From: Microcoleaceae cyanobacterium
GTDB lineage: Bacteria; Cyanobacteriota; Cyanobacteriia; Cyanobacteriales; Microcoleaceae
Direction: 5' to 3'
DNA: 64,000 nucleotides
NCBI GenBank assembly: GCA_051652765.1
Contig: JBOFUV010000071.1
Span: 43,437-107,436 of the forward strand
Part shown: one piece after another, positions 1-64,000 of the stretch
Position numbering within the stretch: position 1 is the stretch's first letter
How the letters are laid out: every line of letters begins with the position of its first letter
Made by a program: the position numbers and the translations under genes
Notes under the pieces: model-generated
Database searches by the model: none
What the model saw: only the letters and a program-made list of their open reading frames with translations
Told to the model about the DNA's origin: nothing

Positions 1-2
1 GC

Positions 3-1376
3 GTTGTTGAACTGCCAAGTACGCCTCTATTTGGCACGGATGGAATTCGGGGACGAGTCGGTGAATTGCTGAGCGCTCCCCTCGCCCTCCAGGTGGGGTT
101 TTGGGCAGGGCAAGTTTTGCGTCAACATGTGCAGCATTTAAACTGTTCTGGCCCGATTCTGCTCGGTCAGGATACCCGCAATTCAGGCAACATGTTGGCG
201 ATGGCGTTGTCAGCAGGGCTAACAGCGGCTGGATTGGATGTCTGGTATTTAGGACTGTGTCCAACCCCCGGTGTTGCCTATCTCACCAGTATCTCTGATG
301 CTGTGGGTGGAATCATGATTTCAGCCAGTCACAATCCGCCCGAAGATAACGGCATCAAGTTTTTCGGCCTCGATGGTACTAAGTTATCCACCGAACTCCA
401 GCAACAAATTGAAGCAGGGTTACGGGGCTATGCTGACTTTCCGATTCGGTTCAATCACTGTGGCCAACATTACCATCGTTCTGAACTCGTCCAGCAGTAT
501 GCCGATTCTCTCTCTAGTTCTTTGCTGGCTAGTGGTGACTTAAGGGGAATGCGAGTCGTTCTTGACTTGGCTTGGGGGGCTGCAGTTCATTTGGCCCCAG
601 AAGTCTTCCGAGCCATGGGAGCAGAAGTGATCTGTCTTCATGCTCAACCCGATGGTCACCAAATTAACGTCAACTGTGGCTCCACCCACTTAGACATTCT
701 GCAAAAGGCCGTTGTAGACCATCAGGCGGATATTGGGTTTGCCTTTGATGGAGATGCCGATCGGGTATTGGCCGTGGATCACACCGGTCGCGCAGTGAAC
801 GGAGACTATATTCTCTATCTTTGGGGCAAATCTCTCAGCCAAGCAGGCAAGTTGCCAGAAGAGTTAATCATCACAACAGTCATGGCCAATTTAGGCTTTG
901 AGCAAGCCTGGAAACAGTTTGGAGGACAGTTCAAGCGGACTCCGGTAGGCGATCAACATGTTCATGCGGAGATGGTTCAAACTGGGGCAATGCTCGGTGG
1001 AGAACAATCCGGTCATATTCTCTGCCCTCACTATGGCGTGACTGGAGATGGACTCTTAACAGCCCTGCATTTGGCAACCCTGGCAAAGCAAGAGCCCTTC
1101 GCCCATCAAATCGATCACAGTTTCCAAACCTATCCCCAACTGTTGAAAAACATTCGGGTGGAAGATGGGAGCCGTCGTCGGAATTGGAAAACCTGTGACC
1201 CCGTGGCTCAGGCCATTGAAACGGCGGAAGCTGCCATGGGCGATCGCGGTCGGATTTTGGTTCGGGCTTCTGGAACTGAACCCGTAATTCGCGTCATGGT
1301 CGAAGCGGTTGATTTAGATCTGGTCACCTACTGGGCAAACCGTTTGGCTTCTGTCGTAGAACAGCACCTGAGTTAG
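3..1376 (+). CDS. glmM: Phosphoglucosamine mutase (5'-truncated by window edge)
   Basis: Frame is open from position 3 (LFGTDGIRG). Motifs ISASHNP (phosphoserine), DGDADR (metal), GGEQSGH and RASGTEP are present. Confidence 0.95.
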
Positions 1377-1502
1377 GAGACATCATCTGCCGAAATCTTA
1401 GGAGATACTAGAATAACCCCAACTCTGACGGGAGGTCACAGACGCATCTGAACCTCAGGAAGGCTTCAGGGGTTCCTTTAATGTTAGAAAGAACCGAGTC
1501 CC

Positions 1503-3125
1503 ATGGCAACAACTCTCCGAAAGAGGAAGGTCAAAACGTCAAGGAAATCTCAGAAAAAATTGGGTGTTCAGCAACCCACTTTGAGTAAAAAGGAGTTGAA
1601 ACTTCGTCAACGCCAACGGGCGAAGGAACGGAACAAATTAATTTCCTTGACCATGTCCACGGGGATTGTTGCCCTGTTGGTGGGGATTGCCCTATTTTTT
1701 GTCAAGGATGAGAAGTTGGCCATTGCTGGGGCAGGCGGAATCTTTGCCCTAGTGTTGTGTTATCACTATCCATTTTCAGGAATTTGGGCACTTTTAATTT
1801 ATTTACCCTTTTCTGGAACGGTCACCTACTGGGTTGGCGGTGGAAATGCTTTATTCCAGCTTGCTAAGGATGGGTTCTACCTTCCCGCTGTACTTGCCCT
1901 GAACCAACAACTCAAACGCCAACGCCAACCTTTTATTCTGCCCAAAGCCCTGAAGCAACCCTTGTACATTCTTCTCGGGTTTTGTGGCCTAACGTTACTC
2001 GTGGTCAACGGGTCACAGCAACTTGATCCTGGAGGAGATAAGCCAATTTTGTTAGGGTTGCTAGGGCTGAAGGTGTTTATTGGTTATTTTCCCTTGATTA
2101 CCTGTGCGTTTTACCAGATCAAAGGCAAAAAAGAATTGCTGTTCCTGATGCGGCTGACCTTGGTTCTGGCGATTATCTGCTGTGTTCTCGGGGTCATTCA
2201 GTACCAATTTTTGACTTCGGGTCGATGTCAAGGCACGGATCACTTGACTGGAGATGACTTGTTTAAAGCAACGTTAGACGCAAAGTGCCTCGTTGGCGGA
2301 TCGTTGGTCTACAGTCCTTCCCAGAACATGATCCGATTGCCGGGAACCTTTGTGGCCCCTTGGCAATGGGCCTGGTTTTTGATTGCCAACGCGGTGTTTG
2401 CCTTTGCCACAGCCTTTAGTGATCCGTCTCCCAAGTGGCGCACAGTCGGTTTGGCAGGAATGGCGCTCGTTTTTGTCAATGCCGCAATTTCGGGTCAACG
2501 GATTGCTCTCGCTCTGGTTCCAGCCATTACCGTGATCTTGTTAGTTCTCACGGGACAAGTGGCCAATCTCAAGCGATTTTTGCCCATTGCAGTTGGGATG
2601 GGCTTGATATTGATGGGCGTGATCGCCACCAATCCTGCGATCTTGCAAGAACGGATTGACAGTTTTGTCTCCCGTTGGCAAGCTTCACCTCCTACTGGAT
2701 TCATTGCCGAACAATTTGCATTTGTTACCCAGGGAGAACTGGGGATTTTGGGTAGTGGGTTGGGACGAGCAACAAACTCTGCCCGGATTTTTGGGGAAAC
2801 AAAACTGATTGAAACCTACTATCCTAAGCTAATTTATGAAATTGGCCCCCTAGGAACCCTAGCCTTTTTGGGATTGGTGACAATCATCACCATGACGACC
2901 TTTAAAACCTATCGATCGATTAAAGATAAAAACCTCCGGAGTTTTGGGGCTTGTCTTTGGGTATTTGTTCTATTTATTAGCTACAACACCTATTACTATC
3001 CCCTCGATGTTGACCCTGTTTGCGTCTATTACTGGTATTTTGTCGGAGTGATCTATAAACTCCCCGATATTGACAAGCAAGAACAAAAGCGATTACAAGA
3101 AGAGGCGGCATTCTCGACAGGATAG
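1503..3125 (+). CDS. hpsL: Multi-pass membrane protein, O-antigen ligase/polymerase-like, resembling hormogonium polysaccharide protein HpsL
   Basis: Basic N-terminus, about 11 hydrophobic segments, RLPGTF and GxGLGR motifs typical of Wzy_C-like proteins. Confidence 0.65.
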   Translation: MATTLRKRKVKTSRKSQKKLGVQQPTLSKKELKLRQRQRAKERNKLISLTMSTGIVALLVGIALFFVKDEKLAIAGAGGIFALVLCYHYPFSGIWALLIYLPFSGTVTYWVGGGNALFQLAKDGFYLPAVLALNQQLKRQRQPFILPKALKQPLYILLGFCGLTLLVVNGSQQLDPGGDKPILLGLLGLKVFIGYFPLITCAFYQIKGKKELLFLMRLTLVLAIICCVLGVIQYQFLTSGRCQGTDHLTGDDLFKATLDAKCLVGGSLVYSPSQNMIRLPGTFVAPWQWAWFLIANAVFAFATAFSDPSPKWRTVGLAGMALVFVNAAISGQRIALALVPAITVILLVLTGQVANLKRFLPIAVGMGLILMGVIATNPAILQERIDSFVSRWQASPPTGFIAEQFAFVTQGELGILGSGLGRATNSARIFGETKLIETYYPKLIYEIGPLGTLAFLGLVTIITMTTFKTYRSIKDKNLRSFGACLWVFVLFISYNTYYYPLDVDPVCVYYWYFVGVIYKLPDIDKQEQKRLQEEAAFSTG

Positions 3126-3237
3126 TTAGCGTCAGGATGGTTAGCCCAAGAATAGTTGGCCCAAGAATTGCCAGGGTGACTCGAAAAACATTGCCGTCAT
3201 TCCACTTTTACCCCTAGGAACTTTATCCCCAGGAACT

Positions 3238-5373
3238 TTACTTTCGGGGACAGTCAGGGTGAATTCCGCCTTGGTTGCAAATGTAAGTAATTTGGTTGGG
3301 GGTCAGGTTTTTGGCTTGAGAAAAATTAACCCGTTTGAGGCGGCTGGATTGATTTTGGGTTTCTGTACTTTGAATAAACCCATCTTTAGCTTCAGCGGCA
3401 GGGGTTGCCACAAACTTAGCTCCGTTAAAATCCGTATTCTTTAAGGATGCCCCGGTCAAATTCACCAAGCTGAGATCTGCATTTTGCAAGGTAGCCTCTT
3501 GTAGATTGGCATTCTTGAAATTTGCTCCCGTGAGTTGGGTAAAGCTCAGATCCGCCCCGCGCAAATCTGCGCCCTGAAAATCGGCTCCGGCCAAATCTGC
3601 GTCCTGCAAGCCCGCCTGTTGTAGGTTGGTATTGAGGAATTCCGCTCCCTGAGCCTTAACTTTCATCATCCGCGCCGCTGCTAAATTAGCATTAGAGAAC
3701 TGAGCATTGGTCAGATCGGCCCCGGTCAGCTTTGTTCCTGCCAGTTGAGCCTCTTCTAGGTTGGCCCCAATTAACTTTGTACTGCTGAGATTGGCCTCGG
3801 TCAAATCTGCTGCGGAGAGATTAGCTTTGTTCAAAATCCCTCGGAGCAAGTTTGTCCGTTTTAACTCAACGTGACTGAGAAAGGCTCCGGTTAAATCAGC
3901 ATCCGTTAAATCAGCTCCACTTAAATCCGCAATCCAATCATCAAATGTCCCAAACCGTCCATCTTTCCCCGCGCTGTAAAAGTTGCTATCGGCTAGATTC
4001 GCTTGATTCAGGAGGCTACTCCGAAAGTTCAGCCCGGATAAATCGGTGTTATTCAAAACTAGGGTGAATTGGGCTGATTCTAGGGGTTGACTTAGATCAA
4101 CTCGACTCAGATCAACCTCGTGTAATGAACCACTGTGAATCGTTAGTAACTTCGCGATCGCCCGTTGAACGGCCTGTTGACGCTTGGCTGTTAGCTGTTT
4201 CTCCTGAGCATTGGCCCCAAACTCCATGGACGCGAGTTCATTCTTCAAGGCTTGGTTCAACTGCCGGAGATAGGGAAGGGTATCTGGCCCTGCACTCACC
4301 AACGCCTGTTGGGTCACGTCGAGTAACCCTGGGTTGGTCTCCTGTCCCAGGAAATCAACCAATAGGGGAATCGCTCTAGAGTCATTTAATGTGCCCAACG
4401 CTAAAATCGCCCCTTGCCGTTGAGCGGTATCTTTGGCAGTGTTTGGAGACAATTTGCCAACCAGATTGAGGAAGAGTTCGTTATCCTGATGTTTGAACTC
4501 CCGACGGTTAGCCTGACTTTGAATATAGACCTGAGTCCCCGCAAAAGTTCCTAGCACAGTAGCCATGCTGAGACCACTGACGGTTATCAGGGTAATTCCA
4601 GGATGTTGACGCATCCAAGCCCACAGATCAACAGGGAAGTTGCGCTGTCGGGGAGTGAACACCAATGACCGAACCGCTTCTGTTTCACCCATCCAGTCAT
4701 AACTCGTGAACGGATTGGCATTGAATTTCAACCCCGCCTCTCGAACCATCGTTCCGGCCAGTAGATCATGACCTGCGCGACCTTTAAACCGTTTAGCAAA
4801 CAGCCCATCTGCCAGAATCATCAGTCCAGACAGCCCCGTCAAAATCACTAGGTTTGGAAATGCCCCGGTTAACCGCCAGATGCCGTAGGCCATCCCCAAT
4901 GGAATCCCCCAACGACCGATAGATTCTCGGTAGAGGGCTTGTAACAAGCTGGGAGGCACTCTGTAACGGTTCACTACCTGGACTCCAAACCAGCGCTTTG
5001 GCAGGGTTTGCCCGGTGCGGGAGAGCAGATAGACTTGCCAGCCAGATACCAAAATTGGCACAAACAACGCCCCTGACCAGAAGAAATTAGTCAGAGCAGT
5101 TACCTGAGGGCTGCGTTCCCGAACAGGAAGTCCCAGGGTTGCAGCTACAACATTAGACGTTATCCGTAGACTGGGGTTCAGGGGAACAGACTGAGGCGAA
5201 CGATTAGAGATTGCTCCAAGGGTTAAGGGCACCATCCCACTGACTGCGACGAGAGAAATTTCTACTGCCCAAGCTCCGCACCGACGTAGCCATACAGGAA
5301 GTTGCCGAACTTGAAACTGCCATTCAGGGGGCTGGGAGGGATTTGCGTCTCTACCGAGGGATGGACTTGTCAT
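3238..5373 (-). CDS. RDD-domain membrane protein with HEAT-like segment and C-terminal pentapeptide repeats
   Basis: RDD motifs (GQTLPKRWFGVQVV, GRAGHDLLAGT), a HEAT-like AILALG..RAIPLL segment, and a long A(D/N)Lxx pentapeptide tract. Confidence 0.85.
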   Translation of the reverse strand: MTSPSLGRDANPSQPPEWQFQVRQLPVWLRRCGAWAVEISLVAVSGMVPLTLGAISNRSPQSVPLNPSLRITSNVVAATLGLPVRERSPQVTALTNFFWSGALFVPILVSGWQVYLLSRTGQTLPKRWFGVQVVNRYRVPPSLLQALYRESIGRWGIPLGMAYGIWRLTGAFPNLVILTGLSGLMILADGLFAKRFKGRAGHDLLAGTMVREAGLKFNANPFTSYDWMGETEAVRSLVFTPRQRNFPVDLWAWMRQHPGITLITVSGLSMATVLGTFAGTQVYIQSQANRREFKHQDNELFLNLVGKLSPNTAKDTAQRQGAILALGTLNDSRAIPLLVDFLGQETNPGLLDVTQQALVSAGPDTLPYLRQLNQALKNELASMEFGANAQEKQLTAKRQQAVQRAIAKLLTIHSGSLHEVDLSRVDLSQPLESAQFTLVLNNTDLSGLNFRSSLLNQANLADSNFYSAGKDGRFGTFDDWIADLSGADLTDADLTGAFLSHVELKRTNLLRGILNKANLSAADLTEANLSSTKLIGANLEEAQLAGTKLTGADLTNAQFSNANLAAARMMKVKAQGAEFLNTNLQQAGLQDADLAGADFQGADLRGADLSFTQLTGANFKNANLQEATLQNADLSLVNLTGASLKNTDFNGAKFVATPAAEAKDGFIQSTETQNQSSRLKRVNFSQAKNLTPNQITYICNQGGIHPDCPRK

Positions 5374-5438
5374 AGTTAAAGTTGCCTTTGAAGTCTGCCT
5401 TTGAAGTCTGTCCTTGAAAGTTGCCTGACCCAGAATCG

Positions 5439-5786
5439 TTATGATTTGGAGGAACTCAGGGATTTAAAAATTTGATACGCACCATATCCTACTACAGCAA
5501 TAACCGCAAGACTAAAGGCTAAAGAAATGAGCTGAACCAAAGCTTTCACTAACGCCAAGGCCGCAGCTACACCGATGACCCCCACAACAATTTGTCCAAC
5601 CTTGGGTAAGTCCTGGAACCAAGCGAGAAATTGTTTGTAGTAGGTTGTCATAGACTTTGAGAATGCAGACTTTGAGAACTCAGATTCCGAGGACTGGGAG
5701 GAACCCGTAATTGGTTGAGTTCGATGCAAGTCGGCTTCCATGTCTTCCAACTTACGTTTGAGATCAGGATCATCTTGAAAGTTCAT
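5439..5786 (-). CDS. Small hypothetical membrane protein
   Basis: 115-aa ORF with two C-terminal hydrophobic helices. Confidence 0.7.
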   Translation of the reverse strand: MNFQDDPDLKRKLEDMEADLHRTQPITGSSQSSESEFSKSAFSKSMTTYYKQFLAWFQDLPKVGQIVVGVIGVAAALALVKALVQLISLAFSLAVIAVVGYGAYQIFKSLSSSKS

Positions 5787-5825
5787 AATACTTTTCCTTT
5801 TTTCATTCAGGAGCTTGTAATGATT

Positions 5826-5887
5826 TTAAACTTACCGCCTTAAACTTACCGCCTTAAACTTACCGTCTGAAACTTACCGCCTTAAAC
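5826..5887. repeat. 14-bp tandem repeat (TTAAACTTACCGCC, about 4 copies)
   Basis: Read directly from the sequence; the third copy is slightly diverged. Confidence 0.85.
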
Positions 5888-6155
5888 CTTAATGACTATC
5901 AGCTTAAGAGACAACGATAAATTTGATTAACTAATATACCTACAGCAATAGAGGGGTTTGGGGATTTCGTCCCCAAGGAGGGCACACAAATCATTTGAGA
6001 TTGCTACAGCAGCTTGAGAGACAACGACCACATTGGTTGAGTTGACCAGGAGTCCCACGGGATTCAGCGGAGAATATCCGGCTTTGCAGTTCTCCTGGCA
6101 GTATTGTACCTAAGGATAGAGTGATCAGTTAATGCTGACTAGATGAGGAGGCAAG

Positions 6156-6584
6156 ATGAATTTAAGTAGATTTAAACCAAACAAACGGGCATTTGTTGGA
6201 TTTGTTGGATTAACACTGGCGTTGATGTTAGCGCTTCCCCAGACTGCCTGGGCAGATCGAGAAAAGCTTGCCCCTGGCATACCCCTGAATATCTCTGGGA
6301 CATCAGGAGGAACAGCCAATAGTGGAGACTGTGGTTACATTTCGACTACTCCTAACCACGTGATTGATCTGGTCGAAGACTTGAGCTTCTGGCAAATTCG
6401 GGTCAGAACTGCGGGAGCCCCTACATTGCTGATTGATGGCCCCGGCGGACGGTACTGTGTGCTGCCCGAAGGAGGATTGTTACAATTTTCTGGCTATGGC
6501 ACCCAAGGAACCTATAACGTCTACATCGGTGATCGCGCTCAAGGCAAACATCCTTACAGCCTCTCCGTCTCAGGTCGCCAGTAG
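6156..6584 (+). CDS. Secreted hypothetical protein, PPC-like beta-sandwich
   Basis: GGAGG ribosome-binding site, signal peptide ending AWA, PTLLIDGPGG and GTYNVYIG motifs. Confidence 0.7.
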   Translation: MNLSRFKPNKRAFVGFVGLTLALMLALPQTAWADREKLAPGIPLNISGTSGGTANSGDCGYISTTPNHVIDLVEDLSFWQIRVRTAGAPTLLIDGPGGRYCVLPEGGLLQFSGYGTQGTYNVYIGDRAQGKHPYSLSVSGRQ

Positions 6585-6857
6585 AGATTCAGTTCACTAC
6601 TCCCGATATTCTCCTGATTTCAGAGTCCTCGGTAGAATAGGCAATTAGTGGAACAAGATGACTGGCTCCTAAGCTGATTCATCTATAATTGAAAGTGAAA
6701 TAGAGTTTGCTATCTACTGGAACTCGCAGTGTCACCCAATTGATCATCAGCTCCTAAAACGGTAGCTGTTTGGCTATTAAGCGTTCGATCAGTTTGTGGG
6801 AACGTCATTAATTTCTACTCCCTTTCGTTAAAGTAGACTAGGTAACGGGAATATTCA

Positions 6858-8372
6858 ATGAGTTCTAAGATCTGGTATCTCGCAGCTTTTGGGATTATGG
6901 CAGTTGGGACGAGTACAGTAGCTAGTGCTGCAACTGCGACTCCTCCGGGGAGGCTGTATCCAAATCTGCTGCTCAATCAACCGCAGCCCACTTCAACTCA
7001 ATTCAAGCCAGTGCCAACGGGTTCGGCTCAGGCCAATCTGCTTTTTGCTCAAGATATTCAAGAACAGGCCAACATTCGGGTCTATGAACAAGCTAGCCCT
7101 GCTGTTGTCTCAATTGATACTGAAACTGCCAACGGCAGTGGCACGATCATTACCCCCGATGGCATGGTGCTAACCAACGCCCATGTTGTCGCGGCTGGAG
7201 GAGAGGTCAAACTTAAATTGGCAGATGGCAAAGAAGTTGTTGCTGATGTGGTTGCCTTTGGCGACCCAGGGCTCGACTTGGCCATTTTAAAAATTCGGAA
7301 TGTTAGCAATCTCCCAACCATTAAAATCGCTCGCCCTGGTTCTATCAAGGTTGGCCAGCGAGCCTATGCCATTGGCAATCCCTTCGGACAGTTTCAGGGA
7401 ACCCTCACCGTTGGGATTGTTAGTCGGATTGATCAAGAACGAAACTTGATCCAGACTGATGCTGCCATTAACCCAGGAAATTCTGGTGGCCCATTGCTCA
7501 ACAGCGAGGGAGAACTGATTGGAGTCAACACAGCAATCTTTACCCGAGGTCAAAGCGGGGGCAATATTGGGATTGGGTTTGCGATTTCAGTGGATAAAAT
7601 TCCCCCTTTTTTACAGGCAGTTAAGGAAGGGCGGGCTCCAACGGTGGCTCAAGTGTCAAGGCCCATGGCATTTACCAGTGAGAATGCGGAACCGGTAAAA
7701 GTTGATGGCCCAGAAGTAGCGGGTCGGTTAGACAATGGCGATCCAATCTTACCTGTGGACAATAGCTATTACGATATCTATGCATTTGAGGGCAAAGCAG
7801 GTCAACAAGTCATGATTGAAATGAAGAGTCGAGAAATTGATTCTTACTTGATTCTTCTAGATGCAGAAGGGGCAGAACTAGCTCAGGACGATGATGGTGG
7901 AGGAGAAAATGATGCAAAAATTGTCGTTACCCTTCCCCAGGATGGAACCTACACATTCCTAGCAAATTCCTACGATGCTGGAGAATTGGGCGGTTACCAA
8001 CTTCAACTCCGAACGGCAACCCTGCGACAACCTTCCGCGTCTCCTCCGGTTGAGGGCATGATTCTGAAACAGGAAGGCAGCTTGAACTCCGGTGATGCAG
8101 TATTGCCCTCGGACGGCAGTTTGTATGATGAGTACACGTTCGAAGGGCAGGCAGGACAATCCGTCACGATTCGGATAGATAGTCCGGATTTTGATCCCTA
8201 TGTTGCCTTGTTTGGCCCCAATGGTCGCTTGGTTGCTGAAAATGATGATGCTAGTCGTGTAGACAAAAATGCAGGAATCACGGTAACGTTACCGATGGCA
8301 GGAGTGTACCGCGTTGTTGTGAATGCTTATGACAACACGGGTCGAGGTCAATATTTGCTGACTGTGCGCTAA
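6858..8372 (+). CDS. Trypsin-like (HtrA-related) serine protease with two C-terminal PPC domains
   Basis: LTNAHVV, DLAILK and INPGNSGGPL catalytic motifs; two YxFEGxAGQ...GxY PPC repeats; signal peptide. Confidence 0.9.
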   Translation: MSSKIWYLAAFGIMAVGTSTVASAATATPPGRLYPNLLLNQPQPTSTQFKPVPTGSAQANLLFAQDIQEQANIRVYEQASPAVVSIDTETANGSGTIITPDGMVLTNAHVVAAGGEVKLKLADGKEVVADVVAFGDPGLDLAILKIRNVSNLPTIKIARPGSIKVGQRAYAIGNPFGQFQGTLTVGIVSRIDQERNLIQTDAAINPGNSGGPLLNSEGELIGVNTAIFTRGQSGGNIGIGFAISVDKIPPFLQAVKEGRAPTVAQVSRPMAFTSENAEPVKVDGPEVAGRLDNGDPILPVDNSYYDIYAFEGKAGQQVMIEMKSREIDSYLILLDAEGAELAQDDDGGGENDAKIVVTLPQDGTYTFLANSYDAGELGGYQLQLRTATLRQPSASPPVEGMILKQEGSLNSGDAVLPSDGSLYDEYTFEGQAGQSVTIRIDSPDFDPYVALFGPNGRLVAENDDASRVDKNAGITVTLPMAGVYRVVVNAYDNTGRGQYLLTVR

Positions 8373-8548
8373 GTAACTTGCAAACCACACTTTGGTTTTG
8401 AGCTGACTATTAAATGTGTACTAAATGTGTCACTAAATGTGTCGCTTAAGCACTGTAACTCAAGCAGAGGTTGCATCCTCTGCTTTTATGCCCATCCCTC
8501 AGCATGGATTTGCATACTAACTTTTGTTTTTTTCTAATGAGGTCGTTC

Positions 8549-9121
8549 ATGTACCCAATCAATCGAATCCAGTTCTGGTTCTCAACAGTAAGCTGCCTTG
8601 TCGTGTCTCCAGTGATCTTATTTGCCACGATCTCGGCTAATGCGAATCAAATTGTGCAAAAGGATGCTGCCAGCATTCAAGTCCTAGCAGGCTTGGCTCC
8701 TATTTTTAGGTTCAACGTGGCCCAAGAGGCTCCTCAACCCACCCCAACTCCTGCTCCAATTCCAGAAGGCCCTGGTCAATCCCAACAGCCTCCAGTTTCT
8801 ACAGATGCCATTTTGAATCAGGCGGGAGAATTGAAGGATGGGGACTCCGTGTTGGCCTCTGATGGTAGTTTGTACGACGAATATACCTTTGAGGGCAAAA
8901 AAGATCAGCAGGTTACTGTTCTTTTAGAAAGTGGGGATTTTGACCCTTATCTGGCAATCTTCACCCCAGACAACAAACTACTTGAGGAACACGACGATAT
9001 CAGTGAAAAAGACCCCAACGCTCGGATCACTGTCACGCTTCCTAGCGATGGAAAATACCGAGTTATTGTCAACTCCTATGATGAAAAAGGTCGGGGCAAA
9101 TATCAACTCAAGGTTCAGTAG
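8549..9121 (+). CDS. Secreted single PPC-domain protein
   Basis: ATG at 8549 follows GAGG. Signal peptide, Pro-rich linker, and a PPC domain clearly paralogous to the protease C-terminal domain. Confidence 0.8.
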   Translation: MYPINRIQFWFSTVSCLVVSPVILFATISANANQIVQKDAASIQVLAGLAPIFRFNVAQEAPQPTPTPAPIPEGPGQSQQPPVSTDAILNQAGELKDGDSVLASDGSLYDEYTFEGKKDQQVTVLLESGDFDPYLAIFTPDNKLLEEHDDISEKDPNARITVTLPSDGKYRVIVNSYDEKGRGKYQLKVQ

Positions 9122-9143
9122 GAATTTAGGGTGCAGAGGGAGT

Positions 9144-9169
9144 TAGGTTTCGTAATCGTAAAACCTAAC
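9144..9169. terminator. Hairpin between convergent genes
   Basis: TTAGGTTT...AAACCTAA inverted repeat just after the 9121 stop. Confidence 0.45.
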
Positions 9170-9317
9170 CCTCATCCATGGGCTATTTCTTGACAAAGAA
9201 CCATCCAAGCCTGAAGAATGAAAAGTCAATCCCCCTAAAATTTTGTAGGTTGATCTTCTTACCTGACCCAACGATCTGGGGCAGCCATTCTGGATTATTG
9301 ACTTCAATTGATTGACT

Positions 9318-9554
9318 TTAATACCTTAAGCCTAGCCAAGTGAACAAATCTTGGTGAGTTAGGGATTCCAGCAGAATTAGAATCACAAACCCGATCATCG
9401 CAAAGCGGCCATTGATCCGCTCAGCATAAGCTGTCCAGCCAAAAGCTGGAGCGGGCTCAATGGAGGTTGAATCCCTAGGGTTTAGTTCGGCAGCGGCAGG
9501 TTCAGACGAGGTGGTGTCAGTAGAGGTGGACTTATCAGCAGGGGAAGAACTCAT
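9318..9554 (-). CDS. High-light-inducible protein (CAB/ELIP/HLIP family)
   Basis: AERINGRFAMIGF chlorophyll-binding motif in a single TM helix. Confidence 0.92.
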   Translation of the reverse strand: MSSSPADKSTSTDTTSSEPAAAELNPRDSTSIEPAPAFGWTAYAERINGRFAMIGFVILILLESLTHQDLFTWLGLRY

Positions 9555-10564
9555 GACTTTTGCTCCAAATGTTCAATAGCTTCAATCAGCGATCGCACGG
9601 TTTTAGTCCCTGCTGACGGTTCAAAAGTTAAGGGAAACTTTCTGCGGGCAATCATTCGCAGACCTAAGGGGCCAAGACTGAGCAGTCCTTGCAGATCCCG
9701 AAAGTAGTTGCCGACAACAAACACACCGAATTTACGTTCATCGACCCATCCGCCTTGCTTCACCAAGTCAACCATGACTTTCCGGTGACGAATAGCACGG
9801 CTAGAGGGTTGGTCTTTTCGCTGCAGGATTTCATGTTTAATCTTGGTGATCTGATCCAGGGGAGCCACTTCCATGGGACAAACACTGTTGCAGTTAAAAC
9901 ATCGGGTACAGCCCCAAACCCCGCTCATGCCTTGATTATACTGCTCTAGTCGATGATCCGTCTGGACATCGCGAGTATCGGCCAACATCCGCTGAGCTTT
10001 AGCTAGGGCATGGGGCCCAACAAACTCAGGATTAACTTCTAAGGCATTACACTCTGAATAACAGGCCCCGCACAGAATACAATTTCCGGTCTGATTTAGG
10101 CGATCACGTTCTTCTGGGGTTTGCAAAAATTCTCGTTCTGGAACTAAACGAGCCTCCGTACTGACATAAGGTTCCACAGCTTGGAGGTTGTCCCAAAAGC
10201 GGCTCATATCGACAATCAAATCCTTGAGCACAGGTAGATTGCCCATCGGAGCAATTATCATTTCAAGACTATCTTCCGGATGGGGGGGCATTGAACTTGA
10301 TGCCGCGATCCGTTCTAGTCGAGCCACTTCACTGGCAATATTTTCCTTGCAAGCTAGGGCTGAGCGACCGTTAATTCGCATTGAACAACTGCCACAGATG
10401 GTGTTCCGACAGTTTTTCCGAAAAGCCAACCCACCATCTTGCTCCCACTTGATCTGATTCAGGCAGTCAAGAATGGTATTGCCCAGTTCTACCTCTAAGG
10501 TATAGGTCTGAAACCTAGGCACTTGGTTTTGAGCTTGCCGCAGAATTTTAAATCGGACTTGCAT
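9551..10564 (-). CDS. sdhB: Succinate dehydrogenase/fumarate reductase iron-sulfur subunit
   Basis: Cys clusters CRNTICGSC, CILCGACYSEC and CTRCFNCNSVCP. Confidence 0.95.
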   Translation of the reverse strand: MQVRFKILRQAQNQVPRFQTYTLEVELGNTILDCLNQIKWEQDGGLAFRKNCRNTICGSCSMRINGRSALACKENIASEVARLERIAASSSMPPHPEDSLEMIIAPMGNLPVLKDLIVDMSRFWDNLQAVEPYVSTEARLVPEREFLQTPEERDRLNQTGNCILCGACYSECNALEVNPEFVGPHALAKAQRMLADTRDVQTDHRLEQYNQGMSGVWGCTRCFNCNSVCPMEVAPLDQITKIKHEILQRKDQPSSRAIRHRKVMVDLVKQGGWVDERKFGVFVVGNYFRDLQGLLSLGPLGLRMIARRKFPLTFEPSAGTKTVRSLIEAIEHLEQKS

Positions 10565-10643
10565 TGGTTTAACCCAGGTTATTCATGAGTTGAGGAACAC
10601 TTGATCTAGTATAAATTACCTAGCCTAAACTATCTAGTGTAAA

Positions 10644-11483
10644 CTATCGACAAACCCAACCATTAATCGTAAATCGACTGTGCTCAAACCGACCAGAAGG
10701 ACAACTGATTGGTAGAATTTCATGTTTGCATCGGCTATCGAAAAACACAATGGTATTGTTTCGAGGTTGAATCATTTCAAAGTTTTCTTGAATCTTAGGC
10801 TCTTCCCCTGAAAATTGAGTTTCATAGAGTCTCAATTCTCCTCCATAAAAAGATTTGGGTTCCTGATAGAAATAATAGACGTAGCTGAGGGTTCGAGTCG
10901 GTGCCTTTTCAGGATCAATATCACTGTGAATTTTGTAGAATCCCCCATCCTGATAAACCGTCATTTGCATCTCTACAAAGGAAACTAGAAAACTTGTCAG
11001 ACCCAATTGTTCCAGTACATGAGGTCTAGTTTCGAGGATTTTAAGCCTCATCAATTCGTAAAAATCTGGTAGATTTTTGAACAGTAGAACGAAAGATTGA
11101 CGGTAATTGACTGCTTTGTTAAATATGCCTGCTTCAAAAAATTCTGACTGATGGCTAAAGGCAATTTCTAAAGCAGTTTGATACTCTTCAGGAGATAAAA
11201 AATCATTAATCTGTACAAATTGAGGTGAGACAACCCAATGATTCTCTAATATTTGAGTTGATTCAATCGCCGGAGTTGACCCCAAAGACTGACTCATTGG
11301 AGATGAGTTAAATCGTAATTCCGACTTCTGCTCAATACTTGCCATTGCTAGAACTTTTAGGGCAACGTTTGCCCGCTCTAAAAGGGAAAGCTCAGAATTT
11401 CTCAAGGTTGTTTCAATCAAGTCTACAGATTCAGCAACTAATGCTTGAAATTTTTGTTCGGAAGAGTTTAAATCACCATTCAT
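10644..11483 (-). CDS. 2OG-Fe(II) oxygenase (prolyl-hydroxylase-like)
   Basis: HxD (IHSD), GGELRLY, distal His (KHEI) and RFTINGW. Confidence 0.85.
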   Translation of the reverse strand: MNGDLNSSEQKFQALVAESVDLIETTLRNSELSLLERANVALKVLAMASIEQKSELRFNSSPMSQSLGSTPAIESTQILENHWVVSPQFVQINDFLSPEEYQTALEIAFSHQSEFFEAGIFNKAVNYRQSFVLLFKNLPDFYELMRLKILETRPHVLEQLGLTSFLVSFVEMQMTVYQDGGFYKIHSDIDPEKAPTRTLSYVYYFYQEPKSFYGGELRLYETQFSGEEPKIQENFEMIQPRNNTIVFFDSRCKHEILPISCPSGRFEHSRFTINGWVCR

Positions 11484-11506
11484 TGTTACTTGTTAGTAAT
11501 AGGAAC

Positions 11507-12451
11507 CTACTTTGTCTCTGTCCGACGAAACCAACCATTCAGCGTGAAACGCCCATGTTCAAATTTTTGAGAGGGACAATGAACAGCCATGACCTCGTGT
11601 TTGCAGCGGCTATCAAATAAAACAACACTATTATTTCGCGGTTCAATTGTTTTAAATGGGCCTGCAGCGATCGCACATCCGCCTTTGAATTCCGTCTCAT
11701 AGAGTCTTAACTCGCCACCAGAGAACTTTTTAGGATCTTGATGAAAGTAATACACATAGGTGATAGTTCGGGTTAGGGTTTCAGCACTTCCAGAGTCATT
11801 ATGAATTTTATAGAAACACCCATCATTGTGGGCAGTGAGCTGCATTTCTACTTGAGATACCGTGAATGGGGGATACTCAATTTGTTCTAAAACAGTCGGT
11901 AAAGCCTGCAACAATTTATCCCGCATCAGTTCATAAAACTCAGGGAATAGTGTTGCATAGAGAATTGAAGATTGACGATAGTTATTGGCCTTAGTTGTGG
12001 TGGTAGATGAGACAAACTGATCTGGCTTGTCTAGAGCAATCTTTAAAATTTTCTGATGGTCTTGAGCTGATAGAAAATCACTAATTTGAACAAAGGCTCC
12101 AGGCAAGAAAGCGGATTCAGTCTGAATAACAGTTTGAGTTGAATAAGGAACAGGCTTTAGTTCGGTTTTAACGGGAGGCAATGGCTGAATTGAAGGCTGA
12201 CCTAGAGAATGCGTTAGACTTTGAATTGAACTTTGGATTAAGGGTTGACTGGAGGTTTGACCTAAGGTTTGAACTGGAAGATCCGAAGTTGAATGCTGGG
12301 GAGAAATTCCTGACAGTTCCAACACTTTAAATGCGATCGCGGCTCGATCTTGAGCTGCAATTTCTTGATCCTGCAAAATGGACTCTAATGTCTCAAAAGA
12401 TTGACTCACTAGAGAACCAAATCGCTCCGTTAAACTCAAATGACTTGCCAT
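11507..12451 (-). CDS. 2OG-Fe(II) oxygenase (prolyl-hydroxylase-like), paralog of the neighbour
   Basis: IHND, GGELRLY, KHEV and RFTLNGW. Confidence 0.85.
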   Translation of the reverse strand: MASHLSLTERFGSLVSQSFETLESILQDQEIAAQDRAAIAFKVLELSGISPQHSTSDLPVQTLGQTSSQPLIQSSIQSLTHSLGQPSIQPLPPVKTELKPVPYSTQTVIQTESAFLPGAFVQISDFLSAQDHQKILKIALDKPDQFVSSTTTTKANNYRQSSILYATLFPEFYELMRDKLLQALPTVLEQIEYPPFTVSQVEMQLTAHNDGCFYKIHNDSGSAETLTRTITYVYYFHQDPKKFSGGELRLYETEFKGGCAIAAGPFKTIEPRNNSVVLFDSRCKHEVMAVHCPSQKFEHGRFTLNGWFRRTETK

Positions 12452-12512
12452 ACTACAGCTTGAAGCTTCATCAATTTCTCCTTCTGATTATATCAAGGTA
12501 CGCTGGAGAAGC

Positions 12513-13799
12513 CTAATTCTGTACGTAGTCAGCACGGGTTCCTTTGGCATTAATGGCTTCTTCTAACCGACTCAACCCATGAATATAAGCAGCAGTTCGC
12601 ATGGGCACTGATAAATCTTGACTGATTTGCCAAATTTTCTCTGTTTCTTCAAGCATCTTTTGTTTCAATCGTTGATTCACTTCCTCGGCTGTCCAATACA
12701 ATCCACTCCGGTTTTGTACCCATTCAAAATAACTCACCGTTACGCCTCCAGCATTGACTAAAATGTCTGGAAAAACCTGAATTCCCTGTTGTTCTAAAAT
12801 CTGATCGGCTTCCGAGGTAACTGGCCCATTGGCAACTTCAAAGATGTATTTTGCTTTGATTTCATAGGCATTGGCTTGAGTAATTTGATTCTCCAAAGCG
12901 GCTGGGACTAAAATGTCAACATCAAGGGTTAATAGCTCCTCGTTCGTGAGAATCTCATGCTCCACAATATTGCAGACAGAGCCTTCACAGTAGACCGCTT
13001 TCACACTCCGATTTGATTCCTTGAACTGTCTGACACTGGGAATATCTAGTCCGGCTTTAGCGTAGATTCCGCCCTGGGAGTCACTCACCGCAACTACTTT
13101 GTAACCCGCTTGGGACAAAAGTTGAGCGATTACGGCTCCGGCATTCCCAAACCCTTGAACTGCAACGGTTGTTTTTTCTGGAGCCTGATTTAACTTGGCC
13201 ATCAGGGTTTGAATCACAAAAAAAGCTCCGGTTGCTGTTGCCGTATCCCGCCCCAAACTTCCCCCTAATGTAATTGGCTTTCCGGTCACTACTGCTGGGC
13301 AGAGTTGACGACGAATAATGCTGTACTGATCCATCATCCATCCCATGATCATCTGATTGGTGTAGACATCGGGGGCAGGAATATCAATATCTGGGCCAAT
13401 AAAGTCAGCGATCGCATCCACATAACCCCGAGTCAGCCGTTCGAGTTCAAATTTTGACAACGCTTTTGGGTTAACGGTAATTCCGCCTTTTGCGCCCCCA
13501 AAGGGCAAGTTTAAAACCGCGCATTTAAATGTCATCCAAAATGCCAGGGAAGTAACTTCATCAATTGAAACATCAGGATGATATCGTACGCCTCCTTTGG
13601 TTGGGCCTCGGGTGTCATCATAACGAACTCGATAGCCCTGAAAAATTTTTAGCGCCCCATTATCCATTCGCACAGGAATTGAGACAATCAGGGTGGCTTT
13701 AGGATATTTCAAGCGCTCAATCGTATCTTCCGATAGGGAAACATGTTGCAATGCCCGCTCTAATCTGCGACTTGCATCTATAAATAATGACTCTGTCAT
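12513..13799 (-). CDS. gdhA: Glutamate dehydrogenase (Glu/Leu/Phe/Val family)
   Basis: GPTKGGVRY, GGAKGG, PAPDV, QGFGNAG and NAGGVTVSYFEW motifs. Confidence 0.95.
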   Translation of the reverse strand: MTESLFIDASRRLERALQHVSLSEDTIERLKYPKATLIVSIPVRMDNGALKIFQGYRVRYDDTRGPTKGGVRYHPDVSIDEVTSLAFWMTFKCAVLNLPFGGAKGGITVNPKALSKFELERLTRGYVDAIADFIGPDIDIPAPDVYTNQMIMGWMMDQYSIIRRQLCPAVVTGKPITLGGSLGRDTATATGAFFVIQTLMAKLNQAPEKTTVAVQGFGNAGAVIAQLLSQAGYKVVAVSDSQGGIYAKAGLDIPSVRQFKESNRSVKAVYCEGSVCNIVEHEILTNEELLTLDVDILVPAALENQITQANAYEIKAKYIFEVANGPVTSEADQILEQQGIQVFPDILVNAGGVTVSYFEWVQNRSGLYWTAEEVNQRLKQKMLEETEKIWQISQDLSVPMRTAAYIHGLSRLEEAINAKGTRADYVQN

Positions 13800-13870
13800 G
13801 CTGTTAATGACTAATTAATAACTAATCTAGTTTTCTCTTCATAACATGACAATGTTCATAACTTTGAAGT

Positions 13871-13916
13871 TGTGATTTTTTTATAAGTGATTTTCTTATA
13901 AGTGATTTTCTTATAA
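13871..13916. repeat. 15-bp tandem repeat (GTGATTTTCTTATAA, about 3 copies) upstream of gdhA
   Basis: Read directly from the sequence. Confidence 0.7.
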
Positions 13917-13973
13917 AGTGCACGACATCTCCATTTGCCCCTCTGAGATTGTCTCACAAATCATTACTCTACA

Positions 13974-16900
13974 TTATTCTGAATTCTGAACAATAGACTG
14001 TCCAGCCTCTACCATCTCTGGGAAGGTGTTCTGTATCGCATCTAGCCATGTTAATAAAGACTCTAATTGCTTGGTGGCACTCATTGCTCCTAAGCCCCGA
14101 ACCGTAACCTTGCCTTTACTATAAACAAAGCGGGACTGAATTTGAATCGGCAATTTCTCTTTCAGCAAGCTCCAAGCGGGTTCCTCCATGGGGGTTTCTA
14201 AAACAACATGTTGCTTGCCTGCATCTAAGCAAATCCGAGAAAAGCCAAGTTGTTTAGCCGTTTGCTTCAATTCCATAACTTGAATGAGCTGCTGGGCTGG
14301 AGTGGGAACAGGGCCGTAGCGATCGCACCAATCCTCCTCTAATCGTGCTAATTCATTGCGATTTTGACAAGCGGCAACGGTGCGATAGGCACTCATTTTT
14401 TGATCTAAATCAAGAATGTAATCTGAAGGAATAAAAGCAGTGAGATTCAGATCGATTTGGGTATCTTCGACTTGAGGAATTTCTTGACCTTTAATTTCTC
14501 GGATGGCTTCCTCCAACATTTCGGTGTAAAGATCGAAGCCAATCACATCCATTTGCCCCGATTGTTCGGCCCCTAAAATATCACCCGAACCTCGAATTTC
14601 TAAATCTCGCATTGCCAATTGATAACCTGAACCCAGTTGAGTAAATTCCTGAATTGCCCGCAATCTTTTCCGGGCATCTTCCGTTAAAGCCGCCCGTCCA
14701 TCAGCAGTAATAGGATAAAATAACCAAGCATGGGCCTGCACTCCAGCCCGCCCTACCCGGCCCCGCAATTGATACAATTGCGCCAAGCCAAACCGATGGG
14801 CATCTTCCACCAAAATGGTATTAACGCGGGGAATATCTAGCCCTGATTCAATGATCGTTGTGCAGACTAAAATTTCTGCCTCTCCGGCATTAAAGGTCAA
14901 CATAATCGACTCCAATTCACCCGGTTCCATTTGACCATGGGCGATCGCCATCCTAGCGCTAGGAACCATTTCTCGAATTTTAGCGGATTTTTCTTCAATT
15001 CCTTCAATCCGAGGAACGACATAAAATACCTGTCCCCCGCGATCGAGTTCTTGGCGAATTGCCGTGCGGATGGTTTCATCATTGTACGGAGAAAGGTGGG
15101 TTTGAATTGGGCGACGGGAGGGCGGAGGAGTGGTAATTAAACTCATTTCTCGAATCCCAGACAGTGCCATATAGAGAGTTCGAGGAATGGGAGTTGCTGT
15201 TAACGTGAGCACATCAATATGAGACTTCAAGACTTTAATTTTTTCCTTTTGATTCACCCCAAATCGTTGTTCTTCGTCAACAACCAGTAACCCTAAATCT
15301 TTGAACTGAATGGTCTTACTGAGAATAGCTTGGGTGCCAACAATAATATCAACTTCCCCTGTCACCAACCGCTGCTGAATTTCTTTGCGTTCCCCAGTTG
15401 TTCGAAAACGATTTAACAGGGCAATTTCAATCGGATAAGGTGCAAACCGTTCCTTTAGGGTGTGGTAATGTTGCTGCGTTAAAATTGTCGTTGGGGCTAA
15501 AAAAGCCACCTGTTTGCCAGCCGTAACAGCTTTAAAAATGGCTCGAATTGCAACTTCAGTTTTGCCAAATCCTACATCCCCGCACACCAACCGATCCATG
15601 GGGCGATCGCTCTCCATATCTCGCTTGACATCTTGGGTAGACTTCAATTGATCAGGGGTGGGCTGATAGGGAAAAGAATCTTCCAATTCTTCCTGCCAAG
15701 GGGTATCTACTGGAAAGCCAAAGCCTTGTTGTTGAGCCCGTTGAGCATAGAGTTGTAACAGATCAACGGCTAGTTTTTTAATTGACTTACGAACTTTGTC
15801 CTTGGTTTTTTCCCAGGCTTTTCCAGTTAACTTATTCAGTTGGGGGACGGCTCCCCCCGCACTTCTAAACCGGGACAAACTCCCGACTTGATCGGCAGCT
15901 ACACGCAACAATCCATCAGCATATTGAACCACTAAATAATCCCGAGTTTCGTTGTTAATCGTTAAGCTTTCCAGTTTAATAAACTTGCCAATGCCATGCT
16001 GCCGATGAACGACATAGTCCCCCGGACGGAGTTTATTCGGATCAACTTGCTTGGAGGCAGCCCGACGACGTTTGCGGACGTAGCTAGGGGTGGCGAGGGA
16101 ATGTTGCCCATAGAATTCTCGGTCTGTAATGACAACGAGTCGGAACGTCGGCAGAATAAACCCTTCCAACTCGGCCAATCCCGTGTACTTGAGGGCAACA
16201 GGAGTATTGGGAATCAACCCATCAATAGCAGGATAGTCCCGTGGGTTTGGGACAAATTTGGCGGGACAGTCATGTTCTGACAGCAATGCCACGGAGCGAC
16301 TGGGTTGTGCGGAAACCAGGAAAATGGCGAAATGGCGATCGCGTTCTCCCCGCATCAAATCCGCTAGTTTGCCAAATTGATGGGGGGTCACGGGCAGGGA
16401 ACGACTGGAGAGATTCAGGGGGGTTAAGTTTCGTCCGAGGATTTCCTGGCGGTGTTCTGCTAGTTCGGACAAGTACAACCGATCAAACCTTTCCTCGATC
16501 ACAGCCAAAGAGTCCTCAAACTGGCGATGGAGCTTGTGTGTTAACGCTGTTAACACGGGCTGCGTCTTCCGGAGACTCTGCCACTGCTCTTCAATGTGTT
16601 CATACCAGCGATCGCCATGGGCCGCACACTGATCCGGTTCATCAATGGCCACCAAGGTTAACTCCGGTAAGTAATCCAGCAGAGAAACAGATTGTGCTGA
16701 AGTTCGAGGTTTGAGGGTCTGGGTCTGGAATGCTTCAAGCTCCGAAGTGTCTGCTCCCTGTTCCCAATTCCCCGTTGTCAATGTCCTGTTGCCCATTCCC
16801 CAAGGCGAAAAATCCGTTGGTGTGAGCACTAATTGCTCGATTTTGTCCAAGGATCGTTGGGTAGCTGGATCAAATTCTCGGATTTTTTCTAGCTCATCCC

Positions 16901-17558
16901 CAAACCATTCCAAACGCACGGGCAATTCTGCTGCCACTGGAAAAATATCAACAATGTCCCCTCGTCGGCTCCACTGCCCCTCGGTTTCCACCAAAGCGAC
17001 CCGTTCGTAGCCCAAGGTTGCTAATTTTTCATCTAGGGCTTTAGAACTCCAACTCATGCCCTGTTGCAAGGTCACACAGTAGGGTTTAAAAGCTTCTAAC
17101 TCAGGTAAGTGAGGCTGAAGGGCGCGTTCTGTTGCAACGATGGCAAATCCTTTGGCTTCGTTCCAAGGACTCTGAGTAGAGGAATCACTCTCTCCGTTGT
17201 TTGAGGTGGATTGTGGGGAAGAAGATCGAACTAAATCTGCCAACACCTGCAACTGTCCCCAAGTCATCTCTTCAGCATAGGAGGATTCATAGGGAGAGGC
17301 TTCAGAAGTGGGATAGAAGTGAACGGTTGGCCAACCCATCGCTTCTAACTGAGCTGACCACCGTCCAGCTTCCTCTAACGTTGCGGTGACTACCAGTAAA
17401 TTTAAGCCCGCTTCCTGAGCCAGCGCAGAGGCTACAAGTCCCTTGGGTAAACGAGAAATTCCATTGAGATAGAGTGCCTGTTGCTGATTTAGCTTTGTGA
17501 GAAGCTCACGAGTGAGAGGCGATCGCCTCACGGCTCGGACAATTGAAGAAAAGGTCAT
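13974..17558 (-). CDS. mfd: Transcription-repair coupling factor
   Basis: UvrB-like N-terminus, CarD/RID domain ([13 protein letters not shown]), [23 protein letters not shown] and the TRCF C-terminus. Confidence 0.97.
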
Positions 17559-17664
17559 ACCGTATTGTTAGAGCCTGAGCAGATAGAATTTTATACAGTT
17601 CAAGCAGTTGTTCTAATCATTCTAAGAAATTCAAGCCACAACGGATATTACTCCTCTTCTAAAT

Positions 17665-19002
17665 ATGGTTTCCTCTCTTAACGAAATTCTGATTCTGCTG
17701 ATTTTGATCCTGATTAACGGTCTCCTCGTTGTCTCGGAAATGGCCATTGTTGCTTCCCGGCGGGTTCGGCTACAAAGCATGGCAGAGCAGGGTAATTCAA
17801 ACGCGAAGGCGGCTTTGGAACTGGTTAATTCTCCCAATCGATTTCTCTCCACAGTACAAATCGGGATTACGTTAATTGGGATTTTTACCGGGGCATTTGG
17901 AGGAGCAACCTTAGTAGATAGATTAGGGCAACAGTTGGCTCAAGTTCCGGCCCTTGTGCCCTACAGTGAGGCGATCGCCCTGACCGTTGTGGTGTTCAGC
18001 ATCACCTATCTTTCCTTGATTTTTGGGGAGTTAGTACCCAAGCGATTAGCGATGAATCGTCCTGAACCCCTGGCCCTGATCATGGCTAAACCGATGAAAG
18101 TTGTATCGGCGATCGCGGCTCCTGCGGTACATGTATTAAGTCTGTCTACAGATTTGGTCTTGAAACTCCTGGGCAGTGAAGTACCGTCCGAACCTCAAGT
18201 GACAGAGGAGGAAATCAAAATACTGATTGAACAAGGAGCAAAATCCGGCATTGTCGAAGAAGCAGAACAGAATATTGTAGACCGGGTGTTTCAGTTGGGG
18301 GATCGTTCTGTTGGCAGTGTGATGACCCCTCGTCCTGACATTATGTGGCTGGAGTTGGAAGATAGCGCCGAAGTTAACCGCCAGAAACTAGGTCTGATTC
18401 CGTTTACTCGCATTCCCGTCTGTCAAGGGGGACTGGATAATGTATTGGGGTTTATTAAGGTCACGGATTTACTCGCTCAATTCCTTGCCGGTCAGCCCCT
18501 AGACTTCACAACCAACTTACGTCGTCCTCTATTCATTCCAGAAACTACGTCGGTGCTAAAGATTTTAGAACTGTTTAAGCAGACCGGAATTCACGCAGGA
18601 ATTGTGGTAGATGAATATGGAGTGATTCAGGGTTTAGTCACTTTAAATGATATCTTTCTAGAACTGACAGGAGATATGCCAACCCTAGATGAAAGCGATG
18701 AACCCCAAATTATTCAGCGAGAAGATGGATCTTGGTTGCTAGATGGAATGTTGCCCGTGGAAGATTTTTTTGAGTTGGTTGAATTGGAGGAAATCGCTGA
18801 GCAACAACCAGGAAATTATCACACGATGGGCGGATTTGTCATTACTCAGTTGGGCAGAATTCCAAACGCATCCGCCCATTTTGAGTGGAATGGTTTGCGG
18901 ATTGAGGTCGTTGATATGGATGGCAATCGAGTTGATAAAGTATTAGTGATGCCAGTAGCACCGCCCCAGAAATCCTCTGAACCTTATCCTAATCTCATCT
19001 AA
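17665..19002 (+). CDS. CNNM/CorC (hemolysin-family) protein: DUF21 + CBS + CorC_HlyC
   Basis: SEMAIV, FLSTVQIGIT, GELVPK, VMTPR and VVDEYG motifs. Confidence 0.92.
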   Translation: MVSSLNEILILLILILINGLLVVSEMAIVASRRVRLQSMAEQGNSNAKAALELVNSPNRFLSTVQIGITLIGIFTGAFGGATLVDRLGQQLAQVPALVPYSEAIALTVVVFSITYLSLIFGELVPKRLAMNRPEPLALIMAKPMKVVSAIAAPAVHVLSLSTDLVLKLLGSEVPSEPQVTEEEIKILIEQGAKSGIVEEAEQNIVDRVFQLGDRSVGSVMTPRPDIMWLELEDSAEVNRQKLGLIPFTRIPVCQGGLDNVLGFIKVTDLLAQFLAGQPLDFTTNLRRPLFIPETTSVLKILELFKQTGIHAGIVVDEYGVIQGLVTLNDIFLELTGDMPTLDESDEPQIIQREDGSWLLDGMLPVEDFFELVELEEIAEQQPGNYHTMGGFVITQLGRIPNASAHFEWNGLRIEVVDMDGNRVDKVLVMPVAPPQKSSEPYPNLI

Positions 19003-19052
19003 GAGTTGTAGATTGAGGATTGTAAATTAGCTGTAGATACTGTACATTACCA

Positions 19053-20285
19053 ATGCCTAAAGCGCTTCAATTTCTTTCACCCCAAAAAGTTCGTCAGGGT
19101 TTAGTTTTATTTTTTTTCTGGGCAGTTTTACCCCTATTTTTAGTTGAGTTTCTGATGATTGTTCTGGAACCCTATCTTTCCCAGGGCATCTATCAATATG
19201 ACCGGGATTTAGGGTTTCGGATTCGTCCCTATGCCAATGGAAATAATCAATTTGGATTTAATGATCGGGATTATCCGTTGCAAAAAGAACCGGGAAAGTT
19301 TCGGATTGTAGTCGTCAGTGACTCTTTTAACTGGGCTGGTGGAAGGGAGAGAAACTATACAACCTTATTGGAAAAACAGTTTGAACACCATTATCAAATA
19401 CCGCAGGTTGACGTGATTAACACAGGCTACCCTGGAACCCATACTGGGGAACAGCTTGCCATGTTAAAAAAGTATGGTTTGCAATACAAGCCTGATTTAG
19501 TCGTTCTAGGGTTTTTTGTTGGCAATGATTTCCTCGATGGTGATCCGAATCGCAAGCGGATTATTGTGAATGATGTTTATGTTGACATCGATCGCCGTAG
19601 AGAATTAGTCGTGTTTGGCTATCCGATTATTGGCCAGTCTCGATTGCTCTTGTTCATTCAGCAAAAGTATAAGGTTTTTCAAGAAGCCGCAAAGTCAAAA
19701 CAATCTAAGATTCCCAACCTTAGATTCGATGACATTTTAGTTGCTAGCTCAACACCACAGGTTCCTTTGAAAATTCATACGGGCATGGAGCAAAACTCAG
19801 CTCAACCTCCAGAACAGTCACCTGGGATTATGTCCCTTAGAACTTTTTTGAAAGTCGAGAAAACTCGTTTGAAATTTTGTGATCGAGAGGACTTGGCAGA
19901 AGGCAAATGGGACGAAAATATTGACTATGTTCTCAGTCAAATTTCAGAAATGAATCATTTACTAAAAGAACGAGACATCGAATTTATTGTTGCGATCTAT
20001 CCCGATGAAATTCAAGTGAATCCCCAATTATTTCAGCAAGTTGCGAATGAATTTGACCTCGATCCCAAAGATTATGAATTGACTTGTATGCAAAGAATTC
20101 TAACTCAACACTTAGACTCTGAGGGAATTCAGTTCATTAACTTGTTAGAACGATTTCAACATGAACAAAAGCAACAACCTTTATACCTGCTGCAAGAGCC
20201 TCATTGGAATTCTGCTGGCAATCAACTTGCTGCCAGTATTTTGTTTGAACACTTAGTTAAAACAACGAATCGTTTTTTGAATTAA
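19053..20285 (+). CDS. Membrane-anchored SGNH/GDSL hydrolase-like protein
   Basis: N-terminal TM helix, SDSF, GND, and C-terminal EPHWNSAGN. Confidence 0.8.
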   Translation: MPKALQFLSPQKVRQGLVLFFFWAVLPLFLVEFLMIVLEPYLSQGIYQYDRDLGFRIRPYANGNNQFGFNDRDYPLQKEPGKFRIVVVSDSFNWAGGRERNYTTLLEKQFEHHYQIPQVDVINTGYPGTHTGEQLAMLKKYGLQYKPDLVVLGFFVGNDFLDGDPNRKRIIVNDVYVDIDRRRELVVFGYPIIGQSRLLLFIQQKYKVFQEAAKSKQSKIPNLRFDDILVASSTPQVPLKIHTGMEQNSAQPPEQSPGIMSLRTFLKVEKTRLKFCDREDLAEGKWDENIDYVLSQISEMNHLLKERDIEFIVAIYPDEIQVNPQLFQQVANEFDLDPKDYELTCMQRILTQHLDSEGIQFINLLERFQHEQKQQPLYLLQEPHWNSAGNQLAASILFEHLVKTTNRFLN

Positions 20286-20392
20286 CCCTCAAGCAGTCTG
20301 AGGAATTCCCCTAGCGATCCTTCAAGAGATATACTTGACCTATAAAACAAGATTAGTATTTTTCACATTGCTATTATATTCTCTGTTTCAAT

Positions 20393-21472
20393 ATGCCCCT
20401 AAAGACTCTAAGATCAATTTTATTTCAGACAGTTGTCATTACCTCAATAACTTTTGTCTTGGCAGAAATCACTTTTAGAATTTATCACAAAGTTAATCCG
20501 ACTTTTGTGTTTGGCGATCGCTCTTACAATCGGTGGCGCGGGAGACCCTATGCCCAAGACTTTGAATTTAAACTCAATTCTCAAGGGTTTAAGGATGTTG
20601 AATTTACGGCAAAAAAGCCAAAAAACACAGTTCGAATTTTAGGAATTGGTGATTCTTTTAACTTCGGAATTGTTCCCTACCAATATAATTTTTTAACTCT
20701 TTTGGAGCAAAAATTAAATCAAGATGTTCAACTGAGTAATCGACAACACATTGAAATTATTAATATGGGAATTCCTGGTTTGGGGCCAAAAGATTATCTT
20801 TCCTTATTAGCAAATGAAGGATTAACCCTGAAACCAGATATGGTTTTGCTGTCATTTTATATTGGGAATGACTTTTTAGACAATCAATTTAAAGCTCAAG
20901 AGCGCAAATGGGACAGATCTTATCTTGTGGCGTTCATTCGCTCTATTGTCAGCCTGAGCACACAATATGAAGGACAAGTTTTTAATCCTGACAACCAATT
21001 AAAATATTTAGACAACCAACCGACTCGCACGGATGAATCCTATCTTAAGGACACGAAGAACAAAAGCAATATGTTTGTAAAAGATCCTGCGGATGACATT
21101 TTTGCGGGTTACTTCAAAGATGCAGTCTCAGATATTGTAAAAATCAAGGAAATTTGTGATCATCAAAATATTCCATTGGTTGTTTTGATTATTCCAGATG
21201 AAGTCCAAGTTGACCAAAAGTTACAATCTAAAATTGCAGAAATGTTTGATGCTGATGAACCAGATAAATTGGATTTTAGATTGACCAATCGCTTATTACA
21301 TGAAGCATTTGAACAGTATGATATTGATTATATTGATCCTTTAGAAGACTTTGCTAAAGCCACAGAAAAAACCCGCCTTTATAAGCCGAATGATACCCAT
21401 TGGAATATTGCTGGAAATGAACTAGCTGCCAACTTATTAAAACTCGAATTAGTTCAAAGAATAGCTCATTAG
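20393..21472 (+). CDS. Membrane-anchored SGNH/GDSL hydrolase-like protein (paralog)
   Basis: GDSF, GND and DTHWNIAGN motifs. Confidence 0.82.
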   Translation: MPLKTLRSILFQTVVITSITFVLAEITFRIYHKVNPTFVFGDRSYNRWRGRPYAQDFEFKLNSQGFKDVEFTAKKPKNTVRILGIGDSFNFGIVPYQYNFLTLLEQKLNQDVQLSNRQHIEIINMGIPGLGPKDYLSLLANEGLTLKPDMVLLSFYIGNDFLDNQFKAQERKWDRSYLVAFIRSIVSLSTQYEGQVFNPDNQLKYLDNQPTRTDESYLKDTKNKSNMFVKDPADDIFAGYFKDAVSDIVKIKEICDHQNIPLVVLIIPDEVQVDQKLQSKIAEMFDADEPDKLDFRLTNRLLHEAFEQYDIDYIDPLEDFAKATEKTRLYKPNDTHWNIAGNELAANLLKLELVQRIAH

Positions 21473-21612
21473 TGAGATAATTGAGTGTCAAAATTACCAA
21501 TCAACGATTTTCTATGGATGAAGAATTGACTCTTGTCTTGAATCTCAACCAAAATCCTATCTGCTGTGATATGGTGGATTTATAAGCATGACATCTTCTT
21601 GATTGGGGGGAT

Positions 21613-22092
21613 ATGTTTAAGGAGTCTCTAATTGTTACTGCGTCAAGGCATCAACGATCTTCTCAAATCAACCGAAGAGCTGTTGTATTAAATTTACAGT
21701 CAGAGGAATATTTTGTTCTAAATCCGATTGGAACTGACATCTGGCTGTGGCTTTCATCTCCTCGAAAGATTCACGATGTTCGTGATGCCGTCCTATCTCG
21801 TTATCAAGTTAGGCCGCAACAATGTGATCGTGATCTCATGAAGTTTTTACTTCAGTTGAAAGAGAGTGGGTTAATCCGGACGATTTCTCACCAATCTCCA
21901 ATTTCCCGGATGCTATTTAGTTTACTGATTCAGTTGCGGCCCCGTGAAAAATGGTTGAGGATTTTTTTAGGGTTTAAGAGGTCTGAGGCAGGGGATAGAA
22001 CTGAACCCTCGATTAAGCTTCCTTATGAGGCTCCCTTGGTCAGCTATTGGGGTTCCAATCTTGGTACAGAGCAGGATGTCTGGATTAGTTAA
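21613..22092 (+). CDS. PqqD-family / RiPP recognition element (lasso B1-like) with C-terminal extension
   Basis: VVLNLQSEEYFVLNPIGTDIW...YQV...DLMKFLLQLKESGLI matches the RRE pattern. Confidence 0.8.
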   Translation: MFKESLIVTASRHQRSSQINRRAVVLNLQSEEYFVLNPIGTDIWLWLSSPRKIHDVRDAVLSRYQVRPQQCDRDLMKFLLQLKESGLIRTISHQSPISRMLFSLLIQLRPREKWLRIFLGFKRSEAGDRTEPSIKLPYEAPLVSYWGSNLGTEQDVWIS

Positions 22093-22186
22093 CCCCCTTG
22101 ACTCTTTAAAATTCTTGTTCAGAGTGCAGATTTATCGATAGAATAAAGTTTAGAACTTATTTAATTCTGGGTTTGAAACTGCAGTT

Positions 22187-22276
22187 ATGGATATTCTTTC
22201 TCTCGGCTGGATTGCTGTTCTGGTGGTATTTACGTTCTCTATCTCAATGGTTGTTTGGGCTCGTAATGGTTTCTAA
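22187..22276 (+). CDS. petN: Cytochrome b6f subunit PetN (not in ORF track)
   Basis: Manual translation: [29 protein letters not shown]. Confidence 0.95.
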
Positions 22277-22545
22277 GATTCTTACACAGTAAGGGTCAGC
22301 CAGAATTCTAGTTGATTTTCAAAGAAACTAGACTGCAGGAATCTTGATACGATTAAAATTCCTACAGTCTGGTTTTAGGGTTTTAACGCTAAGAATGAAG
22401 ATTTAGATAACCTTTGAAACTTTGCAGGTTGGCTAGCCTACGTGACTTGAGATGTTAATCGGGCTATCCCACGTTACTGAACTCGCAAATCTTAGGGTCT
22501 ATTAGTTTAAGGTTCTGACGGGAGGCAAACCAGAAACATCAAGTA

Positions 22546-23391
22546 TCACTCTGCTAACCAGTAAGAACTCCCCTCATAATTCAATTCATTGTGAAGAATG
22601 CGCTCGTAAAGTTCTGGGAGTGAATCTGTCATCACATTGTCTTCAATCCCATACCCCAAGCTTGTCCAGGTTCCAGACAGTAAATCTAAGACTTCATCGA
22701 TTTTACCGCGTCTCAACAGGTGAGTAATGTCTGCATTCCAAAACTCTTTATCGAGCAACCAACGATAGATCACAGTATCCTGGTATTCTGGCTCAAAACT
22801 GTAGGGTTTTCCAGACCAAAACTGAGCTGGCTTAGGATGATAACGCTCTGATAATTTGTCCCAAGTTGGTGTCAGAATCTGATACCGCCCAGCAGCCGTT
22901 GTACAAGCTCCCTTATTCGGCCCGCGCTCAATGACAATACATCGGTCAGGATGATAACTCAAATCGGAAATGTGCATTCCCCCATACAACACATGATAAG
23001 GCTTGCTGTAGTTTGATTCTCCAGCCGAGATTGTCCGCATTAAGGCTCTAACATACGGATCACCCCCCGGCATGGTCAAGGGAGGCCATTTTTCTTCGAT
23101 GGATTGGTCAATTAAACGCCCCCAACTCTCATGAGTCGGCTGGGTAGACTGAGAATACTGCAGGTAGGAGTGCCTCAGCCCTGAAATAGTAACTCCAATG
23201 AGCACCAAATAGACAAGCTGAGACAAACGCCTCAACGCTCTTCGATACCTGGACTTTAACTTCTTGGGCCGATAAGTATATCTGATCTGGGGAACTGGCC
23301 AACTTTCCCACGCGGCTTTAGCTTCCAACCCCGTGCTTGGAATAGAAGGTAAATCAAGATGTTGAGCTTGAGGTTTTCCCGCCCGATTCAT
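22546..23391 (-). CDS. Membrane-anchored lambda-lysozyme-like muramidase/lytic transglycosylase
   Basis: ALMRTISAGES and TAAGRYQIL..TW motifs, WTSL, and an N-terminal TM helix. Confidence 0.8.
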   Translation of the reverse strand: MNRAGKPQAQHLDLPSIPSTGLEAKAAWESWPVPQIRYTYRPKKLKSRYRRALRRLSQLVYLVLIGVTISGLRHSYLQYSQSTQPTHESWGRLIDQSIEEKWPPLTMPGGDPYVRALMRTISAGESNYSKPYHVLYGGMHISDLSYHPDRCIVIERGPNKGACTTAAGRYQILTPTWDKLSERYHPKPAQFWSGKPYSFEPEYQDTVIYRWLLDKEFWNADITHLLRRGKIDEVLDLLSGTWTSLGYGIEDNVMTDSLPELYERILHNELNYEGSSYWLAE

Positions 23392-23395
23392 GCAG

Positions 23396-24055
23396 CTATC
23401 CTACACTAGCGAACATCTGCTCTAAGGGCTGGTTAACAGCCTCAGATTGAGTCACGATCTCAACAATCTTATTACGTGCGGAGGGGATTAACAATGCTTC
23501 AACACAGACCTGAGCCACTTTTTGCCGGGGAATGCTCCCTTCAAACAAAGTATCAGCTCCCTGCATCACCAGCGGGAAGAGAGTATCTTCGTTTTTAAGT
23601 CCTCCTGGGCGAACAATGGTATAGGTCAGACCGCTCTTTTGCAGATAGTCTTCAGCTTGCTTCTTCCAGAGCAGAATCAGCCAGAATAAGTTCAAGGGAT
23701 GAAAGAACTGAGACACACAAAGGGAGGAAACCAATACAAAGTGCTCAGTTCCTTTTACCTTGGCCAAGTTGACTAAGTTTTTAGTTCCTTCGTAATCAAC
23801 ACGGTAAGGGCCTGTGGGGTCAAAGCTAGGGGCAGCTCCCGTTGCACAAAGAATCACCGTACTGTCGCCGACGGCCCTCTCTAAACTCTTGGGTTCTAAT
23901 ACATCGCCCACAATCAGTTCGACTTGGGACGGTAGGATGGTGCGGGCAGTCTCCAAATTCCGAACTAGGGCCCGAACTGGAACATCTCGTCGAACCAATT
24001 CCTCTACAATCCGACGACCTGTTTGACCTGTTGCTCCGGCTACAAATGCTTTCAT
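23396..24055 (-). CDS. NAD(P)-binding atypical SDR (NmrA-like)
   Basis: GATGQTG Rossmann motif and YTIVRPGGL. Confidence 0.9.
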   Translation of the reverse strand: MKAFVAGATGQTGRRIVEELVRRDVPVRALVRNLETARTILPSQVELIVGDVLEPKSLERAVGDSTVILCATGAAPSFDPTGPYRVDYEGTKNLVNLAKVKGTEHFVLVSSLCVSQFFHPLNLFWLILLWKKQAEDYLQKSGLTYTIVRPGGLKNEDTLFPLVMQGADTLFEGSIPRQKVAQVCVEALLIPSARNKIVEIVTQSEAVNQPLEQMFASVG

Positions 24056-24217
24056 CTTTTAAGAATATGCTGAGATATTGCTAGAATTACTGAGAACAAG
24101 AGTTAAGTTGTATCCAGGTGGCCTACTAAAAGTTCAGTATAACTATTGTAGCGGCTGACCTCCTTCAGAGGGCATTCTTAATATAGACACACCCACGAAT
24201 CGTAGGAGAAACTTGAA

Positions 24218-24925
24218 ATGCAACACAACTCAGTGAAATTTCAATCTGTTGCCGTGTCTGAGGAGCTGTTCAGCGACTCATTCTGCTTTCCTCAGCTTGA
24301 GACAACTGCTGATGCTGTGTTCCAGGAGGCTGAACCAATTTGGTTGCGGACTCAATGTGAGGATCGCATGGAAATGTATGCCGATATCAACACTGTCGCC
24401 GAATATTTAGACAATCATCAGGGCTGGTTTCGGCGGTGTGCTGAGCCCATGCAAACTCGCTCAATCAGCGAAAATGCTTATGATCTTCTAATTGGGCGTT
24501 TTGGAGCCCTGGGTTATGCTGTAGAGGTCAGAATTGGACTCGATCTAATCCCCCCCGATGCTGCCGGAGTCTATCGAATCCATACCGTTCCAGTCCCAGG
24601 CTACACAGCTCCAGGATACGAAGTCAACTTTCAATCCACTATGAAACTAGCGGAACTCTCTGTAGAAGACATAGTGTGTCGTCGCGGGTTGAAACCCTCT
24701 GAACGTCCTAGTGTGGTGACCGCAGCTCAATGGAATTTAGATCTTGCCGTTGGGATTCAATTCCCCAAGTTTATCCAGTCAATGTCCAAATCCCTGATTC
24801 AAAAAACCGGGGATGGATTATTAAATCGGATCGTCAAGCAAGTTTCTCGCCAACTTACTTACAAAACTCAACTTGACTTTCATAACACTCAAAATATTGC
24901 TTTTCCCCATCATAAGTATCGCTAG
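24218..24925 (+). CDS. DUF1997-family protein
   Basis: YLDNHQGWFRRCAEPM motif recognised from cyanobacterial DUF1997 proteins. Confidence 0.75.
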   Translation: MQHNSVKFQSVAVSEELFSDSFCFPQLETTADAVFQEAEPIWLRTQCEDRMEMYADINTVAEYLDNHQGWFRRCAEPMQTRSISENAYDLLIGRFGALGYAVEVRIGLDLIPPDAAGVYRIHTVPVPGYTAPGYEVNFQSTMKLAELSVEDIVCRRGLKPSERPSVVTAAQWNLDLAVGIQFPKFIQSMSKSLIQKTGDGLLNRIVKQVSRQLTYKTQLDFHNTQNIAFPHHKYR

Positions 24926-25002
24926 GCGTGAGTTCAGCAATTCTCATTTTGAGGAATGGCTATTCAAGATCTTGAAATGTTGTTACTGTAAAACGATACA
25001 AT

Positions 25003-25018
25003 TGTAAAAATATATACA
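25003..25018. promoter_or_regulatory. Possible NtcA box TGTA-N8-TACA
   Basis: TGTAAAAATATATACA is a perfect consensus match, but no well-placed -10 element is seen. Confidence 0.3.
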
Positions 25019-25177
25019 TGATCCAGGAATCACTGAGATGTGTGGGCTGTTTAACACAGTTGTAGGTTTTTTCGCCAAGTGCTGGCATCGCTACCAAACA
25101 AGCGCACTAGCAGAACTGTCTACTCTGGAATCTTGGACAATGGTCTAACAACGGTTTGACAAAGATTTGACAACAGT

Positions 25178-25591
25178 TTGAAATTAAGGGCAATTGAAGT
25201 GGCAGAAAGTTTTGAGCAACAAGCTGGGAATCGCCGCAAGCGGTTGATTCGGATTTTTACATTGGTCTCCCTGGCCGCATTTATCGGGCAGACTGCATTT
25301 TCTAGCATTCAAACCTTTCGAGGGGCTCTAAATCAGCCCGATCCCGCAGAACAAGCCCAAACCCAGGCCAATAGCCAGCAAGCCGAGTTACAGGCCCAAG
25401 AGCGAGGCTACAAAGCTGTTCTGGCCCGAGAACCCGAGAACCCGACTGCATTAGAGGGATTGGCCAATGTCCGGATTCAGATGAATAATCCCCAAGGTGC
25501 GATTGAATCCCTGGAAAAATTGATTCAGATCTATCCCAATCGAGAAGATTATAAGGCATTGTTAGAGCAGGTCAAAGCTCCAAATCCCTAA
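25178..25591 (+). CDS. Small membrane-anchored TPR protein
   Basis: TM helix followed by TPR-like EPENPTALEGLA...AIESLEKLIQIYP; start codon uncertain. Confidence 0.75.
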   Translation: MKLRAIEVAESFEQQAGNRRKRLIRIFTLVSLAAFIGQTAFSSIQTFRGALNQPDPAEQAQTQANSQQAELQAQERGYKAVLAREPENPTALEGLANVRIQMNNPQGAIESLEKLIQIYPNREDYKALLEQVKAPNP

Positions 25592-25752
25592 CCTTTACCC
25601 CGATTTACGGTTTAACCCATTAAGGTTTAATTGGCCTATTTTTTGGGGATAGCATTCAACAACCTGACAGTAAAACTGCTTCAAAGCCTGAACATAACTG
25701 GGATCATTAAACAGTTGCTCGGTAACATTCCGTCAATAAAACTTCTTCCGAA

Positions 25753-27102
25753 TCAATAAAATTTTTTGTTAGAGGTCTGATAGTGAAAACGCGCAATCTC
25801 TAGGTTTTTTAAAATCAGAGGTTCTTCTGGTTGTAACTTTAACGCAGTCTGATAGGCTTCGATCGCTTCCTCAAGTCGATGTTGATCGAGGAGAATATTA
25901 CCTAAATTTAAATGGCTGCCCCAAAAGTAAGGACTCGTGGCGATCGCTGCTCGATAATACATTTCGGCTTCTGCAAATTCACTGCGTTGATACCAAATAT
26001 TTCCTAGATTATTGTAAGCATTAATTAAACTTGGCTCTAGTTCAATAGCTTTTTGATAGGCTGAAATTGCCTGCCCTAGCTGATTCATTTTCTCTAGACA
26101 GAGTCCGATGTAATAATGAACATTACCTTCTGAAGGTTCTAACTCTGCTGACTTCACTAGAGCTTTTAGTGAGGCTTCGTAGTCTTCAAAATCATAGTGC
26201 AGAATTCCTAAATTCAACCAGGCTTCAGCATGATCAGGTTGAAGCTCTAAAATATTTTGATATATCTGTTTGGCTGACTCTAATTCTCCCTGTTCATGGC
26301 AGGTAATTGCTGCTTGATAGAGATCGTTCAATTGCTGTTCGGGTGCTGGATTGATCTCTAAGTTTTGAAGACTAAAAATTACATCCGGTTGACGTTGTTC
26401 TAATAAAGTTGAAATCGGATAGTTTTCTGTTCTATTAATATCCCAACTTAAGATTAAAATTTCTGGCTGTGTTTGGTCTAAGTTGGTTTTGATTGGAAAT
26501 TCCAGCAAAACCTGACCTTCTGGATGAATGGCCAGAAAATCCCAAACCGCTTGCCTAACCATAAGTTGATCAGCCCAATTCATTAAAATCAATGCTTGGC
26601 TTGCCAGGGAAGACTGAACCAACAGTAAACTGACCAAAACCGAACGATAGTCAGTTTCCCCAGTGTAGAAAAAAACTCCAATCTTGCTCTGAGTCTCAAA
26701 TTTGCGAAATTCCAGCAGAAACTCTTCAAAGTCATAGCCACAAAAGACAACCTGTTCTTCTAGACCAAATTGCTGTAAGTTACTGATCAGTTGCTCTAAG
26801 TGTTGCTCTTCTTGCTGAGGGTTAGAAACGCTCCCGACTACATAGGCCAAATGCTCAGACTGGTTCAAAAGAGCGCCAATCAAGGTTGCACCCTGGGGTT
26901 GTGTGCCGATTTCGCAGTAGACCTCGTTAGGTTCCAAGCATGTAATAGCATTGTTGAGAAGTTGCAGGAGATTGGTTAGAATGTCTTCACAACCGATTTG
27001 TTCAAGCAGTTGCTGAAATTGAGATGGCTTTGACTGCGTAGAGCCTTTTCTCCATTCTGCACTGAAGCTTGAAAGTTGCTGAGTAAATCTTGAATAGTCC
27101 AT
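25753..27102 (-). CDS. Degenerate methyltransferase-like domain fused to TPR repeats
   Basis: EVYCEIGT..GATLIGAL N-terminal domain and about 5 C-terminal TPRs. Confidence 0.8.
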   Translation of the reverse strand: MDYSRFTQQLSSFSAEWRKGSTQSKPSQFQQLLEQIGCEDILTNLLQLLNNAITCLEPNEVYCEIGTQPQGATLIGALLNQSEHLAYVVGSVSNPQQEEQHLEQLISNLQQFGLEEQVVFCGYDFEEFLLEFRKFETQSKIGVFFYTGETDYRSVLVSLLLVQSSLASQALILMNWADQLMVRQAVWDFLAIHPEGQVLLEFPIKTNLDQTQPEILILSWDINRTENYPISTLLEQRQPDVIFSLQNLEINPAPEQQLNDLYQAAITCHEQGELESAKQIYQNILELQPDHAEAWLNLGILHYDFEDYEASLKALVKSAELEPSEGNVHYYIGLCLEKMNQLGQAISAYQKAIELEPSLINAYNNLGNIWYQRSEFAEAEMYYRAAIATSPYFWGSHLNLGNILLDQHRLEEAIEAYQTALKLQPEEPLILKNLEIARFHYQTSNKKFY

Positions 27103-27402
27103 TCTATACTGGGGTGACTTTAGAAACTTTCACAAGAAACAATCAATATTGCGTAGCTACTTAACTCACGTACTTTATCACTTAAAGTCTGTTTTAGAAA
27201 GAGATGATTAGTTTTCCTGAAAAGTTGGGTAGGTTTCTACTATTGCTTCTCTAGATAATAGATAAAAAAATAGTTACAGTATTTTCCCAATAATGTAAGA
27301 CGATAAATTTTATAAGAACTATTTTGCCAACTGCGAGCGTAATAGTTTGTTTTGTAAATTGCTATATCAGTACTGTTAGTAACAAGAGCCGAAGAATATT
27401 TT

Positions 27403-30400
27403 ATGTCTGACTCTGATCTTGATAAGCTTATCCCTCCCGAAATCAAGCACGATGATTTCTACAGAGCAATACAGAAAATTGCTAGAGAAGAAAATATTAA
27501 AACTATTTTAGAGATAGGCTCTTCTTCAGGAGGAGGTAGTACTGAAGCATTTGTATCAGGCTTACGGGAGAACCCAAATAAACCAACTTTATTTTGCATG
27601 GAGGTTTCACAAGCTAGATTTTCAGAGTTGCAAAAAGCTTATGAGCAGGATGAATTTGTCAAGTGTTACAACACTTCATCTGTTTCGATAGAAAAGTTTC
27701 CAAGCAGAGAAGAAGTAACTAAATTTTACCAAACAAAACAGACAGGTCTAAATCATTATCCTCTAGAAACTATTCTGGATTGGTTGAGGCAAGATATTGA
27801 ATATATCAAGGCATCTGAGACTGATACTAATGGTATTTACATAGTCAAGTTAGACAACGATATAGATTTTTTTGACGTAGTTTTAATTGATGGATCAGAA
27901 TTCACAGGGAATGCAGAGATAGAGGAAATTTATGGTGCAAAGTTTATATTGCTAGATGATATCAACACGTTTAAGAACTTTAACAATTATCAAAGACTTT
28001 CTCATGACTCAGGTTATGAGCTACTAGAAGAAAATTTTAATCTTCGGAATGGTTATGCAATTTTCAAGAGGAAGATTTACTCATTTACAACTGAGCAAGC
28101 AGAGCAGATGTTGGTTCGAAGTCTGGTTCGACCCAAAATGACAGTTTTTGATGTTGGTGCGAATATTGGAGACTACACTCGACTCTTCAGCGAACTAGTT
28201 AGCGGAGAAGGCATCGTCTACGCCTTTGAGCCTACATCGAGCACCTTCGAAAAGCTAAGTCGATTAATAGAAATATCTGGGTATAACAACGTAACTCTAA
28301 TTCAGAAAGCAGTTTATTCTCAGGATGGCAGTGTTGAATTCAATGAGTTTTCAGAAGAGTACTCAGTCTGGAATAGTATTGGTCAACCTCAAATGCCTGA
28401 CCCAAATCATGGAGAAAGCTACATTCCATTTGTCAGGACAGAACTTGTCAATGCTATCACTCTCGATTCTTTTTGCAAGGAAAAGAGTATCAAGTCAATT
28501 GATTATCTTAAGCTAGATGTTGAGGGTGTCGAACTAGATGCATTAATGGGTTGTATTCACCTTCTAGATAAAAAATCAATTCGATTTATCCAGTTTGAAA
28601 TCTCCCATAAAATGCTGGAGGGGTTGGGAAGGAAAGCTCGTGAAACTTTTCAAATTCTGGAAGAATATGGTTATGAATGTCATTCTATAGCGCCAAATGG
28701 AGATATTGGAGAGAGAGTAACGGACTCAGATTCCTTCTATGAAAACTACATTGCTTTCCCTGAATTGCCAATTCATTTCTTTACAATTGTTCTCAACGGT
28801 GAACCTTTTATCCAATATCATATCAATGCTTTTAAACAACTTCCTTTTAAGTGGTATTGGCATATCATTGAAGGAGTTGCCGATCTAAAGCATGATACAG
28901 CTTGGAGTACCCAACTTGGGGGTAAAGTGACTGATGAATTTCATCATAACGGTTTAAGCAAGGATAGAACTTCTGAATATTTAGATGAGTTAGTGAAGCA
29001 ATATCCAGATAATGTGACAGTCTATCGTAAGTCAAACGGTGAATTTTGGGATGGAAAGCGAGAGATGGTGAATGCTCCGCTTGAGAATATTCAGGAAGAA
29101 TGCTTGCTGTGGCAAGTTGATGTTGATGAGTTGTGGACTGTCGAGCAGATTTGCAATGCCCGAAACTTATTTATTAAGAATCCAGATAAAACAGCCGCTT
29201 TTTACTGGTGTTGGTATTTCGTTGGTAAGAATTTAGTCATTAGTACTCGAAATTGTTATGCTCAAAATCCTCAACAAGATTGGTTGAGAACCTGGCGATT
29301 TAAACCAGGAGCATTCTGGGCAGCCCATGAACCTCCTGTTTTAGCCGAAAATTTTGCATCGAATCAACAGAGAAATATTGCTGCTGTCAATCCATTTCTT
29401 CATAATGAAACTGAGAAAGAAGGACTAATTTTTCAACACTTTGCCTATGTCACCCCTGAACAATTAGAGTTTAAAGAGCAGTATTATGGCTACAAAAATG
29501 CTGTTCAACAATGGAAAACTTTGCAGTCAGTCTCTCAATTTCCTGTTCCTCTGAGAGATTACTTTGGTTGGGTGGCTGACAATACAATGGTTGACACTGC
29601 TATGGCGTGCGGAGTAAGTCCCATTGCGCGCAAACAAGTAGAACATTGGGAGTTTGTAGAGCCAGTAATTATACAAAAGAAGGAAAGACAATCACCAACA
29701 ATTGTGATAGATGGTGTATTTTTTCAGCTTTATAATACAGGAATTGCACGAGTTTGGAAATCTCTACTTGAAGAGTGGGCAAAAACAGATTTCTCTCAAC
29801 ATATTGTTGTACTAAATCGAGTGGGAACTGCACCAAAGATTCCAGGAATTTGGTATCGAGAAATTCCCGCCTATGATTATTCTCAAACTGATGCAGATCG
29901 AGCTATGTTACAGCAAGTTTGTGATGAAGAAAGGGCTGATATTTTCATCTCAACTTACTACACAACGCCAATTTCTACCCCTTCTGTGTTTATGGCTTAT
30001 GATATGATTCCAGAAGTTTTAGGTGCTGATTTTAATGAACCCATGTGGCGAGAAAAACACTACGGAATTAATCATGCTTCGAGTTACCTAGCGATTTCCC
30101 AGAACACAGCAGATGACTTGGTTAAATCTTTCCCAGAAATCCCTGCTGATCAGGTAACAGTTGCTCATTGCGGCGTTTCCAATCATTTCTTCCCAGCTAA
30201 TCTGCAAGAGATCTACCAATTTAAAAATAAGTACGGGATCACTAAGCCCTATTTTGTTCTGGTTGGAGTTGGCAGTGACTATAAAAATGCAGAACTATTC
30301 TTTCAAGCATTCAGTCAACTACCTAGCCGTCAGGGGTTTGAAATCATTTGCACAGGTAGTGGGTATCTTTTAGCCAGTGAATATCGACAGTTCACCAGCG

Positions 30401-31152
30401 GCACCGTAGTTCATGCCTTGCAGCTCAGTGATGAAGAATTGCGCTGGGCATATGCCGGAGCGATCGCCTTGATTTATCCATCTCGCTACGAAGGGTTTGG
30501 ATTACCGATTGTGGAAGCGATGGCTTGTGGTTGTCCTGTTATCACTTGTCCCAATGCTTCTATTCCAGAAGTAGCTGGTGAAGCCGCAATTTATGTCAAT
30601 GATACAGATATTGCAGGCATGGCAAATGCCCTTTGTGAGGTGCAGAAACCAGGAGTTTATAACTCTCTAGTTTCAGCGGGCTTAGAACAGTCCAAGAAGT
30701 TTTCCTGGACAAAGATGGCAGAAAAAGTTAGCTCAGCCCTGATCAATGCAACGATTTTACACCTGAATCTTAATGAGATTAATTGGATTATTTTTCCAGA
30801 CTGGTCGCAAGATGAGGAAACTCTAGGTCAAGAAATAAAGCAGGTGATTCAGGCGATCGCAACCCACCCAGACAAAAAGAAAATAACATTATTAATCGAC
30901 AACACAGGCATTTCTAATGAAGATGCTGATTTACTGTTATCAAGTATTGTCATGAATCTTTTGATGGAAGAAGAGCTTGATGTTTCTACAGGGCCAGAAA
31001 TTTCACTGATTGGACAGTTGAGTGAGATTCAATGGTCGCTGCTAGTTTCTTATTTAGCAGGTCGAATCGCACTAGATCATGAAAATCCAGTAGCGATCGC
31101 ACAAGCAAACGTAGAGAATCTAGCTAAGATTGGATTAGACAGCTTAAGCTAA
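27403..31152 (+). CDS. Multidomain methyltransferase/FkbM/glycosyltransferase fusion
   Basis: [12 protein letters not shown]; FkbM motifs [23 protein letters not shown]-like VDVDE; GT4 [18 protein letters not shown]. Confidence 0.88.
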
Positions 31153-31158
31153 AAAACG

Positions 31159-31779
31159 ATGACCTCAATCTCTACCCAAAAATTAACCTTTATCGAATTT
31201 TTAGAACAGTGCCCTGATGGTTTTGGACGGCATGAACTAGTCAATGGAGAACTCATTAAAGTGCAACCTACTCGCGCTCACAAGAATGTTGCTCGGTTTC
31301 TGGTGCGTTGTTTTGATCAAGAAAGTGAGCGCCTAAATTTAGACTATATTGTTGATAAAGATATTCTCGTTAAAACAGCTACTCAAATGGGAGAAGAGCA
31401 AGGAAGAAATCCTGATGTTGGAGTTGTCAAAGCGATAGTTTGGAATAGTAATGTACGAGCTTATGGTGCATTGATTGAGCCCATCCAGTTGGCTGTAGAA
31501 GTGGTTTCAACTAATTGGGAGGATGATTACATCGATAAGCGAGATGAATATCAGCGCTTAGGAATTCCTGAATACTGGATTGTAGATTACTTAGCAATTG
31601 GTTCCCGTTCTTTTCTGGGCTATCCAAAACAACCAAAAGTCTTTGTCCATCAGTTGATTCAGGGAGAATATCAGGTTCAGCCTTTTGCAGGCAGTGATCG
31701 AATTATTTCTCTAACTTTTCCAGAGTTAGAACTGACCTGTACTCAAGTATTTGCATCAAGCCAGATTCAGGAGTTATAG
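31159..31779 (+). CDS. Uma2-family endonuclease
   Basis: ELVNGEL, RNPDV, LAVEVVS and YQRLGIPEYWIVD motifs. Confidence 0.9.
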   Translation: MTSISTQKLTFIEFLEQCPDGFGRHELVNGELIKVQPTRAHKNVARFLVRCFDQESERLNLDYIVDKDILVKTATQMGEEQGRNPDVGVVKAIVWNSNVRAYGALIEPIQLAVEVVSTNWEDDYIDKRDEYQRLGIPEYWIVDYLAIGSRSFLGYPKQPKVFVHQLIQGEYQVQPFAGSDRIISLTFPELELTCTQVFASSQIQEL

Positions 31780-31787
31780 ATAGTGCC

Positions 31788-34019
31788 CTAACCCTGAGAA
31801 TCCAAATAAATTTTCCACATTTGTTGATAAGCATTCTCCATCTCACGAGTGAATTGTTTCCCATTCCACAGTGGAGCAGTTTGTCGAGATTTTTTTAATT
31901 TCCAAGAAATTTGTTGGCGCAAGTTTTCATCTCGGCCTAAACGAATCCCCCACTCAATATATTCTTCATCTGTCCAGGCAATTCCTTCTGTAATTCCAGC
32001 ATTAACCATCATTGTGTAGCTATTACGGCTAGCAAACTGTTGTCCTACGCGAGTTACTAATGGAATTCCCATCCAAAGTGTTTCCATCGTTGTTGTTGCG
32101 CCATTATAAGGATAGGTATCAAGGACAACATCAGCTATTATCAAATCTGCTCGATGAGTTGCCTCAGAGGCAGAAAAAGGAATTAACTTGAGGCGATCGC
32201 TATTTACACCCTCTGCATCAGCAATATCTGCATAGAACGTTTTGATCGCTTCTTGGTCGGCTACGCCTTTAATTAAAAAATAGCTATTCGGAACTTCTGC
32301 CAAAATTTTCATTTGGAGTTGAGCAGTGCTGGGATTATATTTGTATCCTCGTTGAGTTACAAGATAAGTCACGGCACTATCAGGAATCCCCAACTCGCTT
32401 CGTCGCAACTGAGAAATTCCAACTTCAAAACCATCCACTGCAATGTAAGTTTGGGGTAAGCGCCAGATCTTCTCCGCATAGTATTCTTGAGCTGATTCAG
32501 GTAAAACGTAAGGGTCAGCAATATAATAATCTACAGTAGAAACACTTGAAGCATCCCATCCCAGCCAAGTCACTTGAACAGGCGCAGGTTTAATTGCCAT
32601 CACTTCACAGGAATTAGTTAATGTAATACTGTCTAAATCTACCAGGATATCAATTTCATCCTCGGCTATTTGTTCAGCAATTTCCTCACTATCAATTGCA
32701 AACTGGTAAGCTTTGTCTGCTTTAGTTAAATACCATTGTTGCAAATCACTAGGCTGAGTTTCAGCAGCAAAGAGGTAGGCATGAATTTTGAACTTTTCAT
32801 GATCATGATGCTGAAAAATCCAACGGGCTAACCAACCCACAGAATGATTTTTTAAACAGTGAGAAAGATAACCAATTTTTAAGCATTTATCAGAGGAACC
32901 AGAACTGGGTAGATGTGATTGCCACTGACGACATTTCTTAACTGTATCACGGGAATTTCGTTCGATATTAATTTGAGCAACTGCAGCAACTTCACGACGG
33001 ATCTCTACATTCTCTTGAGGAGAATCTTGAAAATAAGGAAAGAAAAATGTAGCTGAAAACAGACGAATTGCGCTTGCTGGAGAAAGGTTGCTTGGTTTTT
33101 CTTGAAACAACTCTTCAAGCAAGTTCTTCTGATGTTCCATGGCAGTATAAAACTCTTGCCAATGATTTCCTTTACTCATGAAACTCCGCATGATTAGTGC
33201 ATTTGCAGTCACTTTGTCGGCAAGGGTTACCATCGCATCGTAACAGCGCTGAGCAGTTTCTATTCCCTGTTCATACTCTCCAATATCCTGATAAAAAGAA
33301 GTCAAGCACCGCAATAACTCAGGATGTCTTGGATCAAGAATTAGCCCTTGCTCTGTAAACTTTATTGCCAGACGATGCTGCTTATCTGAATACGCAATTT
33401 TATAAATGAATGGAATTAGAATGTTTATGAATCCTGGAACATCTTCAATATATGGAATACTAGCTGCAACGAGTTCATAGGAAGAATCCGCTAAATAGGT
33501 ATAATCGAGGACATTATTAATAACTTGCAGTAAAAGCTCTGCATTGACAGCGGTAGAGGCTTGAGAATTGAGTTGTTCTATAATGCCATATTCAGTTAAG
33601 TCTTCTGCAGCATAAGTTTTCAGTAATGTTGACAGACCAATAATGTGAAGTAGATTGTTAACATTTTCTGGCTGAATCTCTCGAATATGCTGTCGAATCA
33701 CCCAAGCTACTTTATAGTCCCCCGATTCCCAACGTTGTCGCTCTGCCTCAGTTTGTAAAACCTGAACTAGCTCATTTGTCCATTGATCAATCTCTTTTTC
33801 TTCCCCATCTGCCATTCCTAACAACCAGGTTGTCTGAGCTTCCGCTTCCTGCCCTTGCAACAAAAATGCCAAACCCAGATTCCAATAGTGCGATCTGACA
33901 TCAGACTCTATTTCAATTGCCTGCTCATATAACCGAGCAAATTCAACGTAATTGTTATTGATTAAATGCTGCTGTGCTAGTTGTTGCCAGTCTGGCTTTA
34001 ACGTTGGATGACTAGTCAT
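31788..34019 (-). CDS. O-linked GlcNAc transferase, SPINDLY/GT41 family
   Basis: TPR-like N-terminus, KIGYLS...HSVG, PAPVQVTWLG and LDTYPYNGATTT.ETLWMGIP. Confidence 0.9.
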   Translation of the reverse strand: MTSHPTLKPDWQQLAQQHLINNNYVEFARLYEQAIEIESDVRSHYWNLGLAFLLQGQEAEAQTTWLLGMADGEEKEIDQWTNELVQVLQTEAERQRWESGDYKVAWVIRQHIREIQPENVNNLLHIIGLSTLLKTYAAEDLTEYGIIEQLNSQASTAVNAELLLQVINNVLDYTYLADSSYELVAASIPYIEDVPGFINILIPFIYKIAYSDKQHRLAIKFTEQGLILDPRHPELLRCLTSFYQDIGEYEQGIETAQRCYDAMVTLADKVTANALIMRSFMSKGNHWQEFYTAMEHQKNLLEELFQEKPSNLSPASAIRLFSATFFFPYFQDSPQENVEIRREVAAVAQINIERNSRDTVKKCRQWQSHLPSSGSSDKCLKIGYLSHCLKNHSVGWLARWIFQHHDHEKFKIHAYLFAAETQPSDLQQWYLTKADKAYQFAIDSEEIAEQIAEDEIDILVDLDSITLTNSCEVMAIKPAPVQVTWLGWDASSVSTVDYYIADPYVLPESAQEYYAEKIWRLPQTYIAVDGFEVGISQLRRSELGIPDSAVTYLVTQRGYKYNPSTAQLQMKILAEVPNSYFLIKGVADQEAIKTFYADIADAEGVNSDRLKLIPFSASEATHRADLIIADVVLDTYPYNGATTTMETLWMGIPLVTRVGQQFASRNSYTMMVNAGITEGIAWTDEEYIEWGIRLGRDENLRQQISWKLKKSRQTAPLWNGKQFTREMENAYQQMWKIYLDSQG

Positions 34020-34099
34020 AGATGAGGTGATACGCGGCTAAGCATTCTTTGGCCCCCCAGTATTGGGGCTGGGGGCAAGTGTGTAAGTCCCAATAAACT

Positions 34100-34137
34100 A
34101 AAAACAGGTAGCATCCTAATGAACACTACCTGCTTTT
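34100..34137 (-). terminator. Rho-independent terminator after the pilin gene
   Basis: Minus strand CAGGTAG...CTACCTG stem followed by a T-run. Confidence 0.65.
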
Positions 34138-34169
34138 ATCTGTTCGGATAAGTGACGGTAATTCTTAAG

Positions 34170-34751
34170 TTACTTCGTTACTTCTGTTTGACCAGTACCA
34201 CATACAAGTCTTCCAGTTTTAACTTCTGGGTTAGCTACAGTAGCAGTAAACTCTCCTGCACTAGCTTGCTGCTGACAGAGGACAGAAGTAGTTGATTTAT
34301 CTGTTCCGGCAGGTACTAACGAAACTCCTCCAGCGTATGCTAGAAGAGCCACACTTGCGGGTTTAGCCGTGCTAACAACGCCCTGCTCCTCACCAAGTTT
34401 TGCTTCCTTACCTAGCTCATACTTATAGTTAGTCGTCTGAGTTTTGATACCAAGCCCTAAGTCGGTAATTGCTAAGTCTCTCGTCTTGGTAGGATCAGCA
34501 GGATCAATTATAAACTTAAATGTACTGCTCTCCGCATAATGAGCTTGTATCCCTTTACTAATCGATGAGAGATACTGTTTCGCCTCAGACTGCTTGGCTT
34601 TGTTGGCTTGGTTCAAGAAGGATGGAAGGGCGATCGCTGACAAGATACCAATAATGATAATTACGACCAACAATTCAATCAGGGTGAAACCCTCTTCTTT
34701 TCTCTTATTCGCAACGTGTTGTAGAAACTTTGCTTTAAATTCGGTCTTCAT
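34170..34751 (-). CDS. pilA: Type IV major pilin
   Basis: Prepilin cleavage site EEG|FTLIELLVVIIIIGILSAIALP. Confidence 0.92.
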   Translation of the reverse strand: MKTEFKAKFLQHVANKRKEEGFTLIELLVVIIIIGILSAIALPSFLNQANKAKQSEAKQYLSSISKGIQAHYAESSTFKFIIDPADPTKTRDLAITDLGLGIKTQTTNYKYELGKEAKLGEEQGVVSTAKPASVALLAYAGGVSLVPAGTDKSTTSVLCQQQASAGEFTATVANPEVKTGRLVCGTGQTEVTK

Positions 34752-34828
34752 GGATGATTTCTCCTTTGGGGTTGGAATCTTATTCCTTAGCTGTATTCCT
34801 AACTTACCCAGGCACTGTCCGTTTCATA

Positions 34829-36187
34829 TCACCCCTCTGAAAATTCTTCAGAATTTTCAGCAGATCGCTCTAAGAGCACATACAGAAAGGGTTCAAGGTC
34901 AGTTAACAGTTCTTTCATCTGCTCAAATGCCATGCAATCCGTTGTGGGCTCCAGCGTCAGAGGATTCAGAGGTTGGATCTTTTTCCAACGTTCGACCAAC
35001 GCTGTAAAGGGTTGCGGCCCATCCCATAGGGGGAGAAGACTTGTAGCTCGACTACTTTCAATATTGATAGGAACTAGAGCAGGTAACGACACGTATTGAC
35101 TGATGACAAAAGGTTGATGCTTGCCAACGCAGTCTATTAGATCCTTTTGGGCTTTTTCATGCCGAATTTGAGGATGGAGATGAACTTGAACCTGTTGCCA
35201 ATCTGAATCTGTCCACTCTGAGATTTCGGTTAACGGTTGAGTTGCCTCAGGATGACCGCACCAGAAGTCAATCAAACGATGAATGGGATGTAGCAATTCA
35301 AAGATAGTTAGACGTTCTCTAGTAGAAGCTTCTGGTAAAGTCATTGCTAGAAATGCAGGCAAGTTATCAGGCTCTTTGAATAACTCCATCAGATCCCAGT
35401 ATCGCCAATTCACCATACTGACAAACTCCAGATCAGCCTTGTCCAAAGCATCAAACAGTTCAGGAATGGTATATCCTTTGTCTCCCTGGAACAAATAGTT
35501 CATCAATACCCCTTCTTCTGATTGGTCTAATCGAGATGTCCAGGTTTGTTGCTTTAACTGCACATTATCATGCAAGGATTTCATGACTTCCCTTGACAGT
35601 TCGACCTCCATTTCACGGGGATTGTCATCCATTAGACCCATGGTTTTAAACAATTGCTGTGCTCTAAAATAATTCACGCGCTGAATTGCACTATGGAGAT
35701 TTGCCCGAATAATGCCATTCGGTTTCAAGACGGATTTCAATGCCTTCAACGTAACAGCAATATTTGGGAATAAATAGAGCAGCTCATCAATGTTAATATA
35801 ATCAAACTCTAGATTGAGTTGAGAGATATCATCAACAGAGAGAACATGAAACTCATGATTTGTAAAGCCGTAATGTTCAAGTCGTTGTTGAGCAAGTTTA
35901 ACTGATTCTTCGGAAATATCAATCCCAACAATTCTCGCTCCGGGATTGGCTTCTGCTAAAACTAGAGACTTATAACCACTGCCGCAGCCTGCGTCTAGAA
36001 TAACTTTTCCTTCAGTACTAATAACTTTCTGATTTCTTAAATAGTAAGAAGTGACTAGATTATGAATATAGAGCGATTGATAATCTTCCTTAGGCGATTG
36101 CTCTAAAGGAGTACGTGGGTAAGGGGCTGAGTCAAACTGTTGACGAATTTTTTCGAGTAACTCTGGGTCTTTTGGCTCCATGTTCAC
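34829..36187 (-). CDS. Class I SAM-dependent methyltransferase
   Basis: ILDAGCGSG, VGIDIS and LKPNGII motifs. Confidence 0.88.
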   Translation of the reverse strand: MNMEPKDPELLEKIRQQFDSAPYPRTPLEQSPKEDYQSLYIHNLVTSYYLRNQKVISTEGKVILDAGCGSGYKSLVLAEANPGARIVGIDISEESVKLAQQRLEHYGFTNHEFHVLSVDDISQLNLEFDYINIDELLYLFPNIAVTLKALKSVLKPNGIIRANLHSAIQRVNYFRAQQLFKTMGLMDDNPREMEVELSREVMKSLHDNVQLKQQTWTSRLDQSEEGVLMNYLFQGDKGYTIPELFDALDKADLEFVSMVNWRYWDLMELFKEPDNLPAFLAMTLPEASTRERLTIFELLHPIHRLIDFWCGHPEATQPLTEISEWTDSDWQQVQVHLHPQIRHEKAQKDLIDCVGKHQPFVISQYVSLPALVPINIESSRATSLLPLWDGPQPFTALVERWKKIQPLNPLTLEPTTDCMAFEQMKELLTDLEPFLYVLLERSAENSEEFSEG

Positions 36188-36254
36188 AATTCTTCTGTGC
36201 TAATCTCTGACCAATGATATCTTAATTCTTAAACCCTGACTCTAGTTTGCAATC

Positions 36255-36446
36255 ATGAAAGATGCTAAAGGATATATCCTTAAGATTTTGCTGTTGTCTG
36301 CTGCACTTTCCCTGCTGATTAAATCCACTGGGCCTAGGCTGGAAGTTCCTGCAACAGCGGTCAACGCTCTAATTGCTGTGTTCCTCCCGAGCCTAATGCT
36401 GGCTGGATTACTAATTGGGAGGCAAACCAATCAAAAGTCGTTATAG
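36255..36446 (+). CDS. Small 2-TM hypothetical protein
   Basis: 63-aa hydrophobic ORF that fills the intergenic gap. Confidence 0.55.
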   Translation: MKDAKGYILKILLLSAALSLLIKSTGPRLEVPATAVNALIAVFLPSLMLAGLLIGRQTNQKSL

Positions 36447-36464
36447 TCTCTGAGGGTCTAGAAT

Positions 36465-37175
36465 TCAACGATTCAATAGGTAGCCGTTCAGGACAAACGC
36501 TACAGCAGCACTGCCGAGGGGAACGGTGAGGTTGTCAATACCGAGTTTTGAGAAGACTTCCAGGCCAGTGGCCACGAGAGCGACAACCCCTGAAACGACC
36601 CAGGTTTGCCAGAGATTACCCTGAACGTTCAAGAGAATCAAGCTAGACACAACATAACTGACCAAACCCATGGTAAGAGACCCTTCCCAGCTCTTGCGAA
36701 TCTCACCAACTTGGTAAGGATGATTGCCAAACCGTTGACCGATCACCGCCGCCAAACCATCCCCCCAGGCCATGATCAGAATACCGATAGCCGCATATTC
36801 TGGCTTTTCCACCGACCAAAACCATCCAATCAGCAAACCCACACTGACGGCGTAAAAAAATGTGCCCAAGCTCTTGCGGCCCACGCTGTTAACACTGGGC
36901 AAAATGGGAATTTGGTAAGAAATCAAAGCCACCATACCCGAAATCACCCCAGCCGCAACCCCGATCCAACCCGGAATCTGCAGCCACCACGCTAACAAAA
37001 TCACATTTCCCGTGCCAATATGCACAATTTTGCGGGAGACCTCAGGGCTAACGGATTTCCAGCGGTTTAAGCCTTCCGCAATCAGCAAAATGACTCCAAG
37101 CCAAGCCCCAACCAAGATCACATGTTGCCAAACATTCGGATTTTCGCTCAGGAGAGTCATGGGAATCATTTGCAA
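36465..37175 (-). CDS. Phytol/polyprenol kinase (cytidylyltransferase family) membrane protein
   Basis: SRKIVHI, GDGLAA, KSWEGS and DNLTVP motifs. Confidence 0.88.
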   Translation of the reverse strand: MQMIPMTLLSENPNVWQHVILVGAWLGVILLIAEGLNRWKSVSPEVSRKIVHIGTGNVILLAWWLQIPGWIGVAAGVISGMVALISYQIPILPSVNSVGRKSLGTFFYAVSVGLLIGWFWSVEKPEYAAIGILIMAWGDGLAAVIGQRFGNHPYQVGEIRKSWEGSLTMGLVSYVVSSLILLNVQGNLWQTWVVSGVVALVATGLEVFSKLGIDNLTVPLGSAAVAFVLNGYLLNR

Positions 37176-37501
37176 CGTTCGGGGGGCGCGCCCTGAGGAA
37201 CTTTAGGAACCTGGATTGAAAGACCGTGGAGCAGATCAGAATACCATTCCTGTCAATCCAACACCACCTTCAATCATCCAGCTTAATATACCTGGAGTGA
37301 TTTTTCACTCAAACAGTGAATCCTTTCTCTCGAATGCCTGATATTGAGGGGCATTGAGGTTCATTGAGGGGCATTGGGGTTTAAGCGGCGCTGTTGGCCG
37401 ATGAGAAATCATTTAACAAAAATTGACCTTAGTTGACTTTTGTTGATCTTTAAGTCAGTTGTACAAAAAATCAGCTATACTGAAGAAACAACACACCCAG
37501 A

Positions 37502-38062
37502 TTGATACAAATCTCCACATTTATGGTTGTAGCAGGTCAGGCAAGCATCGAATACACTAGATACAGACAGCCCATTCGGCGATCGCCAGAGGAAGGGTTG
37601 GATGTCGTCGAACGTGTGACCGTCATGAAAGAACAGGACTGTTTAGTCGTTTATGCAGAACTGGTTGAAACCCTCAAGCGCCTTGGTCTGGGATGGGTAG
37701 CTGAACAGGTTGTTGAGGTTGTCAGTGCGGGCAAAGTGGTCGAAGAAACGGTCTCTGGACGTAAGACACCCGATCTAAAGTTAACCTATCACACGCCTTC
37801 AGAACAGGTGCTGCTATTAATTCAAGCCATTGAAAAAGCAGTCATTGATACTCTGGACATCGAGTTAAGTCTTGCAGAAAGCTTGGGTCAGGAAGACACT
37901 GGGGCGATCGCGCCCGAAATCCACTTCACGTCATCATTGGGTGGCCAAGAAAATAGATTTAAGTTTACTCAAGATGCCATTGAACATCGCCAAAAACAGC
38001 TTAAGAGTTTGCGAATGTCATTAAATACGTTAAGACTTGAACACTTAAACCCAAACGCTTAA
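37502..38062 (+). CDS. Hypothetical protein (likely start ATG 37625)
   Basis: Open frame upstream of and co-oriented with 38095; no family recognised. Confidence 0.6.
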   Translation: MIQISTFMVVAGQASIEYTRYRQPIRRSPEEGLDVVERVTVMKEQDCLVVYAELVETLKRLGLGWVAEQVVEVVSAGKVVEETVSGRKTPDLKLTYHTPSEQVLLLIQAIEKAVIDTLDIELSLAESLGQEDTGAIAPEIHFTSSLGGQENRFKFTQDAIEHRQKQLKSLRMSLNTLRLEHLNPNA

Positions 38063-38094
38063 ATCTAAACCCTTAAAACAGGAAATACTGAACG

Positions 38095-38766
38095 ATGCCA
38101 GCCAGCTCCGCCTTGATTAAAACTCTGCAAAATCAGTTGAAACAGGTAATCAACCCTGAGATTCAAGCTGCATCTGAAATCGCTGATTTATATAAGTTCT
38201 ATATTTTTAACTTAATGATCAAGGCTGCTCGTAATGAAGGCGCATTTGTTCACTATCAAGATGTCTTAAAACATGATCCTGAACGGTTAGTATTTCGTCA
38301 GCGGGCAGGGCAAATTCATGACACGTCTCAATCCTATACTCACGCTGTGATTGAGTTTAAAAATAAACCGATTCTAGAGTTACACATTGGCGTAAAAGCT
38401 CAGGGTCGATTGCGAGTTTTGTATGATTGCGATGTCTGTATTTTATACAAGATAGAAGCAGAAAGTTGCCGAACCAATCAGCGAATTCCTCGCGCTTCAG
38501 GAATCTTAATGGTTGTAGATTGCCAGCATTATACCTCTGAACTTCCCCTGGAATCGGCTCAAGCATTTCTAGCTTTGTCCTCGGAACTGCGACTGATGGG
38601 AGGTTGTTATTTCGTCTCGAATAGTGCTTCTGATGCTGTGGCAAAGCTGCTCGCGAGCCGCAAGCGAAAGTGGGATTATAATGTTGTTCCTAATACTGAG
38701 AATAATGTTAATCGCCTGATGTATGAATTTCAAACTAACTTTAAAGACTTCAAGGCGAAACATTAG
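38095..38766 (+). CDS. Hypothetical protein, possible degenerate PD-(D/E)XK nuclease fold
   Basis: V.AQG....YDCDVCIL...VDCQHY resembles restriction-endonuclease-like HE.DV...ECK.Y. Confidence 0.55.
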   Translation: MPASSALIKTLQNQLKQVINPEIQAASEIADLYKFYIFNLMIKAARNEGAFVHYQDVLKHDPERLVFRQRAGQIHDTSQSYTHAVIEFKNKPILELHIGVKAQGRLRVLYDCDVCILYKIEAESCRTNQRIPRASGILMVVDCQHYTSELPLESAQAFLALSSELRLMGGCYFVSNSASDAVAKLLASRKRKWDYNVVPNTENNVNRLMYEFQTNFKDFKAKH

Positions 38767-38767
38767 G

Positions 38768-38795
38768 GAGCTTGGAGGCAACGCCCCCAAGCTCC
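38768..38795. terminator. GC-rich hairpin after the 38766 stop
   Basis: GGAGCTTGG...CCAAGCTCC inverted repeat. Confidence 0.55.
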
Positions 38796-38878
38796 ATTGA
38801 TTCACACCTCAATTTCGTGGAAAATGCTATGTCGAAAAACGCTTCTACAATGTTGGATATACCTTAATACCAATCAGG

Positions 38879-40381
38879 ATGAACTTTTTTGACAAGCTTC
38901 TCACTGCAATTGATCGTTGCCAGAGTTTGCTCTATGTTGCCCTTGATCCCCAGCTAGAAGGGGAGTTCCAGCTCAATCTTGCTCAACAACAGGATTGGAT
39001 TCAGGGTGTCATTCGTCAGACTCAGGGCCAAATTTGTGCCTACAAGCTGAACCTGGGATTTTATCTAGCCTTGGGCACGGAGGGAATTGAACTGTTGCAG
39101 TGGGTGCTCCAGCATCTGCCGCCGGACATTCCCACCATTCTGGATGCCAAGTACAGCGATCTCAATAGCAGTACAGCCTTTGCGCGCCTCATTTTTGAGC
39201 AGTGGCAATTTGATGCTTGCACAGTCATGGCCTATGCCGGACAAGACCAAGTCACGCCTTTTTTGCTCTATCCCGGCAAAGCAGTTTTTGTCTTAGGGAC
39301 GACCGCCAATCCCTCTGCAAAAATGGTGCAGGACTATCCTGATGCTCAACAACCGTTATCTTTGCAGTTGGTCAAAACTGCCCAAACTTGGGGTACACCG
39401 GATCAAGTGGGAGTAGAAGTGGGGATGATGGCGGATAGGTTGGCCAAGGTGAGAAAGGCCGCCCCTGAGCGGTTGATTTTGCTTGAGGGCAATGCTGCTG
39501 CAGAAGATGATTTAACTCAGGACAGTGACTTAACGCAAATTCTAGCTGCTGGGTTAAATGCGAGTGGAGAAGGTTTATTGTTACCAATTCCACCACGATT
39601 TTTAATGAATCAGAACGCTTCTGGAATTATTTCTGAAATAAGTACCCCAAAAACAAGTACCCCAAAAACAAGTACCCCTGAAATAATTCTTCAGGGGATT
39701 AATCATCTGCGGGAAAGGATTAATATTGAACGCCAAAAAGTGCTTGAAAACAGTCCCACCTGTGAACTATGGCTGCCTGATATTTGCTTTTTAGATTCTC
39801 AACCTCACCGGGATTTAATTCTACAACTTTACGATATTGGCTGTATTGTTTTTGGCGAGCATGTGCAATCTTCTGGGGAAGTTTTTCCTTACTATGTTGA
39901 TCTGCGACGAATTATTTCAATCCCTCAAGTCTTTCATCAAATTGTTAGCGCCTATGCTGAAATTTTGCAAGGATTAACGTTTGATCGGATCGCTGGAATT
40001 CCCTATGGTTCCCTCCCCACCGCCACAGGTTTGGCTCTGCGTCTGGAACGTCCGATGATTTTCCCTCGAAAAGAAGTCAAAAGTTATGGCACAGGACGCT
40101 TGGTAGAAGGTCATTTTCAACAGGGAGAAACAATTGTCGTAGTTGACGATATTTTAATTACAGGAAACAGTGTTGTCCAGGGTGCGGAAAAGTTACAATC
40201 AGTCGGATTAAACGTTCAAGATATTGTGGTGTTTATTGATCACGGTCGGAACGTCATAGACAAACTGCAGCAGCAAGGCTATCAAGGTCACGCGGTGTTA
40301 ACCTTGGGTGAAATTGCCGAAACCCTATATCAATCTAACCGGATTACCCAAACGGAATTCGAACTTTTTCAACAGAGTTAG
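38879..40381 (+). CDS. pyrF-pyrE: Bifunctional OMP decarboxylase / orotate phosphoribosyltransferase
   Basis: VALDP, AYK and DAKxxD in the N-terminal half; SSG...YYVDLR, RKEVKSYG and VVVDDILITG in the C-terminal half. Confidence 0.88.
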   Translation: MNFFDKLLTAIDRCQSLLYVALDPQLEGEFQLNLAQQQDWIQGVIRQTQGQICAYKLNLGFYLALGTEGIELLQWVLQHLPPDIPTILDAKYSDLNSSTAFARLIFEQWQFDACTVMAYAGQDQVTPFLLYPGKAVFVLGTTANPSAKMVQDYPDAQQPLSLQLVKTAQTWGTPDQVGVEVGMMADRLAKVRKAAPERLILLEGNAAAEDDLTQDSDLTQILAAGLNASGEGLLLPIPPRFLMNQNASGIISEISTPKTSTPKTSTPEIILQGINHLRERINIERQKVLENSPTCELWLPDICFLDSQPHRDLILQLYDIGCIVFGEHVQSSGEVFPYYVDLRRIISIPQVFHQIVSAYAEILQGLTFDRIAGIPYGSLPTATGLALRLERPMIFPRKEVKSYGTGRLVEGHFQQGETIVVVDDILITGNSVVQGAEKLQSVGLNVQDIVVFIDHGRNVIDKLQQQGYQGHAVLTLGEIAETLYQSNRITQTEFELFQQS

Positions 40382-40575
40382 AATTTGGAGGAGAACATGA
40401 TCAAATCGCAAGTTGAGCAACAACTTTTTTGACTGACAGCATAATATCAATGACGACTTAAAGTTTAGATGCGATCAATTCTAGCTATTCCTAAAAAATT
40501 TCTGCCTCTGACCTGAACATTGATCAACAGCTTTTGCCGCTCAACCCTCAACATAATCCTACAAAAGAAAATTAG

Positions 40576-40719
40576 ATTTTGTCAGGACTGGGGGTAAACC
40601 GAGCGTAGAATCTTACAATGAATTTTAGTTATGAATTCCAGTGAAGCGACTTGAGGTGTCATTGAACAGTATTCATTCCAGCCCGACCCTAGTTCATCTG
40701 CTGCGCGATCGCGCCCAAA
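40576..40719 (+). repeat. 144-bp direct repeat, left copy (duplicate of FAAL upstream region and first 26 codons)
   Basis: 143/144 identical to 47754..47897; contains HIP1 at 40705..40712. Confidence 0.97.
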
Positions 40720-41086
40720 TTTTACCTAAAGCAGTGATGCTGCCACCTGTAATAATGAGAACCATACCTCCAAATACTCCAGGAAGTGTAGCCGCTACCG
40801 TTTGAGAGAAAATCTGCTTTTTTGTGCGATTTTGTTCTTTTATCTGCTTCCACCATGCTTCTGACTGGCGCTGGGATTCTTCAAAACTTTGACCAGGATT
40901 TGAGCGAGGCATACTGGGATGATCGCCCGGTTTTATGAGTTCGATAAAGCCTGATCCAAAGGTGAAGAAGCCTGATAGGAAAACAATTACACCTGCTGTC
41001 GAAATCGCCATTCCCAAGTAGATGACAGCTTTTCTGGATGCTGGGATTGGTTGATAGGGAGCGATCGGGTTGGAATGGGTGGGCAT
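40694..41086 (-). CDS. Hypothetical 2-TM membrane protein
   Basis: Two hydrophobic helices flank a polar loop; the last codons and stop lie inside the direct repeat. Confidence 0.7.
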   Translation of the reverse strand: MPTHSNPIAPYQPIPASRKAVIYLGMAISTAGVIVFLSGFFTFGSGFIELIKPGDHPSMPRSNPGQSFEESQRQSEAWWKQIKEQNRTKKQIFSQTVAATLPGVFGGMVLIITGGSITALGKIWARSRSR

Positions 41087-41321
41087 AAATTGCTGGAGAA
41101 TAGCAGGAGTATGATTAAGAATAGGCAGACGTTAAATTAGGTTTTCTATCTTTATCTATTGATACAAAGTAAGCCTTACAAGTTCCGGTAATCGATTTAC
41201 TTTGATCGATCGTATTTACACGGGTGTAGGGATTTAAAAAATTATCAGACAGCAGTAGTTATTTATCTAAAAACTCTACTACAAAACCAATTTGGAGGTT
41301 CAAAAACTAGCATCCCTTTAC

Positions 41322-41424
41322 TATAGCGCTGCTCAATGGTGTAGTTACACATTAAACGATGGATGCTTGAGTGGGACATTTTTAGATCAACTGTAATGTA
41401 ACTACTCCAGAGCGCACTGCTATA
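41322..41424. mobile_element. MITE-like element with 28-bp imperfect terminal inverted repeats
   Basis: TATAGCGCTGCTCAATGGTGTAGTTACA versus the reverse complement of 41397..41424: 22/28 match, with TA ends. Confidence 0.55.
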
Positions 41425-41454
41425 CCTACGATCGCGAGGTTTGAAACAGAATAC

Positions 41455-42144
41455 CTATCGCACCATTCTATGCTGTCGAACATTGTTCCGCATCCACTGT
41501 CCGACCTGAGCCGAACCTAGGCGATCTTGTTCTTCTGTAATCAGAGGAGTTCTGCGTTCACCTCGTCCTATTTCAGGACGAGGTGGCTCTACTCTAACTG
41601 GATGATCGCCTCCCCAAGGAAACCCGCCCATTCCAGCGTGGGTAGCTCTAAATCGTCTTGTAATCAGCCTGCCTGGTGACTGAATCCTAGTTCCACAGTT
41701 TCCAAAATACCAACGTGACTCAACTGCTGGATCGCGCATAGCGTGGTAAACATTTCTCACATTCCAAGGAATTAATTCAGTTTCAGTACTGATATCTCGA
41801 TCCACCGCATCGAAAAGTGCCATACATTCAATACGCAATTCGCTTGCCCAAGGATGGCGCAACAAACGTTGTGCTACAGCTATACAAGTTGCACCACCAC
41901 GACTATATCCAGCCAATAGAATTGTTGTATCTCGAAACCGTTCAACTTTACTTTGAATATAGTTTTCAACCTCCGCTGCAATATGTGTAACTTGTATTGT
42001 TAAACTCAACTCATCTGGTCCTCGAAAGTATTGCTTATGGGTTTCTGGACATTCGCGAATAAATTGTTGAATAAAACTGTTAGACATATCTCTTCGGTAA
42101 ACATCTGGATCGCCAGAACCACTTCCATCGACACCAATAAACAC
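41455..42144 (-). CDS. Alpha/beta-hydrolase, Tle1/DUF2235-like lipase
   Basis: GGAGG site before a GTG start. GVDGSG, nucleophile elbow GYSRGG, LFDAV, YHAM and THAGMGG. Confidence 0.7.
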   Translation of the reverse strand: MFIGVDGSGSGDPDVYRRDMSNSFIQQFIRECPETHKQYFRGPDELSLTIQVTHIAAEVENYIQSKVERFRDTTILLAGYSRGGATCIAVAQRLLRHPWASELRIECMALFDAVDRDISTETELIPWNVRNVYHAMRDPAVESRWYFGNCGTRIQSPGRLITRRFRATHAGMGGFPWGGDHPVRVEPPRPEIGRGERRTPLITEEQDRLGSAQVGQWMRNNVRQHRMVR

Positions 42145-42193
42145 TTCTTTTTCCTCCTTTGCTTAAAGATGCTTTTCCAAAGAAAGTTTCATT

Positions 42194-43039
42194 CTATAAT
42201 CCTCTGTCATCTATACCTCTACTGATTATTCCTCTGCTATCAAGATCCGGAGTAATGTTTGTCATGCTGGAAGGCAAATCGGATTCAAGTCCCATTTGGA
42301 GGCTTTCTAGATATGAAGGCGGACTGGCAGAGAATCTAGCCCTCCCTCGGACTATTCTTGACGGTTGTAACATTGCCTGTACACCCTGCTGAAACCAAAT
42401 AATCCTTTGTCCATGTCTCTGTCTATATCGCGATCTTCCTCTTCCTCTCCATATCTGTTGGAAAAGATTTAGTGCTTGGTTCAAGTTATAGTGAGAACTG
42501 TTTGAATCTAATGCCTCCCAAAAACTAACTATACCAGGATCGCTTGTCGAGTAAAGTTCTACTCTTGCTGGATTGAACCTGGCATCAATAATTGCCATTT
42601 GAATTAGCTCATCAAGATTAATAGCAAATGGCTTCCTTAAATATAGTTGATTGATGAATTCATTTATCCTGCTTTGTAGTAGTGTAGCAATTGCAGATGA
42701 TGTTATGTAAAGTTGTGCAACTCTACTATAGAATGAAGCAAGTTGATGACTTTCTGAATAGGCGCTCTTGACTCGATACCAATCAGCAATTACATCCTGA
42801 AGCGTAGCTTGGGAAGAGGTTCTTCGGTGATAGAAAACAATTCCAGTTCTTAGTAGTTGAGAGATCATTCCTGCGACTTGTGGTTGACTTAATCCTCCTC
42901 TAGAGTCGATGAGATATCCTACTCCAATAGTTACAAATCCATTTTCATCACAGTAAAAATGGTCAACATCTCCTTCTTTGGATCTGATAAAAGAGATAAG
43001 TTGTGCCATTCTTAGAGAATTGGTTCTTAAATCTCCCAC
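42194..43039 (-). CDS. Phage-type (T4/GH24-like) lysozyme
   Basis: Exact E-x8-D-x5-T triad (KEGDVDHFYCDENGFVTIGVG); AAGGAG site before a GTG start. Confidence 0.72.
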   Translation of the reverse strand: MGDLRTNSLRMAQLISFIRSKEGDVDHFYCDENGFVTIGVGYLIDSRGGLSQPQVAGMISQLLRTGIVFYHRRTSSQATLQDVIADWYRVKSAYSESHQLASFYSRVAQLYITSSAIATLLQSRINEFINQLYLRKPFAINLDELIQMAIIDARFNPARVELYSTSDPGIVSFWEALDSNSSHYNLNQALNLFQQIWRGRGRSRYRQRHGQRIIWFQQGVQAMLQPSRIVRGRARFSASPPSYLESLQMGLESDLPSSMTNITPDLDSRGIISRGIDDRGL

Positions 43040-43060
43040 AACTATAAGTCTCCTTGATAC

Positions 43061-46000
43061 CTAGGTGTCTGATGGAAAGATAGCAGCAGAATTATTTCCT
43101 TGAAATACAACCTTTTTGTCAATCTCAGGATCTTCTCGTTCCCCTTCTAGCAATCGGGCAGCTAAACGTACATTTTCTAGTTCAGCATTGCGGACTTCTG
43201 CCTGAACTTTCTTCACATCCAAAGCACGATGAACCAGTTTGAAATCTTCCAGAATAGGATGTTTACCTGGCAAAGCTTCTATATAAGCTGAGCCTGTCGG
43301 CACAACCACCAGTTCGCTTTCTTTTCTGGGAGTTGTCATGCGTTTTTTGACAAGATTCAACAGATATTCTCGGTGTTCTGCAAAGACTTCAGGAGCATCT
43401 TTTTGTAGGCAACAGGCATACTCTAAAAGCTCCTCAGTGGTGTAGTTGCTAAATTCATCCGGATCGCGCAAACCACCTGTATGTGGATCGATATAATCCT
43501 GCATCATGTAGGTGTGCAGATAGCTTGCCTGACGCACTGGAAAAATCATGTAATTTCCCTTGTAACCCAGCAAATTATCCAGATCAGCTACTTGTGAGAG
43601 TTTTTTGGTGGTTTGCCTGAAGGAAGTAATCGGGATAGAAAGATCAACTTCATAAAGGGGGTTATCTAGGGGGGCAAATCGCAAACTATCGCGATCGCCT
43701 ACTCGCCTGCCAGTTGCTCGCACCCTAGCTGTAGTTTCCTGCAATTCAATCCAGGGAACTTCAATGTTATAGAGTCGGAAAAAGCGTTGATCCGGTGGCT
43801 CATAATCCCAAATCGCTTGCATGTAGTAGAAAAGATTTGCCTTAACATGAATTCGCAGACGAGCAATGGCAGTTTGGCGATCGAAATGCTCTTGTAATGC
43901 TCTCGTATATTTGTCAATAGCTTCTTGCAAAGCAGTTACCTCACGGGAAAGCTTGACACTTACTTCTTGGTTAGCCTTGTCTGCTCGCTCAAGTGCTAAC
44001 TTGGCAATTTCTTCTCGTTTTTCAGCAGCTTCATCATCTCCTCCGCCACCTGCAAGCGAAAATGGTCCAAAAACCATTGCCATACCAATGTCTTTTAATT
44101 TTGCTGCGTCATCAGGTGTACTGATCGTCACATCCATCAATTGCTGAAGTTCCTTAAAGGCTTCGTTAGCAAGATAGTTTTTGGTCTGTACTTGTTTCGT
44201 CAGTTCTTCAACCAAATTTACCTGACGCTTGACGTTATCATGCAAAGTCTGTAATGCCAGTTCATCCCCAGCAATACTGGTTGTTACATAGGATAGGGCT
44301 GGCAAAAAGGAATCATCCAGAATCACTCGGCGTAGAATCCAATCATGGGCAATCAACCAATCCTCATCAATTTCATCATCAATTTCATCTGAATAGGGTA
44401 CATGATTTGCTACGAGAATGACTGGATTCAGACGATGAATTTTTTCACTGATTTCGTACTGACGCTGTAACTCATAAAAAAGATACGTCACTGTAATTTC
44501 ATCGTTCGGGTTCATAATCTCGCCCGAATTTGTAATCTCGATCTCCTCAGTAACAGAAGTGTCAATCTCTAAGCGACGTTGCTGCTTATACTCTTCAGAA
44601 GATTTTAAGACAGCTTCTCGAAAATTCTTTTTAGTACTTGAAGATGTTTTTTCAGATTCAACGCCAAATCGCGTGCCAAATTCTCCTGTAAACACACCAA
44701 CGGTGACTGTTCCACTCGCATTCGCTTCAAAGGAAGTTTTTTCCCTTGCTTGCTTGGCGATTTCACTATCTGCTCGTGAAGTTGAAGAAGATTCTGCACT
44801 GCGGGTGCTTTGAGCATCTTCAATTTCTTTTTGAGAGCGGCTCTTCTTAATGACTTGTTTAGTCGTGTATTTTCGGATTTCTTTGGGAGCAAGGGGAATT
44901 GTAGATACCAACTCGCCAACTTGATAGTTGCCAGGAACCCATTTCTGACGATAGGTGGTCATCAAACCATAGTTCACTGAATTCGGTGCAAAAATGTCAA
45001 ACTGATACGCTTCAGCAAGACGCTGATCCAGTTCGTACATTAACTGCTTTAGTCGAGTGTTTGTTGAAGGACGACGACTGCGTGGGGCTGGTGGAGGTTG
45101 AGTGCTGCGACGTGGACGAGCTTGCGCTGCTCTAAAGATACTTAACGCCTCTGCTTTAAGCCCTTGATAGATTTGCTGGTAATCATTTTTATGACTTACC
45201 CAACTTGGATTCCATTCATTTCGAGCTTCTTGTGGCCAGTTTGGCAAATCGTCATCAAATTCCTGCTTTTTGACTTTGTATATGTTAACTAACCTAGTCA
45301 ATTCAGTTTTCTCGGAATCCTTCATATTTGACCAATCTTCATCAAGAATCTGCCCATCGAGCAACTGCATAACTGGCAGTGGAACCGATTCAGTCACTTC
45401 TGGTGGAGCAAGGTTGACGCTTTCTATGGTTTCCTGTAAAGCCACAAAATCTTCGTACAAACTACGCATATCTCGGACATTCCGAACTGGGGGCAATTCG
45501 TCTATACCCGATACACGATTCTTGTATCTCACCATTTCTGAGTAGATACTGCGGAAGAAAGTCGGCATTGATTTATCAAACGCCTCTGTCCAAACATGCT
45601 CAAAGGCAATTTGCAGCTCATGAAAATCGTGATAAGCCGTGACATCAGCAGGACCTTTCGGAATTCTGGCAACAATTTCACCATCTAATTCGACACCATA
45701 CTTCAGTTCTTGTTCTGGTGGGGTTGTATGCTTCATCTGACGGGTAATTTGTTCTCGCAGAAGGCTGCTTGTTGTCAATTCAGGTGTTTCAGGCGTTTCT
45801 GTCTCAGGCTCAGGTTCCTCACTTTCACCATTGGAATCTGCTCTGCATTTTGCTAAAGCTGCTTCAAATAAACGTTCTGCTTCTTTCGCTTTGAGACAAT
45901 TCTCAATTACGGGTCTGTTATACTCTAGAGTCCCACCCCCTGTAATATCTCGAATATATTCAACAACTTCTGCAAGAGAAACCTCACCACTAACACTTCC

Positions 46001-46822
46001 ATTGTTCGCAATAAGTCCCCACGCCTCAAGTTGCTCTTGAGTAAGATGAAGCACTAGCTTCCGTTTAGCTCCGAGGTCAAAACTTGGTAAGTCGATCAAG
46101 CCATTGTCAAATAGGTTGATTAATTTATCAAAAATCTTTTCTCCAGGGTTGAGATATGTAGCACTGGCTCTAACCTCTGGAGATACTTTGGAGAGGGTAA
46201 AGTTTTGAAATGCCTCGTCTGCTTTCTTTTTGGCAGCAATTGCAGGCTTTAGCCGCTCTTGTAACTGTTTTCTTAGAGTAGCCTGAACGCCTTGTTCAAA
46301 TTTGAAGGAAGCGTCCAGATTAGCGGTTACAGATTCAACTGTCGTAGTCGTTGCTTCAGTTGGTAGATTACGATAGGAAATTTGAAAGCGATTCAGCAAC
46401 TCTTGAGGAATACGAATGATGTATTCCTCATTCTTCCCAGAGTTGACAACGGGATCATAAGAGTAGTGAAGAATGCGCTCTGCAGAAGGTTCGGGGATGT
46501 TAAACGGCTTTTTGGGTTGTGTATCTTCTGGAGCCATCACAAGCAGCACCAAATCTGGGCGTTTGATTAACTCTCTCTGCTCAAAATCACTGTCCTCAAA
46601 CGCCAGTTCAAATCTTCCGTTTACATCCGTCAGTACTGAGCCAAGACGTTCTCCTGGAAAAGTTTGCCAATAAAACGGTAATGCCTGGTCGGGCACACTG
46701 AAAATTTCTGGTGGTGGTTCCTGTGAACCCTTATGGTTATCCTGATCGTAAAGAACGATTAACAAGTCAGGAATTCCTAATCCAGTTTCCTTAACCAAAA
46801 CCTTGCCACTGACTTTATACAT
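43061..46822 (-). CDS. Large (1253 aa) hypothetical protein, putative toxin/pore-forming structural component
   Basis: N-terminal transthyretin/carboxypeptidase-regulatory-like segment (VSGKV...LGSVLTDVNGRFEL), a Ser/Thr-rich amphipathic beta segment, and coiled coils. Function is an inference. Confidence 0.8.
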   Translation of the reverse strand: MYKVSGKVLVKETGLGIPDLLIVLYDQDNHKGSQEPPPEIFSVPDQALPFYWQTFPGERLGSVLTDVNGRFELAFEDSDFEQRELIKRPDLVLLVMAPEDTQPKKPFNIPEPSAERILHYSYDPVVNSGKNEEYIIRIPQELLNRFQISYRNLPTEATTTTVESVTANLDASFKFEQGVQATLRKQLQERLKPAIAAKKKADEAFQNFTLSKVSPEVRASATYLNPGEKIFDKLINLFDNGLIDLPSFDLGAKRKLVLHLTQEQLEAWGLIANNGSVSGEVSLAEVVEYIRDITGGGTLEYNRPVIENCLKAKEAERLFEAALAKCRADSNGESEEPEPETETPETPELTTSSLLREQITRQMKHTTPPEQELKYGVELDGEIVARIPKGPADVTAYHDFHELQIAFEHVWTEAFDKSMPTFFRSIYSEMVRYKNRVSGIDELPPVRNVRDMRSLYEDFVALQETIESVNLAPPEVTESVPLPVMQLLDGQILDEDWSNMKDSEKTELTRLVNIYKVKKQEFDDDLPNWPQEARNEWNPSWVSHKNDYQQIYQGLKAEALSIFRAAQARPRRSTQPPPAPRSRRPSTNTRLKQLMYELDQRLAEAYQFDIFAPNSVNYGLMTTYRQKWVPGNYQVGELVSTIPLAPKEIRKYTTKQVIKKSRSQKEIEDAQSTRSAESSSTSRADSEIAKQAREKTSFEANASGTVTVGVFTGEFGTRFGVESEKTSSSTKKNFREAVLKSSEEYKQQRRLEIDTSVTEEIEITNSGEIMNPNDEITVTYLFYELQRQYEISEKIHRLNPVILVANHVPYSDEIDDEIDEDWLIAHDWILRRVILDDSFLPALSYVTTSIAGDELALQTLHDNVKRQVNLVEELTKQVQTKNYLANEAFKELQQLMDVTISTPDDAAKLKDIGMAMVFGPFSLAGGGGDDEAAEKREEIAKLALERADKANQEVSVKLSREVTALQEAIDKYTRALQEHFDRQTAIARLRIHVKANLFYYMQAIWDYEPPDQRFFRLYNIEVPWIELQETTARVRATGRRVGDRDSLRFAPLDNPLYEVDLSIPITSFRQTTKKLSQVADLDNLLGYKGNYMIFPVRQASYLHTYMMQDYIDPHTGGLRDPDEFSNYTTEELLEYACCLQKDAPEVFAEHREYLLNLVKKRMTTPRKESELVVVPTGSAYIEALPGKHPILEDFKLVHRALDVKKVQAEVRNAELENVRLAARLLEGEREDPEIDKKVVFQGNNSAAIFPSDT

Positions 46823-47001
46823 GGTAGTTCTCCGGGGGCGTATACATTAAGAACAAGTTCTAAAAAGCAGACAGCGAAGAAATTTAACTCACTCAATCGA
46901 CTTTCAGCATAAATGACATATTTTTTTACTAGAAGTACCCATGAGGATACCTCTAATGTCCAAAGTTTTCAGTGGTAGAGCAAACAGAATGCCATCACAG
47001 C

Positions 47002-47008
47002 ATCTAAC
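47002..47008 (-). other. Candidate attI core site (GTTAGAT)
   Basis: Matches GTTRRRY on the strand of the cargo genes, about 75 bp upstream of the integrase remnant. Confidence 0.35.
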
Positions 47009-47082
47009 TATTTATTATATTGAAACTTTCTAACATCGACTTATTCAAAGGATTACCTCGAAATTTTCTGTATAAACCCCAA

Positions 47083-47184
47083 ATGGAACAACGCCCAAAA
47101 AAGCTGCTAGATCAGGTGCTCGACGTGATTCAACTCAAGCACTTAAGCCATCGCACCGAAAAAAGCTATCTTTATTCCATTTGA
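47083..47184 (+). pseudogene. intI: Truncated integron integrase N-terminus
   Basis: Manual translation MEQRPKKLLDQVLDVIQLKHLSHRTEKSYLYSI* matches the IntI N-terminal pattern LLDQVR..IR.KHYS.RTE..Y..WI. Confidence 0.8.
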
Positions 47185-47235
47185 GATTAGAAAGCATTTA
47201 GAGTCGATCTAACACTGGAGCGATCTGAAAAATTG

Positions 47236-47348
47236 GGCGTTGCTTAATGACAGTATGAGCGCCCCCTTAATCCCCCAACCTTAGAGGATTAAGGGGGCAA
47301 CATAGCATTATAGGGTTCGACAGATTCATGCTTCAGTTCAGCAACGCC
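47236..47348. repeat. REP/MITE-like element with GGCGTTGCT(G/T)AA...TTCAGCAACGCC ends
   Basis: 11/12 terminal inverted repeat and an internal GCCCCCTTAATCC/GGATTAAGGGGGC hairpin. Confidence 0.7.
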
Positions 47349-47381
47349 ATAAATCCGTGTTGGGCTACATTTGAATTCAGA

Positions 47382-47541
47382 TTGATCGTTCATCAAACCC
47401 CCATTGATCTCAAACTCAGATCAAGTTGATTGCAGAGCGTTTGCCCGTTGATCTTACACTCAGATCAAGTTGATCATGCTTTGCACCCGCGTTGATCTCA
47501 CTCCGAACCCGCATTGATCTTGCTTTATACCCGTGTTGATC
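47382..47541. repeat. 22-bp-period array of TTGAT(C) cores, 8 units
   Basis: TTGAT starts at 47382, 47404, 47426, 47448, 47470, 47492, 47514 and 47536. Confidence 0.9.
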
Positions 47542-47545
47542 TTGG

Positions 47546-47732
47546 GGCGTTGCTGAACTGTGGAATGAATCTGTCAAACCACAAAATCTGGCATTGCCTC
47601 CTAAATCCCCCGTTCGGCTGAGCGTTCGACTGAGCTCACGCCGAAGTCTCACGACGAAGCCAAGCTTGGGGGACTTTGAGAAATCTGGCTCCCCCAGAAT
47701 TGGGAGTGGGGGGCAAATTCATCCTCAACGCC
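47546..47732. repeat. Second GGCGTTGCTGAA-family element with a nested palindromic insert
   Basis: Left end is the inverse of the right end of the previous element (31/35). Contains TTCGACTGAGCTCACGCCGAAG-type repeats and CCCCCAGAATTGGG hairpins. Confidence 0.65.
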
Positions 47733-47753
47733 GAAAATTGAATTTTGCATTGA

Positions 47754-47897
47754 ATTTTGTCAGGACTGGGGGTAAACCGAGCGTAGAATCTTACAATGAA
47801 TTTTAGTTATGAATTCCAGTGAAGCGACTTGAGGTGTCATTGAACAGTATTCATTCCAGCCCGACCTTAGTTCATCTGCTGCGCGATCGCGCCCAAA
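47754..47897 (+). repeat. 144-bp direct repeat, right copy (native FAAL 5' region)
   Basis: 143/144 identical to 40576..40719. Confidence 0.97.
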
Positions 47898-49672
47898 CCT
47901 TGCCAGATCAGCAGGCTTATACCTTCCTTCCAGATGGCGAGACAGAATCTGGGAATTTAACCTATGGCCAGCTTGACCAACAGGCCAGACAACTTGCTGC
48001 CTATCTCCAGTCTCTCCATGCTTTCGGTGTCCGCGCCTTAGTCGTTTATCCCTACACCGCCGGGTTAGAATTCATCGCCACTTTTTTTGGCTGTCTCTAC
48101 GCCGGAGTGATTGCCGTAACCTGCAACCCCCCCCACTCTAGCCAGGAAATCGACAAAATTCTAGATCGACTTGCATCTTCCCAAGCCACCGTTGCCCTCA
48201 CCAATCAGGCCCTACTGACCCAACTCCAGGGATTGATGGCCAAGCGTCCTGAATTAGCCAACTCTTTTAGTCGCGTTTCCTGGATTGCGACCGATACCCT
48301 GTTATCACCTTCGGCAGAAAGTGGGTCTGAACATTGGGCTGAAAACTGGGCTGAACCGAACGTAACCCCAGATACTCTGGCCTTTCTACAGTACACCTCC
48401 GGTTCCACAGGCACTCCCAAGGGGGTAAAGGTCACCCATAAAAACGTGTTACACAACTCTGCCTTGATTTACCAGTGTTTTGGCCACAGTGCCCATAGTC
48501 AAGGGGTAATGTGGCTGCCTTTGTTTCACGACATGGGATTAATTGGCGGGGTGATTCAACCCTTGTATGGCGGATTTCCCGTCACCTTAATGTCTCCTGT
48601 GGCCTTGATTCAAAAACCCTTCCGCTGGTTGCAAGCGGTTTCCAAGTACCGGGCCACTACTAGCGGTGGCCCCAACTTTGCCTATGATTTGGCCTGTCGG
48701 CAGGTGACTCTAGAACAATTGCACACCCTGGACTTGAAGACTTGGGATTTGGCCTTCTCTGGGGCTGAACCTGTACGGGCCGAAACCTTGGAACGATTTA
48801 CCCAAACCTTTGCCCCCTGCGGATTTCGGTCTGAAGCGTTCTATCCCTGCTATGGTATGGCAGAAGCAACCCTGTTCATATCCGGGGGAATCAAAGCAGA
48901 ACAACCCGTGGTGCAGGTTGTTGATGGTGGGATGTTGGAACAGAATCAGGGGGTTGAAGTTGCCCCAGATCATCCGCAGGCGCGGCAGTTAGTTGGATGT
49001 GGCCAAGGATGGTTGGGCGATGAGATGGTCATCGTCAACCCAGACGTTAACCTAGGGGGGTTCATCCCCTGTGCCGAAAATCAAGTGGGAGAAATCTGGT
49101 TTAGGGGTTCCGGTGTGGGTCAGGGCTATTGGAACCAACCGGAAGAAACGGAACAGATGTTTCAAGCTTATCTGGGCGAGCGGGGGCCGTTCCTACGAAC
49201 GGGGGATTTGGGATTCCTGCGAAATGGAGAACTCTTCATCACGGGCCGCATCAAGGACATGATGATTCTTTGGGGTCGCAATCGCTATCCTCAGGACATT
49301 GAAAAAACTGTGGAACACTGTCATCCTGCCTTGCGTTCGGGCTGTGGCGCGGCTTTCTCAATTGAAGCCGAGGGAGAGGAACGGTTGGTGATTGCCTATG
49401 AGGTAGAACGGCAAATGCTGAAACGGTTGAACGTTCCTGAATGTGTTGCGGAGGTTGTAGCCACAATTCGCCAAGCTGTTGCCGAACAACATACAGTAGA
49501 TGTTTATGCGATCGCCCTGTTAAAAACGGGCACGATTCCCAAAACCTCCAGTGGCAAAATTCAACGCCGTGCCTGTCGCGCTCAGTTCTTGCAGCAGGCG
49601 TTAAACCTTGTGGCTCAATGGCAACTTTCAGAGGAATCTAGTAGTCTAGTGGAGTTGGCCAATCAGGTTTAA
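47819..49672 (+). CDS. Fatty acyl-AMP ligase (FAAL)
   Basis: LAFLQYTSGSTGTPKGV, WLPLFHDMGLIG, PCYGMAEATL, LRTGDLG and PKTSSGKIQR. Confidence 0.93.
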   Translation: MKRLEVSLNSIHSSPTLVHLLRDRAQTLPDQQAYTFLPDGETESGNLTYGQLDQQARQLAAYLQSLHAFGVRALVVYPYTAGLEFIATFFGCLYAGVIAVTCNPPHSSQEIDKILDRLASSQATVALTNQALLTQLQGLMAKRPELANSFSRVSWIATDTLLSPSAESGSEHWAENWAEPNVTPDTLAFLQYTSGSTGTPKGVKVTHKNVLHNSALIYQCFGHSAHSQGVMWLPLFHDMGLIGGVIQPLYGGFPVTLMSPVALIQKPFRWLQAVSKYRATTSGGPNFAYDLACRQVTLEQLHTLDLKTWDLAFSGAEPVRAETLERFTQTFAPCGFRSEAFYPCYGMAEATLFISGGIKAEQPVVQVVDGGMLEQNQGVEVAPDHPQARQLVGCGQGWLGDEMVIVNPDVNLGGFIPCAENQVGEIWFRGSGVGQGYWNQPEETEQMFQAYLGERGPFLRTGDLGFLRNGELFITGRIKDMMILWGRNRYPQDIEKTVEHCHPALRSGCGAAFSIEAEGEERLVIAYEVERQMLKRLNVPECVAEVVATIRQAVAEQHTVDVYAIALLKTGTIPKTSSGKIQRRACRAQFLQQALNLVAQWQLSEESSSLVELANQV

Positions 49673-49797
49673 AGTCGGGTTTTGGATCGAAAGGCCATGC
49701 TATTATACTCGCTGACTTTGAGAGGAATTTCAGGAGTTTTGTCAGTGAATTGGACAGTTAATTGGGCAGAATCAAAGGTTAATAATGAAAGGTTAAT

Positions 49798-50676
49798 TTG
49801 GAGTTAAGACGACAAGATATGATACAGTCTTCAGCGAAAAATTCGGTGCAAGAGTCTATAAAAGAGATTCAGAAGAAAATTAAAAAGTTTTTGCTCCTGA
49901 AAGTGGGTGTTAATATCCTTTGGAGCTTTGAAAAAGTGATTCCCAAATTTTCTTTACTGGGGGACAAGCCATTTTTTGAGCGGGAACAACTCGATTGGGT
50001 TCCAGAACTTGAAGCAAACTGGTCTTTGATTCGGAAAGAACTGGATGAAATTCTGAAATATCGAGATGAGCTGCCCAATTTCCAAGATATTACACCTGAC
50101 ATTGCTGCTAGCACGAGTTTGGATAATCTTTGGAAAACCTACTTCTTTTATGGTTACGGGATTAAGGTAGAAAATAGCTGCCGTCGCTGTCCAGAAACTG
50201 CCCGCACCTTGGAAAAAATTCCGGGTTTAAAGACTGCGTTCTTCTCAATTTTATTGCCTGGAAAACACATTGCCGAACATCGAGGCCCCTATAAAGGCGT
50301 GTTGCGTTGTTTATTGGGCTTGAAAATTCCTCAACCCCAAGAATTATGTCGGCTTCGTGTAGCCAATGAAGTCCGCTATTGGGAGGAGGGAAAATGTCTT
50401 TTATTTGATGATTCTTTTCCCCATGAAGCCTGGAACGAAACCGATGAAACTCGTGTGGTTTTATTCATTGATTTTGTCCATCCGCTGAAATTTCCAGTAT
50501 CCCTGATCAATCGGTTCTTTATTCAGTTGATTGCCCTTTCTCCCTTCATTCAGGATTCTGGCCGCAATCAGCAAAAATGGGATCAACGATTAGAGAAGGT
50601 ATTTGCCAAGGACAAAAACCCAGAAGCGTTGAATTCAGAATCCCTAAATTCAGAAGCGTTGAAATCCAAAATTTAG
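49798..50676 (+). CDS. Aspartyl/asparaginyl beta-hydroxylase (LpxO-like) 2OG oxygenase
   Basis: AFFSILLPGKHIAEHRGP and FDDSFPHEAWN...RVVLFID motifs; start codon uncertain. Confidence 0.85.
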   Translation: MELRRQDMIQSSAKNSVQESIKEIQKKIKKFLLLKVGVNILWSFEKVIPKFSLLGDKPFFEREQLDWVPELEANWSLIRKELDEILKYRDELPNFQDITPDIAASTSLDNLWKTYFFYGYGIKVENSCRRCPETARTLEKIPGLKTAFFSILLPGKHIAEHRGPYKGVLRCLLGLKIPQPQELCRLRVANEVRYWEEGKCLLFDDSFPHEAWNETDETRVVLFIDFVHPLKFPVSLINRFFIQLIALSPFIQDSGRNQQKWDQRLEKVFAKDKNPEALNSESLNSEALKSKI

Positions 50677-50935
50677 CCTTCAACCCTGCGATCCAGGCGA
50701 CTACTCCATATTCCCGGTGGGGCAATAGGAACCCCTCTATAACTTAGTGGTCTAACGATTGAGTTATGCCGCGATCGCGACTCAGTTTACAAGGGCAAGC
50801 ACAGGACAATGCCTTTGCACTCATCTTGTTCACTACAATCAATCAAGTAGTAGCAATTCATCGATTACCTGTCTAACTGGCATCCGATCATTTTCTTGCT
50901 GATGCCGAAGATAATAACCAATCGTGATGTAAACG

Positions 50936-51415
50936 TCAGACAAGGAAAGCGTTGAGTACCTTTGCACAATGGTTTCTGGAGAAGCACCATCCAAGTGTAA
51001 TTCCAGAAACTAGAAAATGTCTGAAATCGTATCCATTTAGATACATCCATCGAGCAATCTCTCCAACTGTGCGCCCCTTCTCTCCAAAACTACCAACATT
51101 TATCCCCTGAATTAATGTCATTAAGGGTGCTGGTAAACCCATTGGTGTAGCCACATCAGAAATCAGATGTCCAAGTTGGCGAAGAATTGCTTCAATGAGT
51201 CCAACAGGTTCAAGATTAGACCAAGCGGCTCCTTGTATCCATGTATGGGTATGGGTCAGATTATCATAGGAGAACCCAGTACTGGTTCCTCGCATAATGT
51301 CCAAAACACCAAAAACAAAGCCGAGAACTGGATCATGCCCCAAAGATTGAAAGCGATGTGATTTAGGAAACATGCCCGCAATACGTTCAACTCCGCAATC
51401 TTGTTCTGAACGGAT
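50936..51415 (-). pseudogene. Internal fragment of a hypothetical protein (GHDP-containing)
   Basis: HRFQSLGHDPVLG...HLISDVATPMGLP reads like the interior of a larger protein. No convincing start; the 3' end degenerates. Confidence 0.55.
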
Positions 51416-51457
51416 TGAAAAAGCTAGCTTAAACTGGGTTGTTAGCCCTCACCTGCA

Positions 51458-52141
51458 TCATAGCAATCCTCGTTTTTTCAACTTGGCTATAGCATCTTCA
51501 GCAGCTTGTTTTTCTGCATCCTTCTTGCTACGACCTTTACCTTCACCGTAGAGCTTATCATCCACATAAACCTTAGAAAAAAACTCTGGAGCATGATCTG
51601 CTCCACCTAATTTTTCTGTGACATACTTCGGAGGAATCTTTGCCCCATTTGCCTGCGCGAATTCTTGAAACTTATTTTTTGAGTCTACACTTGAACGAAC
51701 TACCATAACGCCTTCAGGTACAGAGTCAAATAGTTGTTTTACTAAAGGACGCAGTGCTTCAATGTCTTGCTTGTTATCCAAATAGTAAGCCCCTATAACG
51801 GCTTCAAAGCTGCTGCTAAGCAGATTTGGATTTTGATAACCGCCCTCACGGATTGCACCTTGCCCTAGTCGCATTCTGAAATCCAATCCAACTTCAATCG
51901 CAAATCTAGCGAGTTGTTTTTCGTCTACAAGGGCTGCTCGTCGTCGTGTCATCTCATCTTCTCCCATTTCAGGATGAACCTGATAAAGGTATTCACCACT
52001 GATGAAATTGAGAATTGCATCACCCAGAAACTCCAGCCGCTCATTATCTCCACCTTCCCCAGGATTTTCATTGATATATGAGCGATGAGTTAGCGATCGG
52101 CGGAGAAGTTTCTCGTCATTAAACATCAAGAGTTTGTGCAT
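51458..52141 (-). CDS. rnc: Ribonuclease III
   Basis: ALTH-like SLTHRSY, NERLEFLGDAIL signature, FEAVIGA, and a C-terminal dsRBD (GKGRSKKDAEKQAA). Confidence 0.93.
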   Translation of the reverse strand: MHKLLMFNDEKLLRRSLTHRSYINENPGEGGDNERLEFLGDAILNFISGEYLYQVHPEMGEDEMTRRRAALVDEKQLARFAIEVGLDFRMRLGQGAIREGGYQNPNLLSSSFEAVIGAYYLDNKQDIEALRPLVKQLFDSVPEGVMVVRSSVDSKNKFQEFAQANGAKIPPKYVTEKLGGADHAPEFFSKVYVDDKLYGEGKGRSKKDAEKQAAEDAIAKLKKRGLL

Positions 52142-52186
52142 TTTTTCCTCATCAAGATTTAGTTTCAGCCAGTATCAATTTATATT

Positions 52187-52939
52187 TTAGGCAGCAAAAA
52201 GATCGGCCTGTAACAACTGAAACGCTTGAGCTTTTCCCTGGACTTTGATGCCAATTAAACCATCTTCAGCAACAGATTCTGCAAACTGCTTAAAACGAGC
52301 AAACTTTTTTCCATTTCCACTTAAAATGGAGAATACACCTTGATAACCCGGAAAATTTTGATTTTTTCGCATCAGTTGGTTAATCATAGAAAACTCAGGG
52401 CATTTACCACCCATAATTGCAGTATAGATTGCCTCAAATAGACATTGAACAGCTTCTTCATAGGTAACCCCAGATGAATTACATAGATCCGAACAAATTG
52501 GCTCTGGCAATTGATCTATAAAACAAAATTCATCTGCACATTCAATCAGTTTCTGTTTGACATTGCCTTTTCGTGCAACAACCAATACCTGATTATTCAA
52601 CCTTCGAATAGTCCGAACTAGGCTCAAAAAATCTCCATCTCCAGACACTATAATGAATAATACATTTGGAGAAAGTGCTGAGGCATCTTGAATACAATCT
52701 GCAATCAATTGATTATCTGCACTGTTCTTTAAAGGACAAGGAACGTCAATAAATTTCAAATCATAATCTCCAAAGACCTCTGGCAGATTGATTTGATCTG
52801 GACATTTTGAATTGTAATAAATGCTGCGAGAAACCAAACTACCTTTAGCTTCTGCATAACTGATCAAATTGTTCATTTCTGATTGCTTTAGCTTTACATT
52901 TTGATAATCAATGTAAAGGTAAACGGAAGTTCCTTTCAT
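52187..52939 (-). CDS. NYN-domain (PIN-like) ribonuclease with C-terminal OST-HTH/LOTUS-like region
   Basis: YIDYQNV, KNSADNQL, IVSGDGDF and ADEF motifs. Confidence 0.85.
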   Translation of the reverse strand: MKGTSVYLYIDYQNVKLKQSEMNNLISYAEAKGSLVSRSIYYNSKCPDQINLPEVFGDYDLKFIDVPCPLKNSADNQLIADCIQDASALSPNVLFIIVSGDGDFLSLVRTIRRLNNQVLVVARKGNVKQKLIECADEFCFIDQLPEPICSDLCNSSGVTYEEAVQCLFEAIYTAIMGGKCPEFSMINQLMRKNQNFPGYQGVFSILSGNGKKFARFKQFAESVAEDGLIGIKVQGKAQAFQLLQADLFAA

Positions 52940-53053
52940 ATTTTGGCTCCTGTTTTAGGATTGTTAACAGCAGCAGACAAATACTGGCTACGAGGATGAA
53001 TCAACTCAGTAAAGAGAAAGCCTAAAGTACCTCTTACCTATTGATTTAATAAC

Positions 53054-53142
53054 CGTCTCAAACACACTATTTCAAACCCTTACAGAAGCGCATTGATAGA
53101 TCACGCACTAATGTAAGACTTGGAAATAGTAGTCATGAGACG
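53054..53142 (-). promoter_or_regulatory. Long imperfect hairpin in the putative leader of NYN-rnc
   Basis: CGTCTCA/TGAGACG outer stem, 16/19-bp inner stem (53066..53084 with 53112..53130), and a GCG/CGC + TGA/TCA cap. Confidence 0.6.
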
Positions 53143-53283
53143 AACATCTAAGTATTGATATTCACCTACACTGTTTAGATTGAAACACAGCAAACTCTGA
53201 TTGTCAAGATCGAAAACGCAAGACAATCTTGCATTTCATTCCTATGAGTATTTTTGGCTTGTGCCCTCACAGATAACTCAGAG

Positions 53284-53367
53284 GGCTAACGGTTGAACTC
53301 ACCCGCCACCAACAGCTTCAGAATTAATCCAATGCTATTGCAGGTCGGGTGCAGTGATTTGTTAGCT
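53284..53367 (+). other. attC-like integron cassette recombination site
   Basis: GCTAAC...GTTAGC ends, inner CACCCG/CGGGTG pairing with unpaired bases, about 84 bp long. Confidence 0.7.
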
Positions 53368-53445
53368 TGACTTGGGCGAGCTGACTGTCTCTTAACATTG
53401 TGATGGAAGATGTTACTGTTAGCTCAACTTGTATTAAATCAATCC

Positions 53446-53525
53446 GGCGTTGCTGAATAGCAGTATGAGCCTCCCTTTGCCCTCTAATTCTGGGGGAACC
53501 AGACCATCAAAGTCCCCCAATTTTG
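53446..53525. repeat. Third GGCGTTGCTGAA-family element (interrupted)
   Basis: GGCGTTGCTGAATAGCAGTATGAGC closely resembles the start of 47236. Confidence 0.6.
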
Positions 53526-53662
53526 GGCAGGGCTGATTCGTTGTCTTGAGAGAAAATCTGAAAGCATTGAAAACTCGTTTAGCTCTGCTCAAATGTCACT
53601 TTCACAGAAACGCAGTAATCAACCTTTCAGAAATTCTCTGGTGAACGTGAATCAGCCCTGCC
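53526..53662. mobile_element. 137-bp MITE with perfect 14-bp terminal inverted repeats
   Basis: GGCAGGGCTGATTC...GAATCAGCCCTGCC; non-coding interior; no clear target duplication. Confidence 0.65.
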
Positions 53663-53729
53663 TTGGCCAGGAGAGAACGGGAGGGATCATCCGGGTTACT
53701 GGCTGCTATGGCTGCAACCGGATTGAGGA

Positions 53730-54689
53730 TTAAACGTTCAAAGCCTTCAAGACCGTCTCATGAATGACACCGTTGCTGACAATAACTCCCTGGCTATCCA
53801 TCATCTTAGGGCGGGAGGCAAAATCTAGGGCCTTGCCGTGCATATCCGTAACTTTTCCACCCGCTTCTTCAACCACAATGGCCCCAGCCGCATGATCCCA
53901 AATATTCTCGCGGTAGTCTGGATATTTGGGGGAAGGCAGGCGCAGATACAGGGCCGCTTGTCCTGCAGCCACTGATCCATATTTTGCCTGAGAATCCATC
54001 CGTACAGATGGCGTAGTAATGCCCACCGCTTGAGCGATCGCATTTTGTCGCTCTTGATCACCGTGGCTGGATTCAACGCTTTCTACAAATCGCATATTAG
54101 CCGTGTCGTCTGCTTTTACAACCTGAATAGACGTGTATTCCCCAGTCGCAAAGGGCATCATCATGGCTCCCTCACCCCGAACAGCAACAAACAACATTCC
54201 AGGGGCTTGACCCTCAACGGGATAGGCTGGACAGCCCATAATTCCGACTTTGACTTCTCCGTCTTCAATCAAGGCTAGGGCGATCGCATACTGATCTTGG
54301 CGCAAAAATCCTTTGGTGCCATCAATGGGATCAAGTGTCCAGAATCGCTGACCGACATTGCCATTGCCATGATTAATCCAGGTGATCACCTGTTCCGAAT
54401 TGGCATCCGGTAAAACACCCCTGACATATTCTGTAATCTTCGCCAAGTTATTTGCCATTGCTGGCGTTTTTAATTCAGTTGCGTCTTCTTCGCCAACAAC
54501 TGGATCGGTGGGAAAGGATTCCAATAAAGCTTTGCAAATAATTGCCTGGGAGCCAAAATCTGCTACGGTTACTGGGCTTTTATCCTCCTTTTCCATGGCG
54601 GCTGGGATATCTTGTCGAACCTGCTCGCACAATTTAGCAGCATCTAATACGGCTGCAACGGCAACTTGTTTCTCGCGATCGTAGGCCAT
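53730..54689 (-). CDS. 3'(2'),5'-bisphosphate nucleotidase (HAL2/SAL1-like)
   Basis: SPVTVAD, GEE, LDPIDGTKGF, DSQAKY and WDHAAG motifs. Confidence 0.92.
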   Translation of the reverse strand: MAYDREKQVAVAAVLDAAKLCEQVRQDIPAAMEKEDKSPVTVADFGSQAIICKALLESFPTDPVVGEEDATELKTPAMANNLAKITEYVRGVLPDANSEQVITWINHGNGNVGQRFWTLDPIDGTKGFLRQDQYAIALALIEDGEVKVGIMGCPAYPVEGQAPGMLFVAVRGEGAMMMPFATGEYTSIQVVKADDTANMRFVESVESSHGDQERQNAIAQAVGITTPSVRMDSQAKYGSVAAGQAALYLRLPSPKYPDYRENIWDHAAGAIVVEEAGGKVTDMHGKALDFASRPKMMDSQGVIVSNGVIHETVLKALNV

Positions 54690-54726
54690 AAATTCTCCTG
54701 CTGTCAGCTATACCGAGTATAGCCGA

Positions 54727-56481
54727 TTAATTTCTTCGTCCATCTCGATTGGGTTTTGGAGCTTTCTCAGGGTCTGCTAATGGCTCAGGGCTGATGGGTT
54801 TAGCGGATTGGGCAAAGTGTTTGTAAACGGTTCTGGAAATGTCACGAATTAAAGACTCTGCGGCTGTATCGCCGTCGGATCGCTCCACCAACACGGCCAA
54901 CAAGTAACGTTTACCACTAGGCATATCAATCAGCCCAACATCCGCCGCGACAGATTTGAGGTTCCCCGTTTTATGGGCGGCGATCGCTCCTTCTCCCAGG
55001 CCGCTGGGAATTAAGGCATCATTTTCAGTTTGTTGCAGAATGTGGAGGGCGCGATCACGAGATTTCATGGAAACTAACCCGCCCTGATTCAGTTGAGTCA
55101 GAAGATTCACGAGGTCACGGGAACTGGTTTTATTCGTGCCTTTCAGGTCAGGCAAGGGGTTGCGAAGGGCTGTATCACTGAGTCCCCAGTCGGCGAACTT
55201 TTGGTTGAGGGCCTCAGTCCCGCCTAAGCGTTCGAGCAGAATGTTGGTTGCTGTGTTGTCGCTGATCGTGATCATTTTGGTGGCAATATTTAAAGCCGTG
55301 TATTGGGTTCCAGGAGGACGATGTTGCAAGTCTCCCGATCCAGTAGCAATGTGTTTGTCTTCCAAGGTTAGCTTTTCATCCAGTTGAATCTGTCCCTGAT
55401 CAACCGCTTGAAAAAACGCTATGAGAATCGGAACTTTGATGGTGCTGGCCGCAGCCATGGCTGATTTGCTATTGAGGTCAATGTAGGAACCTGTGTCTAG
55501 ATCAACCATGAGAATTCCGGGCTTCAGGTTCGGTTCCGCACTGACTAAATCCTGGATTTCTTGTTTCAGGGGTTTAAGCTCTTGGTTGAGTTGTAGGGCC
55601 AAGGGCAAGGCTTCAATCCGCATCTGCTGAGAACTGGATTCTGATTGAGCTTCTACCTTCAGGGCTGGATTAGAATTGGCTTCAGCGCTAGGCAGTTGGC
55701 TCATGGAGTTCAGGACAGAAAGGACTGTGCCAGAAATCACCCCAATGCCAATCCCCAAAATTAATAACCGAATTCCATACACTACTGGAGAAGTTGGGCG
55801 TTTTCGAGGACGAAGATTTGCTGACGGTTTGGCCTGAACCTGCTGGGTTTGCAATGGTTTGGACTGAACCTGCCTCACCTGAGCCTTGTCTGGTGGAACT
55901 CGTTTTGTTTCAGCCTTCCTTTTGCGAGGATTGAGGGGAACTACCCTGGGGTTACTGGGGTTACCTATACTGGGGTTACCAACACTTGAGTGACCTATAC
56001 TGACAACATTTTTGATTGCGGTAGATGGCAGTTCGACCGGCTGACGCGGAAAACGAGGGCGATGATCAGGGATCTCCTCGGGCCTAGGGGACTGATCCCG
56101 ATAAGGGGTTTGAGGAATGGACTGTTGACGAGACTGTCGTTGCTGTTGCAGTTTTGAGAGCAGTGTGTCTAGCTTTTCAGAAGCTGAAGAAAAGGTATTG
56201 GGATCTGGCTCTTCCCAAGAGTTGAGATGTTGACGAAAATCAAAAGCGGGAGAAGCACCAACCGGGTGATCATCACGAGAATAACGACGACGAGCCGAAG
56301 GGATCTGCGAATTGAGATAAGTTGAATTTGAGCCTACCAAATTTGAACCGGCTGAGTTTGAGCTGGTCAAATTTGGATCTACTCCATCCGAATGGTTCAA
56401 GGGCAACTGGCTAGATTGAGCACTCGACCGAGACCGATTGAAGAAAGAAAAGATTGACTGTCTAGGAGACCGCTGAGCCAC
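54727..56481 (-). CDS. Class A beta-lactamase-like serine hydrolase with long disordered N-terminus and TM anchor
   Basis: SxxK (ASTIK), SDN and HKTG motifs. Confidence 0.88.
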   Translation of the reverse strand: MAQRSPRQSIFSFFNRSRSSAQSSQLPLNHSDGVDPNLTSSNSAGSNLVGSNSTYLNSQIPSARRRYSRDDHPVGASPAFDFRQHLNSWEEPDPNTFSSASEKLDTLLSKLQQQRQSRQQSIPQTPYRDQSPRPEEIPDHRPRFPRQPVELPSTAIKNVVSIGHSSVGNPSIGNPSNPRVVPLNPRKRKAETKRVPPDKAQVRQVQSKPLQTQQVQAKPSANLRPRKRPTSPVVYGIRLLILGIGIGVISGTVLSVLNSMSQLPSAEANSNPALKVEAQSESSSQQMRIEALPLALQLNQELKPLKQEIQDLVSAEPNLKPGILMVDLDTGSYIDLNSKSAMAAASTIKVPILIAFFQAVDQGQIQLDEKLTLEDKHIATGSGDLQHRPPGTQYTALNIATKMITISDNTATNILLERLGGTEALNQKFADWGLSDTALRNPLPDLKGTNKTSSRDLVNLLTQLNQGGLVSMKSRDRALHILQQTENDALIPSGLGEGAIAAHKTGNLKSVAADVGLIDMPSGKRYLLAVLVERSDGDTAAESLIRDISRTVYKHFAQSAKPISPEPLADPEKAPKPNRDGRRN

Positions 56482-56678
56482 ACTTACACACCTAAACTGA
56501 GATTGAATTCAAGCACAAGAATCTAAAGATCACAAAGGAAGAGCTTTTCAAATCCTTGAGTCGTGAGCTAGACAACATTGTAAAACAACAGTGTAGAACT
56601 ACTCCTAAGAAAACTTGGAGATGTCTTTAGGGGATCATCAACGTTGCCTAGGTTCTGGGAGCCTTCTTTGGAACCTCT

Positions 56679-57470
56679 CTAAGAACTTCTTAGCGCCCAC
56701 TCTACTTGAGTAAAGATCCCCCTCAACATAGCAACTTCCGTTGTGGATAGATTAGCACGGTTGAACAAACGTCGAAACTTTTCCATCCGACTCTTTGCAG
56801 TATGGGGATAGAGATAACCAATTTTTAGCAAAACAGACTCTAGTTGTTGATAGTATTCCTCGAGGGCTTCCAAAGGGGCAGATGCTTCAGTCAGTTGAGT
56901 AGAAAAGGCTAAAGGAGAGCTGAAAGAGACTTGATCCTCGCAGTTGATTGTTTGATCAGGACTGCTGATTGAGCTAACCCGTTGATACAGCTCATAACAA
57001 CAGACTGCAACAGATTGGGCTAGGTTCAACGAAGGATAAATCGGATTGGCTGGAATCTGCACAAACCGTTGAGCATAGTTGAGTTCTGGGTTGCTCAACC
57101 CTCGATCCTCTGGGCCAAAGATCAAGGCAGCGGGGCACTCTAAGAGCCAAGGTAAAGCGATTTTCGGCGGTTCTAGGGGAGTTCCTGGCGATCGCTCGCG
57201 ACTCGTTGTGGCGATCGCTCGCTGGCAGCCTTGTAGAGCTTCTGGAATCGTTGCAACCCTGATGGCTGTTTCCAAAATATCGATGGCGTGAACTGCCATT
57301 TTTCGGGCCTCGTCTCCGAGGGGATCACAGCGAGGATTGACCAAGACTAGATGAGAAAGGCCCATATTCTTCATCACTCGTGCAGTAGACCCGACATTTA
57401 ATCCTCCTGCAGGTTCTACTAAAACAATTCGGATTCCTAGTAAGGCGGCATCGCCTGCAAGTTGCGTCAT
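56679..57470 (-). CDS. trmJ: TrmJ/LasT-family SPOUT RNA methyltransferase
   Basis: NVGSTARVMKNMG, FGPEDRGLSN and SLNLAQSV motifs. Confidence 0.88.
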   Translation of the reverse strand: MTQLAGDAALLGIRIVLVEPAGGLNVGSTARVMKNMGLSHLVLVNPRCDPLGDEARKMAVHAIDILETAIRVATIPEALQGCQRAIATTSRERSPGTPLEPPKIALPWLLECPAALIFGPEDRGLSNPELNYAQRFVQIPANPIYPSLNLAQSVAVCCYELYQRVSSISSPDQTINCEDQVSFSSPLAFSTQLTEASAPLEALEEYYQQLESVLLKIGYLYPHTAKSRMEKFRRLFNRANLSTTEVAMLRGIFTQVEWALRSS

Positions 57471-57579
57471 CGTTGATTTACAGTTACGGCAATTTTTTAA
57501 TGTCTGATCTCTGATGTCTCAGACAAGCAGGAAGGGTTAACTTATGCTACGTTGCTAAAGGCAGTTTACATAGATTAGC

Positions 57580-57738
57580 ATGGCACGCCAGAAGTCCAAG
57601 TCTGACTTGCCCCTTAAAGTTTGTATCGTTTGTGGTCGTCCCTTCACTTGGCGCAAAAAGTGGGCAGCGTGCTGGGAAGATGTGAAGTACTGTTCAGAAC
57701 GCTGCCGCCGTCGGCGAAATCAGGCGACTGAGGAATAA
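57580..57738 (+). CDS. DUF2256-family small Cys-rich protein (not in ORF track)
   Basis: Manual translation: [52 protein letters not shown]. Confidence 0.88.
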
Positions 57739-57801
57739 CGCCAAAGCCTGTACCAAATTCTGATTTTAGGCGTTGTTCAATGTTTGTCGCTGATTTGATC
57801 G

Positions 57802-57855
57802 CTGATTAAATTACTGATTAAATTACTGATTAAATTACTGATTAAAGTGCTGATT
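57802..57855. repeat. 12-bp tandem repeat (CTGATTAAATTA, about 4 copies)
   Basis: Read directly from the sequence. Confidence 0.85.
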
Positions 57856-57874
57856 TAGAGGAGGCACTGGAGAG

Positions 57875-58354
57875 ATGTCTCCACCCCAAATTGATATTGG
57901 ATATATTCCCACTCCTCTGGACGCAGTTTGTGTTGCGCTAGAGCTCGCAGAGATAGCTGAACAGGATATTCTCTACGATTTGGGTTGTGGGGATGGGCGA
58001 GTAGTTGTGACTGCTGCCCAGCGATTTGGTGCTCAGGCTGTGGGGATTGATATTGACCCTGTCCGAATTCAAACAGCCCTAGAGAATGGCAAAAAGGCTG
58101 GAGTCAGCCATCAAGTTAGGTTTTACCAACAGAATCTGTTTGAGTGTGAGTTTGGGGAGGCAACGGTTGTATTTCTTTATCTGCTACCCCACCTGAATTT
58201 AAGGCTGAAACCCAAGTTGCTAGAACAATTAAAGCCGGGAAGTCGAATTATTTCCCGCGATTTTGACTTCGGCGAGTGGCAACCTGAAAAAACGATTTAC
58301 CTGCCCAATGGGGAGGAAGAATGCACCTTACTGCGTTGGACAATCCCCAAATGA
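57875..58354 (+). CDS. Class I SAM-dependent methyltransferase
   Basis: YIPTP, YDLGCGDGR, GIDID and LKPGSRIIS motifs; GGAGG site upstream. Confidence 0.9.
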   Translation: MSPPQIDIGYIPTPLDAVCVALELAEIAEQDILYDLGCGDGRVVVTAAQRFGAQAVGIDIDPVRIQTALENGKKAGVSHQVRFYQQNLFECEFGEATVVFLYLLPHLNLRLKPKLLEQLKPGSRIISRDFDFGEWQPEKTIYLPNGEEECTLLRWTIPK

Positions 58355-58520
58355 GACCCTAGTATCCATCGGCTCAAGTCAATGTGATTTAAATCACTTT
58401 TTGGGCGCACTGAACTCACAAGAGAGGTGCTGTCAACTTCACAAGCCTGGTGTTGGATCAGTCACTTTCTAAAATCAAAAAACCTAGGACAATAAGAGGT
58501 GTTGAGTTTGATGACTCCCT

Positions 58521-58730
58521 GTGCCTCAATTAGCCTTACTACCTGGAGCTGTGAATGAGATCCTAGCTGCCGCCTCTGACACAAAGCTACTGACTGAAGC
58601 AGACCGTTATGGACTGATGGCCGCTATTTTAGATGGTTCTCTAACTGAAGATGACCATCGCTCTATTAACCGATTGTTGCGTGCTGTCCTGCGAGGGCAC
58701 GTTCAATTTGAGCCTCGCCCATCTAGCTGA
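58521..58730 (+). CDS. Small hypothetical protein
   Basis: LTEADRYGLMAAIL...RLLRAV.RG pattern resembles small cyanobacterial proteins. Confidence 0.6.
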   Translation: MPQLALLPGAVNEILAAASDTKLLTEADRYGLMAAILDGSLTEDDHRSINRLLRAVLRGHVQFEPRPSS

Positions 58731-58793
58731 TCGGAGAGATAAGACCCTTCACATTGAATCAAATTACCCATTTAGAGGGATTTGATTTTGCTG

Positions 58794-60080
58794 CTATGGC
58801 TTAGGCTGAATCCAAACTTTCATCCCCTCAACTCGCAACGCTTGGCCTCGAGTCCCGCAGTATTGACCCTGGGTACAGACTGGAACATCCCCTTTATTCT
58901 GAACATGGGCCGTGTAAAAAACGTCATAGTTTGTGGCTTGAGGGCCAGTCAATTCAATCGCAAACCCTTCAATTTGCCGTCCTTTACCCCGTTCACCGAC
59001 TAACTGCCCTGCGGGAGTCATGGGAGTATCTCCGACACCGGAAATATGGGCTTGGTATTGTAAGTTCAACCCTGAAATCGGGGGAAACAGACTAATCTGA
59101 AAAGCCTCAACTCGCCGACCTTGACCTCGGGTTCCAGCATATTCCTGGGCTCCAAACTCCCGATCCCCTAGACCTTGTAAATGCACAAGTACTTTGAGTC
59201 CCACGGCAGAAAGACTTCCAGACCTAGGTGCATTGCCTTGAAGCGCAAGATTCCCAAATACAATATTTCTGTTGTCTAGTTTGTTGTCTAGTTTGTTGTC
59301 CAGTGTTGGGGGAGTTTTAAGCAATTCTATACTGGGGACAATAATCACGTCTTGAGGAGCAGCCGCCGTGGGCTCCTCAAGAATCACAATATCTGAGGAA
59401 ACGACGGTCTGTCGAACTGGAGTTGGAGCAGTGAGGGTGACTAACGGTTGCGGGTCAACCTTAGGGCGAACGGCAAGGGCAGGAGCAACCTTGCCGCGCG
59501 AGACGGCGATCGCCAAAGGCTTACCAAAATCTGCTTCTATTTTTTCTTCTAGCATGAGCCACTGGGCATCATCCAAATTGTCCTGATAATGCACTAAAGT
59601 CACTAAAGCTGACAGAGGATGGTTTCCCTTGACAAGAGCTTCTGCTTCTAGGGGCAGGGCTAGGGGTGAAGTCTGGGTGATGGTCACCTGGAGTTCCCGA
59701 GCCTTGGCTTTGGCTATCTCTAAAGCGGGGAGTTCTTTCTGCTCACGATGCTCTAAGGTCAACACTTGCTCTAAAATACTCAGGGCATTCTGATAGGTCG
59801 CTTGCTCCTGTTGAGGTTTCACCTGATCCTGTACTTTTTTCTCCAGATCTTTCAGTGACAGTTCCTCAACACTCCCGGATGGATCATCAGCCACAACCTG
59901 TTGTTGAAGCTGACTAAAATCTCGATTGTATTTGACAAGCTCCCCTAGCATTTTTTCTGATAGAGGTTTGCCCGTCTTCTGCAACTGTTGTGCTGCTTGA
60001 GCAAGGCGATCGCCCAGACTAAAATGACGTGTTGACAGTGCAGTAAGTTGTTGTAGCAAGTTCTGGTGAGCAGGCTCCAC
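58794..60080 (-). CDS. Helical protein with three C-terminal ChW-like repeats
   Basis: Three repeats of H(L/I/V)xxxGD...G(T/E)RG...(V/I)E(A/G)xxI/V; GGAGG site before a GTG start. Confidence 0.75.
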   Translation of the reverse strand: MEPAHQNLLQQLTALSTRHFSLGDRLAQAAQQLQKTGKPLSEKMLGELVKYNRDFSQLQQQVVADDPSGSVEELSLKDLEKKVQDQVKPQQEQATYQNALSILEQVLTLEHREQKELPALEIAKAKARELQVTITQTSPLALPLEAEALVKGNHPLSALVTLVHYQDNLDDAQWLMLEEKIEADFGKPLAIAVSRGKVAPALAVRPKVDPQPLVTLTAPTPVRQTVVSSDIVILEEPTAAAPQDVIIVPSIELLKTPPTLDNKLDNKLDNRNIVFGNLALQGNAPRSGSLSAVGLKVLVHLQGLGDREFGAQEYAGTRGQGRRVEAFQISLFPPISGLNLQYQAHISGVGDTPMTPAGQLVGERGKGRQIEGFAIELTGPQATNYDVFYTAHVQNKGDVPVCTQGQYCGTRGQALRVEGMKVWIQPKP

Positions 60081-60498
60081 AGTGTTATCCTCCTTAACTT
60101 CCCAGGATATTGGTCATAGGGGCTTCCTGGTTGGATGTCTGTTCTTTGAATACCCTAAGAACCCTAATCTTGATCTAGCTGAGGTGAAGACTGAGCTGAG
60201 ATGAAAAGGGAGGTTAAACCGAGACAGTTGAGACCAAGACCATCCTATCACTCTCTTGCCTTTACCTGATTTTCTAACGGTTAGGATGTCTTGTACTCCT
60301 TTCCGTAAGAGGGTTTATACAAATAGATTCAACCGGATTCTCTAATCACATTCTAAGATCATGTTCTAACTCTGCATACCGATACCCTACCTCTCCTATT
60401 GAGATCACAGCGGATAACAGGTCTGAATCACAGCACCACTTGTCAAGATCCTTAATACTTAAATATTAGGGGTAAGTCAGGTTGCATAGGGGGAAATT

Positions 60499-60711
60499 AT
60501 GAGCTTGATTTGTGTGATGGTAAGGCAAATTCTGGAGACTAGTTATTTAAGTGTTGAAGCTGAGGGCAGGCTGAGACAGGTACTAAAAACTAGTCACTAC
60601 GATAGGGAGGACTTTGATGCTTTGGTTACACTGCAGCTTGCTGCAATGACAGGCAGAGTAACGCAAGAATCCCGAGAATTGCTAGAGCGAGACTTACTCC
60701 TACAACAGTAA
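60499..60711 (+). CDS. Small hypothetical protein
   Basis: ATG follows a GGGGG purine run; YLSVEAE..LR...LQ.A.M.G.V.QESR pattern. Confidence 0.65.
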   Translation: MSLICVMVRQILETSYLSVEAEGRLRQVLKTSHYDREDFDALVTLQLAAMTGRVTQESRELLERDLLLQQ

Positions 60712-60822
60712 GCTCAAGCAATTCGATTAAGGATTAAATTCCGAATCGAGTCAAACGTTCAGAATTTGTTTGCCATTGCCTGAGGGGAAAGATGACGCAA
60801 AGATGAAGACCCTTAAAGAGCG

Positions 60823-61752
60823 TTAGTCAAGAGCACTAGAGCTGGGTGGATCGGGATCAGGGATAAAGACGGCGATCGCCTGCGGAACAACTCGAAATTG
60901 AGCCGGAGTGCTGACCGTCAGCTCCCCATCAGTGTTAATCGCATGGGGTTTAGCAGTCCAAATCTCAAATTCGGTGCCTGAAAGAGCCCGAATTCCAAAT
61001 TCTTGGCGGTATCGTCCTGTGGACAAGGCCCAAGGGATCATAAAAATTTGCCACCAGTGTTGAATTTCTAAGCTATGTAGATCCAGGCGACTGTCATCAA
61101 TCGAGGCATCGTGGGCAATGGTCATTCCTCCACCATAATATCGACCATTGCCGATGGCAATTTGCAGGGTTCGAACCTGTTGTGTTGACCCGTGGGTAAT
61201 AATCTGGGCAAGAAACGGACGGGCTTGAACCATCACCCGAATTGCAGCGACTCCATAGGCCAAAATTCCCCACCGCTGCTTGGCTTCTCGACTGAGTTGA
61301 CGAGTCAGATCCACGCTCAATCCCAGGCTTGCGACGTTGAAGAAATGTTTTCCGTTGACACAACCTAGGTCGATGTACCGTTTGTAGCCTTGGGCAATGA
61401 CTTGACAGGCGGCGGGGACTGCAGCAGGAATACCGAGGGTACGGGCCAAGTCGTTAGCTGTGCCCAAGGGTAAAATTCCTAACGGGAGCTGAGTAGCGAC
61501 TAAACTATCAATCACGGCATTCAATGTGCCATCTCCTCCACCGATAATGACCAGATCGACCCGATGCTGATGAGCTTGAATCAAATCAGCAAAGTCTTGG
61601 GGATGGTTCGGAAACCCTTGGATAATCTCTAACCCCAGAACTTGAAGTTGGTTCAGTACCCTGGAAATCGCTTGGGGATTGACGCGCCGTGCTCCAGGAT
61701 TCAAGAGGAGCAGTGCGGTCTGAGCATACAGTTTCTGATGTACAGTTGGCAT
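60823..61752 (-). CDS. YegS/DAGK-family lipid kinase
   Basis: NPGA, GGGDGTL, PLGTANDLAR, GNGRYYGGG and DGE motifs. Confidence 0.92.
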   Translation of the reverse strand: MPTVHQKLYAQTALLLLNPGARRVNPQAISRVLNQLQVLGLEIIQGFPNHPQDFADLIQAHQHRVDLVIIGGGDGTLNAVIDSLVATQLPLGILPLGTANDLARTLGIPAAVPAACQVIAQGYKRYIDLGCVNGKHFFNVASLGLSVDLTRQLSREAKQRWGILAYGVAAIRVMVQARPFLAQIITHGSTQQVRTLQIAIGNGRYYGGGMTIAHDASIDDSRLDLHSLEIQHWWQIFMIPWALSTGRYRQEFGIRALSGTEFEIWTAKPHAINTDGELTVSTPAQFRVVPQAIAVFIPDPDPPSSSALD

Positions 61753-61955
61753 AGGAGCCAGGGTTTATGTTAAGCCAGAATCATGTTCTTTTATTTTGCC
61801 TGAAAATAGTGGACTAGGATAGTCATAACAGAGTTCAGCGTTAAAGTTAGGCTATTCTCCAGAAAAGAAGGTGAAATAATCCGGGTATCTTAGTCTAGAG
61901 ATCTGCAAATTGTAGGGTTATGTCCACAAGTTTGCCAAAGTTCTAAGTCTGGATT

Positions 61956-63422
61956 TTGAGTACCTGTCTGCACTGGGATAATACTGTCAACCTCTTTATG
62001 AAAAAAGCTCTAACGTTAGATTCAAAGCTGCAAGATTTAACGCTTCATGCTGCTTACCTAGAATCAAAGTGTTCCACCCAAGAGGTCGCACAGCTATTCA
62101 AGGCAAATCCCCAGTTGCCGGGAGTTATTATTTTGCATGGCGGCAAGTTTATGGGGATGATTTCTCGGCGACGTTACTTTGAATTCATGAGTCGTCCCTA
62201 TAGTTTGGATTTATTTTTATCCCGTCCTTTATTTCAGTTTTATCGGTTTGCTAAAATCAAGTTTTTGATCTTGAATAGCCAAAGATCAATTGCCGCTGCA
62301 ATCAAATTCCTCTTTAAACAATCTCGGCAGCTAATTTATGAACCTATTGTAGTTAAAACCTATTCTCAAGCTTATCAAGTGTTAGATGTTTATGAATTGT
62401 TACTTGCACAACTCAAGATTTCTGATCTAACAGAAGGCATTATGCAACATACTCAGGATCAGTTGCAAATACAAACTCAACAGCTAGAGGATGCCATTTA
62501 CCAACTCCAACGCACTCAAACGCAGCTGATTCAAACTGAAAAGATGTCTTCTCTTGGACAACTTGTGGCTGGAATTGCCCATGAAATTAACAACCCTGTG
62601 AGTTTTATTCATGGGAACCTATTCTATGGAGAAAGATATGTGCAAGATTTGGTAGAGTTAGTTCAACTCTACCAACGACACTACCCACAACCTACGGCTG
62701 AAATTCAGGACAAAATTGAGGAAATCGATCTTGAGTTTCTGACTCAGGATGTTTCAAATATCTTTTCTTCGATGAAAAGTGGAACTGAACGGATTCGAAA
62801 TATGGTATTGTCACTCCGAAATTTTGGTCGCTTAGATGAAGCCGGTGTCAAACGAGTTAATATTCATGAAGGTTTAGACAGTACCCTACTTATTCTGAAT
62901 GATCGTCTTAATAGTCATGGCAACCGCTTAGAGAAAATTGTAGTTGAAAAGAAATATGATGATTTGCCACTAATAGAATGCTCTCCAGGTCAGATCAACC
63001 AGGTTTTTATGAACATTTTAAACAATGCAATTGATTCCCTTGATGAAGCATTCAGTCGTGTGATGATGTCTGGCTTAGATCCTACAGAACTAGATGAAAC
63101 CCCATCTCAAAATTCTCCCAGTCCTCAACTTAAAATCTGGACGAAAAAAATTGATCAATCTCGTATTAGTATCTGGATTGCTGATAATGGCCTTGGCATG
63201 ACGCAGGAGATCAAAGAGAAGTTATTTGACCCCTTCTTTACGACCAAGCCAGTGGGTTCCGGTACGGGCTTGGGGCTTTCGATTAGTTATGAAATTGTGG
63301 TAAATCAACATCACGGGGAGCTAACGTGCATTTCTGAGGTGGGGCAGGGAGCAGAATTTATCATCACCCTCCCGATCCAATATCTGCGTCCTGCTAGGGA
63401 GAGTGCGCCATATCCAGCGTGA
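61956..63422 (+). CDS. Sensor histidine kinase with CBS-like N-terminus (likely start ATG 61998)
   Basis: H-box AHEINNP, N-box NQVFMNILNNA, DNGLG, FDPFFTTK and GTGLGL. Confidence 0.92.
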   Translation: MSTCLHWDNTVNLFMKKALTLDSKLQDLTLHAAYLESKCSTQEVAQLFKANPQLPGVIILHGGKFMGMISRRRYFEFMSRPYSLDLFLSRPLFQFYRFAKIKFLILNSQRSIAAAIKFLFKQSRQLIYEPIVVKTYSQAYQVLDVYELLLAQLKISDLTEGIMQHTQDQLQIQTQQLEDAIYQLQRTQTQLIQTEKMSSLGQLVAGIAHEINNPVSFIHGNLFYGERYVQDLVELVQLYQRHYPQPTAEIQDKIEEIDLEFLTQDVSNIFSSMKSGTERIRNMVLSLRNFGRLDEAGVKRVNIHEGLDSTLLILNDRLNSHGNRLEKIVVEKKYDDLPLIECSPGQINQVFMNILNNAIDSLDEAFSRVMMSGLDPTELDETPSQNSPSPQLKIWTKKIDQSRISIWIADNGLGMTQEIKEKLFDPFFTTKPVGSGTGLGLSISYEIVVNQHHGELTCISEVGQGAEFIITLPIQYLRPARESAPYPA

Positions 63423-63665
63423 TCACGTTGTTGCTACGAGTCCAGGATAAGCAAGCTTTTTTCTGCTAGGCTTCACTGGCGAGAATAGCAAGGGTAGTAA
63501 CATTTGAGGGTTCCTTCAAACTTTAGAGCCCCTCTGGATGATAGTATCATTCGAGACAATGTGTGGATTTATGGCTCAGGATGCTCTAAAGATGTATTCC
63601 TAGTGCAGTTTTAACCCACCAAACATTGACAGCACTGACAATCTCTCTAGAAGGAGTTTAATCCT

Positions 63666-64000
63666 ATGGGTTTTTTTAGCAGAATCTTTGGCAAGAAAGC
63701 GCCAGAAGTCAAACAAGATGAACCGATGGAGCAAGTTGTCACCAAAGCAGCAGCTTCTCAGTCTATCGCACCAGAACGAGTCGGCCCTGATGGACAGTAT
63801 GACGAAAGCGGGTTAGCTCAACGAGTTGCCTATGCTTTTGATCAAGATCCCTCAATGGGTGATATTGAAACCCTCTGGGTGGCTCAAACCAGTGGAACAG
63901 TTGTCTTGAAAGGGACAGTTCCGACTCAAGCTGACTTAGATAAGGCAGTTTCAATTGCATCTGCTCAGACTGGAGCTACAGGAGTCAATACCGATCAAGT
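63666..64000 (+). CDS. BON-domain protein (3'-truncated by window edge, not in ORF track)
   Basis: AAGGAG site; manual translation MGFFSRIFGKK...GLAQRVAYAFDQDP...VAQTSGTVVLKGTVP. Confidence 0.8.
   Translation, partial: MGFFSRIFGKKAPEVKQDEPMEQVVTKAAASQSIAPERVGPDGQYDESGLAQRVAYAFDQDPSMGDIETLWVAQTSGTVVLKGTVPTQADLDKAVSIASAQTGATGVNTDQ

Follow-up and report, generated by a model that had tools for sequence, protein, structure and literature searches.

A giant conserved protein with ever-changing tagged partners in a cyanobacterial island operon points to an undescribed toxin-handling system

Among the closest described counterparts of the operon analyzed here are polymorphic toxin systems, which, in the available text of Zhang et al. 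2012 (PMC3482391) and a survey of the PT-TG domain (PMC13483458), consist of hypervariable, mosaic toxins with swapped C-terminal parts, carry PT-TG, Ntox5, and protease domains, and have a patchy, island-borne distribution. The same text describes PT-TG and Ntox5 for secreted polymorphic and PVC-delivered toxins, Ntox5 being listed as a PVC-linked toxin domain (PMC3482391). Streptomyces umbrella toxin particles, according to the accessible part of PMC13274773, are multiprotein secreted polymorphic-toxin particles that were found via conserved neighbors of variable toxins. In the hypervariable Ig-protein module of Thermococcales, the genes downstream of a large protein form unique combinations, and the module is interpreted, in the accessible part of PMC8416519, as an archaeal conflict or self/non-self system. 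Encapsulin shells pair a conserved large-assembly gene with diverse enzymes bearing a short cargo peptide at either terminus, while Tc (ABC) and binary AB toxins combine a conserved translocation component with an exchangeable enzymatic one. Among the effectors of T6SSs, muramidases and Tle1-like lipases are classical types. Here, we compare with these systems a three-gene operon of a Microcoleaceae cyanobacterium, located in a window of 64,000 nucleotides (the whole stretch of DNA that was analyzed). Its giant protein and the ever-changing tagged partners of that protein's relatives point to an undescribed toxin-handling system.

The three genes, taken from the ORF list, lie on the minus strand. 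The first, at 43061..46822 (ATG start), encodes P0001, the 1253-residue invariant component of the module; the second, at 42194..43039 (GTG start), encodes P0002, a 281-residue T4-lysozyme-like protein that is the tagged partner; and the third, at 41455..42144 (GTG start), encodes P0003, a 229-residue Tle1/DUF2235-like alpha/beta-hydrolase that lacks the tag. An earlier note, made from the sequence of the window, had described three co-oriented, tightly spaced genes, and this layout was confirmed: the genes are separated by 21 and 49 bp, with AAGGAG ∼8 nt 5′ of the P0002 GTG and AAGGAGG ∼9 nt 5′ of the P0003 GTG as ribosome-binding sites. We place the start of P0001 at the ATG at 46822 because homologue alignments begin at residue 1. 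The gene caller's form of this protein (P0004) is shorter and begins at residue 20. The operon genes are taken to be real because P0001 has at least 1100 homologues and P0003 has 761 cluster representatives (E ≤ 0.001). None of the three proteins contains a 19-residue window with a Kyte–Doolittle value of 1.4 or above and, therefore, none has a signal- or transmembrane-like segment; the absence of an obvious signal peptide, also stated in the note, thus holds for all three.

The operon was horizontally acquired and arrived as a 7.2-kb island, which holds its three genes and an ORF with two predicted transmembrane segments and is flanked by 144-bp direct repeats that differ at one position. Copy 1 (40576..40719, plus strand) is a duplicated 5′ end of an acyl-CoA synthetase gene, comprising the upstream region and the first ∼26 codons, and copy 2 (47754..47897, plus strand) lies at the true start of that gene (47819..49672). 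A 54-codon integrase remnant (47020..47184, plus strand) resembles the N terminus of a tyrosine integrase, with a match to Phage_int_SAM_4 (E = 8.5e-4) of 20.1 bits against a cut-off of 27. None of the four island genes was found in the 40 relatives searched, two of them from the same genus. The distribution is patchy and island-borne.

Both enzymes that the note had recognized stand, in divergent form. P0002, described there as a lysozyme with an E-x8-D-x5-T triad, is a divergent T4-lysozyme-like protein: its E22-x8-D31-x5-T37 motif (42929..42976, minus strand), within "EG..HFYCD.NG.VTIGVG", aligns in register with T4 lysozyme residues 5 to 71, and the triad is kept in all four homologues that cover the N terminus. 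The family profile retrieved T4 lysozymes only among the 60 PDB matches listed (best E = 0.003), and two of five family members matched PF00959 weakly. P0003, noted for its GYSRG sequence, is a divergent Tle1/DUF2235-like Ser-Asp-His hydrolase, with S81, D112, and H169 invariant in its family. In its nucleophile elbow, G79-Y-S81-R-G83 (41896..41910, minus strand), residues G79, S81, R82, and G83 do not vary across 42 family members. Weak matches within this family are to Thioesterase (21/42), Tle1-like_cat (11/42), Lipase_3 (7/42), and PF09994, and we take the motifs GxSRG and "DG(T/S)G" to resemble those of DUF2235. The two enzymes share with the T6SS effectors Tle1 (DUF2235) and muramidases the same pair of targets, membrane lipid and peptidoglycan. 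This likeness, the Tle1-like catalytic matches, and the PVC link of Ntox5 listed in the available text of PMC3482391 would suit effectors whose T6SS or extracellular contractile injection system is encoded at another place in the genome. However, the lack of T6SS and eCIS genes that the earlier note recorded for the window extends to the whole genome (99.97% complete), where searches for the contractile sheath (Phage_sheath_1), VipB/TssC, and Phage_GPD/VgrG gave no match while control genomes did. We consider such effectors highly improbable. P0003 also differs from Tle1 in having just 229 residues, and it falls below the Pfam cut-off.

P0001, which the note could not assign, gave nothing at E ≤ 1 in Pfam, NCBIfam, PADLOC, or PHROGs and no meaningful match to PDB sequences. 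Its family comprises at least 1100 proteins from many bacterial phyla and several archaea, every one named "hypothetical." Among its genomic relatives, 164 were confirmed and 80 loci were kept. Of the 77 loci that leave room downstream, 65 have a gene in the same orientation within 200 bp 3′ of the P0001 homologue; the gap does not exceed 100 bp in 58 loci, and the median is 21 bp, identical to that in the window. Grouping of the 67 partners gave 43 unlinked groups, of which 33 have a single member, and two loci whose large proteins are 75% and 70% identical to P0001 (L001 and L002) continue with unrelated genes. The partners are mosaics, with N-terminal parts in common and C-terminal parts swapped. 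PT-TG domains occur in the partners at L034, L052, and L056 and in partners on a haloarchaeal plasmid (RefSeq name "pre-toxin TG domain-containing protein") and a Sinorhizobium megaplasmid; other partners contain Ntox5 (L018), Peptidase_C70 (L030), or Peptidase_M10 (L053). Hypervariable and mosaic, some with such domains, the partners look, by sequence, like polymorphic toxins. On our best reading, the operon is one local form of a module that is widespread but unnamed and has two parts, a conserved large protein and an exchangeable downstream slot. The earlier note had proposed surveying homologous neighborhoods for recurrent, variable downstream hydrolases. A recurrent variable gene was indeed found, but lytic enzymes are not the recurring link: the lysozyme recurs in 1 of the 80 P0001-family loci and the P0003 family in none, and a P0001-family gene is present in 0 of 79 lipase-family loci. 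That the lipase family is unlinked in 79/79 loci, that the integrase is a mere remnant, and that the N-terminal domain of P0001 resembles pilin, adhesin, and carboxypeptidase sandwiches would fit ordinary adjacency, with P0001 as a structural protein of the surface, S-layer, or adhesin-like kind and the hydrolases as unrelated passengers of a decaying island. P0001, however, lacks both signal peptide and anchor, a variable gene recurs close by in the same orientation, and passengers would not be expected to carry a common tag, so that we regard this explanation as quite improbable.

In this tag, the pentapeptide x-R-G-[T/I/L]-x occurs two or three times in tandem at a terminus of otherwise unrelated partners. 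An xRG[TIL] pair within 25 residues was found in the first 80 residues of 14 of 67 partners versus 5 of the 896 remaining ORFs in these loci; in 500 shuffles that preserved composition, the mean was 0.17 and the highest count 2. The strict tag, with five-residue spacing, is present in 11/67 partners versus 1/896 other ORFs, the sole exception being a lysozyme homologue two genes 3′ of the large gene at L008. Tagged partners are spread over 11 of the 43 unrelated groups. All six Arg, all four Gly, and all four Thr codons are used and, therefore, selection acts on the peptide rather than on the DNA. In P0002, the last 14 residues (SRGIISRGIDDRGL; 42197..42238, minus strand) form three tandem pentapeptides, SRGI(I) SRGI(D) DRGL, which constitute the only strict tandem match in the genome's 6487 frames of at least 100 residues, bar one that is unrelated and lies in a hydrophobic stretch. 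The lysozyme-family tag is C-terminal in P0002 and N-terminal in the L008 homologue, indicating that it is a movable module. A tag common to unrelated partners is a new observation. Cargo peptides of encapsulins have a different consensus from xRG[T/I/L]x. P0001 is also unlike an encapsulin in size and architecture, and the cargo would be toxin-like rather than metabolic enzymes; the fold searches with P0001, whose matches were generic, contained no HK97-fold match.

To describe P0001, we combined homologue alignments with structure models. The modeled build is an N-terminal transthyretin/CarboxypepD_reg-like beta-sandwich (residues 1 to 140; 46403..46822, minus strand), a helical middle, and a C-terminal core of ∼670 residues with very long beta-strands and a helical hairpin (residues 586 to 1253; 43064..45067, minus strand; pLDDT 79, pTM 0.63). 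Conservation is highest in this core, which elsewhere also occurs as a stand-alone gene product of about 655 to 688 residues; split forms are seen too. Within it, a Ser/Thr-flanked loop of low pLDDT (residues 696 to 722; 44657..44737, minus strand) is strongly beta-amphipathic despite varying sequence; across 30 homologues, its 180-degree hydrophobic moment has a median percentile of 98.5 within the protein. A hydrophobic, Gly-rich tip (IGMAMVFGPFSLAGGGG; 44018..44110, minus strand) caps a long hairpin of helices 850 to 899 and 931 to 995; in most of the 30 homologues, no other 13-mer of the protein exceeds it in hydrophobicity (median percentile 99.6; exceptions 5/30). Both segments look membrane-active in the predicted structure. 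With the missing signal peptide, they would be compatible with P0001 being itself the toxin, a big pore-former freed by a holin/endolysin-type cassette of lysozyme, lipase, and the two-transmembrane ORF, as in lysis-dependent toxin release. Residues 586 to 850 have aerolysin/ETX_MTX2 as their nearest named cluster in language-model features (0.79, below the tool's level for more than a lead), and the muramidase neighbors that small ORF (130 residues; 40694..41086, minus strand), which has a basic C terminus. Yet profile comparison of P0001 with ETX_MTX2 gave a probability near 0, in relatives, PT-TG, Ntox5, and protease proteins rather than lysis enzymes occupy the slot, the lysozyme recurs in just 1 of 80 loci and bears the same tag as the toxin-like partners, and the small ORF lies 368 bp from the operon, has its last 26 bp inside the repeat, and is without a homologue in 159 fetched loci. 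We judge this explanation improbable; the ORF may encode an immunity protein or a holin-like one, or may be a junction ORF. The self-assembling carrier or pore, and the complex with the enzymes, that the note had envisaged were not supported; fold searches gave generic coiled-coil and transthyretin-like matches only.

The best reading, to which we assign a probability of about 0.5, is that the conserved P0001 carries or translocates effectors that are tagged and swappable. In nearly every lineage, the slot directly 3′ of the large protein has another toxin-like occupant, and the pentapeptide tag that many of these partners carry would be the address that marks them. P0001 would recognize the tag and carry, release, or translocate its bearer, its two membrane-active-looking loops engaging the membrane; export and the target are likewise supposed. 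In the window's genome, the slot is filled by the T4-lysozyme-like muramidase with its C-terminal tag, followed by the untagged Tle1-like hydrolase, and the payload would therefore act on the cell wall and on membrane lipids. The note's idea of a carrier with cargo fits in part, in the variable slot, toxin hallmarks, and common tag; the untagged P0003 is only a possible cargo. By comparison with the polymorphic toxin systems of PMC3482391 and PMC13483458, the toxin here is a separate protein with no known trafficking domain (WXG/LXG, PAAR, VgrG, RHS, TPS) or signal peptide, lies nearly always 3′ of a conserved ∼1200-residue unannotated protein, often has an xRG[T/I]x tandem tag, and adjoins no recognized immunity family in the homologous loci. 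Unlike the umbrella particles of PMC13274773, as far as its accessible part describes them, there are no ALF repeats or lectin partners, and here the large coiled-coil protein is separate from the toxin. The Thermococcales module differs in the Ig domains of its large protein, its narrow taxonomic range, and an abstract that names no tag (PMC8416519).

The absence of signal peptides and immunity families, the patchy island-borne distribution, and the TIR, MmeI restriction-modification, KAP NTPase, AAA_15, or toxin-antitoxin genes that adjoin some homologous loci are also what an intracellular conflict module would show. P0001 would then sense a trigger (e.g., phage) and perforate the producer's cytoplasmic membrane from inside, a holin-like action that the membrane-active-looking loops would suit, upon which the tagged lysozyme and the lipase would gain access to wall and membranes and kill the cell by abortive infection or programmed lysis, the slot supplying alternative suicide effectors. 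We find this unlikely, since no PADLOC model matches any operon protein, P0001 has no NTPase or known sensor domain in Pfam and NCBIfam searches, its family is present in no phage record, its transthyretin-like N-terminal sandwich is, among fold matches, typical of surface or extracellular proteins, and PT-TG and Ntox5 are known, in the available text of PMC3482391 and PMC13483458, from secreted polymorphic and PVC-delivered toxins. In comparison with Tc toxins, the long helical hairpin of P0001 with its hydrophobic tip recalls the TcA channel, and a neighboring gene at L070 encodes a TcA_TcB_BD domain.

The window carries three genes in tight succession on its minus strand, encoding a 1253-aa large protein (P0001, 43061..46822), a 281-aa T4-lysozyme-like protein (P0002, 42194..43039) and a 229-aa alpha/beta-hydrolase (P0003, 41455..42144). 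The earlier note had described this arrangement, and its coordinates, its intergenic gaps of 21 and 49 bp and its ribosome-binding sites were all recovered, the last as a Shine-Dalgarno-like AAGGAG(G) 8-9 nt 5′ of the P0002 and P0003 start codons. Alignments with the homologs of P0001 begin at the first residue of the long ORF, and its start was therefore placed at the ATG at 46822. The same note's remark that none of the three has an obvious signal peptide also holds, as P0001, P0002 and P0003 show no hydrophobic N-terminal or transmembrane (TM)-like segment. The operon is surrounded by cyanobacterial housekeeping genes, among them a pyrF/pyrE-type fusion (38879..40381) and an acyl-CoA synthetase gene (47819..49672). 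A search of sequencing runs for operon expression returned no RNA run and only two metagenome DNA runs, with 7-8% of words each.

P0001 gave nothing at E≤1 against Pfam, NCBIfam, PADLOC or PHROGs, and nothing meaningful against PDB sequences, either as a single sequence or as a 30-sequence profile. It nevertheless belongs to a large family: at least 1100 of 8000 candidates scored are homologs at E≤0.001, and all 120 of those listed are named "hypothetical protein" at source. In a pattern scan that took one genome from each species, 164 relatives were confirmed, and 80 loci (L-numbers below) were kept. The loci represent Cyanobacteria, Bacteroidota, Actinomycetota, Acidobacteriota, Chloroflexota, Myxococcota, Pseudomonadota, Gemmatimonadota, Verrucomicrobiota, Nitrospirota and others, and five are archaeal (Methanophagaceae, two Methanococcoides, Nitrososphaera and Methanomicrobiales). 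The family is also found on four large plasmids, one of them haloarchaeal; it is absent from phage records, and none of 31 pattern matches in viral contigs was confirmed. The big gene is single-copy in this genome. A 1249-aa ORF of similar size in the window (27403..31152, plus strand), considered as a paralog, was rejected as an unrelated FkbM-methyltransferase/GT4 glycosyltransferase fusion; the next gene after it is Uma2 endonuclease-like.

Conservation spans the whole of P0001 and is strongest in a core at residues 586-1253. Elsewhere, for example in actinomycetes, the core is a gene of its own, encoding ∼655-688 aa and following a gene for the N-terminal half. Many such stand-alone cores (655-688 aa) are present in the protein database, and the two halves of the large protein are therefore separable modules. 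In six loci from actinomycetes and others (L032-L035, L038 and L077; ∼8001-11700) the big gene is split into two adjacent ORFs, one of ∼550 aa and the other of ∼665 aa, that lie 1 bp apart. A further subfamily (L023, L043 and L050) lacks residues 1-386 of the window's form, and upstream of it lies a small gene (178-225 aa, one cluster) that overlaps the start of the big gene by 4 bp and may encode an extra component.

What follows the big gene is close by and highly variable. An ORF rule located the big gene in 78 loci, and in 77 of them the downstream sequence extends for 400 bp or more. A co-oriented gene, hereafter the partner, starts no more than 200 bp away in 65 of these 77 (no more than 100 bp in 58; median gap, 21 bp); in six the next gene is on the opposite strand, and in six it is far off or missing. 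On its upstream side the big gene is usually set off by a break. The 67 first partners, that of the window included, fall into 43 groups without detectable similarity, 33 of them singletons, and the closest P0001 relatives, at 75% and 70% identity, have unrelated genes downstream. The earlier note had proposed a survey for recurrent, variable downstream hydrolases; what recurs is the variable close gene, and P0003 is found in 0 of the 80 loci. At equal core identity, pairs of big proteins that share a partner have N-terminal identity equal to or somewhat above that of other pairs (6 of 11 at least 1.5 sd higher, the pairs not being independent). Where partners are related they are mosaics, with common N-terminal parts and differing C-terminal parts, the latter recurring on other scaffolds. 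Specifically, the partners of L051, L063, L071 and L072 have ∼730 N-terminal residues in common and diverge beyond, and that of L004 has parts in common with those of L001, L005, L006 and L072. The mosaicism typical of polymorphic toxins is thus seen among partners of homologous loci; P0002 itself has only four relatives.

We scanned 63 partners against Pfam, omitting those of L010, L016 and L042 (near-identical to L009, L015 and L039) and of L058, where the "partner" is a piece of the big gene; for L036, L043 and L048 the next ORF was used, the first being a fragment or shorter than 100 aa, and for L008 both downstream genes were entered. Matches were found in 12 of the 63, leaving 51 without a domain. 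They include PT-TG (L034, L052 and L056), Ntox5 (L018), Peptidase_C70 (L030), Peptidase_M10 (L053), DUF4347 (L023), DUF6973 (L038), PKD (L066) and, just under the cut-off, Extensin-like_C (L021 and L025); an NCBIfam scan added nothing useful. PT-TG was also found in partners on the haloarchaeal plasmid, where RefSeq names the protein "pre-toxin TG domain-containing protein," and on a Sinorhizobium megaplasmid, making five PT-TG loci in all. PT-TG and Ntox5 are described as domains of secreted polymorphic or PVC-delivered toxins (PMC3482391; PMC13483458). The partners thus resemble polymorphic toxin systems in their toxin and pre-toxin domains and in their C-terminal swapping, but differ from them in lacking a known trafficking domain: no known N-terminal trafficking domain or signal was found in any of the 63, and in 14 of the 67 partners that position is taken by a short peptide tag, xRG[T/I]x.

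A small co-oriented ORF follows the partner in 13 of 65 loci. Among 131 proteins scanned just beyond the module of big gene and partner, we found transposases or integrases in six loci, toxin-antitoxin toxins in three, and MmeI, TIR, KAP and AAA_15 in one locus each; none of the 131 matched an immunity family. The main rival to a delivery role, an intracellular suicide or defense module, draws support from these missing immunity genes, from some of the defense-like neighbors and from the missing signal peptides, whereas the types of toxin domain, the large protein's N-terminal domain, which is of extracellular type, and the lack of PADLOC matches all count against it. In Parafilimonas, two genes beyond the module, L070 encodes a 1113-aa protein with a TcA C-terminal TcB-binding domain (10942-14283, minus strand; E 3e-58).

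The tag was first seen as "RGT/RGI" repeats on reading the N-termini of the partners, and consists of tandem pentapeptides. Two xRG[T/I/L] units within 25 aa in the first 80 residues are present in 14 of 67 partners and in 5 of 896 other ORFs of the same loci (shuffle control: mean 0.17, maximum 2 in 500), and one or more units within those 80 residues in 29 of 67 and 74 of 896, respectively. With spacing of exactly five residues the counts are 11/67 and 1/896, the lone "other" ORF being a P0002 homolog two genes after the big gene in L008; with a relaxed pattern, which adds L002, L003, L030 and L052, they are 13/67 and 2/896. Counting either pattern, a tandem tag is present in 19 of the 67 partners. 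Tagged partners are spread over 11 of the 43 unrelated groups and include Peptidase_C70, PT-TG and PKD proteins. The full set of codons occurs for Arg (six), Gly (four) and Thr (four); therefore, it is the peptide that is conserved and not a DNA motif. ORF starts were taken as the longest frame, so that some N-terminal tags could sit upstream of the true start, but the codon usage argues that they are translated. Tagged partners also adjoin big proteins lacking the first 160 or 337 residues (L009, L020, L039 and L042); if the big protein reads the tag, its reader would thus lie beyond residue 338. The tag seems to occur in dialects. The PT-TG partners of two Ensifer/Sinorhizobium loci (L052:11612-13306 and L178:8072-9766) begin with a variant, DRMC...DRMC, at 10-aa spacing, and the variants in L002 and L003 read ERAT/ERST plus DRLG/DRLS.

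In the window the tagged partner is P0002, which terminates in SRGI-I-SRGI-D-DRGL, a run of three units spaced exactly five residues apart. The genome's 6487 frames of at least 100 aa contain just one other strict match, within a hydrophobic segment of a 768-aa frame that is unrelated. In the L008 homolog the tag is at the N-terminus (NRGIANRGIANRGK), and the tag therefore behaves as a movable module. P0002 is rare: three relatives besides its own entry were found among 5.8 billion proteins, plus that of L008, and none of 202 pattern matches in metagenome contigs was confirmed. The E-x8-D-x5-T triad that the earlier note gave for its lysozyme is indeed present, as E22, D31 and T37; the E, D and T of "EG..HFYxD.NG.VTIGVG" are kept in all four homologs that cover the N-terminus, and the alignment is in register with residues 5-71 of T4 lysozyme, which has E11/D20/T26. 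The lysozyme label itself stands only in part. P0002 had no Pfam match at E≤1 and no PHROG lysis match, and of the five family members two gave a match to PF00959, a weak one in each case (best E 0.0069). A five-sequence profile matched 508 distinct PDB sequences at E≤10 (best E 0.0031, profile residues 14-97 only), and the 60 matches listed were all T4 lysozyme, endolysin or gp5. Because the PF00959 curated threshold was not reached, we call P0002 T4-lysozyme-like and not a family member; from its sequence it is predicted to be a divergent protein of this kind. That the lysozyme is a mere release factor for a large toxin would fit this one locus, but such a role does not suit the family and leaves the tag unexplained.

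P0003 was placed in the operon from its spacing and ribosome-binding site. Its family comprises 761 cluster representatives, mostly stand-alone proteins of 220-300 aa. The earlier note's "GYSRG alpha/beta-hydrolase" is borne out as to fold class, with a GxSxG elbow (G79-Y-S81-R-G83) and a Ser-Asp-His triad; G79, S81, R82, G83, D112 and H169 are invariant among 42 aligned relatives. An assignment to Tle1/DUF2235 did not hold to the same extent, as P0003 falls below the curated threshold of PF09994. Its best Pfam match is Lipase_3 (E 0.0021; 18.4 bits against a cut-off of 22), and weak matches among the 42 were to Thioesterase (21), Tle1-like_cat (PF09994; 11) and Lipase_3 (7). P0003 is a small Ser-Asp-His alpha/beta-hydrolase, closest in flavor to the Tle1/DUF2235 lipases. 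An association with a T6SS was not found either: contractile sheath, TssC and VgrG/gpD families all went unmatched in the genome, which extends genome-wide the earlier observation that T6SS and eCIS structural genes are lacking from the window. P0003 carries no tag, the big gene is found in 0 of 79 P0003-family metagenome loci, and P0003 is not a regular member of the module. In three of these metagenome loci (L088, L090 and L107) a gene of ∼115 aa overlaps the end of the hydrolase gene by 4 bp; it may encode a cognate immunity or partner protein, which is missing in the window.

Two models of the large protein were made, one of them of the core (residues 586-1253; pLDDT 79, pTM 0.63). The core model contains strands of 28-29 residues, a helical hairpin of 50 + 65 residues and two low-confidence loops. 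The hairpin tip, IGMAMVFGPFSLAGGGG, is the most hydrophobic stretch in most of 30 homologs (median percentile 99.6; five exceptions), and for a Ser/Thr-flanked loop at 696-722 the beta-type hydrophobic moment is high (median percentile 98.5), both percentiles being inflated by taking a regional maximum over homologs that are not independent. Both features are kept despite sequence drift. Foldseek searches with the core (PDB, VIA-wide and BFVD) matched only long-coiled-coil proteins (Rad50/SMC, dynein stalk, FliJ, IpaB, TcA helices and EmrA) and barely probed the beta-rich parts; the best viral match was an uncharacterized Yasminevirus protein (E 8.5e-8), and among the matches listed, filled as they are by coiled coil, there was no HK97 fold. 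The long strands, together with an atlas lead of 0.79, had prompted the idea of an aerolysin/ETX_MTX2 protein. The model has candidates for aerolysin-type traits in the 28-29-residue strands and a low-confidence amphipathic loop, and no fold match was found; P0001 has no Pfam match to ETX_MTX2, and hhalign comparison of its family profile with four cyanobacterial ETX_MTX2 proteins, a thin template drawn from 4 of 301 cyanobacterial genomes, showed no similarity (probability 0.05-0.08%). Neither were the TcA domains and TcB-binding domain of a Tc toxin A component found in the large protein.

Taken together, the family combines a conserved large protein, a hypervariable, polymorphic-toxin-like slot and a movable tag on unrelated occupants. 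The simplest reading is that the large protein is a carrier or translocator that would recognize the tag and handle whichever effector adjoins it, the cargo in the window being a wall-degrading enzyme (P0002) and perhaps a lipase (P0003). Exit from the cell, a target, oligomerization or pore formation by the large protein and its binding of the tag are what we infer. In its fullest form, which we regard as possible at a probability of roughly 0.3, the large protein would found an undescribed, envelope-independent toxin-handling machine of bacteria and archaea, one that reads the tag (x-R-G-T/I-x, in two or three copies on otherwise unrelated effectors), assembles, and buries its hydrophobic hairpin tip and amphipathic loop in a membrane so that the effectors can cross. 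In logic only, the tagging may be likened to that of an encapsulin-type compartment, with its short N- or C-terminal targeting peptide on diverse adjoining cargo.

The kind of system, a polymorphic toxin with a dedicated partner, is known. Within the literature searched, the large-protein partner, its split architecture and the tag are new; the open-access papers searched contained no description of the large-protein family or the tag. For many polymorphic toxins no route of export or delivery is known. A large fraction of PT-TG proteins have no other recognizable domain (PMC13483458). A conserved partner, ranging here over cyanobacteria, actinomycetes, myxobacteria, Bacteroidota and methanogenic, halophilic and ammonia-oxidizing archaea, would give a subset of PT-TG and polymorphic toxins a testable route, and a short tag common to unrelated proteins strengthens that case. 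Fusion of the tag to a reporter, its deletion and its use in pull-downs are all feasible, so that the hypothesis is open to direct test. Were the tag sufficient for loading, it could be used as a protein-delivery tool, and hidden effectors could be found across genomes by motif; if the toxin-handling machine is real, it would be a new class of delivery system with cargo reprogrammable by a 10-15-residue tag.

The operon lies in an island. Two direct repeats of 144 bp with one mismatch (40576-40719 and 47754-47897), each comprising the start of the acyl-CoA synthetase gene (its first ∼26 codons) together with the region upstream, bracket 7.2 kb that contain the three genes, a 130-aa ORF and ∼930 bp of noncoding DNA. 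The repeat has the appearance of a scar from an insertion that re-created the start of the synthetase gene. The 130-aa ORF (40694-41086, minus strand) encodes two TM segments and a basic C-terminus. Its product could act in immunity or be holin-like, or the ORF could simply have arisen at the junction. A small multi-TM protein encoded with a muramidase would suit a holin-endolysin cassette; this ORF shares the island with P0002 but lies 368 bp past the third gene, P0003, and ends within the repeat. Searches of 40 relatives, two of them congeneric genomes, recovered none of the four island genes; in both congeneric genomes the two genes flanking the island are on different contigs. The noncoding stretch, upstream of the big gene, contains a 54-codon remnant resembling a tyrosine-integrase N-terminus (47020-47184, plus strand; Phage_int_SAM_4, E 8.5e-4, below cut-off), a 63-nt imperfect inverted repeat (47286-47348/47546-47608) and a 31-nt tandem pair (47400-47430/47444-47474). 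Elsewhere in the window, a 428-aa protein (58794-60080, minus strand) carries at its C-terminus three repeats of the ChW (clostridial hydrophobic W) type, a domain known mainly from Firmicutes.
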